The notes under the pieces: generated by a model | Database searches by the model: none | What the model was told of the DNA's origin: nothing | The model's input: the letters and a program-made list of their open reading frames with translations, nothing else | Source: Telmatocola sphagniphila | Lineage (GTDB): Bacteria > Planctomycetota > Planctomycetia > Gemmatales > Gemmataceae | Length of the DNA stretch: 32,000 bases | Assembly: GCF_018398935.1 (NCBI RefSeq) | Contig: NZ_CP074694.1 | Coordinates: forward strand, 4,380,001 to 4,412,000 | Direction of reading: 5' to 3' | Translations under genes and position numbers: made by a program | In this document: piece after piece, positions 1-32,000 of the stretch | How the letters are laid out: each line of letters begins with the position of its first letter | How positions within the stretch are numbered: position 1 is the first letter of the stretch

Positions 1-2
1 GC

Positions 3-503
3 GGCCTGGTCGGCGACCCGGAACTGCTGTTTCTCGATGAACCGACCACCGGCCTCGATCCGCAATCACGCCGGCAAGTCTGGGATATCGTACAGCAATT
101 GAAGTCACGAGGACGCACTGTGCTCATCACGACCCATTACATGGACGAGGCCGAGCGTCTTTGTGATAGAGTTTCCATTGTCGATCATGGCAAGATCATT
201 GCACTTGGGACACCGGCCGAGTTGATCCAGCAGGCCGGCGGAAGCAATATCATTGACGTCACACTGGCTCAAGACCCGCACTTTCCGGAATCCTACTGGC
301 ACGATCTTCCCAGTGTGCGTAAGGTCGCGATTGAAGGCAAAACCATTCATCTGACCATTGATGAAACGCACGTGACCATGCCCCGAATTCTCGACATGCT
401 GGTGAAAGAGGGCTGCGAATTGACTGGTTTGGCGAATCGCAAAACCACTCTGGAAGATGTCTTCGTTCAATTGACCGGCCGGCATTTACGGGATGCGGAT
501 TGA
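3..503 (+). CDS. ABC transporter ATP-binding protein, C-terminal part (5' end lies outside the window)
   Basis: Frame 3 is open from the window edge. Translation begins [24 protein letters not shown] (Walker B/D-loop), followed by an H-loop context TTHYMDEAE. An ABC-2 permease gene starts 25 nt downstream. Confidence 0.9.
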
Positions 504-528
504 TTCATCGGAATAAGGAATTGGAATT

Positions 529-1587
529 ATGCGGCAATCCGCACTCATGCATCTCACGAGAGCGCGACTGCTCGAGTTCTTTCGAGAGCCCGCGGCAGTC
601 TTCTGGGTCTACGGCTTCCCCCTGGGTTTAGCTCTTATTCTCGGGATTGCTTTTCAAGATCGGCCCGTCGAGAAATTGAATGTCGATGTGATTACGACGG
701 CGGAGAACGAATCGGCCCGCACCAAACTCTCGGAAACATTGAAAGTCGATACCCGTCTGGTCCTGAACACCTATTCGTTGGATGAATCCCGTAAACGGCT
801 GATGAGTGGGAAGACCGATCTGATCCTCGAACCCCTCGCCGCTACAGAAAAGCCCAATTTCAAAGTCTGGGAAGAGCGAAACCGGCCGGAAAGCGTTCTG
901 ACCCGAAGTGTTGTCGAAAGCATTCTGAACAAATCCAAGCTCGGTGAAAACGCGGTTCAGATTGAAGACGTCCAACTTCAGGAAGTCGGCCGAAGATATA
1001 TAGATTTTTTAATACCCGGTCTCATCGGCATGAACCTTATGGGCGGCGGGTTGTTCGGAGTCGGCTTCGTCATCGTGGATATGCGCGTCCGGAAACTGCT
1101 GAAGCGATTCCTGGCCACACCGATGCGGAAAACCGACTTCACGGCCAGTGTGATGGCCAGCCGATTGCTTTTCACGATACCCGAAGTGAGTGTTCTATTT
1201 GGATTTTCCTATCTGTTTTTCGGCGTGGTATGTAAAGGCTCGTTGCTCGATCTCTTTATCGTCATGCTCTTTGGCGGAGTGGCCTTTACGGGCCTGGGTC
1301 TGCTAATCGCCAGCCGAGCGAAGACTATCGAAACCGTCTCGGGATTGATGAATGCAATTCTGATTCCCCAATGGGCCGTTTCCGGAGTTTTCTTCTCAGC
1401 CGAGCGATTTCCCGAGGCTTTTCAGCCGTTTATTCAACCTCTGCCACTGACGGCACTAAACAACGCTTTGCGAACTATTATGAACGAAGGCAAAGGGGTT
1501 CTGGACTGTTTGCCGCAATTGGGAATTCTGACGGCCTGGGGTCTGGTTTCGTTCTTCATCGCCCTCCGAATATTCCGCTGGCGTTAA
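529..1587 (+). CDS. ABC-2 type transporter permease
   Basis: 352-aa ORF directly after the ATPase gene. It has several hydrophobic spans (FLIPGLIGMNLMGGGLFGVGFVIV, LFIVMLFGGVAFTGLGLLIA, GILTAWGLVSFFIAL). The family is assigned from architecture and context. Confidence 0.8.
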   Translation: MRQSALMHLTRARLLEFFREPAAVFWVYGFPLGLALILGIAFQDRPVEKLNVDVITTAENESARTKLSETLKVDTRLVLNTYSLDESRKRLMSGKTDLILEPLAATEKPNFKVWEERNRPESVLTRSVVESILNKSKLGENAVQIEDVQLQEVGRRYIDFLIPGLIGMNLMGGGLFGVGFVIVDMRVRKLLKRFLATPMRKTDFTASVMASRLLFTIPEVSVLFGFSYLFFGVVCKGSLLDLFIVMLFGGVAFTGLGLLIASRAKTIETVSGLMNAILIPQWAVSGVFFSAERFPEAFQPFIQPLPLTALNNALRTIMNEGKGVLDCLPQLGILTAWGLVSFFIALRIFRWR

Positions 1588-1590
1588 TCC

Positions 1591-1956
1591 ATGAGACAAT
1601 TACTTTTCGTTTATGGCACGTTGAAGCGTGGCTTGCAGAATCAGCATTTTCTTGACGAACAGAAATTTGTCGCGGAAGTTAAAACGCTGCCGCACTACCG
1701 CATCTACCACTTCGGCTGGCATCCGGGCATGATTGAAGTTTCTGCACAAGGGCTTGCCGTCCGCGGGGAGATCTATGAAGTGGATGAGCAGGCATTGAGC
1801 AAGATGGACGAATATGAGGAAGTGCCCACTTTCTTTATCCGCAAGCCGGTTCTGATTCTCGGTTTCGAAAATGTGGATGCCTACTATTTTAATCGAGAAA
1901 TCCCGGCCGGTACGCCATTCTCCGACCATTGGCCCTTTGAGATTCCAAAGTCTTGA
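1591..1956 (+). CDS. gamma-glutamylcyclotransferase (AIG2/GGACT-like) family protein
   Basis: N-terminal LLFVYGTLKRG motif and a later RGEIYEV segment, both typical of the GGCT/AIG2 fold. The ATG lies 4 nt after the permease stop. Confidence 0.75.
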   Translation: MRQLLFVYGTLKRGLQNQHFLDEQKFVAEVKTLPHYRIYHFGWHPGMIEVSAQGLAVRGEIYEVDEQALSKMDEYEEVPTFFIRKPVLILGFENVDAYYFNREIPAGTPFSDHWPFEIPKS

Positions 1957-1965
1957 GGCGGAAGC

Positions 1966-2433
1966 TCACGCTTTGATCTGTCGACTGATCAACCAATGAT
2001 CCCGTTCGCGAGAGATGCGAAATCGATCGCCGGGCTCGCGAAAGCAGACGAGATAATCCGCTTCGTTAATTTTTTCGACAATCGTCCAGACGCCCTTATT
2101 GATGGTCAATTTTTTTTCGGGGGCCCATTCCCAGGGCTCTACTTCGGTGGCAATGGCTCGTCCATTTTCGATCAGTTCGTACCAGGGTTGGCCGAAGGAT
2201 TCCGGAGGAGCCTCCGGCAGTGGTTCCTTCCCGGAAATGAGTCTTCGCAACAGGGAGGAGTGCTTCACATCCTCTTCGAGTCCGACGAGAAAACTGGGTA
2301 CCGCATGGCCATTCTCGGCCCGTATCTCGATCCATCGAAAAAAGCACTGGATACCGCGCCAGGCTTCTTCGTAGCCTTCCTGGGCCAGTTGTCTCTCCCA
2401 AAGCTCCCACTCCGACGCCGAACGCTTGCTCAT
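1966..2433 (-). CDS. hypothetical protein (155 aa), translationally coupled to recD2
   Basis: The tracked ORF extends to 2553, but that part overlaps recD2. The internal ATG at 2433-2431 overlaps the recD2 TGA (ATGA) and gives MSKRSASEWELWERQ... No family recognised. Confidence 0.5.
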   Translation of the reverse strand: MSKRSASEWELWERQLAQEGYEEAWRGIQCFFRWIEIRAENGHAVPSFLVGLEEDVKHSSLLRRLISGKEPLPEAPPESFGQPWYELIENGRAIATEVEPWEWAPEKKLTINKGVWTIVEKINEADYLVCFREPGDRFRISRERDHWLISRQIKA

Positions 2434-4694
2434 GGCCGGACCTCGTAATTCAGACGCTGCCGGGGTTCGAGTTTCTGAGAGCCTGGAGATTTCAACCGCC
2501 AGCGAAGCATCGAATATCGCTGCGTGGAATCGACCGAACGAACGGCCAGCCACAACGCTTTCCGGCTCCCGACCACGACGACCAATTTTTTTCCGCGCGT
2601 GATGCCCGTGTAAAGCAAATTCCGCTTCAACATGACAAAATGTTGTGTATGAAGGGGAATAATTACGGCCGGAAACTCACTTCCCTGGGATTTATGGATG
2701 CTCGTAGCAAACGCATGGACCAGCGAATCGAGCTCGGAATACTCGTACTTCACTTCCTTGTTTTCGAACTGTACGAACAGTTCGCGGTACTCCTCGTCGA
2801 TATCGACGATCATACCGATGTCGCCGTTGTATACCTCTTTGGTGTAATCATTTTCAGTCTGAAGAACCTTATCTCCCACGCGGAATGTTACGCCAAACCT
2901 TTCCAGTTCGACCTTGGTATCCGAACGGGGGTTGAGAACTTCCTGCAACACTTGATTCAGATTGCGAACGCCGAGTTCGGTCTTGTTCATCGGCGAAAGG
3001 ACCTGCACATCCCGCTTGGGATCCAGCCCGAATTTGGCCGGGATGCGTTCCGTCAGCATGGCCACCATCTTCTCGATGATCTGGGGCGGTTCATTAGCTT
3101 CAACGAAGTAAAAATCGCCGGTACCGGGTGGCGAAGATTGCGGTTCTTCGCCGCTATTGATGGCGTGGGCCGCGCGAATGATATGGCTCTCGGCCGCCTG
3201 GCGAAAAATCTCCTTGAGTTGTACGACTTTGATGGTTTTGGAGGCGATGAGGTCGGCCAACACCGATCCCGGACCAACGGAAGGCAACTGATCCACATCA
3301 CCGACGATCACCAGACAAGCCCAGGGAGGGATAGCCCGCAAAAGATGGTGCATCAAAGTCACATCGACCATTGAAGCTTCGTCGACAACCAGCAAGTCGC
3401 AGTCAATCGGATTGTCCCGATCGCGAACGAAGCCGAGCAGACCGGCATCATATTCGAGTAAGCGATGGATCGTCTTGGCCTCTTGCCCGGTGGATTCGGA
3501 TAATCGCTTGGCCGCACGTCCAGTCGGAGCCCCCAAGGCCACGGTCAATTTTTTAGCCTGGAAGATTTCGATGATACCGCGAACGATCGTGGTCTTCCCT
3601 ACCCCCGGCCCCCCGCGAATGACGATCACTTTCTCCGTGAAAGTCGAACGAATCGCTTCCTTCTGGGATTCCGCAAACTGAATTCCCATTTTCTCTTCGA
3701 CCCATTGCATCGCTTTTTCGCTGTCGATATCGGGTAGAGGATGTTCTCCCTGCCGGAGAATTTGCAGGGAATTCGCGATGCTGTTCTCGGCCAGAAACAG
3801 GGGCTTCAGGAACAACCAGGCGTCGTTTTCCTGGCTGCCGGCCGACATGTCATCGTTGCGGAAGGCTTCCGCCAGATCTTCCGGCTTCGGTCGATCCCGA
3901 ATCCACTCATCATCCTGAATTCCCGCCTGGATGGCGCTTTGCAGAATCTCAGAAGGAATATCGGTCAGCACACTCGCTTGTTCGAGAACGCGCGGCTCGG
4001 GAAAGCCGACGTGTCCGTTCTGAGAGGATTCCTGCAACACAAACCGCACGGCGGCGCGAGCTCGTTGCGGCGAATTCAGTGGCAGGCCCAAATTGCGCGC
4101 CACTTCATCGGCGGTCTTGAAGCCGATCCCCCAGATATCCTGCGTCAGCCGGTAGGGATTCTGCTTGATCATCTCCACGGCCCGATCACCGTAGATTTTG
4201 TGGATTCGTAACGCTCGTGCCTGACCGATCCCGTAACTCTGAAGAAAGACCATGATCTCGCGCAGACCGCGCTGCTCTTCCCAGCTTCGGCGGATCTTAT
4301 TCATCTTCGAAGGGCCGATCCCCTTGATTTCCGAGAGGTGCGTCGGCGACTGGTCGATGATCTCGAGCGTTTTTTCTTTGAAATGAGCGACGATCTTCTT
4401 GGCGAATGCAGGGCCGATTCCCTGAATCAGGCCGGAGCCCAGATATTTTTCAATTCCCTGTATGGTGTGCGGGGGCGTGGTCTTAATGGTATTGGCCTTG
4501 AACTGCCGGCCGTGCGTCATATCGACGATCCAGTCTCCTTCGGCGTCAATGAACTCTCCGGCCACAGCCGTCGGCAGATTTCCGACAACGGTGACGCTAT
4601 CGGGAAATCCGGCCGCCTGCACGCGAAGAACGACATATCCGTTGTCCTTGTTGTGAAAGATAATGCGGTCGATCGTTCCCGATAGGTTGGCCAT
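2430..4694 (-). CDS. recD2: RecD2-type SF1B ATP-dependent DNA helicase
   Basis: 754 aa with Walker A GGPGVGKTT and Walker B LLVVDEASMVD. Also VGDVDQLPSVGPG, SIHKSQGSEF and a C-terminal LLYTGITRGKKLVVVVG. The N-terminal region is HhH-like (GIGPAFAKKI, GIGPSKMNKI). Confidence 0.9.
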   Translation of the reverse strand: MANLSGTIDRIIFHNKDNGYVVLRVQAAGFPDSVTVVGNLPTAVAGEFIDAEGDWIVDMTHGRQFKANTIKTTPPHTIQGIEKYLGSGLIQGIGPAFAKKIVAHFKEKTLEIIDQSPTHLSEIKGIGPSKMNKIRRSWEEQRGLREIMVFLQSYGIGQARALRIHKIYGDRAVEMIKQNPYRLTQDIWGIGFKTADEVARNLGLPLNSPQRARAAVRFVLQESSQNGHVGFPEPRVLEQASVLTDIPSEILQSAIQAGIQDDEWIRDRPKPEDLAEAFRNDDMSAGSQENDAWLFLKPLFLAENSIANSLQILRQGEHPLPDIDSEKAMQWVEEKMGIQFAESQKEAIRSTFTEKVIVIRGGPGVGKTTIVRGIIEIFQAKKLTVALGAPTGRAAKRLSESTGQEAKTIHRLLEYDAGLLGFVRDRDNPIDCDLLVVDEASMVDVTLMHHLLRAIPPWACLVIVGDVDQLPSVGPGSVLADLIASKTIKVVQLKEIFRQAAESHIIRAAHAINSGEEPQSSPPGTGDFYFVEANEPPQIIEKMVAMLTERIPAKFGLDPKRDVQVLSPMNKTELGVRNLNQVLQEVLNPRSDTKVELERFGVTFRVGDKVLQTENDYTKEVYNGDIGMIVDIDEEYRELFVQFENKEVKYEYSELDSLVHAFATSIHKSQGSEFPAVIIPLHTQHFVMLKRNLLYTGITRGKKLVVVVGSRKALWLAVRSVDSTQRYSMLRWRLKSPGSQKLEPRQRLNYEVRP

Positions 4695-4966
4695 GGGTCT
4701 TTCTGTGAGCGTCTAACTGGTCTGCTTGAACATAATCAACCGGCAAAGATACTCAAATGCTAGAATGATCGTAAGCGTACCTATAAAATTATAGGACTCC
4801 CTTCCCAGCGTAACGGGGGAGTCTCCGAGTTTCAATGATAGAGATTTCAGAGTCGCGGGAAGGTCGCGCGATCTGTCCATAAATGCGCTTTTTCATTACA
4901 CTTACTGTTTGATGAATAATCGAATGGCATGAAGCCGTTCAGATTCTCGATCGCGAGGGTATACCG

Positions 4967-5260
4967 GTGTCACTGTTAGCTGCTTCGTTCTGGTCGCACC
5001 TGCTGAATATTATCATCATTCTGCTGGGCTTATTCCTGATGTTGGTCATTCTGATCCAACGAGGTAAGGGGGGCGGTCTGGCAGGAGCCTTCGGTGCGGC
5101 GGGGGGATCCAGCGCGTTCGGGGCAAAAGCTGGAGACCAGTTTACCAAATTTACCATTATTGTTGCGGGAATTTGGGTTCTGGCGCTGATGGTGCACGTC
5201 CGGGTGGCCAAATACGATGGCGCGCATCCGGAAACCGCACAAATCGCCACGCAGCAGTGA
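4967..5260 (+). CDS. secG: preprotein translocase subunit SecG
   Basis: 97 aa with a GTG start. Two TM segments flank the Gly-rich loop QRGKGGGLAGAFGAAGGSSAFGAKAGD, which is characteristic of SecG. Confidence 0.8.
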   Translation: MSLLAASFWSHLLNIIIILLGLFLMLVILIQRGKGGGLAGAFGAAGGSSAFGAKAGDQFTKFTIIVAGIWVLALMVHVRVAKYDGAHPETAQIATQQ

Positions 5261-5284
5261 TTCGCGCAACCCCTTTGGAATATA

Positions 5285-6184
5285 TTGACCGTGCTCCACA
5301 GCATGACGGGTTTCGGTGAGGCTCGCCATGAAGGGGATTCGTTTTCCCTTCTGGTGGAACTTCGCGCGGTCAATAATCGCTATTTAAAAGTCACGGTACG
5401 AGGCCCCGATCCCTATCCTCTGCTGGAAGCGGAGGTGGAAAAAGTCATCCGCCGGACCATCAAACGAGGCACTCTTCTCGTCCAAGTCCGCATCAATCGA
5501 CAGGATGGCAGAGGGGAATATCGTCTCAATTCCACTGCGTTACTCTCTTACCTGAAACAGGTGGAATCGGTTCTGTTACAGGCCAATATGCCTCAATACG
5601 CTCCGGCTTTGATGCCTGGAGTGCTGCAATTACCGGGGGTTGCTCAGGAGACCAGCCTCGAGGGGCATCCTTCCGAGACGGAATGGAAATTATTCGAGGA
5701 TGTGCTCAGTCAAGCCGTCCATCGGTTGCAGCAGATGCGGGTGGAAGAAGGTCGGGCGATGGCCCTGGAGCTCCAACGACTGCGTGCGGCCATCGTCGAG
5801 CAGTTGAATTCGATTCGCGAACAGACGCCACGGGTGGTGGGTCTTTTCCGAAACCGGTTGAAAGACCGGCTGGCGAGCGTTCTGAAAGAAGAGAAAGTGG
5901 CGGTTTCCGAGGAAAATCTGATCCGGGAAGTCGCTCTGTTTGCCGACCGCTGCGACATCAACGAAGAAATTGCACGCCTGGACAGCCATCTGGTTCAGTT
6001 CGATAATGTGATCGAAAAAGAGAGCGATTCACCCGGCAGAAAACTGGAATTTCTGGTTCAGGAAATGGGTCGGGAAGTGAATACCATCGGCTCGAAGGCC
6101 AGCGATTCCGCCATCTCCCGACTGGTGGTGGAGATCAAAGCGAAGCTAGAGAATATTCGGGAATTGATTCAGAACGTGGAATAA
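5285..6184 (+). CDS. YicC/YloC family stress-induced protein
   Basis: SMTGFGEA near the N-terminus and a C-terminal EFLVQEMGREVNTIGSKA motif. Alternative starts are GTG 5291 and ATG 5303. It lies in the conserved yicC-gmk-rpoZ order. Confidence 0.85.
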   Translation: MTVLHSMTGFGEARHEGDSFSLLVELRAVNNRYLKVTVRGPDPYPLLEAEVEKVIRRTIKRGTLLVQVRINRQDGRGEYRLNSTALLSYLKQVESVLLQANMPQYAPALMPGVLQLPGVAQETSLEGHPSETEWKLFEDVLSQAVHRLQQMRVEEGRAMALELQRLRAAIVEQLNSIREQTPRVVGLFRNRLKDRLASVLKEEKVAVSEENLIREVALFADRCDINEEIARLDSHLVQFDNVIEKESDSPGRKLEFLVQEMGREVNTIGSKASDSAISRLVVEIKAKLENIRELIQNVE

Positions 6185-6206
6185 ACACCGAGAAAAGGAA
6201 CGCGGC

Positions 6207-6776
6207 ATGACGGCACCGGCGATCATCATCTCCGGACCGAGTGGAATCGGCAAATCGAGTGTTATCGCGCGTCTGCTGGAAACCTGCCGGTATCCTTTAA
6301 GAATGTCGATATCGGCGACAACCCGATCCCCGCGTAAAGGCGAAAAAGAAGGACAACATTACCACTATTGGAACGTCGAGCAGTTTCAGCTGGGTATCCG
6401 GGAGAACCGCTTCCTCGAATGGGCCCGGGTTTACGAAAAGGATTACTACGGCACGCTGATCGAGGAAGTCGAACCGTTTCGGAATAAAGGGATTGGAGTG
6501 GTGCTGGAGATCGACGTCCAGGGAGCTGCGCAGGTCCGGGAGAAGCTGACGGATACCTTTTCTGTATTCCTGCTGGCCCCGTTGAGCGTTTACGAAAGCC
6601 GACTTCGCAGCCGGGGGACCGAAACGGAAGAAGCCATACAGAGACGATTGCGGGCGGCGCAGACCGAAATTCCGCGGATGAAAGAATACAATCTGACTTT
6701 GGTGAACGACAATCTGGATGAAACCGTAGAACGTATACGGGCTGAGGTAGAGCTACGCTTTACCGAATCCCGGTAG
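6207..6776 (+). CDS. gmk: guanylate kinase
   Basis: P-loop [26 protein letters not shown] and EIDVQGA. It is followed by rpoZ. Confidence 0.93.
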
Positions 6777-6784
6777 GAGTGATT

Positions 6785-7045
6785 ATGATCGATGAATTGA
6801 AGGAAGAAGAAATCGTGAATCGCGTCGGCGGCCGCTTTAAGCTGTCCACGCTGATGCAGAAACGCATGGTGGCCTTGAACACGGGTGCAAAACCGCTCGT
6901 AAGCACGCGAACTGAAGATCGCATGGCCATTGTGGTCGAAGAAATTCTGCAAGGAAAGATATTTCTGGATACCGAAGGGAATCTCCAGACCCTGGAATCG
7001 GATCTTCCGCCGATCGAAGGGGCAGTTGACGAACAATTGGGCTGA
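6785..7045 (+). CDS. rpoZ: DNA-directed RNA polymerase subunit omega
   Basis: Small ORF directly after gmk. [36 protein letters not shown] matches the omega core pattern. GGAG lies about 6 nt upstream of ATG 6785; the tracked ORF begins at GTG 6779. Confidence 0.75.
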
Positions 7046-7101
7046 TCGATTGGCTCTGAGAGCCAATTTTTTCCAGCAAGGCGCCTGAAAAACTTTAACG
7101 G

Positions 7102-8556
7102 TTGATGCATTCGGAGTTTCACTCGATGGCGGATTCACCTCGAATAGCACCTTTAGGCGGTCCTTCAGGGGATCGACTCAATTATAAACCGGTTTCCGGA
7201 TTCGCGGTTGCCGCCGTGGTGTTCTCCGTTCTGTATACGGTAATCATTCTGGCTTTGACGATTGCCGCGTTTGTAGCAAAAAAACCGATTTTAATTCAGG
7301 AGCTATTGCTGCTTCCCGCGCTCGGTTTGGTCTTCTCGATCATCGGGCGATCGCAAATCAAAAAATCGGAAGGAACCCGAGTCGGACTGGGACTTTGCAA
7401 CATTGCCTGGTGGTTATCCATCGTGGGTGGGGTGATGTTTGCCATGTACATTCTGGCGAACGACTTTGCACTTCGTCGACAATCTCAGGAGACCGCCAAG
7501 AAATTCATGGATGCCATGAAAGAAGGCAAATGGAACACAGCATTTCTATTGACAGTCGATCCGGGCCGAAGGGCCTCCGTAACTTCGGATGATGCCGAAG
7601 CTTTGGAAGCGGAATTCGGCAAACCGATGACTGCAGGTTTCCGCCAGAACGAATTGATTCGCATATTCAATCGTTACTCCTCGACGGGAGAAGTTAATTA
7701 CTTGCCGCTGGGCGTTCAAAGCTGGGAAAGTACGCCCCGAGGATATGAGTTCCGGTTGGGCTACCAGATCCTTTGCCCGGAAGGGATATATGGAGTTTCC
7801 CTGGTACTTAAGGGATTTGAAGGTCCGAATATCCGCGGTCGCCAGTGGTCGGTACACGTACCCCAGGCTGAAGCGGCGGTGACATTGGTCTCGCGTTCCC
7901 CATACGGCAAGCTTTATCAGGACATCGGTAGCGAGGCCTTCTCGACTGCGATTCGATTCGTGGAAAAGCTGAATTCCAATCAGTTGGAATCCGCTTATCT
8001 GATGACTCGGCCGATTGCGGAAATGTCGAAAAATGAAGCTAATCTGTCCGGTCAACTCCTCTTGAGCGGTGGGACGCTGGCTGGGATCGAGAAAAACTGG
8101 CATTTTCCCCCGGAATTTTCCAAGGAATTTCTGCGTCTGAGCGGAGACAAGACCCCCTCTCCCCAGCAACTGAAAATGTTCGAGCAGATTATTACCAGCC
8201 GAACATTACGACCAGCGGGCGCTTCGAAGCAATTTGCTAATACAGAAAAGTACCCGGAGTTTAGTGCCTCTGAAAAAGAAACCCGTCTCACCTTCCCTGT
8301 CGAATTTAGTTTGCCGAATCCGCCCGGAGCAGCTGGTTCCGGTAGAATCATTGTGGAAAGTACCAATCCGGAATTCATCGCCTTGAGCTATAAGCTCCGT
8401 CAGGATTCTTCGAAGGATCCGACGTTGAAGGCCGAGGTGACCAATGATTACATTAAAACTGCACCTCCAAGAGATTGGCGAATCGTAGGCTTCGTATCGA
8501 ATTTCGAACCTCTGGAAAGCAATAGTCCGGCCGCTGCTGCAAAACCTGGCCCCTAA
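7102..8556 (+). CDS. hypothetical membrane protein (3 N-terminal TM segments plus a soluble domain)
   Basis: 484-aa ORF with TM spans AVAAVVFSVLYTVIILALTIAAFVA, LLLLPALGLVFSIIG and WWLSIVGGVMFAMYILA. ATG 7105 directly follows TTG 7102. No family recognised. Confidence 0.6.
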   Translation: MMHSEFHSMADSPRIAPLGGPSGDRLNYKPVSGFAVAAVVFSVLYTVIILALTIAAFVAKKPILIQELLLLPALGLVFSIIGRSQIKKSEGTRVGLGLCNIAWWLSIVGGVMFAMYILANDFALRRQSQETAKKFMDAMKEGKWNTAFLLTVDPGRRASVTSDDAEALEAEFGKPMTAGFRQNELIRIFNRYSSTGEVNYLPLGVQSWESTPRGYEFRLGYQILCPEGIYGVSLVLKGFEGPNIRGRQWSVHVPQAEAAVTLVSRSPYGKLYQDIGSEAFSTAIRFVEKLNSNQLESAYLMTRPIAEMSKNEANLSGQLLLSGGTLAGIEKNWHFPPEFSKEFLRLSGDKTPSPQQLKMFEQIITSRTLRPAGASKQFANTEKYPEFSASEKETRLTFPVEFSLPNPPGAAGSGRIIVESTNPEFIALSYKLRQDSSKDPTLKAEVTNDYIKTAPPRDWRIVGFVSNFEPLESNSPAAAAKPGP

Positions 8557-8597
8557 GCGTCCGCCACGGAGTAATTTCTCTCAGCCATCGGGAAACA

Positions 8598-8627
8598 GAA
8601 TGGAAACACCCGAAGTTGTTTCCATTC
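8598..8627. terminator. bidirectional hairpin terminator between convergent genes
   Basis: Perfect 11-bp stem gaatggaaaca / tgtttccattc with the 8-nt loop cccgaagt. It sits between the stops of the 7102..8556 (+) and 8658..9566 (-) genes. Confidence 0.55.
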
Positions 8628-8657
8628 GCCCGTGACATTTCCTCAATAATCATTTTC

Positions 8658-9566
8658 TCACCGCGCGGTTTCAAAAAGATCGACCCAACCCTTATAAGCA
8701 TTGCCGATCTGTTCGACCGCCTGAGTTCGCTGAATCTGATTGTTCAAAAAATTCTTCAGCGGATCCCAAAAGGTGGTGCGACCCACCGCGAAACCAATAA
8801 ACCCGTTTACTGAGGCCGCGATCCTCAGCCAATCCGCGACGTGCTGATCATTCTCCCCACGGCCCAGAACGATGCAACCCACGCGCGAACGTCCTTCACG
8901 CCGTGCCACGGCCACAATCTTCTGGCAATCTTCCTGTTTATCTAAACCTTCGATTTTCCAAACATCCGGTTCCACTCCGCCCTTCTGCAACTCCTCGATG
9001 GCCTGCACCATCAATTGCGGTCGCAACTGCAGATCATATTTCTTGGAATTGTTGTCGGTTTTTCGCAATTGTTCGGGTGTAGCGGGAACTAACAATTCGA
9101 ACATAAACCAGCGATTCGTCGAATGAAGATATTCGGACAGAGTCTTGAGTCGGTTGATCTGCCGTTGATTCAATCCGGTATCCGAACCCGGGTTGTAGCG
9201 GACGAGAACTTTGCAGAAGGTAGGATTGATCGCTTCGATATGACGGGCGAAATCATCCCCATATTCGAAATCGAATTCGTCGTGACCGCTTTGCTCGGCC
9301 GGACAAGCAGTCAGATACCCCTCTCGTGCGGCATCTTTCAAAATGCCCGCACCGAATTCTTCATCGACCAGAATTCCCGCGCGATCCTTGGGTACGCCTT
9401 CTGCAACGGCGAGCCGGAACCCGTCGAAGATCACTCGTTTGGCCTGAGCGATTTTTTCAATCTTCTCGGGGCTTAGCGGCTCTTCCCAGCCAAACAAATT
9501 TTTAGTGAACGTGGCCCGATGGTCGAAAGGCAGGATGTAAAGGGGCTTGTCGTAACCTCGCTGCAT
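8658..9566 (-). CDS. DUF2090-like / class I aldolase-like TIM-barrel protein (possible 5-dehydro-2-deoxyphosphogluconate aldolase family)
   Basis: 302 aa with an N-terminal KPLYILPFDHRATF and an alternating alpha/beta pattern. This resembles the IolC C-terminal (DUF2090) domain as I recall it. Not verified by search. Confidence 0.55.
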   Translation of the reverse strand: MQRGYDKPLYILPFDHRATFTKNLFGWEEPLSPEKIEKIAQAKRVIFDGFRLAVAEGVPKDRAGILVDEEFGAGILKDAAREGYLTACPAEQSGHDEFDFEYGDDFARHIEAINPTFCKVLVRYNPGSDTGLNQRQINRLKTLSEYLHSTNRWFMFELLVPATPEQLRKTDNNSKKYDLQLRPQLMVQAIEELQKGGVEPDVWKIEGLDKQEDCQKIVAVARREGRSRVGCIVLGRGENDQHVADWLRIAASVNGFIGFAVGRTTFWDPLKNFLNNQIQRTQAVEQIGNAYKGWVDLFETAR

Positions 9567-9662
9567 GGCGAAATCTCCTGGGTGACCGCTTGGGCGAGTA
9601 ACTGAATTTTAACAGCGATCATCGGCCGCTGGGAAGTCACCAAATGCTTACGAAGATTCCGT

Positions 9663-10700
9663 TCAGGGCAACGGCACAATCTGGACGTTTCTATATCGGA
9701 TACTCTGATCGGCCTCGAAACTGACGGGTCCCAAAATCGTTTCGAAAGGCTTTTCTTTTTTCAATAATTCTTCCCGCATCCGGGCCGCGCTGCTCTGATT
9801 GGCGCGTACGATGGCTTCTGCGATGATCTCCAGGGCGGCATAGGTTTCGTAGAAAGTCGTTCCCGGTTCGGTACCAAATTTGTCCTGGTAGCGTTTGGCC
9901 AAAGCTTTCTGATCTGCCCGATACGATTCGAAATTCAGATTGTGTAGCGATATTCCATCTTTTTTCAGCTGCGTTTGAAGGTGTTTGAAGTTTTCCGACT
10001 CCAGGGCAATTGGTCCCAGGTAAAGAATCTGCAGTCCCTTCGCTGGCGTCTTGAAGCGGGAGTTGGGATCTTCGCCCGCGAGTAACCCCGTGACTTCGAA
10101 AAGGTCGCCCGAAAGAATCAGGATTTCAAAATCCTGGTTGACCAGTTTCAGTTCGCTGTGATCTGTGATCCGCTGACGGAGATCTCCGAAAAGTATCTGG
10201 GGATCTTCACTCTTATTATCTCGCAACGCAATCTTCTTCCGCGGAGATTGTTTGCCGATCCATTCCATGATTAGATCCACACTCTGCTTCGGCGAGGGTG
10301 ACAAATGGAACACATTCGGTTGGGTAACAGTACGCTCCGCTCGCGTCGGGCTCAGAGCGATAATCGGCTCCGAACTCAGACCGCGTATCATCGACTGCAC
10401 TTCCGATTCGACGCTGGCGCCGATCATAGCCGGAGGCTTGTTAAGCTGAGCCACGCGAATCGTTTGAGCTTCAAAATCCGAAGGTTCCGAGCGGGCTTCG
10501 ATTTCCACAACCTTGATCGGACGTCCCAGCGGCCATCCTTTCTCTTTCTTCTCCAGATCTTGCAGGGCAAATTCGACGGCCCGCAACTCTTCGGGCGCAG
10601 TATAAATTTGAGCCAGCACAATAGCTTCGGGCTTTGTTCCACCGCGGCAGCCGGTCGCTAGAATTAGCAAAAGTGGGAAAATACAGCGAATAAACCGCAT
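9663..10700 (-). CDS. putative periplasmic substrate-binding lipoprotein (type-1 PBP, LivK-like)
   Basis: 345 aa with a lipobox-like signal LLLILATGC. Length and beta-alpha alternation fit type-1 binding proteins. The family call is weak. Confidence 0.5.
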   Translation of the reverse strand: MRFIRCIFPLLLILATGCRGGTKPEAIVLAQIYTAPEELRAVEFALQDLEKKEKGWPLGRPIKVVEIEARSEPSDFEAQTIRVAQLNKPPAMIGASVESEVQSMIRGLSSEPIIALSPTRAERTVTQPNVFHLSPSPKQSVDLIMEWIGKQSPRKKIALRDNKSEDPQILFGDLRQRITDHSELKLVNQDFEILILSGDLFEVTGLLAGEDPNSRFKTPAKGLQILYLGPIALESENFKHLQTQLKKDGISLHNLNFESYRADQKALAKRYQDKFGTEPGTTFYETYAALEIIAEAIVRANQSSAARMREELLKKEKPFETILGPVSFEADQSIRYRNVQIVPLP

Positions 10701-10774
10701 AGGAACTCCGGGAAATCATTTCAACAAGTCTTAATTTAGCGGTGAAGTCCATTTCTCCAATGGGAGTAACACAC

Positions 10775-10788
10775 CTCACAATTGTGAG
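10775..10788. promoter_or_regulatory. perfect 14-bp palindrome in a divergent promoter region (candidate operator)
   Basis: ctcacaattgtgag reads identically on both strands. It lies between the start of the minus-strand binding protein gene (10700) and the kinase gene start (10911). Confidence 0.3.
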
Positions 10789-10910
10789 AGTTTGGTGTTT
10801 TTGATTTCAATTCGATGAGAATTCGAAACTTTTTGAATCGGAACTCGTTCAGATTAAAGTAGAATCGAAGGGATTATTTAGAATTCTTTAGAGGCAAGGA
10901 CTACTGCCGC

Positions 10911-12323
10911 ATGGCGGAGCAATCTCCGAGAACGATTCGGCTGCCGAAGATGAGTCGGGATGTATTCCTGGAACATCTGAAGCTGAGCGGCCTATTGGAC
11001 GGCAAGGACTTTGATACCGTCATCGGTGGGTTATCGAATGCTCCTCGGGGCCGGGTTCTGGCGCGCGAGCTCGTGGAAAAAGGCTACCTCACCCGCTTCC
11101 AGGCCGAACTTCTGCTGGCCGGTCGAACCCACGGTTTCATCCTCGGACAATACCGCATTCTCGAAGAGATTGGTCGGGGAGGCATGGGCCGGGTCTTCAA
11201 AGCCGAACACCAGACCATGAGCCGAGTGGTCGCTCTTAAGATTCTCGATCCCAAGCTGACCAAAACGGACCGGGCTCGCCTGCTGTTTCAACGCGAAGTC
11301 AAAGCGGCGGCGAAACTCAATCACCCCAACATAGTCACCGCCTTCGACGCCAATCAGATAGCCGATCGCTGCTATCTCGTGATGGAGTACGTCGATGGCC
11401 CGAACCTCAGCGACTTTGTCAAAAAACATGGTCCGCTCCCCGTGACCCAGGCGGCCGATTTCATTCGGCAAGCTGCTCTGGGACTGCAGTTCGCCCACGA
11501 TCTGGGTATGGTACACCGGGATATCAAGCCCGCTAACCTGCTCGTCCAGAAGAACACCAGTAAGTCCGCTGCAAACAGTTTTACAGTCAAGATTCTCGAT
11601 TTCGGTTTGGCTCGGTTGTCGACCTCCGACGATGGAACGATCGATAATTCCGAAACCATTCTGACCAATAAACAGTCGGTCATGGGCACGCCGGATTATC
11701 TGGCACCGGAACAGGCTCGAAATATCCATTCCGTCGATGCCCGCTCCGACCTCTATAGTCTGGGCTGTACCTTCTATTTCCTAGTTACTGGTCAGGTCCC
11801 CTTTGTCGGCGGTACTGCGTTCGAAAAACTGGTTCGCCACACCACGGAAATACCTCGCACCGCCCAACAGGTAAACCCCAGCGTTCCCGATGTGATTTCC
11901 GAAATCATCGAACGTTTGATGGCCAAAGATCCCGACGATCGCTTCCAATCGGGGGCGGAACTGGCCGCCGTGCTCTCTATGCTGGGACAGCCGGAACAGG
12001 GAAGTTGGATTGACGTGAAGCCACTGGCGCAGGAGTCGGAAATTTCCCTCGGCAGCAGCAACTTCCTGCCTCGACCCACCGAAATCGAGATCCCCAGTGA
12101 TATCGATGAACTCTGGGCGAGCCTCGAAGACGATCCCAGCAACGCCAGCACCAACACTTTAACGGGCGATCAGAGCAAAACGACGGTAAATAATACCGAT
12201 ACGATTCGTAAACTGAAGCACGCCGATCACTTGAACTGGATACTTACCGGCGTGATTCTTATCGTTCTGATTCTCGCCGTCCTTGGCATCCGGGCGCTCA
12301 CTCACCAGTTCGATAACGGCTGA
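10911..12323 (+). CDS. serine/threonine protein kinase with a C-terminal TM anchor
   Basis: GRGGMGRVFKA, VALK, HRDIKPANLL, DFGLAR and GTPDYLAPE. The C-terminal TM segment is ILTGVILIVLILAVLGI. Confidence 0.9.
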   Translation: MAEQSPRTIRLPKMSRDVFLEHLKLSGLLDGKDFDTVIGGLSNAPRGRVLARELVEKGYLTRFQAELLLAGRTHGFILGQYRILEEIGRGGMGRVFKAEHQTMSRVVALKILDPKLTKTDRARLLFQREVKAAAKLNHPNIVTAFDANQIADRCYLVMEYVDGPNLSDFVKKHGPLPVTQAADFIRQAALGLQFAHDLGMVHRDIKPANLLVQKNTSKSAANSFTVKILDFGLARLSTSDDGTIDNSETILTNKQSVMGTPDYLAPEQARNIHSVDARSDLYSLGCTFYFLVTGQVPFVGGTAFEKLVRHTTEIPRTAQQVNPSVPDVISEIIERLMAKDPDDRFQSGAELAAVLSMLGQPEQGSWIDVKPLAQESEISLGSSNFLPRPTEIEIPSDIDELWASLEDDPSNASTNTLTGDQSKTTVNNTDTIRKLKHADHLNWILTGVILIVLILAVLGIRALTHQFDNG

Positions 12324-12371
12324 TCTCTTCTTGACAGTCTTGAATTGAATCTCGCAGTACCAAATAGTACT

Positions 12372-13358
12372 TCAACTATTCGCGATCAACCGATCCAGCA
12401 CCCTTTGCATATCCGTCGGCAGTTCGCTCTCCCACTTCAGAGTTTGGCCCGTTGTGGGATGCGTTAAACCGAGAACCGCCGCATGCAGCAGCTGACGAGT
12501 GGCTCCGCTCTCGTCCGGAACCGGCTTACCATGAAGTGGACGATCGTAAATTTTTTCCCCGCAAAGCGGTGCGCCCGCTTCCCCCAGGTGAATGCGGACC
12601 TGATGGGTGCGGCCCGTTTCGAGTCGACACTCGACCAGCGCATAATCCCCGAAAGTCTGCTGCACATGGAAGTAGCTGACGGCTTTTTGAGCTCCCTCGG
12701 CCGATTCCGAACCGCTTCCTCGGCGGCCATCACCCCGATCGCGAACCAGATAACTTTCTAGCCGCCCTTCGGGAGGAACTCCGCGCGTCAAAGCGAGATA
12801 GCGGCGTTCCAGACGATGGGCCCGAAAGTCGTCTTCCAATTTCTGAGCAGTGGGCCGATTCCGGGCAAACACCACCAGACCACTGGTATCGCGATCGATG
12901 CGATGCACGGCCGTTACTTTGTGGTTGGGTTCGCCGAGCAATCCCGGTAGCAGATCCGCCAGAGTCGCCGGCAGAAACTTTCGCTTTCCTGCGCCAAACT
13001 CTTCCGCTTCCTCTCGATCTCTCATGGTGGTCAGACCGGCGGGCTTGTCCACGACTACCAGGTCGCCGTCCAGATAGACGATCTTTGGGGTGGGGCCTTC
13101 ATAGACGGGAGCCGTTCGTTCCGGGCGCGGAGCAACGGGCCTGGGTCGAGATGAAGTGTGCTGCGCGGGTTCGCGCACCTCGATTTGGGCGCCGATCTTG
13201 GGCCGCTGATCGACTTGACGGCACTTTTGACCATTAATGAAAACCTTGTCGGTTTCAATAAGGGTCTTCGCCTGCGACCAGGACAGGGAGAGTTTTCGGC
13301 GCAAGAAGGCTGCCAGCGTCAACTGGCGGTCTTCCCGTTCAAAAGCAAAGGTTGGCAT
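12372..13358 (-). CDS. RluA-family (RluC/D-like) 23S rRNA pseudouridine synthase with an S4 domain
   Basis: HRIDRDTSGLVVFA catalytic Asp motif, RRYLALTRG and GRTHQVRIHL. The N-terminus is S4-like (LAAFLRRKLSLSWSQAKTLI). Confidence 0.9.
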   Translation of the reverse strand: MPTFAFEREDRQLTLAAFLRRKLSLSWSQAKTLIETDKVFINGQKCRQVDQRPKIGAQIEVREPAQHTSSRPRPVAPRPERTAPVYEGPTPKIVYLDGDLVVVDKPAGLTTMRDREEAEEFGAGKRKFLPATLADLLPGLLGEPNHKVTAVHRIDRDTSGLVVFARNRPTAQKLEDDFRAHRLERRYLALTRGVPPEGRLESYLVRDRGDGRRGSGSESAEGAQKAVSYFHVQQTFGDYALVECRLETGRTHQVRIHLGEAGAPLCGEKIYDRPLHGKPVPDESGATRQLLHAAVLGLTHPTTGQTLKWESELPTDMQRVLDRLIANS

Positions 13359-14122
13359 CAGTCGGAAATATCGAATTCGGATTTTTCCACTTTGTCGAGT
13401 AGCTTGAGTTCGGTGGTGGTAGATTCCATGAACTTGGCGCCGTCGTGAAGCACTTTCGACTTCATGGGCATCATCACTCCGTCGACCTTTTTGTAATCGC
13501 TCAGGAAATATTCCTGATTGCCTTCTTTTTGTTCGGTATTCAAACCGCGTTTTTCCATCTTGGTTACCAGGTAGGTCTTGGTGTCAATATAGATCTTGGT
13601 ATCCTTCAGACCTTTGGCTTTAATGAGTACCACGTAAGCTTCGCTGTCCGCCACCTTTGCTTTTTCCGGCAGCAGGGTGACTTCGAAAGCTTTGTCTTCG
13701 AGGAGCGGGGTCAGCTGTCCGATCTGATGCAGAATCAGGCTTTCTTTCAATTCGCCCTTATTCGCTTCATCCACTGGCATTTCCATGCCGTTGGCGACCA
13801 TGCGCATTTTATCGCCGTTGACCACTTGCACCATCTTGACCTTCTGGCCCATGAATTCGACGTTAACGATCGTCTTCATCTTGTCGGGATTCAGATAAAC
13901 CGACTCGGAGGTGAAGGCCACTTCCAACTCGTTTATTTCGATGGTACCTTTGGTCTTCTCGCGAGCGGCAGGATATTTCTTTACGGCTTCCGCGCCCCCG
14001 CTGGCTTCGATTGCCTTCTTCAGAACCGCTTCTTTATCCAGCTTGTCTTGAGCGGAACTTCGGGCCGTCAGTCCGAGGCTTACCGCACCGACGACGAATA
14101 AACAGATCGCTCGGCGAATCAT
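13358..14122 (-). CDS. secreted hypothetical protein (possibly LolA-fold like)
   Basis: 254 aa with signal peptide MIRRAICLFVVGAVSLGLTARSSA and a Lys/Glu-rich beta-type sequence. Its stop shares 1 nt with the start of the downstream synthase gene (TGATG). Confidence 0.6.
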   Translation of the reverse strand: MIRRAICLFVVGAVSLGLTARSSAQDKLDKEAVLKKAIEASGGAEAVKKYPAAREKTKGTIEINELEVAFTSESVYLNPDKMKTIVNVEFMGQKVKMVQVVNGDKMRMVANGMEMPVDEANKGELKESLILHQIGQLTPLLEDKAFEVTLLPEKAKVADSEAYVVLIKAKGLKDTKIYIDTKTYLVTKMEKRGLNTEQKEGNQEYFLSDYKKVDGVMMPMKSKVLHDGAKFMESTTTELKLLDKVEKSEFDISD

Positions 14123-14215
14123 AAACTCTCCTGTGGTGGTAGGTTTCTTACTTGAATATTCTCATTATAAAACCGGGCATTTGAAAATCCCGCAAAAACA
14201 AACTCTCAGGCGGAT

Positions 14216-14614
14216 ATGCATACCATTACTCTCTCGACGCAGACGCGGTTTCAATTTCTGGAAATCACTTCCGAAATTCAGCGAATCGTGCAGGAGGTCC
14301 GGCTGGTTTCGGGGCTGGTCTGCGTTTACACCCTGCACACTACGGCCGCGATAACCATCAACGAGAACGCCGACCCCGACGTCGTTCACGATATGAAACT
14401 GTGGATTCAGAAAACCATTCCACAGCTCCAAACCGGCTTCCGGCACGGCGAGGGAAACAGCGATTCCCACATTATGGCCAGCCTCGTCGGCACCAGTGAG
14501 ACGATTATCGTCGAAAAGGGCCAACTGGTTTTGGGAACCTGGCAGGGAATTTATTTTTGCGAGTTCGATGGCCCGCGAACCCGAAAAGTCCACATCAAAT
14601 GCATGGCAGGTTGA
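14216..14614 (+). CDS. YjbQ/UPF0047 family protein (secondary thiamine-phosphate synthase-like)
   Basis: 132 aa. FLEITSEIQRIV..GLVCVYTLHTTAAITINENADPDVVHDM and SLVGTSETIIVEKGQLVLGTWQGIYFCEFDGPR match the YjbQ family pattern. Confidence 0.85.
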   Translation: MHTITLSTQTRFQFLEITSEIQRIVQEVRLVSGLVCVYTLHTTAAITINENADPDVVHDMKLWIQKTIPQLQTGFRHGEGNSDSHIMASLVGTSETIIVEKGQLVLGTWQGIYFCEFDGPRTRKVHIKCMAG

Positions 14615-14664
14615 GACGAACTCGGTAAAGTAAGAGTAGAATTCAAGGAACGGAAATTCCCCCC

Positions 14665-15366
14665 ATGAACCTGCTGGATGCCGATCTGCTGGCAGAGACC
14701 GCCAAATTATCCCCGCCGGCGCTCGGTTTCGGGCTGACCGTGGGCGTGCTGGTCTGGTTGTTCGGCTGGCGCTGGCATCGATTCTGGGTGGTTCTGACGA
14801 TCACGATTATCGGCGGCTTGGCCGGCCTGCGGACCGGTCAAATCGTCGGTGGGCACATGCTGGCTTTCGGACTGCTCCTGGCCATCAGCGCCGGGCTATT
14901 GGCTCTCGAACTGGCTCGCTTGCTCTCCTTTCTGATTGGCGGGGTGCTGTGTGCTCTGATTGTGCAGAACTATTTTCCGGAAGGGCAGGAACGCTGGCTG
15001 GCTTTCCTGGTTGGCGGACTGTTTTCGGTACTGCTCTACCGGCTCGGCACGATGGCCATCAGCAGTTTTTCCGGCACCCTGCTGGCCCTTTACTGCGGGG
15101 CCGGCTGGCTGCTTCAGAATCAGCCCCAGGCGGATTGGACGGAAAAGAATCGCGTACTCTTTCATGCGATTCTGATTTCTTCCACCCTCGTCGGCGTGCT
15201 GGTTCAAACTTTGATGGAACGTTGGGTCAAACGACGGGCCCAGAGAAAGAAAGATCTGGCGGAACAAAAACTCAAAGACGCCGAGCGGGAACGCAAATAC
15301 GGCCTACCCGATTTGGCCGATCCCAAAAAAATGCTGGAGCGACTGACCAGCCGACCCGGAGACTAA
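14665..15366 (+). CDS. hypothetical polytopic membrane protein
   Basis: 233 aa with at least 6 hydrophobic spans and a charged C-terminal tail (KRRAQRKKDLAEQKLKDAERERK). No family recognised. Confidence 0.6.
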   Translation: MNLLDADLLAETAKLSPPALGFGLTVGVLVWLFGWRWHRFWVVLTITIIGGLAGLRTGQIVGGHMLAFGLLLAISAGLLALELARLLSFLIGGVLCALIVQNYFPEGQERWLAFLVGGLFSVLLYRLGTMAISSFSGTLLALYCGAGWLLQNQPQADWTEKNRVLFHAILISSTLVGVLVQTLMERWVKRRAQRKKDLAEQKLKDAERERKYGLPDLADPKKMLERLTSRPGD

Positions 15367-15372
15367 TCGACC

Positions 15373-15654
15373 ATGCGACGCATTATCGCACTTGCTTTCG
15401 CCGTAATCATTCTGGCCGCACTCTCTTCCCCCGCTTCGGCGCGCCAGGATGCCAAAGGGGATAAGGGAGAAAATAAAGGGGCCAACAAGGTGGAGGCCGG
15501 GATGGTGCCCACTTATGTCGGGCCGGCGCCGACGGGAAGTGAAGACAACAAGCTGATGCCGGTGCCTTCCATCGCGCTAGCCGCCATAGCGGCCATCCTG
15601 ATCGTCGGTTCTTTGTGCATTCCCATTCGCCGCGAAGAATCCAGCGACGATTAA
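15373..15654 (+). CDS. small secreted/anchored hypothetical protein
   Basis: 93 aa with signal peptide MRRIIALAFAVIILAALSSPASA and a C-terminal TM segment. It starts 6 nt after the previous stop. Confidence 0.45.
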   Translation: MRRIIALAFAVIILAALSSPASARQDAKGDKGENKGANKVEAGMVPTYVGPAPTGSEDNKLMPVPSIALAAIAAILIVGSLCIPIRREESSDD

Positions 15655-15670
15655 AACCGCAACGGAAATC

Positions 15671-16774
15671 ATGCCGAGCGTCGACCAAATTTCCCGAGAA
15701 CTGGACTCTTTCGCGCCCCCGGCGCTGGCGGCCGAGTGGGACAATACCGGCCTTCTTCTGGGCGATGCGGCGCTGGAAGTCCACCGGGTCATGACTTGCC
15801 TGACCCTCACCCGGGACGTCGCCGAGGAAGCAATCGCTTCCAATGTGCAGCTGATAGTCACCCACCATCCCATCCTCTTTAAAGCGATCAAAAATCTTTC
15901 CAGCCAGAACCGCGATGGCCATCTGCTGCTGCGTTTGGCTCGGGCCGGGATCGCGGTCTATTCGCCGCATACCCGCTTCGACAACGCCGTCGATGGCATC
16001 AATGCCCGTATCGCCCGGCAGCTGGGTCTGGAACAGATTCAACCGCTGCGAATCCGTACAGGAAACGATCAGTACAAACTCGTCGTCTTCGTCCCCGAAA
16101 CCGATCTGGAACGCGTCTCCAGGGCAATGTTCGATGCGGGCGCGGGTCAGATCGGCGAGTACAGCGAATGTAGCTTTCGGCTGCCGGGCGTAGGCACCTT
16201 CCGAGGCTCGCCTGCGAGTAATCCCACGATAGGCGCAAAAGAAAATTTCGAACTGGTAGCGGAAATCCGCCTGGAAGTGATTTGCCAGGCCCGGTTGCTG
16301 GAAAGCATCGTAAGTGCCATGTGCAAAGCGCACTCCTACGAAGAACCGGCCTACGACCTCTATCCCCTGAAAACCGTTTCGCCGCGATCCGGGGAAGGAC
16401 GACTCGGCTGCCTGCCGGAAAAGCAGCCTTTCGAAAGCCTGTTCGAGTTGGCCAAGAAAATATTCCACGTTCAGCAACTCCAGATAGTGGGCGGCCAAGA
16501 AACTCCGATTCGAAAAGTGGCGATCGCCTGCGGGGCTGCTGGAGAGTTTCTCTCTGATGCCCTCCGAAAAAGAGCCGATCTATTTATCACTGGTGAAATG
16601 CGCTTCCATGAGTTACTGGCGGCCCGTACAGCCGGCATCGTGGTGCTGATGCCGGGTCACTATGCCAGCGAACGGCCCGCCATCGAACAACTGGCCGAGT
16701 GGTTGAGCGGAAAATTCCCGGGAATTCAGGCCTTTCCCAGCCGGTGCGAATCCGATCCGCTCCGTTACGCCTGA
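15671..16774 (+). CDS. Nif3-like dinuclear metal centre protein (YbgI / GTP cyclohydrolase 1 type 2 homologue)
   Basis: AAEWDNTGLLLGD, VTHHPILFKAIK, an inserted PII-like domain, and a C-terminal ITGEMRFHE..PGHYASER. Confidence 0.9.
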   Translation: MPSVDQISRELDSFAPPALAAEWDNTGLLLGDAALEVHRVMTCLTLTRDVAEEAIASNVQLIVTHHPILFKAIKNLSSQNRDGHLLLRLARAGIAVYSPHTRFDNAVDGINARIARQLGLEQIQPLRIRTGNDQYKLVVFVPETDLERVSRAMFDAGAGQIGEYSECSFRLPGVGTFRGSPASNPTIGAKENFELVAEIRLEVICQARLLESIVSAMCKAHSYEEPAYDLYPLKTVSPRSGEGRLGCLPEKQPFESLFELAKKIFHVQQLQIVGGQETPIRKVAIACGAAGEFLSDALRKRADLFITGEMRFHELLAARTAGIVVLMPGHYASERPAIEQLAEWLSGKFPGIQAFPSRCESDPLRYA

Positions 16775-16851
16775 TCGATTGAACTTGTTTATTTTCCCCC
16801 ATTCTGCTTTAAGTTCAGTTACAACGGGCGATTCTCCAGGAGGGAGATACT

Positions 16852-17088
16852 ATGCGCAGAGGTCAGTGGACGGCCGGCTTGCTGGGACTGGGAATATTCG
16901 CGTTCTGGATTTTACGAACGGCGAGTGGCGACAAATCCGCACACGCTCAAGAACTGCAACTGGCCGGTAATGTTGCTGAAGTCAAAGAAACGGAAAGTGA
17001 TCCCGCTCCTTCGGAACATGAAATGGCTGAGTATCGCTATCGAATGAATATGCCCCGGCACTGGCGATACGTGATGCTGAGGCGATAA
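16852..17088 (+). CDS. small secreted hypothetical protein
   Basis: 78 aa. GGAGGGAG lies upstream of the ATG and there is an N-terminal hydrophobic signal-like segment. Confidence 0.45.
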   Translation: MRRGQWTAGLLGLGIFAFWILRTASGDKSAHAQELQLAGNVAEVKETESDPAPSEHEMAEYRYRMNMPRHWRYVMLRR

Positions 17089-17119
17089 CACTTCTTTTAG
17101 CAGGCCGACCCGCCCCCCT

Positions 17120-18796
17120 TTAGGGTTTCGCGGGTGACAATCCGGCGGCTCCTCCGTTAATGTTCGTTACCATATCCCGATGCAGTGGTTCCTGCTGGCC
17201 CAGATGATCGGCCCACAAGTAAATTTTGAAGAGCGCTTCCCCACTCGTTTTCGCCTTGGCTTTGAAGGTGAACTTCTGCTCTTTACCAGCCGGTAGATCG
17301 AGTGCATCGAACGTAATTCCATTCGCCGTGGCCTTGAAATGAGCGGGAGTGGCCTCTTCCTGGAACTCGATCTCCGGCGGCAGGTCGATCTTAACCGTAA
17401 CTCTCTTAGCGGGTCCATCCCCCCCATTTTTGACGGTGATCGTTCCGGTAATGTCATCGCCGACTTTACAATTGGTCGTTCCCTCGCTGGTCCAGTTCAG
17501 AGTCGGCGAGCCATAAAACTCCGTGGTGATCGTCTTCTGGAAATCCTGTCCCGGATTGGCCCGCACCGCGAAAGTGATGGCCCGCGAACCCTCTTTACTC
17601 GCCTCCACCGTCAGACGAAGCTTTTTTTCCTCCTGCGGTTTCAGGCTGGGTAACACCCACTGAACCGAGTCGGGGAACATTTGACTTCCGCTGGAAGTCC
17701 TCGTGGCCTTGACGTCACCGGGAAGACTGCAGTTCACCAGCACATTCTTCAACTCGGCGGTGCCGGTATTCTTGACCATCACGAAGTAAGGGGTCGCCGT
17801 GTTGATCATCGCACGCTGGTTATCGGAAGAGAGAGCGACATCCAGCTTGGCATCGGTAACCTTCACCGACCAGTTGTTCACATTCGAAACCCCGTTTGCC
17901 GAGACCTGATATTTACTGTTGGCCACATCTCCTGAAGCGATCAACTGATATTCGATGACGCGCGTCTGCCCCGGCTTCAGAACATCGATTTTCCACGACA
18001 GCGTTTTAAGGTCTTCCTTCACCGGTTTTGGCGAAGGAGCTTTCTTGGTATCGAGAACGAGCCCCTCGTCGAGTATATCATCGACCAGGATATCGTTAAT
18101 GGTCACTTTGCCGGTGTTCTGCAATTCGAGACGGCAGGCGAACGGCACGCCACGAATAATTTTCGAGGAGGCTTTTTTGTGTACCACCAGTCCCGGTTTC
18201 GAAAGTGCTGTCTGGACCACCACGCCATGTTCGAAGGTAACCTTGCTCACGAACTTGATATCTGTAGCGTCGGGTTCCGGCTTCAGAACCACTTCCACCT
18301 GCTTGCTGGCTCCCATTTTCAGAGTTCCGATTTTGATCCGGCCATCCGGGGGCAGAGGCTTTCCTTCCTCCTTGCCTTCGATTTTGTAACTCACTCCAGT
18401 CGTTCCTTTGGGGGCCGGGCAGATCAAGAAGACTTCGTAAGCATCGGCGGCCGAGCGGTTGGAGGCGCGGACGATATACTTGACCTCTTTTTCTTTTTGG
18501 GCATGCGCCGGGCCGATCACCATGAGCGAAACGGCGGGCGTCGGCAACTGCTCGCCCATGAAACTGCTGGGAGCCGTGAAGGGCGAGCTGTTGGGAACCG
18601 GATTCATCGGGACCTGCCCGGCCACCGGCTGAATGGCCCCGGGCTCTTCGGAGGAGTCCGCTCGAGGTGGCTCCGGAGTTTCTAGAACGTTTCGGGGCAG
18701 CCTGGATGGTTCCTGAAATTGGCCAGCGAACGTTCGCGAACTCAGGGCGAGCAAGGCGACCAAGGGTAACAGAGTTGTCAATCGCACGGGTGCCAT
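17120..18796 (-). CDS. secreted DUF11 (conserved repeat domain) protein
   Basis: Repeated beta-sandwich modules carry DUF11-like signatures: RLELQNTGKVTINDILVDDILDEGL, FVMVKNTGTAELKNVLVNCSLPGDV and TITVKNGGDGPAKRVTVKIDLPPEI. I prefer the start at MAPVRLTTLLPLVALLALSS (signal peptide); the tracked ORF extends to 18859. Confidence 0.75.
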   Translation of the reverse strand: MAPVRLTTLLPLVALLALSSRTFAGQFQEPSRLPRNVLETPEPPRADSSEEPGAIQPVAGQVPMNPVPNSSPFTAPSSFMGEQLPTPAVSLMVIGPAHAQKEKEVKYIVRASNRSAADAYEVFLICPAPKGTTGVSYKIEGKEEGKPLPPDGRIKIGTLKMGASKQVEVVLKPEPDATDIKFVSKVTFEHGVVVQTALSKPGLVVHKKASSKIIRGVPFACRLELQNTGKVTINDILVDDILDEGLVLDTKKAPSPKPVKEDLKTLSWKIDVLKPGQTRVIEYQLIASGDVANSKYQVSANGVSNVNNWSVKVTDAKLDVALSSDNQRAMINTATPYFVMVKNTGTAELKNVLVNCSLPGDVKATRTSSGSQMFPDSVQWVLPSLKPQEEKKLRLTVEASKEGSRAITFAVRANPGQDFQKTITTEFYGSPTLNWTSEGTTNCKVGDDITGTITVKNGGDGPAKRVTVKIDLPPEIEFQEEATPAHFKATANGITFDALDLPAGKEQKFTFKAKAKTSGEALFKIYLWADHLGQQEPLHRDMVTNINGGAAGLSPAKP

Positions 18797-19429
18797 CCTT
18801 GGTACCTCAGGGGATTCCGAAATCGAGAACAGTATGCCCAGCATACCACTCCTGTGCAATTTCTGAAAAGGTCACTTTCAATTTCGCCAGATTCGCAAGA
18901 AAACCGAGGAGCCAATTCCTCGGGTTCGCTGAACCCCGATAAGGCAGGCAAGTTGAGAAATGTAGGCATTTAACCGTAAAGGTCATCAGATCATCAATAT
19001 TCACATAGTGGAAACGGGCAAAATGATGACCTTACTAGGCATTTTCAGGACGCTAACTCTTGCGAATTGCTGCAAATCGGTCAAAAACGAGCTCAAATTT
19101 GGACGCAGCAAACAGCCAACAGGCGCGATTCTCAAGTTACCTCGGATTCGGACAACTCGGGCTCGAAAAAGGCTTTTTGGAGCCGCGTTTCATTAGAACA
19201 TAATTCGATGCTGCAGACAATCTAGGAGGAGGGGGAATGCCCGATCTTTTCAACTTGCATGGGCGGAGCCAATGGCACCCCAAAACGCAAAGATTTCTCG
19301 GGAAAAATGGAGTTCAACTAGGGCCGCACTGAATTGCCTCTTTCTCCTACAATCCCCGGTTCTGCCTTGACTGTTTGCCCATTTTCGCAAAAGATGATCT
19401 CACTAATAGTTTCACCGGGAGTACCCTGC

Positions 19430-21247
19430 ATGATTCGCCATTACCTGCTTGCTAGCTTACTACTGCTGTTCACCAGCCTGTTCTGCACCCCAGCCCGCTC
19501 GGCTGACACCGATAAGAAAAAGGATTCCGGGCCGGTCATTGCTCATATGAAAATCAGCGGCAGCCTCAGCGAAGGTCCGGGAGGCGCTGAAGGTCTGTTC
19601 GGCGGCGGCAACAGCGACAACCTCTCGAGCCGGTTGGAAAAGATCCACAAAGCGAAACTCGACCCGAACGTCAAAGCCCTTTACCTGCAAATTGAAGAAC
19701 CTTCCCTGGGGCTCTTCTCCTTCGGCAAAATCGAAGAGCTCCGCAAGGCCATCGCCGATTTCCGGACCTCCGGCAAACCGGCCGTCGCTTACCTCGAAAG
19801 CATCGGTGGCCTGGAATATCTGATCGCCTCCGCCTGCGATACTATCGCCATCCCGGAGTCGGGCGAATTTGGTCTGACCGGCCTGCACCTGGAAATGCAG
19901 TTCTTCAAGGAGATATTCGAAAAAGTAAAAATCAAAGCCGACTTCCTGACCATGGGCGAAGCCAAAGGCGCTGCCGATCCGTATCTGCGAACGGAAATGA
20001 GCCCGGAGAATCGCAAACAGTACGAAATGGTGCTCGATGATCTCTACGAAAAAAGCCTGATCGAAGGCATCAAGAACGATCGGCCAGCCAAGAAATGGAC
20101 CACCGAACAAGTGAAGGAACTGATCAACACCGCACCCCACACGGCCAAGAAAGCCCTGGAAGTCGGACTGGTCGATCAACTGGCCTACCCCAACGAATTC
20201 GAAGCGAGCCTGATCAAGAAATTCGAAGACGGTAAGAGCAAGATCGTCCGCAACTACGGCAAAAAGGTCGATCCCGATGCGGACAATCCCTTCGCCGCGC
20301 TGATGAAGATCATGCAGCCGCAGAAGAAGACTTCGTCTAAGAAGCCGAAGATCGCCGTGATCTACGCCGTGGGGGAAATCTCCACCGGCAAGAGCGGCGG
20401 CGGCCTGATGGGCGGCCATACGATGGGTTCCACCACCATGGTCGAAGCCATCGAACAGGCCGATAAGGACGAAACGGTGAAAGCCATTGTTCTTCGCATC
20501 GACAGCCCGGGAGGTTCCGCGCTGGCCAGCGACTTGATGTGGAACGCCTTGCGAAACTGCAAAAAACCAGTAATCGCCAGCATGGGCGATGTGGCCGCGA
20601 GTGGCGGCTATTACATTGCCATGGGTGCGAAGAAAGTTTACGCCGAACCGGGTACCCTGACCGGTTCCATCGGCGTACTGGGCGGCAAGCTGGTGCTGGG
20701 TGAAACCTTTAAATGGCTCGGTCTGCATACCCAGACGCTCAACCGCGGTCAGAACGCCGGCTGGTCGTCGACGAACACGATCTTTTCTGAATCGGAACGT
20801 AAGGCCATCACTAATGTGATGTCGAACGTTTACGATCAATTCCTGGATCGCACCGTGCAGAATCGCAAAGCGGCCGGAGTGGACCTGCCTTTGGATAAAC
20901 TCAAGCCAATAGCCGGGGGCCGCATCTGGACCGGTCGGCAGGCGAAAGAACGCGGACTGGTCGATGAACTGGGTACCTTGCATGATGCTTTGGAAGAAGC
21001 CAAGAAGGAAGCCAAGTTCGATCCCAAGGTTGAACCGGAACTGTTGATTCTGCCCGAGCCGACCAACTTCCTGGATCGTTTCCTGGACGGCGGCCTCGGC
21101 GCCCGGGTGAATGTGCTGAATCAACTGGGGCTGAGTTCGGATTCGCTGCTGGGCTTAGGTGAGCATCTGAAAATGCTGGAGCCGTTCTTCAACAACCCGC
21201 GCGAAAAGGTCTGGCTCTTGGCTCCGGTGAATGGAAAGATTCGGTAG
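19430..21247 (+). CDS. sppA: signal peptide peptidase SppA, 67K type (S49)
   Basis: Two S49 halves. Lys context GEAKGAADPY in the N-half; RIDSPGGSALASD and MGDVAASGGYYIA (Ser nucleophile context) in the C-half. I prefer the start at MIRHYLLASLLLLF (TM/signal); the tracked ORF starts at 19334. Confidence 0.9.
   Translation: MIRHYLLASLLLLFTSLFCTPARSADTDKKKDSGPVIAHMKISGSLSEGPGGAEGLFGGGNSDNLSSRLEKIHKAKLDPNVKALYLQIEEPSLGLFSFGKIEELRKAIADFRTSGKPAVAYLESIGGLEYLIASACDTIAIPESGEFGLTGLHLEMQFFKEIFEKVKIKADFLTMGEAKGAADPYLRTEMSPENRKQYEMVLDDLYEKSLIEGIKNDRPAKKWTTEQVKELINTAPHTAKKALEVGLVDQLAYPNEFEASLIKKFEDGKSKIVRNYGKKVDPDADNPFAALMKIMQPQKKTSSKKPKIAVIYAVGEISTGKSGGGLMGGHTMGSTTMVEAIEQADKDETVKAIVLRIDSPGGSALASDLMWNALRNCKKPVIASMGDVAASGGYYIAMGAKKVYAEPGTLTGSIGVLGGKLVLGETFKWLGLHTQTLNRGQNAGWSSTNTIFSESERKAITNVMSNVYDQFLDRTVQNRKAAGVDLPLDKLKPIAGGRIWTGRQAKERGLVDELGTLHDALEEAKKEAKFDPKVEPELLILPEPTNFLDRFLDGGLGARVNVLNQLGLSSDSLLGLGEHLKMLEPFFNNPREKVWLLAPVNGKIR
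21182..21247 (+). repeat. direct repeat copy 1: last 22 codons of sppA (PFFNNPREKVWLLAPVNGKIR*)
   Basis: It recurs at 26595..26660 with almost only synonymous differences. Confidence 0.85.
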
Positions 21248-21270
21248 GAGTAGAAAAGATTAAATTTGTC

Positions 21271-21299
21271 CCACCCCGGCGATGTGCCCAACGGGGTGG
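21271..21299 (+). terminator. sppA rho-independent-type terminator hairpin
   Basis: ccaccccg / cggggtgg, an 8-bp GC-rich stem with a 13-nt loop, followed by ctatttgtt. Confidence 0.6.
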
Positions 21300-21442
21300 C
21301 TATTTGTTAACGCGAGAAAGATCAGGATTCTGAAAAGGCTTCGATCTTCTCCCTATGATGGTGCTGATTTGGAACTCCTCTGGAATACGCACTGGAAGAT
21401 AGCCAGTGCTGCCCGCCGAGCTAATCGAATTGGAAAGCGGCC
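21298..21442 (+). repeat. ~150-nt intergenic repeat, copy C1
   Basis: Shares ggcttcgatcttctcc with C2 and tctggaatacgcactg with C3. It starts ggctatttg, with an inverted partner aagatagcc at 21396. It ends at the gajA ATG. Confidence 0.8.
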
Positions 21443-23299
21443 ATGTATCTTCAAATCGTCCACGTCAAGAATTATCGCTGTTTGCGGGACATAACCGTGT
21501 CATTTTCACCAGGCTTGAATGTCATCGCTGGCGAAAACAATACGGGAAAAACTGCGCTTTTAGACGCCATCAGAGCAGCATTAGGGCCCGCAGCCGCTAC
21601 TGGTGAGGCAATTAGGCTTACTCAGGATGATCGGCATAGGACGAAGGAAGGGACCTATATAGATGCCCCTATATCGGTTAAGTTGATATTTGCTGATCTC
21701 ACGGAGCAGGAACAAGGCCAGTTCATTGACATATTGAATTACAACCCTACTGAGCCGAGCGAATCAACAGCACAAATCAATTTTCAATGGAACTGGAATG
21801 CAAAAACTGGCCGCTATAGCATCAATCGGTGGGGAGGGAGCGCAGGCAGTTCCGAAAGTGGCATTCCAGAAGATGTACTGCAATCTGTGCCCGTGACTCT
21901 CCTCGGAGCTCTAAGAGATGCAGCTTCGGCCTTGTTGCCGGGGAGGAACAGCAGACTCGCCCATTTACTCATCGCTCATGCTACAGAAGAGGAAAAAGAG
22001 TCGCTCGTTAAATTCGTCGTCACAGCTAACAACGCATTGGAGAAAGACAAACTTGTTTCGAGAACCCAAGAGTTAATTAAGACCACATTGCAGAAAGCAT
22101 CAGGGCCGATGATGGCTCAGGAAGCTGCGATCAAAACGGCCGAGCCAGAATTCGATAAAGTGGTTCAGAGTTTGAGACTCGTAATTGCCCGGTTGGGCTC
22201 CAACGGTAATATGGTGCTTGACGAATTACGATCTAATGGGTTAGGCTACAACAATCTTCTTTTTATCGCAACGGTAATGCTAGAGCTCAACGCTGCGAAA
22301 TCTGCCCTGATGCCGCTGTTGCTAGTCGAGGAGCCAGAAGCACATTTACATCCCCAATTGCAGATATTACTTGCCAATTTCCTAAGTGATCCGCAAGGAA
22401 TCCACCAAGCGAAAGTCCAGACTCTCGTAACAACACACTCGCCTACTATTGCTGCGCATGTATCACCGGCAAACTTGCGAATACTTCATCGCGGGAAGGA
22501 TGAAGCATTACGATGTGCCTCATTCGGTGACTGTTCAATTGAAAAGCGTCAACTTCAACAACTTAGGCGAATGTTTGATGTGACTAAGGCTGCCATTCTA
22601 TTCGCTAAAGGAGTACTGTTAGTCGAAGGAATTACTGAAGCATTATTGCTCCCTGTTTTGGCCCGCCGCGAAGGATTCAACCTTGAAGCGGCTGGCGTTT
22701 CGGTAGTACCAGTGTGCGGGGTAGATTTTGTTTCGATTTGCAATCTTTATGGAGATAAAGGACTTCACACCCCTATTGCAGTCGTCACTGATGGGGATTC
22801 AGGAACAGAACGTTGCGGATCTGGGAAGGCTTCGGAATGGGAATCGAAATTGCCGAAGTTTGACACTAACGGGAAACCAATGATCTGTGATCGTGTAGTT
22901 AAATTGAAAAAAGAGTACGAAAATCACGAATTCATCAGGATCCATAACTCTGACGTGACTCTCGAATACTCGCTGGCATCAGCGGGGGAAAAGAACCCCT
23001 CTATCATGTGCGATGTCTGGGTAAACCAGTTCGAGAAGACACCAAAAACCTTGAACCATGAAAAATTGAAGGCCTGCAATGGTAAGCATTCCGAGCAAGT
23101 TCTAACTATTTGGCGAGGTATTTGCCTTGCGGATACAGCATACTCAAAAGCAGAATTCGCTCAAGCGCTTGCCGAGACTTTAGAAGAAAAAAATGTTCAA
23201 GGACAATACCTCATACCTACATCAGATTTTGTCGTTCCAAAATACCTGAAAGACGCATTCGGCCATGTTGCGCAAAAATCAACCAAAGCCTCCAACTGA
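21443..23299 (+). CDS. gajA: Gabija GajA: OLD-family ATPase plus TOPRIM endonuclease
   Basis: 618 aa with the N-terminus MYLQIVHVKNYRCL and Walker A GENNTGKT. ABC-like features are SNGLGYNNLL, Walker B LLLVEEPEAHLHPQLQ and TTHSP. The C-terminal TOPRIM domain has LLVEGITEALLL (Glu) and VVTDGDS (DxD). It is paired with a UvrD-like helicase, as in class 2 OLD / Gabija. Confidence 0.85.
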   Translation: MYLQIVHVKNYRCLRDITVSFSPGLNVIAGENNTGKTALLDAIRAALGPAAATGEAIRLTQDDRHRTKEGTYIDAPISVKLIFADLTEQEQGQFIDILNYNPTEPSESTAQINFQWNWNAKTGRYSINRWGGSAGSSESGIPEDVLQSVPVTLLGALRDAASALLPGRNSRLAHLLIAHATEEEKESLVKFVVTANNALEKDKLVSRTQELIKTTLQKASGPMMAQEAAIKTAEPEFDKVVQSLRLVIARLGSNGNMVLDELRSNGLGYNNLLFIATVMLELNAAKSALMPLLLVEEPEAHLHPQLQILLANFLSDPQGIHQAKVQTLVTTHSPTIAAHVSPANLRILHRGKDEALRCASFGDCSIEKRQLQQLRRMFDVTKAAILFAKGVLLVEGITEALLLPVLARREGFNLEAAGVSVVPVCGVDFVSICNLYGDKGLHTPIAVVTDGDSGTERCGSGKASEWESKLPKFDTNGKPMICDRVVKLKKEYENHEFIRIHNSDVTLEYSLASAGEKNPSIMCDVWVNQFEKTPKTLNHEKLKACNGKHSEQVLTIWRGICLADTAYSKAEFAQALAETLEEKNVQGQYLIPTSDFVVPKYLKDAFGHVAQKSTKASN

Positions 23300-25070
23300 A
23301 GAGCAAGAGGCTGCTTTACGTTCCGATGCTCGAATCACGGTTGTCCGCGCATGTCCTGGTGCTGGCAAGACCGAAGTATTCGTAGAGGCCATTCGAACGC
23401 GCCTCCGGCATTGGGACCATCTGAATGGCGGACTCGCAGCACTCTCATTTACAAATGTAGCCAGGGACACCATCGAGGAACGAATTGGGGGGGCGACACC
23501 TTATCCACATTTTATTGGTACACTGGACGCTTTCAGCTATCGCTTCATCGTCAAGCCTTTCGGGCATCTGGTTGGACTACCACAAAACGCCATTCGTCTT
23601 TTCCCCGCCACTATAGCCAAAGTACTAGAAGATCCAGTGATAAAGGTGGGTGACAAAAACCACGAACGAGCCTCGATTTACTCCATCTCTTTTTTCGGCG
23701 GTGATCGTGAAAAACCTCGGATGAAGACAAAGCTGTCAAGGTCCAATGATTTCGTTGTACCTCCAGCAAGTGAAATTCGAGTTCTGAATGAGAAAAAGCG
23801 ATTTTGGAAGAGCACTGGTATAGTCACTCACTCGGATTGCCATTACTTGTCTTGTTGTATCGTCAATCATCCAACTTTTGGAAAGAACGTAAGAAAGATT
23901 CTGACCTCTCGTTTCCCAGTCATACTAATCGATGAGCTCCAAGATACAGGTTTCTTTTTGGCCCGCGCTTTTCTTGCAATTCTTGCAGAAGAAAAATCGT
24001 TCGGTTTTGTAGTGGGGGATCCTAACCAAGCCATTTATGGATTCAGTGGTGCTAACCCTAGTATTTTCAAAGATTTCGAATCACTTGCAAACGCAAAATC
24101 GTTGTCTCTTTCACTCAGCCATAGATGCTCGAAGGCTGTGGCAAAAGTAGCCAACGCTTTATCCTCTACGGGGAGTGAACTTATACCTATACCTTCAGCA
24201 ATTGACGGATCGGCTTGTCTTAGTGTTCATGATCTAGAGGAAGCGGTTCTTTCTCCGGCGCATGTGGAATTTTTGAAAAGCCTCAAAATTGGAAGTTCTC
24301 TTGCAATTCTCTCACGTAGGACAAAAACTGCCTGCGGTCTGAAAGGCGAGATAGTCAAGGATGAATTTAGAGGAGTTTCAAAAGCTGCTAGAAGGGTCCA
24401 TCGCGCCTTACAACTCCTCATCAATGGCGAACCACGCGAGGCACACAAATTACTCCAAACAGAACTTGCAAGGATTATCCTAGGTGATGAAACGGCTAAA
24501 GCGATTGCTTGGGAAGAAAGGGGCATTTCGCAATTGAATTTGCGAAACGCCGTATTCAGCGTCTTGAGGAATTCATTCGTGTATATCCCGAATGAGTCAT
24601 GGAACGAGTGGGTAAAGCGAACTCGAGATAAAGTTATGGAAGCGGCGAAATCGCTCGGCTGGACAGACGATGGAAAGGCATTCCTCACATACAGGTCGTG
24701 CAACGAGAAGGGCAATACTCCTCGTTCCAATTTCATGAAAACTAGTTCTTCCATGGATTGGGATGTGGTGAGTACAATTTCAACTATCCACAAAGTCAAA
24801 GGTGCGGAATTTGATACTGTGATCTTATTCGTGCCAAAAACTACAAAAGGAAATTGCCCATCGATAGAGTGGTGGCCTGGTGCTACTGACGCTGATGAAA
24901 GAAGAATCGCCTATGTCGCGGTATCTCGGGCAAAAATTCGTTTCGTGTTGTGTGTCCACAAATCAGTTTTCAAAGCGATAGAGCAGCTTCGACCTGATTT
25001 CATCAAGTGTTTCGAAGAATCGATTCCGATGCCGCAAGTCTCCAAGCCCGAAACACCATCATTATTTTGA
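23265..25070 (+). CDS. gajB: Gabija GajB: UvrD/PcrA-like SF1 helicase
   Basis: 601 aa with Walker A CPGAGKT and Walker B ILIDELQDT. Also GDPNQAIYGFSGA, TIHKVKGAEFDTVILFV and RIAYVAVSRAK. Its ATG lies 35 nt inside the gajA 3' end. Confidence 0.85.
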   Translation: MLRKNQPKPPTEEQEAALRSDARITVVRACPGAGKTEVFVEAIRTRLRHWDHLNGGLAALSFTNVARDTIEERIGGATPYPHFIGTLDAFSYRFIVKPFGHLVGLPQNAIRLFPATIAKVLEDPVIKVGDKNHERASIYSISFFGGDREKPRMKTKLSRSNDFVVPPASEIRVLNEKKRFWKSTGIVTHSDCHYLSCCIVNHPTFGKNVRKILTSRFPVILIDELQDTGFFLARAFLAILAEEKSFGFVVGDPNQAIYGFSGANPSIFKDFESLANAKSLSLSLSHRCSKAVAKVANALSSTGSELIPIPSAIDGSACLSVHDLEEAVLSPAHVEFLKSLKIGSSLAILSRRTKTACGLKGEIVKDEFRGVSKAARRVHRALQLLINGEPREAHKLLQTELARIILGDETAKAIAWEERGISQLNLRNAVFSVLRNSFVYIPNESWNEWVKRTRDKVMEAAKSLGWTDDGKAFLTYRSCNEKGNTPRSNFMKTSSSMDWDVVSTISTIHKVKGAEFDTVILFVPKTTKGNCPSIEWWPGATDADERRIAYVAVSRAKIRFVLCVHKSVFKAIEQLRPDFIKCFEESIPMPQVSKPETPSLF

Positions 25071-25252
25071 TGACTTCTTGAATCGTGAGAGGGAGGAAAT
25101 TGAAAACGAGAAGACCGATTGTAACCGTGAGCTGTAATCATCGAATTGTTCCAGAGGCTTGTTACCTTGGCGTCCGCCTGATAACAGCGGCAGGAGACAG
25201 GTTATTCCTATCATTCGTCTCAAATCATTGAAAAGTAATCTGTTGGTGCTCG

Positions 25253-25412
25253 AGCTATTTGCCAGAGTACGAAAAATCAAGCTTCTAAAACGGCTTCGAT
25301 CTTCTCCAATGACTCTGCTGATTTGGGAACTTCTCTAGAATACGCACATGCAGATAGCCAGTGCCACGCAAGCCAAATCAGGAGATGGGGTTAGGATTAG
25401 AGAGAATCTAGC
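25253..25412 (+). repeat. ~150-nt intergenic repeat, copy C2 (3' end hit by IS630)
   Basis: agctatttg...cagatagcc (25351), plus tccaatgactctg and gggttaggatta, both shared with C4. Confidence 0.8.
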
Positions 25413-25414
25413 TA

Positions 25415-26582
25415 GTGTAGTGCCTCAGAAATAGCGTTACCTTTAGCTACTTTTTGCGGTTTACTCTATAGAGAAGGAGAAAACCCATGAAAGTCGCGCT
25501 GCCAATTTCGCTGTCCGAGGAGGAACGTCAAACTTTGACTGCTTGGTCTCGGGGACGAAGCACTCCCGCTCGGCTGGTCCTGCGGGCGAAGATCATACTC
25601 GCGGCGGCCGCAGGTGTACTGAACAAGGATATTGCTCAGCAGTGCGGCACGTCGAAACCCACGGTGGCGCGCTGGCGGACCCGATTTGCGAAGCTGCGTT
25701 TGGCGGGTATCGAACGGGACGCTTCGCGGCCGGGTCGAACGCCAGCGATCAGCGGGAAAGTCGTCGAAGAAATTCTCCGCAAGACCACTCAGGAGAAACC
25801 ATCCGGTGCGACTCATTGGAGCACACGAACGATGGCCCAAGAGGTGGGAGTGAGCAAAGCCACCGTGCAGCGGGTTTGGTCGTCCCATGGCCTGAAGCCT
25901 CATTTGCTTAAGACCTTCCAGGTATCGAATGATCCTCAATTCGCCGAGAAACTGTGGGATGTAGTGGGCTTGTACTTGAACCCTCCCGAGCACGCCCTGG
26001 TGCTGAGTTGCGATGAGAAGAGTCAGATTCAAGCCCTTGATCGCACGCAAAAAAGCTTGCCGATGGTACCCGGCCGTTGCGGCACTCTGACTCACGATTA
26101 CATGCGTCATGGCACCACCACTCTGTTCGCGGCTTTGAACGTGGCAGAAGGAGTAGTAATTGGCGAATGCATGCCGCGACATCGACACCAGGAATGGATC
26201 AAGTTTCTCAAACGGATCGATGCCGCCACCGATCCGTCCTTGGACTTGCATTTGATCGTGGACAACTACGCTACGCACAAGCATCCCAAGGTTCGGCGTT
26301 GGTTGGCCCGACATCCTCGATTCCACATGCATTTCACCCCCACGAGCAGTTCCTGGATGAATCTGGTGGAGCGTTGGTTTCGCGACTTGACGGACAAACG
26401 ACTGCGTCGAGGCACATTTCGAAGTGTGCCGCAGTTGATCCAGGCGATTGAAGACTACATCGATCATCACAACAACACAGGAAAGGGATTCCAATGGACT
26501 GCCAAAGCCGAGGCTATTCTGGAGAAAGTCCGCCGGGCGAGGGCTACCCTGGATAAAACACCTTCCGTGTGAGACACTACAC
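25415..26582 (+). mobile_element. IS630-family insertion sequence, apparently intact
   Basis: Terminal inverted repeats are gtgtagtgcctca (left) and tgagacactacac (right), matching 12 of 13. TA flanks both ends (25413-14 and 26583-84). The reconstructed target gCTAGt fits the CTAG/TA preference of IS630. It contains a single DDE transposase ORF. Confidence 0.85.
25487..26572 (+). CDS. IS630-family (Tc1/mariner-like) DDE transposase
   Basis: 361 aa with an N-terminal HTH region ([23 protein letters not shown]; [11 protein letters not shown]). DDE contexts are [25 protein letters not shown] and MNLVERWF. The stop codon lies inside the right IR. Confidence 0.9.
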
Positions 26583-26594
26583 TAGTGCCACCCG

Positions 26595-26660
26595 CCGTTC
26601 TTTGCGAATCCTCGCGAAAAAGTCTGGCTCTTGGCTCCGGTAAATGGGAAAATCCGGTAA
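26595..26660 (+). pseudogene. orphan copy of the sppA 3' end (22 codons plus stop), direct repeat copy 2
   Basis: Translates PFFANPREKVWLLAPVNGKIR*, versus PFFNNPREKVWLLAPVNGKIR* in sppA. Nine codons differ only at silent third positions (including TAG to TAA) and one codon is replaced (N to A). There is no ORF upstream; an in-frame TAG lies at 26583. Confidence 0.85.
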
Positions 26661-26673
26661 ATCTTTTTGCATC

Positions 26674-26700
26674 ACCCATCGGTAATGGATAACGGTGGGT
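26674..26700 (+). terminator. terminator-like hairpin homologous in position to the sppA terminator
   Basis: acccatcg / cggtgggt, an 8-bp stem with one G-U pair and an 11-nt loop, 13 nt after the orphan stop codon. The T-tail is weak. Confidence 0.4.
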
Positions 26701-26726
26701 ATTCTGGGTATGGGCAAAAGTTGGTG
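26693..26726 (+). repeat. direct repeat flanking the membrane-protein/Sel1 cassette (left copy)
   Basis: cggtggg and the 11-mer ggcaaaagttg (26713) recur at 28756 and 28788. Confidence 0.6.
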
Positions 26727-26799
26727 CCAGATTACCACGGAGTTCGGGTCTGAAGAGGGGGATTGGCGGATTCAAAGCTTATAAGTACTTGGAGATTCA

Positions 26800-27252
26800 A
26801 TGATGTCTTCGGGAGATTCGGGCAATATTTCTACAAAGGGAAAGTCTCATCCCACGGATACCCGAGACGCAAACACCTCGCCATCGGACGATGGAACCGC
26901 CACCTGGTTCCTGTTAGGCATCGGGCTCATCGCCCTGATCTGCTTGATTATCGGAATCTTATCGCACGGATTTGAATGGAAGCGTATTCTGACGGCGGCG
27001 GGTTCCATGCTGTCGGGAATCGCCTTCATGGCCATTGGCTTGCTAGAGTTGGAATGGCTGGAACGCATCGTCGGAATCTTCGATGGAATTTTCGGCCTGG
27101 TGGTCCAATGGTGCTGGACGAGCTGGTATGGATCTCTTTCAGACGCGGACGCGCTGGGCCGTCGGGGAGCCAGCGTCATCTGGATGATCGCCGGCATAGC
27201 GTTGTACATATCCGGGTGCCTGATTGCCTTGCGGGTGATCAAGGTTTTTTGA
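26800..27252 (+). CDS. small hypothetical membrane protein (3-4 TM)
   Basis: 150 aa. A polar N-terminus is followed by TM spans WFLLGIGLIALICLIIGIL, AAGSMLSGIAFMAIGLL and VIWMIAGIALYISGCLIAL. No family recognised. Confidence 0.6.
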   Translation: MMSSGDSGNISTKGKSHPTDTRDANTSPSDDGTATWFLLGIGLIALICLIIGILSHGFEWKRILTAAGSMLSGIAFMAIGLLELEWLERIVGIFDGIFGLVVQWCWTSWYGSLSDADALGRRGASVIWMIAGIALYISGCLIALRVIKVF

Positions 27253-27477
27253 ATCCCTCTTTCCCCTCGCTCCCTCTAAATTCACAAAATTTGATGCGAG
27301 GCGGTGTCCGAAAATTTCTTCGGGAATATCGACGTGGGGATCTCCTTGAAGCACTCGGCAAGATGGCCCTCTCCCTAAGACAGTGTTCGCGCAACGACTG
27401 ATCTTGCTCGAATTATTGATCTGAAGTACTCTGTCTGCGCTATTCCTTTTTGAGAGACAAAAATGCGAATGCTTACA

Positions 27478-27487
27478 TTTTTTTTTT
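27478..27487 (+). repeat. homopolymeric T10 tract separating an ATG plus signal-peptide-like leader from the Sel1 ORF
   Basis: ATG 27463 (MRMLT) runs into T10. The Sel1 frame is open upstream through FFFLIIQIIYHSSVHA but has no ATG there. T9 would fuse the two frames. Confidence 0.85.
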
Positions 27488-27517
27488 CTGATTATTCAAA
27501 TAATTTATCACAGTTCA

Positions 27518-28678
27518 GTGCATGCTCAAACCGCATCGAATGTCTCCGAACGCTTGAAGGAGGATCCTTTTCGTGACCAGCTAAAGCAGTTCGAAAAGTG
27601 TCGATTTGATGCGAAGAAAAGCGAAGCGTTTTTCAAGGAGATTGGTCCGAAAGAAATTCAAGTTTGGGAAAAAGCGGTCGAGAATGGTTATCCCATAGCC
27701 CAATACTTTTACGCGCAATGTCTCCATAACGGATATGGTGTTGCGAAGGATCAGGATGCCGCCATGAATTGGTTTCGAAAGTCGGCAGAAGGCGGGCTAC
27801 CCATTGCCATGTCTTGTATCGGTGCTCATTTCGAATTCGATTCAAAAGAAAAGAATTTGATTCAAGCCATCAAGTGGTATCAGAAAGCGGCGGCGCTGGA
27901 CGATAGTGACGGGATGTATCTTCTGGGTAGAAATTCTCTGTCGGACAAAAGGAACAAGGATGATCTGGATCTGGCTTTGAGCTGGCTGAAAAAGTCAGCC
28001 GATTTTGGGAATCCGGCGGCGATGTACCAGCTGGGAGTTTACAGCGAATCCTTGAATAATATTGAAGGATTTAAGGTCGCTGCGGAATGGTATCGCAAAG
28101 CAAGCGAACAGAATGTCGCCGTGGCGATGAATCGACTTTCACAACTATATATGGTTGGTCGCGGTTTTGTTGCGGACGAGAAAAAAGCATTTCAGTGGAT
28201 GCTGAAAGCAGCTGAGGCGGGCGATCCGGATTCCATGCTCGAAGTCGCTAAATTCCTCAAATTGGGGTATGGTGTCGAAAAAAATCTTCGCGAGAGCCAG
28301 AAGTGGATTCTTTCGGCAACTAAGAAATTTGAAGAAGGCGCGAAGCGAAAAGAGATTTACTCGGTGCGAAAGTTGGCTTCAATGTATTGGCAGGGATTGG
28401 GAGTTACTAAAAATAAGTCCGAGGCTGTTAACTTGCTTCGAGCAGCTGCGAAATTGGGGGATCAGCGATCCAAAGATTTGCTGCTGGAAATGGTTTTAAA
28501 CGAAGAGCTTGTCTCTCGAGATGGGATATTGATATCCTCGAAAACATCCGGGGATCTATCGCAAATTCGGGTCATCGATTCTCCCCTTTTGAACGGTTTA
28601 GAAATCAGACAAAAACTGCCGCCTGCATTCGAGCTCCGCTGCGATTACTTGGCGGAGGAATCTCCTCCGTCGAAATGA
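27518..28678 (+). CDS. Sel1-like repeat (SLR/TPR-family) protein
   Basis: 386 aa from GTG 27518 with about 7 SLR units (AQYFYAQCLHNGYGVAKDQDAAMNWFRKSAEGG, AIKWYQKAAALDD, ALSWLKKSADFGNPAAMYQLG, AAEWYRKASEQN, AFQWMLKAAEAGDPDSM and others). The true N-terminus is probably upstream (see the T10 tract). Confidence 0.85.
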   Translation: MHAQTASNVSERLKEDPFRDQLKQFEKCRFDAKKSEAFFKEIGPKEIQVWEKAVENGYPIAQYFYAQCLHNGYGVAKDQDAAMNWFRKSAEGGLPIAMSCIGAHFEFDSKEKNLIQAIKWYQKAAALDDSDGMYLLGRNSLSDKRNKDDLDLALSWLKKSADFGNPAAMYQLGVYSESLNNIEGFKVAAEWYRKASEQNVAVAMNRLSQLYMVGRGFVADEKKAFQWMLKAAEAGDPDSMLEVAKFLKLGYGVEKNLRESQKWILSATKKFEEGAKRKEIYSVRKLASMYWQGLGVTKNKSEAVNLLRAAAKLGDQRSKDLLLEMVLNEELVSRDGILISSKTSGDLSQIRVIDSPLLNGLEIRQKLPPAFELRCDYLAEESPPSK

Positions 28679-28755
28679 TTTTTACTGGTTATGGAATGCA
28701 TTGTCGCCGAGGCTTTTGATCGATCAGTCCAAAGGTCCTCGAGTCGTCCCTTTCG

Positions 28756-28802
28756 CGGTGGGGTGGTACTGCTTGTTCCTATGAATTGGCAAAAGTTGTT
28801 GA
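28756..28802 (+). repeat. direct repeat flanking the membrane-protein/Sel1 cassette (right copy)
   Basis: cggtggggtggtactgcttgttcctatgaattggcaaaagttgttg. It shares cggtggg and ggcaaaagttg with 26693..26726. Confidence 0.6.
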
Positions 28803-28824
28803 CTAATAATGTATTGGGAGGCAC

Positions 28825-28970
28825 GGTTTATTTGTCAGCGTACGAAAACTTAATCCTCTGAAAAGGCTAAGATCCTCATCCTGTGACTCTTATAAGTTAG
28901 CGTTTTTTCTGGAATACGCACTGACGGATAGCCACCCAAGACAAATCGTGATAAAGGGTTAAAATCAAAG
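28825..28970 (+). repeat. ~150-nt intergenic repeat, copy C3
   Basis: ggtttatttgtcagcgtacgaaaa..., then tctggaatacgcactg, cggatagcc (28925) and gataaagggttaaaatc. Confidence 0.75.
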
Positions 28971-29311
28971 TGATGACCTGGTCAGTACCAGCCTGCCGAG
29001 CCCTGCAAATCACTGTCAGTACTTTTTTATTTATTTTTTTATTTTAACATTAATTTCTATTTACTTTTTATTAAGTAAGATGTAGATTAGTTTAAGAAAG
29101 CATTACGAAATGACTTTTGTGTCACCTGGGTTTTAGTAATACTCCTCCTCATCCGTCGAAATCCGTTCTTGATTCTTCGAGTAGAGTTTCTTTCAAGTAG
29201 GAGAGTAGTCTATCTGGTTTGAATTTTACTTCTGTTAAAATTTCAACGGCTTCATCCTATAGTTCTTGCAGATCTTTCAGAAGGAGATTGGCGCAGTGCC
29301 TGTATTTAAGG

Positions 29312-29345
29312 TGGCTCCGGTGTTGTTCGACGACGGGGAGACACC
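29312..29345 (+). repeat. vestigial third copy of the sppA 3' end plus terminator arm
   Basis: tggctccggtg is identical to sppA 21219-21229. acgggg...ggctatttt then parallels acggggtggctatttg at the C1 junction. About 45 nt are missing relative to copy 1. Confidence 0.5.
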
Positions 29346-29496
29346 GGCTATTTTCCAGTGTCAAAAAGATTGGAATTCTGGAATTGCATTGACCCTCATC
29401 CAATGACTCTGATGATCTAGGAATTCGAAAAGATGCATTAGCAGATAGCTAATGCCATCCAAAAGAAATCAGGATAAAGGGTTAGGATTAAAATCT
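29346..29496 (+). repeat. ~150-nt intergenic repeat, copy C4
   Basis: ggctattttccagtg..., then tccaatgactctg, cagatagct (29442) and gataaagggttaggattaaaatc. Confidence 0.75.
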
Positions 29497-29788
29497 GACA
29501 GCCATCCCAACGCGAGCTTAGTGTTGGGAGATTCAGCGATCTACGCTGCGAGAATTAAGCTTAAGTATCTCAGCTACCTCTCTTTTTGGTGTTGCCTTCA
29601 CAAGATCAGTTGAACGCCGAGACTAGGTCGATTTATCGGCTCTTGGTGGCTAGTAATTTTCTATAACAGTGAGGTAGCGGTTTGTGTTGATACGATCATG
29701 GTAGGGCCGAGATCGCACTCTGAGCAAATAGATTGAAAAGTATTCAGGTAATTGAAATTCCTTAGGGGGATAATGCATATATTGCACC

Positions 29789-29815
29789 GGCTATCTCAGA
29801 GCGAGGAAGAGTAAT
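29789..29815 (+). repeat. truncated 5' fragment of the repeat unit
   Basis: ggctatctcagagcgaggaagag compares with agctatttgccagagtacgaaaa (C2). It lies about 50 nt upstream of the 29837 start codon. Confidence 0.4.
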
Positions 29816-29836
29816 CACCAGTGGTTTGAGGTTAAT

Positions 29837-30763
29837 ATGACAGAGATTCAGGCAACAACCTTTAGTAGGCTCTCACGATTAGTATTAACTGGTATCATGA
29901 TTTTGATCGCCGTACTTATTTTACTATTTGTTGGTGTTTTTTCTGCCGAATCCAAACAAATAGATTTAACATCTATCAATAAATCGGACTATAATAATAA
30001 TGAATATCCTAATTTTTTTACCAAAGAACTCCCACCTGTAATCATAGATGATGATGATGCCGAACTAATTTCGACAACGTTCACAGTAAAAAATGATAGA
30101 GAACGGGCGATCACTTTTTCTCCTGTGAGGATGTCTTGTTCATGTCAGGATGCTGAACTCAGTAAGCAAACTTTACAACCGGGCGAATCGACGATACTGC
30201 GCATGGGACTGAGACCCGCGACCCGATCAGGTGCTCAAAAGATCACCTGTGCTATCGATGAAATAGGTGGCGATACAAAAACGTTCGAACTTCGGACTAC
30301 GATCTATCGAAAAGCCCAATTTTCAGAACCGGTGATTCATTTCGGAATGGTTGATCCTTTATCAGTATACGAGAAGTCGTTCGCGATCACATTTGCAGCG
30401 ACTACCGAAACACAACTACCGAAGAATATCGTTTTCTCATCTCAAGGTACCGTAATATCGAAAATAAATGAGGTCATAGAGCCAATGAAGGATGGCTGTT
30501 GGGTCAAGCGGATATCCGCCACTAGCAAACTGATAGCACCGACGGAACTCGGATCAGGCGGATCGAATTTGACGGCTACATACTCAATCGGTACAGAATC
30601 GCCGCAAATGCAATCTATCCAAGTCGATTGGTTTGTCCGATCGCCGTTTTCTGTCAGTCCATCTCGAGTAGGGATACTGCCTGCCGAAGTTAAAGACGCA
30701 AAGCAAAGCAAATCAGACGCAACCTTCAAATTCGGTCTTCAACAAATAAACCCTTCAAAATAA
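29837..30763 (+). CDS. membrane-anchored DUF1573-like protein, N-terminal 308 aa of a frame-split gene
   Basis: N-terminal TM anchor LVLTGIMILIAVLILLFVGVF. FTVKNDRERAITFSPVRMSCSCQDAELSKQTLQPGESTILRMGL resembles the DUF1573 beta-sandwich motif. The region is low-GC. Confidence 0.7.
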   Translation: MTEIQATTFSRLSRLVLTGIMILIAVLILLFVGVFSAESKQIDLTSINKSDYNNNEYPNFFTKELPPVIIDDDDAELISTTFTVKNDRERAITFSPVRMSCSCQDAELSKQTLQPGESTILRMGLRPATRSGAQKITCAIDEIGGDTKTFELRTTIYRKAQFSEPVIHFGMVDPLSVYEKSFAITFAATTETQLPKNIVFSSQGTVISKINEVIEPMKDGCWVKRISATSKLIAPTELGSGGSNLTATYSIGTESPQMQSIQVDWFVRSPFSVSPSRVGILPAEVKDAKQSKSDATFKFGLQQINPSK

Positions 30764-30951
30764 CTAAAATTATCAGCCCACATTCATCAATTCAGGCAAA
30801 AGTAATCAACAAAGATGAAACTCTTGCAATGATCGAAGTAACTATATTGACGAACACTTTAGCTGATTTTCAATATGGCGACCTGATAATTGAAACCGAC
30901 AATCCAAAAGCACTTACAGTTACGATACCCGTAGCCATAATGCCTAGTTAA
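30694..30951 (+). pseudogene. C-terminal continuation of the DUF1573-like gene in the -1 frame
   Basis: The frame is open from 30694 to TAA 30949-51 and encodes ..NKPFKITKIISPHSSIQAKVINKDETLAMIEVTILTNTLADFQYGDLIIETDNPKALTVTIPVAIMPS. It has no suitable start of its own and overlaps the end of the upstream frame. Confidence 0.6.
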
Positions 30952-30985
30952 TAAAAAACCTTTTTACTCATCAAGGGGACATCAG

Positions 30986-31450
30986 ATGGCAAACGCAAGA
31001 ACTACGGTGACAGCATGGAGCGTGATCGCAACGGGAGTTTTGCTCATTGCAGCCTCCGCGTCAAACGCAACCGATTGGCCCACCTTGGGAACTGCGACAA
31101 CTTTTGTTAGGAATAGATGTATCCAACAAGACCCATACTCTAACGGCGGTAGTTGCACGCATTATAATTATTGCATTGCTAGAAATAACACAGATCCAAA
31201 CTTAACTGGGGTGTGCCCAGGATTTCCGAATATGAAACGAACTGATTTTCGTTCATATGGCTATTGCGTTTTGGATGGACTTGAAAATGGAGGTAGCAGC
31301 TGCGATCAATATACTAATCCTGTTTGCGCTCGAATTACCTTTTATGAGAATGCAGGTTGTACTAGTATGTCAACCTGTAATATGTGGGTGATCATCAATG
31401 GCAACGCCTGCCTCGCGCCTGTCGCTGTTGCCCCTCCGCCTGCTGATTGA
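30986..31450 (+). CDS. secreted cysteine-rich hypothetical protein (10 Cys)
   Basis: 154 aa with signal-like AWSVIATGVLLIAASASNA, ten Cys spread over the mature part, and a Pro-rich C-terminus. AAGGGGA lies upstream of the ATG. Confidence 0.65.
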   Translation: MANARTTVTAWSVIATGVLLIAASASNATDWPTLGTATTFVRNRCIQQDPYSNGGSCTHYNYCIARNNTDPNLTGVCPGFPNMKRTDFRSYGYCVLDGLENGGSSCDQYTNPVCARITFYENAGCTSMSTCNMWVIINGNACLAPVAVAPPPAD

Positions 31451-31506
31451 TAAAGTTAATTAATTTCTAGGGCAGTAATATTTGCAACTTCAAGCATGGA
31501 TACTCT

Positions 31507-32000
31507 ATGAAATACAATTGGCCCTTTCGCGACTGCGGTACCGTTGTCGCAATCTGCATTTTACTTGTCTTGTGCCCGAATATTTGCCATGCACTTTCTG
31601 ATGATGAGCAAATCACTCGGTCGGCAATAATAGGATATTCATCTAATATTGAGTCGTTTTCGTTTTACACAGTTAAATTCCAATTCACATCTGCAAAATC
31701 TTCAACTCATGAAGATGCTATACAAGGAAAGTGGGAAGGCGCAAAGTCATATATTGGCGTTCATACTGTGGATGGTGAATTCGAATCTTACGAACACGAT
31801 GGAAAACCTCCACCTAAAATATCGGCCCCTTCAAATGGCAAAGCAAAAGGTGGTGTGTTTTTCCAACAAATAAATGACTTTATGGAAGAAAAGTATATTC
31901 GATCTCCATCGGGCACAGCAAAGTATACTCGGGGTATTGATGCTATTAACTTGCGGCGGTTAGATACTGATGACCCATTTGACTTTGCGACGCCACTATC
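31507..32000 (+). CDS. secreted hypothetical protein, N-terminal part (runs off the window; absent from the ORF track)
   Basis: I read this frame codon by codon from ATG 31507 to the window edge and found no stop. It encodes MKYNWPFRDCGTVVAICILLVLCPNICHALSDDEQ..., a signal-like N-terminus. Confidence 0.6.
   Translation, partial: MKYNWPFRDCGTVVAICILLVLCPNICHALSDDEQITRSAIIGYSSNIESFSFYTVKFQFTSAKSSTHEDAIQGKWEGAKSYIGVHTVDGEFESYEHDGKPPPKISAPSNGKAKGGVFFQQINDFMEEKYIRSPSGTAKYTRGIDAINLRRLDTDDPFDFATPL

Follow-up and report, generated by a model that had tools for sequence, protein, structure and literature searches.

In Pseudomonas aeruginosa the core defence hotspots are "additive islands" flanked by core genes, and it has been proposed that they are transferred by recombination in the conserved flanks (PMC10250203). 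The locus described here was analysed in a stretch of 32,000 nucleotides of Telmatocola sphagniphila (Gemmataceae), below called the window, and resembles these hotspots in several respects. It occupies a fixed spot between a DUF11 gene and the signal peptide peptidase gene sppA on one side and a kinase gene on the other, its content varies among relatives, its GC content is below that of the genome, and a Gabija system is found among unrelated cargo (Table 1). Unlike in the P. aeruginosa hotspots, the border is free of tRNA and tmRNA genes and one IS630 is the sole marker of mobile genetic elements, whereas five copies of a private repeat of 150–220 nt (termed R) and an intact orphan tail of 22 codons of sppA are present.

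Some protein-coding genes serve as targets for elements with an integration site in the 3′ end of a gene. For islands and prophages which bring a replacement end with them, the classical targets are tRNA and tmRNA genes, at least in the account cited (Williams 2002, cited in PMC10250203). The present locus is similar to such elements in that a direct repeat of the gene end (A1 and A2, 66 nt, 82–83% identity) surrounds cargo while the gene itself is intact, and in that the two copies differ, as they do when one of them stems from the previous host of the element. On the contrary, no integrase is found, the low-GC island is not confined to the DNA between the repeats, and the right joint looks like a shortened repeat unit fused at a microhomology of 4 nt.

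Upon uptake of foreign DNA, homology-facilitated illegitimate recombination takes place in Acinetobacter, Pseudomonas stutzeri and Streptococcus pneumoniae; a duplicated part of the anchor is, to our knowledge, not its usual outcome. The process is also mentioned in PMC6382021. The locus may be a product of such an event, for which no enzymes of mobile elements are needed: one joint may be an illegitimate one at a short G+C-rich microhomology, with sppA or R as a possible anchor on the other side, but part of the anchor is duplicated instead of recipient DNA being deleted. With integron arrays and CALINs, in which defence systems can be cassettes, the locus shares co-oriented cargo, a repeat of ~150 nt in between and the lack of a recombinase inside the array. 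In contrast to these arrays, R has no attC-like hairpins, neither intI nor attI is present in the vicinity, and no R″/L″–L′/R′ boxes could be recognised in R by eye in an informal scan.

Table 1. Features of the sppA locus (window positions unless another locus is named)
Feature	Position	Strand	Remarks
sppA, signal peptide peptidase, S49	19430–21247	+	Pfam Peptidase_S49 1.1e-61; 605 aa in the Logan assembly
A1, working sppA 3′ end	21181–21247	+	last 22 codons, stop, plus preceding G common to both copies
hp1, G+C-rich stem-loop 3′ of the sppA stop	21270–21299	+	likely terminator
R1	21299–21442	+	reaches the gajA ATG; palindrome GCACTGG-N7-CCAGTGC at 21389–21409
gajA, ATPase + OLD/TOPRIM nuclease	21443–23299	+	PADLOC GajA 5.9e-154, full length
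gajB, UvrD-like helicase	23265–25070	+	PADLOC GajB 1.6e-61; 35-nt overlap with gajA
R2, portion left of IS630	25254–25414	+	palindrome 25344–25364
IS630-family insertion sequence, in R2	25412–26585	+	transposase 25487–26572
R2 remainder (GTGCCACCC) and GCCG joint with A2	26585–26597	+	R2 minus IS630 aligned to R3
A2, orphan sppA end	26594–26660	+	~5.4 kb downstream of A1; no in-frame start codon
hp2, G+C-rich stem-loop 3′ of A2	26673–26700	+	−15.1 kcal/mol, z −1.5
Cargo right of A2	26800–28678	+	150-aa protein (KIH39_17615, function unknown), 386-aa Sel1-repeat protein
R3	28827–29001	+	palindrome damaged, 6-nt deletion, 28918–28937
R4	29347–29517	+	palindrome GCATTAG-N7-CTAATGC, 29435–29455; two compensatory pair changes
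Further low-GC cargo	29837–32000	+	DUF1573 protein, 154-aa protein
R5, partial copy	L005 8880–8930		directly next to the convergent kinase gene, at its 3′ end

In T. sphagniphila ~14.2 kb of low-GC DNA with 11 called genes, all on the forward strand, separate sppA from a Ser/Thr kinase gene. In a relative with a 60% identical SppA a convergent Ser/Thr kinase gene follows ~285 nt after sppA. The loci L092, L093 and L094 share the gene order DUF11 (−), sppA (+), kinase (−) with this same distance, and the best match of their kinase in T. sphagniphila is at 35607–36596 (extended coordinates) with 53% identity, compared to 40% for the paralogue. In other relatives (L003, L095) one or three genes are found after sppA. 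The sppA–kinase interval is an accessory and defence hotspot with conserved core-gene flanks and variable content.

The GC content of the island is 0.37–0.50 as compared to 0.52–0.60 in the core; it stays at 0.37–0.48 for ~7 kb past A2, and the island extends beyond the window to ~35430 (window-equivalent coordinates). By synteny with the relative, A2 lies in the middle of the island. With sppA and the kinase gene ~14.2 kb of low-GC DNA apart, A2 does not mark the end of the AT-rich island. A first-pass annotation of this DNA had described the interval between the two tails as more AT-rich than the core; its low GC content is real, but it continues past A2, and the IS630 inside the interval is itself GC-rich (0.53–0.59). 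The same annotation had stated that the window contains no integrase, with which our domain searches agree, and had proposed to look for recombinases further downstream. In the 5.3 kb that follow the window (L005) the searches revealed neither an integrase nor a recombinase, and there is no recombinase within ~19 kb on the upstream side or ~16 kb on the downstream side. The only mobile-element genes of the island are those of the single IS630, and none of the data point to an element that is mobile by itself and carries an integrase.

The sppA gene was also called in the Logan assembly (L004, 7988–9805), and the best SppA in the protein database is 74% identical. A1 is the true 3′ end of this S49 peptidase gene; the ends of the relatives carry the same motif, REKVWL.AP. 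A2 is preceded by an in-frame TAG at 26583–26585, as read directly from the frame. The repeat search aligned 21181–21246 with 26594–26659 (66 nt, 83% identity), and in the comparison of 21182–21247 with 26595–26660 54 of 66 bases and 20 of 21 residues are identical, the exception being an exchange of Asn for Ala. The two copies of the sppA end had thus been located and read correctly in the first-pass annotation, which had also counted nine codons with silent differences only. Indeed eight sense codons and the stop codon differ at the third position alone, so that outside the Asn/Ala codon all nine single-base differences are at third positions (P = (1/3)^9 = 5e-5), a signature of purifying selection. 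As the differences are silent, we agree that both tails evolved as functional sppA ends in separate lineages, and since both were under coding constraint in different lineages, one of them came by horizontal transfer. The Ala of A2 is also the residue of the nearest relative and is therefore a genuine lineage variant and not a sign of decay. The silent-change rate (8/19) equals that found for this sppA and a 76% identical relative of it (0.43). Together with the non-coding DNA after the stop codons, which cannot be aligned, this rate indicates two deeply diverged orthologous tails. In the duplicated tail we see a genuine scar left by DNA that came from a diverged relative.

The similarity of the two copies has sharp limits. 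On the left it begins abruptly at gCCGTTCTT, and the 60 nt upstream of A1 and A2 show no clear similarity (the score was reached in 100 of 2000 shuffles). On the right, the 63-nt region 21248–21310, which contains the hp1 stem, folds with −18.4 kcal/mol (z −2.0). A G+C-rich stem follows both copies, as had been noted before, but the sequences of these "similarly built" hairpins are not significantly alike (365 of 2000 shuffles), and demonstrable homology of A1 and A2 therefore stops at the stop codon. The 20-mer GTCTGGCTCTTGGCTCCGGT occurs at two places in the window, A1 and A2, and nowhere else, with an expectation of 0. As a special site this identical core is not significant, as five unchanged silent sites at a rate of 42% have P ~0.07. 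We also searched for a mosaic structure of sppA by its GC3, which is flat along the gene at 0.55–0.85 without a step.

Apart from A1 and A2 no trace of sppA was detected. Paralogous remains, which the first-pass annotation had named as a possible source of A2, were not found, as tblastn matches the 22-codon tail alone, and nhmmer did not reveal a third copy of the tail. By eye, additional remnants seemed to be present upstream of R2, R3 and R4 and after R1, R3 and R4, with candidates at 29163 (CCGTTCTT) and 29306 (AAGGT..GGCTCCGGTG). They were rejected: their local alignments are no better than those of shuffled sequences, and compared in register they show no significant identity. A search with nhmmer gave no hit at E<100, and 11-mers that match equally well are present by chance at 32087 and 35476. 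None of 76 other, distant sppA loci has a duplicate of the tail, the degenerate pattern NPREKVWLxAP has no match in metagenome or viral contigs, and the SppA search of genome contigs returned only relatives of ≤50% identity. A second instance of the R2|A2 joint or of the element was not found in the genome, metagenome and viral collections searched. An empty site of the 5.4-kb block, the check proposed in the first-pass annotation, is likewise lacking from these collections, as none of them contains a close relative. The sole empty site that was found is that of the 14-kb island as a whole, in loci at family-level distance.

Between the two tails gajA encodes the Pfam domains AAA_15, AAA_21 and OLD-like_TOPRIM and gajB the domains UvrD-helicase and UvrD_C. 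With both genes recognised, as already in the first-pass annotation, they constitute a Gabija system, which is predicted to act against phages. The nearest GajA proteins (70% identity) are encoded in unrelated islands and contexts without R and without sppA, and no plasmid relatives of the Gabija block were found. Beside sppA no homologs of the 150-aa protein encoded to the right of A2 were detected. The IS630, too, had been correctly identified: its terminal inverted repeats of 16 nt (25412–25427 and 26570–26585) are 94% complementary, TA is found on each side (25413–25414 and 26583–26584), and the transposase has DDE_3 and HTH domains and resembles annotated IS630 transposases. As the Logan assembly is broken at both ends of the IS630 and shows variant bases at 26500 and 26524, the element is present in multiple copies in the genome.

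The R2|A2 joint gives a hint how the second tail came to its present place. Without IS630, R2 runs straight into A2 and can be aligned with R3 up to GCCG. Past this motif R3 and R4 read GAGC, but R2 switches to the sppA sequence TTC; the expected continuation of R is taken from R3 and R4 and from an ambiguous alignment of R1. GCCG is common to the R consensus (R3 GCCGAGC, R4 GCGAGC) and to sppA (gaGCCGttc) and comprises 4 nt only. The fusion of the 3′ end of R2 with codon −22 of sppA at these 4 nt resembles illegitimate recombination by the host more than an att core. In addition, the codon usage of A1 fits the resident sppA (log-likelihood difference 4.2, from eight informative codons), whereas that of A2 fits the island slightly better, and it is the left half of the tails that accounts for nearly all of this contrast. 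The resident-like codon usage of A1 means that A2 may have been carried in with the DNA on its right, against the direction assumed in the first-pass annotation. Based on these sequence features we lean toward A1, hp1 and R1 as the resident DNA and A2 as a passenger of the right-hand DNA; the reverse direction, with the Gabija block and A1 incoming, is less favoured.

We therefore suggest, with a probability of about one half, that the orphan tail is a scar of host recombination in an additive island of accessory genes between sppA and the convergent kinase gene. A fragment of the corresponding site in a diverged relative would have been joined in together with the last 66 nt of that relative's sppA, and as the imported DNA carried the sppA end of the relative, two orthologous ends now lie 5.4 kb apart. 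On the right side, illegitimate recombination by the host at GCCG would have created the R2|A2 joint (26593/26594), and on the other side homologous recombination, with sppA or an R unit as its site, would have made the connection. The pathway we infer could have been a linear one-sided event or the integration of a circularised fragment by a single crossover. No integrase encoded by the island would have been involved, and IS630 would have inserted into R2 later. In line with this reading, the outer copies R1 and R5 carry CCCGCYG after the palindrome, which is absent from the inner copies.

As the main alternative, the first-pass annotation suggested that an element brought a replacement end with it. 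Fully worked out, this would mean that a 4.2-kb cassette consisting of A1, hp1, R1, gajAB and R2 (before the IS630 insertion) integrated site-specifically into the 3′ end of sppA, supplied the replacement end and left the original tail of the host, A2, as attR, the recombinase acting in trans from another place in the genome or having been lost. A site-specific element leaves exactly such a direct repeat of the gene end around its cargo, and the intact sppA is what is expected after integration at the 3′ end of a gene. The left boundary is sharp with nine identical bases (GCCGTTCTT), and a crossover in the 20-nt stretch that is identical in A1 and A2 would make the left half of A1 resident and that of A2 foreign, which fits the codon usage. 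In addition, the conserved R palindrome is laid out like the core site of a recombinase. Nevertheless, we regard this cassette as rather unlikely, as no integrase is encoded in the block, the rest of the 14-kb island or the flanks, as the island extends past A2, and as R2 looks shortened at the joint in comparison to R3 and R4. Neither a second joint or element anywhere in the searches nor a duplicated tail at the 76 other sppA loci speaks for it, and the arm changes of R4 suggest a hairpin over a protein half-site. What stands of the earlier proposal is the horizontal transfer of one tail; a discrete 5.4-kb element that brought the replacement end is less well supported, given tails that do not bracket the island, the missing recombinase, the joint at GCCG and a resident-like A1.

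Quite improbable in our view is a more general form of site-specific recombination, in which R units are the attachment sites of a cassette system of the Gemmataceae that works with an integrase in trans and is docked at the 3′ end of sppA. The palindrome, with arms of 7 bp and a spacer of 7 nt, would then be the candidate core of the attachment sites. Such a system would stack modules such as Gabija, sometimes with replacement gene ends, and would be integron-like in its logic but with non-attC sites and with the end of a protein-coding gene as the docking point. Outside the island, neither window positions 1–21000 nor 97 further loci (1 Mb in total) contain a copy of R, and three matches of viral contigs to a 17-base R pattern are due to chance. 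The compensatory changes in the arms of R4 suggest that the palindrome forms a hairpin rather than a half-site for a protein. As a known RNA R could not be identified (no Rfam family; the sole match is sR60 with E 0.71), nor does it resemble attC: the single-stranded DNA folds of R1–R4 on both strands have z values from −2.8 to +0.9 and no common long hairpin. The folds share only a stem of 7–8 bp, and the RNAalifold consensus is weak (−9.2 kcal/mol).

The close neighbourhood of IS630 and A2 (9–11 nt) and the multiple copies of IS630 in the genome could point to recombination between two IS630 copies or to aberrant transposition as the event that placed the A2 DNA beside R2. We consider this very improbable, as the intact 16-nt inverted repeats with TA on each side are like those of a simple insertion, as, judged by R3 and R4, the sequence continues across the two flanks as a single R unit, and as 9 nt of R lie between IS630 and A2. 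Hardly tenable, finally, is a duplication in place or a decayed paralogous sppA tail without any horizontal transfer, for which the sole argument is that small tandem or dispersed duplications are common, since neutral decay would have hit all codon positions evenly and not left nine silent differences, since no further part of sppA can be detected around A2, and since the nearest relative shares its Ala.

Taken alone, the host-recombination scar which we favour discloses no new mechanism. The R family is the sole potentially new element of the locus and would matter only if it were proven to be a recombination site. The sppA–kinase interval adds a documented accessory and defence hotspot in the Planctomycetota, a phylum whose defence-island architecture is little described. 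Direct traces of hotspot content moving between diverged lineages are rare, and the intact orphan tail within this interval is one of them. It indicates that pieces of the flanking core gene travelled with this content and thus bears on the question how hotspots without integrases are filled.

A repeat search of the window paired 21181–21246, at the true end of the S49 signal peptide peptidase gene sppA (A1), with 26594–26659, in an orphan second copy of this end (A2), over 66 nt with 83% identity. The first-pass annotation had described two such segments which differ almost only synonymously, and both the sequences and this description could be confirmed. In the coding frame 54 of 66 bases and 20 of 21 residues are identical; eight sense codons, as well as the stop, differ in the third base only, and a single codon is changed at all three bases (AAC, Asn, in A1 vs. 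GCG, Ala, in A2). All nine differences outside this codon are at third positions, for which P = (1/3)^9 = 5e-5 if the position of a change were random. The alanine is also present in the nearest SppA relative, and the C-terminal motif ..REKVWL.AP.... ends the proteins of relatives as well. The 20-mer GTCTGGCTCTTGGCTCCGGT is common to A1 and A2 and within the window unique to them (expected 0), and the homology has a sharp left limit at gCCGTTCTT. A2 has no in-frame start codon, is preceded by a TAG three codons upstream and carries no signs of decay since it was orphaned. Further sppA-tail remnants spotted by eye failed shuffles, register tests and nhmmer.

Similarly built hairpins had been proposed to follow both copies. 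G+C-rich stems are indeed present after each of them, but the sequences of the two stem–loops (hp1 and hp2) are not significantly alike, as 365 of 2000 shuffles score as well. Thus, the demonstrable homology stops at the stop codon. Silent changes are found in 8 of the 19 silently changeable codons, the same rate as the 0.43 obtained over the whole gene between this sppA and a relative that is 76% identical, and the non-coding sequences past the stop codons are no longer alignable. This silent rate together with the unalignable non-coding sequence shows that the tails are orthologous ends which have long diverged under coding constraint, rather than the result of an in-place duplication and subsequent decay. 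The earlier suggestion of two functional ends from different lineages is thereby supported, and either A1 or A2 is of foreign origin.

No close relative was found in any collection searched; the best SppA match is 74% identical in the protein database and 50% identical in species-representative genomes, and no metagenome or viral contig matched a degenerate DNA pattern of the sppA tail. Therefore, an empty-site comparison is feasible only at family-level distance. An SppA with about 60% identity to that of T. sphagniphila (Gemmataceae) is encoded on three contigs, all of which have the order DUF11/CLIPPER protein (−), sppA (+), Ser/Thr kinase (−), the last two genes lying about 285 nt apart. 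The same DUF11 gene is located upstream of sppA in the window. Two paralogous kinase genes flank the region (see table), and the kinase beside sppA in these relatives is matched by the downstream one only (best match at 35607–36596 of the extended sequence, 53% identity vs. 40% for the upstream paralogue). Given this gene order, the sequence from 21248 to about 35430 (∼14.2 kb) is extra DNA here. The empty site corresponds to this whole island. A1 and A2 do not bracket the AT-rich DNA, since it extends beyond A2. In the sppA–kinase spacer of one of the three contigs (L092, 11700–11850) another palindromic repeat, GGGACAAGCCTNNAGGCTTGTCCC, occurs four times; it is REP-like in looks.

The same genome is also represented by two Logan contigs (SRR14506984), the second of which adds about 5.3 kb beyond the window. 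The GC content of the island is 0.37–0.50, IS630 excepted, compared to 0.52–0.60 in the core, and all 11 genes called are on the + strand. Judged by the genes alone, gajA and gajB constitute a Gabija system (PADLOC; GajA 5.9e-154, GajB 1.6e-61). They overlap by 35 nt (23265–23299), as do the genes of the most similar Gabija operons (GajA 70% identical), which suggests from sequence that the two genes are translationally coupled. The other cargo, without match to any further defence family, comprises Sel1, DUF1559 and DUF1573 proteins and proteins of no assigned function. Homologues of KIH39_17615 (47–66% identity) are found on metagenome contigs in unrelated neighbourhoods; neither these neighbourhoods nor the Gabija relatives nor plasmid searches gave further information. 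The sole mobility gene is the IS630 transposase. An integrase had been reported absent from the window; neither an integrase nor another recombinase could be identified in the island and its flanks, including the added sequence. Between two of the repeats described below, R3 and R4, lies the gene-free stretch 29000–29340, which at 0.37 is poorer in GC than any other part of the window. It contains long runs of T/A (ttttttatttatttttttatttt) but neither a convincing ORF nor a family match.

Five copies of a repeat, R, of roughly 150–220 nt each are spaced through the island, with pairwise identities of 60–74%. Neither the remainder of the window nor 97 further loci contain a copy, R has no Rfam match, and a search of viral contigs gained nothing. 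The best-conserved feature is the palindrome GCACTGG-N7-CCAGTGC. The R4 version is GCATTAG-N7-CTAATGC, and its two compensatory pair changes suggest that it behaves as a hairpin. As R5 adjoins the 3′ end of the kinase gene, the palindrome may be the terminator of this gene. Directly after the palindrome the outer copies R1 and R5 have CCCGCYG, which is absent from the inner three.

Features of the island and its surroundings (L005, Logan contig of T. sphagniphila reaching past the window end)
Feature	Position	Strand	Remark
R1	21299–21442		between sppA terminator and gajA ATG
R2	25254–25414 + 26585–26597		after gajB; split by IS630
150-aa ORF	26800–27252	+	KIH39_17615, 100% identical
141-aa ORF	26976–27401	+	overlaps 150-aa ORF in different frame
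R3	28827–29001
R4	29347–29517
R5, partial	L005 8880–8930		abuts kinase gene 3′ end
Ser/Thr kinase gene, upstream	10911–12323		∼7 kb upstream of sppA
Ser/Thr kinase gene, downstream	L005 8937–10139		far island end

The insertion sequence within R2 belongs to the IS630 family and has 16-nt terminal inverted repeats with TA at each side. The Logan assembly breaks at both of its ends (25412–26585), and the contig end differs from the window in two bases inside the element (26500 and 26524), so IS630 is present in several, slightly different copies. After in silico excision R2 ...GTGCCA-CCCGCCG aligns with R3 ...GTACCAGCCTGCCG. Beyond the aligned part R3 continues with GAGC and R4 with GCGAGC, but R2 with TTCTTT, which is already A2. 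R2 thus looks cut short at its joint with A2. As sppA reads gaGCCGttc at the corresponding point, the joint lies on the 4-nt GCCG common to both partners. Although the microhomology is short, the joint looks more like one that illegitimate, microhomology-guided recombination would leave than like an att core.

We suggest, with a probability of about one half, that the orphan tail is a scar left by host recombination in a hotspot island of the additive kind. DNA from this spot in a diverged relative, with 66 nt of that relative's sppA in it, would have been joined in, one side being closed at GCCG through illegitimate recombination and the opposite side through homologous recombination, for which either sppA or R could have served. 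A linear event is conceivable, as is the single-crossover integration of a circularised fragment. It appears unlikely that the locus is instead an integrase-dependent cassette that brought a replacement sppA end, with its recombinase acting in trans or lost: the direct repeats of the sppA end, the intact sppA gene and the layout of the R palindrome are in line with such a cassette, but the integrase is missing, A1 and A2 are not at the island limits, R2 is truncated and a second instance was not found in any collection searched. An origin of the arrangement by IS630-mediated rearrangement is very improbable, because both flanks of the IS read through as one R unit. Duplication in place or a decayed paralogous sppA is scarcely credible, as the silent-site pattern is at odds with both and no further piece of sppA was detected.

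Concerning the direction of transfer, A1 continues the codon usage of the resident sppA much better than A2 does (log-likelihood difference 4.2), with nearly all of this contrast coming from codons left of the 20-nt core. The codon usage of the island fits A2 slightly better, and there is no GC3 step along sppA. Based on codon usage and the likeness of R1 and R5 we lean towards A1–hp1–R1 being resident and A2 a passenger of the DNA to its right. Transfer the other way round is also conceivable, and a crossover inside the 20-nt core may have made both tails hybrids. Of the element at the sppA 3′ end proposed in the first-pass annotation, the horizontal origin and recombination at this place are supported, but the discrete bracketed unit is not, and the transfer may have run opposite to the direction proposed.

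The locus shares direct repeats with islands integrating at the 3′ end of genes, but it encodes no integrase, and the repeats do not mark its boundaries. As R does not fold like attC sites, the locus is neither an integron nor a CALIN. Additive accessory and defence hotspots flanked by core genes have been described for Pseudomonas aeruginosa (PMC10250203). The island of T. sphagniphila works like such a hotspot and is likewise flanked by core genes; it differs in that it has no tRNA gene or, apart from IS630, markers of mobile genetic elements, and in that it contains an orphan gene tail and a private repeat. In further relatives sppA is followed by one or three genes, so the content of the spot varies, and the sppA–kinase spacer seems to be prone to lineage-specific repeats.

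Follow-up and report, generated by a model that had tools for sequence, protein, structure and literature searches.

The 32,000-nt stretch of Telmatocola sphagniphila DNA analyzed here (the window) contains sppA, and the gap between this gene and a conserved, convergent Ser/Thr kinase gene is filled by a 14-kb lower-GC patchwork of imported genes, with copies of a repeat, here called C, placed at the seams. The features are as follows; positions beyond the window are given on L106.

19430..21247, + strand: sppA, signal peptide peptidase S49, 605 aa (Pfam Peptidase_S49 1e-61; Logan gene call); core gene bordering the variable site on its left
21272..21298, + strand: hairpin behind the sppA stop (CACCCCG..CGGGGTG), read directly and flagged in part by a terminator-like scan; its 3' arm reaches the first base of C1
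21298..21421, + strand: C1, short form (nhmmer 4e-39); head adjoins the sppA hairpin; HP2 at 21389-21409
21443..25070, + strand: Gabija operon, cargo block A; gajA 21443-23299 and gajB 23265-25070 (PADLOC, Pfam; PADLOC matches GajA 5.9e-154, GajB 1.6e-61)
25118..25252, + strand: C2 upstream extension, from local alignment to the stretch before C3
25253..25414, + strand: C2, long form (nhmmer 1.5e-46); HP2 at 25344-25364; tail interrupted by IS630
25415..26582, + strand: IS630-family insertion sequence in the C2 tail (NCBIfam transpos_IS630 1.4e-81; Pfam DDE_3), with 13-nt terminal inverted repeats and a TA duplication in a CTAG target (25413-14, 26583-84)
26585..26597, + strand: C2 tail end GTGCCACCCGCCG, read directly with the insertion sequence removed; matches the C1 tail CCCGCCG
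26594..26659, + strand: old sppA 3' end remnant, 66 nt, 83% identical to 21181-21246 (E 1e-15)
26800..27252, + strand: 150-aa ORF of a trapped older locus (Logan assembly gene call), between the two gene-end remnants; no family match in Pfam or NCBIfam
27261..27358, - strand: old Ser/Thr kinase 3' end remnant, ~98 nt (E 6e-18), 82-85% identical to the intact gene end at L106 8937-9025; joint at 27358/27359
27518..28678, + strand: Sel1-repeat protein gene, cargo block B (Pfam Sel1 2e-40)
28700..28824, + strand: C3 upstream extension, homologous to 25118-25246
28825..29001, + strand: C3, long form (nhmmer 1.2e-39); tail terminates in ..CCTGCCGAGC
29314..29517, + strand: C4, long form (nhmmer 1e-39); HP1 at 29341-29361, HP2 at 29435-29455; tail terminates in ..GCGAGC
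29789..29815, + strand: possible head-only fragment of C (GCACCGGCTATCTC..), weak, just upstream of the DUF1573 gene
29837..32000, + strand: DUF1573 gene and following genes, start of cargo block D, which runs 3.4 kb past the window to C5
L106 8889-8930, beyond the window: C5, partial C1-like copy (3' 40 nt; nhmmer E 3e-4)
L106 8937-10139, - strand: intact Ser/Thr kinase gene, right flank past C5

A sequence-only reading of this DNA had described four repeats in the same orientation, C1 from 21298, C2 from 25253, C3 from 28825 and C4 from 29346, at cargo-block boundaries downstream of sppA. The copies, their coordinates and their placement were borne out by nhmmer and pairwise BLAST, and when the sequence was re-read, every identical run and 9-mer position quoted in that reading proved accurate. 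A profile built on C1-C4 scored 129-153 bits per copy (nhmmer E ~1e-39 to 1e-46) and, run over the 32,000-nt window, gave no match beyond these four; pairwise BLAST E values were 1e-22 for C1/C2, 2e-13 for C2/C4 and 2e-12 for C2/C3. The units are 124-190 nt, longer than had been given, and 60-85% alike. C1 stops at 21421 instead of reaching the gajA ATG as claimed, its tail terminating in ..CCCGCCGAGC 21 nt upstream of that codon, and C3 and C4, whose right ends had been set too short, extend to 29001 and 29517. The proposed fragment at 29789-29815, when aligned alone, was not significant against shuffles; it agrees at 15/21 positions with the reverse complement of C1 HP2. C5, which had been missed, lies 3.4 kb beyond the window and adjoins the stop codon of the convergent kinase gene. 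In the 21 kb of core DNA upstream of the island, there was no C copy and no single 21-nt palindrome of the kind described below, and genome, metagenome, viral, plasmid and phage searches returned no outside homologue; among the sequences searched, the family was found only in, and so appears confined to, the T. sphagniphila lineage.

The right edge of C is sharp and the left edge ragged. All copies stop within 4 nt of one common right edge (..CCGAGC), reached at 21421, 29001 and 29517; C5, on the kinase side, has this endpoint too, and the C2 joint falls 4 nt short of it. The tail is polar, 15 nt in the short form common to C1 and C5 and ~80 nt in the long form. Upstream of the unit, C2 and C3 share ~130 nt of extra homology (25118-25246 vs 28700-28817; z 4.6, 1/500 dinucleotide shuffles). 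A sharp edge shared in four unrelated contexts could mark a dedicated integron-like or att-like recombination site served by a recombinase encoded elsewhere, which we regard as unlikely; in this scheme, a cassette would consist of cargo plus a 3' C and would insert beside a C already present, at its right edge, growing a co-oriented array in the space from sppA to the kinase gene. The single orientation of all copies would fit, as would the outermost copies, C1 adjoining the sppA hairpin and C5 the kinase stop in the manner of outer att sites, the position of C 50-220 nt behind the last gene of each block, the internal intergenic gaps of block D, which carry no C, and a fold that recalls folded attC in its pair of boxed stems, its unpaired spacer and its variable tip. 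Against this, no recombinase gene was found in the window or the 5 kb beyond it (37 kb), and the attC core triplets (AAC/GTT of RYYYAAC/GTTRRRY) are missing at the paired ends, in agreement with the earlier remark that no canonical attC core is present. Moreover, the left edges are ragged, with 130 nt beyond the site common to C2 and C3, one block apparently lies within a C and not behind it (the 29789 fragment plus C5), and at the one outer joint where both sides can be read, that of the C2 tail with old sppA, the microhomology is only 4 nt.

The core of C consists of two inverted 21-nt imperfect palindromes (GCACTGG-CTATCTT-CCAGTGC) ~100 nt apart, with a palindrome-to-palindrome spacing of 98-101 nt. 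The sequence-only reading had missed this REPIN/BIME-like doublet anatomy; the inverted 9-mers that it reported are correctly placed but are parts of the two palindromes, not units in themselves. The HP2 stem is a perfect 7 bp in C1 and C4 and 5/7 in C2 and C5, its 3' arm in C3 having been lost through a 6-nt deletion, and in C4 its arms are altered in a compensating way (2 compensatory pairs). The head palindrome HP1 is best formed in C4, where 17/21 positions are identical to the reverse complement of C1 HP2. The 21-mer is present solely within C copies (4 matches vs 0.09 expected); it stands alone in one case, C5, and possibly in a second, the 29789 fragment. The spacer between the palindromes forms a nested hairpin with 88% of cells paired, vs 25-43% in slid controls, and 4 compensatory pairs. 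Support for this fold is modest, since it comes from n=4 sequences and the folding-energy z-scores are not significant in 3/4 copies and ~0 in most. The earlier argument against a conserved RNA fold holds for the 9-bp stem seen in C2 only, which is not conserved; the nested fold is a different one.

The retained local hairpin with its compensating changes, the orientation of C, which is that of all cargo genes, and the end of C1 21 nt before the gajA start would suit a transcribed regulatory element, i.e., a leader/5' UTR, a 3' UTR stabilizer or a multi-copy small RNA. We consider such a role improbable: a search of Rfam gave nothing for C up to E 10, no promoter-like or terminator-like columns proved to be conserved, folding z-scores are ~0 for most copies, and a gene lies directly downstream only of C1 and perhaps of the 29789 fragment, with none for C3 or C5; the Gabija loci of relatives (~70% GajA identity) also lack C. 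An invertible or regulatory leader between the 9-mers, as proposed earlier, finds no support either, as the copies are all in one state, no promoter or terminator is conserved, and the 9-mers are pieces of the palindrome doublet. Derivation of the copies from the decayed 3' part of a protein-coding gene is very improbable. C3 does have an open frame of 50 codons (28810-28959), similar peptides occur in other copies with a common stop in GGGTTA[AG], one 1-nt correction each suffices for C1 and C2, and 2/4 indels are multiples of 3; however, changes show no third-position excess (0.356 / 0.287 / 0.345 by codon phase), neither Pfam nor NCBIfam gave a match at E 10, and neither a peptide alignment run against 5.8 billion proteins nor full HMMER against 1.84 billion representatives gave any. 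The earlier statement that C is not a conserved peptide is upheld by this absence of a third-position excess and of protein homologues.

Relatives keep sppA convergent with the kinase gene, separated by a gap of 107-285 nt that is empty apart from REP palindromes or a RAYT-like gene: it holds four REP palindromes in L129-131, a RAYT-like gene (NCBIfam REP_Tyr_transpos 1.8e-8) with REP hairpins on its flanks in L107, and nothing in L252 (107 nt). Downstream of sppA, L128 carries 165-nt palindrome-cluster repeats of its own. No C homologue was present in these gaps, and C was absent near the relatives' Gabija loci (~70% GajA identity). In T. sphagniphila, the 14-kb patchwork grew by addition, not replacement. 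The duplicated sppA end (26594-26659) and kinase end (27261-27358) show that flanks were co-imported and the blocks added rather than swapped: the Gabija block arrived anchored on sppA, its far end, the C2 tail, being joined into the old sppA end, and a second block, for which the kinase gene served as anchor, was joined within the old kinase end. Because blocks were added from both the sppA side and the kinase side, the former "empty" locus is trapped mid-island, a feature missed by the sequence-only reading. The C2 tail/old sppA joint, the sole one with both parent sequences readable, is a 4-nt GCCG microhomology that lies 66 nt ahead of the old stop codon of sppA. We infer that the blocks entered by homology-facilitated illegitimate recombination, with homology at one end and an illegitimate joint at the opposite end, and that C repeats may have been imported along with the 3' flanks of incoming genes.

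Of the three roles proposed earlier, homologous flanks co-imported with each block has the best direct support, from the duplicated sppA (83%) and kinase (82-85%) 3' ends and the extra flank common to C2 and C3. A stronger form would make C itself no more than local intergenic DNA of related lineages' sppA/kinase gap, neither mobile nor a recombination site, and copied at each block import by one-sided homologous recombination or segmental duplication; we think both the identity and the copying route so proposed rather unlikely. The gene-end remnants prove flank co-import, C1 and C5 occupy native places beside sppA and the kinase gene and are both of the short form, the left boundaries of C differ, and the C1/C2 core, at 83-85% identity, has diverged about as much as the duplicated gene ends have. 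Yet C is missing from the trapped older locus (26594-27358), no sppA or kinase remnant lies beside C3 or C4, two inverted palindromes with compensating changes point to something more than a neutral spacer, and relatives' gaps lack C homologues.

Our preferred reading, held tentatively and with somewhat less than even confidence, is that C is a composite, decaying REPIN/BIME-like palindromic extragenic repeat at the island seams. With 60-85% likeness, the copies look like ageing relics, not an active population, and a HUH tyrosine transposase (RAYT) may formerly have dispersed them; no cognate RAYT was seen for C. This counts against the REPIN reading, as do the 21 kb of upstream core, devoid of C and of the palindrome, and the folding energies, not significant in 3/4 copies. 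In addition, five to six copies in 14 kb, in the same orientation and one per outer edge, are unlike random transposition, and the tail, the 130-nt extension and the common right edge are not predicted by a plain 110-nt REPIN. As the sole sequence common to the blocks, C could act as a patch for RecA-type recombination by which blocks are further gained, lost or shuffled. Altogether, the earlier interpretation is supported in part: C is noncoding, distinct from CRISPR and canonical attC, and placed at block boundaries; the invertible or regulatory leader finds no support, and the cassette mechanism is one of the less likely readings.

Several known systems offer comparisons. Chromosomal integrons carry attC arrays, e.g., the Vibrio cholerae repeats, and CALINs are attC clusters without integrase. 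Like these, C is lineage-specific, ~120-190 nt long with imperfect inverted ends, and stands with a sharp right edge behind several cargo blocks, which are unrelated to one another but point the same way; as in CALINs, no integrase gene is adjacent. Unlike attC, C has no RYYYAAC/GTTRRRY core, its paired ends lie 100 nt apart within a longer unit, its blocks are multi-gene, its left edges are ragged, and the array is bordered by two core genes instead of by attI and intI. CIMEs, known from the ICESt1/ICESt3 family at the fda 3' end, are integrase-less derivatives of tandemly accreted integrative elements. They resemble the island in having recombination-gene-free blocks bounded by direct repeats and stacked at a conserved gene 3' end, with the replacement gene end and the displaced old end both present. 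The known att repeats of accreted elements are short (tens of nucleotides) and nearly identical, whereas C units are 124-330 nt and 60-85% alike, displaced ends exist for both convergent genes, and the sole readable joint is a 4-nt overlap. Homology-facilitated illegitimate recombination, known from transformation of Acinetobacter and Streptococcus, uses one homologous anchor and a microhomology join; here, too, foreign DNA was added beside an anchor gene with its far end at a 4-nt GCCG, a short anchor-gene stretch is duplicated, and a recombinase is unneeded. It accounts for the addition of the outer blocks, not for the identity of C or its recurrence at inner seams. REP/REPIN families are defined by dispersal and high copy number, whereas C was seen at one locus, inside a 14-kb island, and not in the 23 kb of core DNA on its flanks; C also differs from REPINs and BIMEs in that its copies are just 60-85% alike, all in one orientation, and carry a polar 15-80-nt tail and a common upstream extension. 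A REPIN is a hairpin-forming doublet of inverted REPs at 71 or 110 bp (Bertels & Rainey 2011, PMC3116915); REP singlets are decayed remnants, and REP clusters duplicate together with their flanks (PMC3116915). C likewise has two inverted short imperfect palindromes ~100 nt apart with a hairpin in the spacer, leaves lone palindromes as apparent relics, has copies duplicated along with their flanks, and is extragenic, lying behind 3' ends and in a convergent-gene gap that in relatives holds REPs and a RAYT-like gene.

The sequence-only reading had described four copies of a direct repeat, all on the forward strand, downstream of sppA, and each was recovered at its position. A profile built from the four copies of this family, here called C, gave every one of them a score of 129-153 bits (E 1e-39 to 1e-46) and found nothing beyond them in the 32-kb window. 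The identical runs and 9-mer positions listed earlier are also correct; the repeat is genuine and had been well described, but its units are longer and more structured than proposed. A fifth, partial copy (C5) was found on L106, a Logan contig of the same organism from read set SRR14506984 that reaches 5.3 kb beyond the window; this copy (nhmmer E 3e-4; BLAST 3e-5) adjoins the stop codon of a convergent gene for a Ser/Thr kinase. Between sppA and this kinase gene, the features follow in this order (window coordinates unless marked L106):

19430-21247, forward strand: sppA, a core gene
21298-21421, forward strand: C1
between C1 and C2: gajA-gajB (block A)
25253-25414 and 26585-26597, forward strand: C2, with an IS630 element inside its tail
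26594-27358: 66 nt left over from the 3' end of an earlier sppA (83% identity), a hairpin, a 150-aa ORF with no family hit, and about 98 nt left over from the 3' end of an earlier kinase gene (82-85% identity)
between this segment and C3: the Sel1-repeat gene (block B)
28825-29001, forward strand: C3
29002-29313: about 310 nt of AT-rich DNA
29314-29517, forward strand: C4
between C4 and C5: a six-gene block led by a DUF1573 gene (block D)
L106 8889-8930: C5, partial
L106 8937-10139, reverse strand: the intact kinase gene

The C units are 124-190 nt long, 60-85% alike and 0.5-4 kb apart. Their right edge is the same in C1, C3 and C4 (..C(C/G)GAGC at 21421, 29001 and 29517), with unrelated DNA beyond it; C2 is joined 4 nt short of this common edge, and C5 ends in ..CCCGCTGTG at the kinase stop. 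The left edge is ragged: C1 runs from the sppA hairpin, C4 starts about 32 nt earlier, and C2 and C3 have a further stretch of about 130 nt of common upstream sequence (z 4.6; 1 of 500 shuffles). C1 and C5 represent a short form, and C2-C4 are longer by about 54 nt, which are flanked by the direct octamers GCCAGTGC and GCTAGTGC. A 27-nt fragment at 29789, previously counted as a piece of the repeat, is not significant on its own. A 14-nt run, ATTGAAAAGTATTC, at 29732-29745 agrees at 13 of 14 positions with 25227-25240, just 5' of C2; located 44 nt ahead of the putative head fragment and collinear with it, the run hints at a longer, degraded C head that would precede the DUF1573 gene. Between C4 and that gene there is also a 30-nt near-palindrome, GCTGCGAGAATTAAGCTTAAGTATCTCAGC, at 29545-29574.

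The inverted 9-mers reported within each copy were placed correctly but are actually pieces of a 21-nt imperfect palindrome, GCAYYRGCTATYTNYYARTGC (GCACTGG-CTATCTT-CCAGTGC). About 100 nt into C, the downstream copy of this palindrome (HP2) is on the minus strand; its arms pair at 7 of 7 positions in C1 and C4, giving a perfect stem, and at 5 of 7 in C2 and C5; in C3 the 3' arm is deleted. The inverted copy that makes the head of C, HP1, is well formed in C4 only, where 17 of its 21 positions agree with the reverse complement of the C1 HP2. HP1 and HP2 are spaced by 98-101 nt. The 21-mer was matched 4 times against 0.09 expected, with no match in the window outside the C copies, and neither it nor the profile had a copy in the 21 kb of core sequence upstream or the 1.9 kb downstream.

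Could the conserved feature be an RNA? In the four full copies, an outer stem and two further stems of 5 bp and 7 bp form a nested fold with 88% of cells paired, compared to 25-43% in slid controls, and with 4 compensatory pairs, a score reached by 19-21 of 500 shuffles, all from n=4 sequences only; HP2 of C4 has 2 compensatory pairs. Minimum free energy z-scores ranged from -0.07 to -2.4 with RNA parameters and from +0.7 to -2.1 with DNA parameters and were not significant for most copies, so that a globally structured RNA or single-stranded DNA was rejected. Against Rfam families, including group II intron domains, the window had no hit that reached the gathering threshold, and C1 and the C3-C4 region gave nothing relevant up to an E value of 10; the shared columns hold no conserved sigma-70-type promoter or terminator. 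The evidence that C would adopt a common fold, judged from four sequences, is thin, and we regard a regulatory RNA as very unlikely. A relic of a gene is the least probable origin that we considered: a 50-codon frame is open in C3, yet it has no codon-phase signal, and no peptide relatives were found in Pfam, in NCBIfam, by a word search of 5.8 billion proteins or by HMMER over 1.84 billion representatives.

Several known classes of repeat were compared with C. CRISPR arrays consist of near-identical repeats of about 25-40 nt with spacers of similar size, and the size, divergence and spacing of the C units are wrong for such an array. Cut-and-paste MITEs have terminal inverted repeats at both unit ends and a target-site duplication; in C, homology outruns both inverted repeats, into the tail and the upstream extension, and no flanking duplication is present. 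Nor does C resemble the termini of the resident IS630 element, and a derivation from it was rejected. In diversity-generating retroelements, differences between template and variable repeats are concentrated at adenines and a reverse transcriptase lies nearby; the differences among C copies are not adenine-specific (50-64% transitions), and no reverse transcriptase was found near C. No tRNA or tmRNA that could have served as a target is present. Integron attC sites carry the cores R'' (RYYYAAC) and R' (GTTRRRY) at their paired ends, and they comprise two inverted box pairs, an unpaired spacer and a variable tip within 57-141 nt. In C, a stretch of 108 nt is taken up by the O, S2 and S3 helices and their internal loops, and the conserved unit runs 15-80 nt beyond the 3' box. 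C is not a canonical attC, because the core triplets are missing: the paired ends read GGCTATTTG and CAGATAGCC, and AAC/GTT triplets occur in no conserved column on either strand. An integron further has an integrase beside its array, and a CALIN has two or more attC sites within 4 kb; neither the window nor its extension encodes a tyrosine recombinase, and the C sites fail the core comparison. The view that C is neither a peptide, a CRISPR array nor a canonical attC is therefore upheld by the lack of codon-phase signal and protein relatives, by size and spacing, and by the missing triplets.

We then considered how the insert was built. The sppA/kinase gap of about 14 kb has a lower GC content (44-50% vs about 54%). 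Gabija systems comprise GajA, an ATPase plus TOPRIM protein, then GajB, a UvrD-like helicase, and in block A GajA is followed by GajB (PADLOC, 5.9e-154 and 1.6e-61); the genes overlap by 35 nt (23265-23299), with an identical overlap in the homologous loci L108-L110. The IS630-family element in the C2 tail (25415-26582) is complete, with a 361-aa transposase and 13-nt terminal inverted repeats, and its target is CTAG, with TA duplicated. The short-read Logan assembly breaks there, and L106 differs from the window by two bases at the IS end (26500 and 26524), which suggests that other, slightly different copies of the IS exist in the genome.

The segment at 26594-27358 looks like a fossil of a near-empty sppA/kinase locus, trapped between two later imports. 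As the two gene-end remnants bracket this apparent old locus, at least two imports were additive. With the IS removed, the C2 tail (..GCTAGTGCCACCCGCCG) directly meets the old sppA sequence (GCCGTTCTT..) with a 4-nt overlap, and kinase-gene homology ends between ..GCACTCGG and CAAGATGG (27358/27359). Homology-facilitated illegitimate recombination has this signature: DNA is added beside a homologous anchor and joined through microhomology at its other end, and no integrase is present; blocks would have been added here by one-sided homology at the anchor gene and an illegitimate join at the far end. Site-specific integration bringing a replacement gene end would yield an identical map of the insert and may instead account for it; no recombinase gene lies within the 37 kb of window and extension. 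Further sppA remnants beside C3 or C4 were not significant. The DNA between C3 and C4 is gene-free with long T runs, the 29001-29500 bin having a GC content of 37%, and may have been left behind by a deleted block. Of two separate genes for Ser/Thr kinases less than 25 kb apart, at 10911-12323 and L106 8937-10139, only the latter forms the conserved convergent pair with sppA.

Homologues of C were found in none of the genome, metagenome, viral, plasmid and phage collections searched. Pattern scans, which detect only copies keeping a 17-23-nt core, gave 103 chance matches in genome contigs, where the initial pattern lacked specificity because of its short length, at least 120 in metagenomes, and 0 and 17 matches in two viral scans. 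None of the matches listed extends past the search pattern by BLAST or nhmmer, and BLAST against plasmids and phages returned chance matches of 25-30 nt only. C is probably an element of known kind, with a sequence family that is without homologues in the collections searched.

The same gap was examined in relatives of the host, a Gemmataceae-like planctomycete whose closest sppA among 5.8 billion proteins is 74% identical. In relatives, sppA and the kinase gene are also convergent neighbours; their gap is 107 nt in L252, and in L129-131 it is 285 nt and filled by four REP-type palindromes. In the closest relative, the gap (L107 3048-3821) carries a gene for a 195-aa RAYT-like HUH tyrosine transposase with an HVH motif, which matched the NCBIfam REP-associated tyrosine transposase model at 1.8e-8, below the curated cutoff. 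The same GC-rich hairpin pair flanks this gene on both sides (..CGCCTCCRCACCARCGGTGCGG.. and ..GTCGCACCSGCGGGTGCGAC..), and these REPs differ from the C palindrome. The filled gap of the more distant relative contains:

L129 11698-11849, also on L130 and L131: a 22-nt REP-type palindrome, GGGACAAGCCTnnAGGCTTGTCCC, in four copies

The Gemmataceae-type contig L128 carries different direct repeats, 165 nt and 92 nt long and composed of several small palindromes, at 13683-13847, 16780-16944 and 17051-17299; these enclose a 3-kb gene block situated a few kilobases 3' of sppA and are unrelated in sequence to C. Five relative loci are without a C homologue, and C as an ancestral gap spacer was rejected; GajA relatives at about 70% identity lack C, which is thus not part of the Gabija module, and its travelling with Gabija was likewise rejected. 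That C is a purely passive spacer co-imported with each block seems improbable to us.

A dedicated recombination site, although unlikely, is kept alive by four observations that point to something more specific: every copy has one orientation, one copy lies at each outer edge, all copies have a common sharp right edge, and neither the gaps within block D nor 23 kb of core sequence hold a C. A more specific and rather doubtful version holds that C marks an integron-like gene-capture platform of a Gemmataceae-type planctomycete, in which each cassette would consist of cargo followed by a C of about 190 nt at its 3' side, exchanged at the sharp ..GAGC edge by a putative unlinked recombinase, possibly of HUH/RAYT type, acting on the folded palindrome doublet. 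The cassette-accretion mechanism raised by the sequence-only reading is a minority possibility. If C were a true exchange site, it would make the locus a cassette platform of non-integron type, bearing on how gene cassettes acquire recombination sites; the integron-like platform, if true, would link REPIN-like repeats to defence-gene capture.

We rate best, though tentatively, that C is a REPIN/BIME-like repeat, now decaying, at the seams of an island that grew by addition, given its REPIN-like anatomy, the REPs and RAYT-like gene in the same gap of relatives and the palindrome clusters of L128. The only present role of C would likely be to provide shared homology and hairpins. On this best reading, the locus is a clear worked example of defence-island growth in a little-studied phylum, with a former empty site fossilised inside the island and palindromic repeats marking the seams; it would aid in recognising island boundaries in Planctomycetota and caution against calling every seam repeat an att site. 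In REPINs, a short imperfect palindrome, about 20-60 nt in length, occurs twice in inverted orientation around a spacer of 71 or 110 bp in the type case (PMC3116915), and the doublet and spacer form a long hairpin kept by compensating changes. Their families, and those of REPs, have many dispersed extragenic copies and a cognate RAYT, an HUH tyrosine transposase, flanked by the same palindromes; no RAYT gene was found in the 37 kb around C. C has an inverted doublet of short imperfect palindromes with a short spacer, and it resembles REPINs and REP clusters (PMC3116915) in this doublet, in its apparently structured spacer, in one or more lone palindromes resembling relics and in copies duplicated with their flanks.
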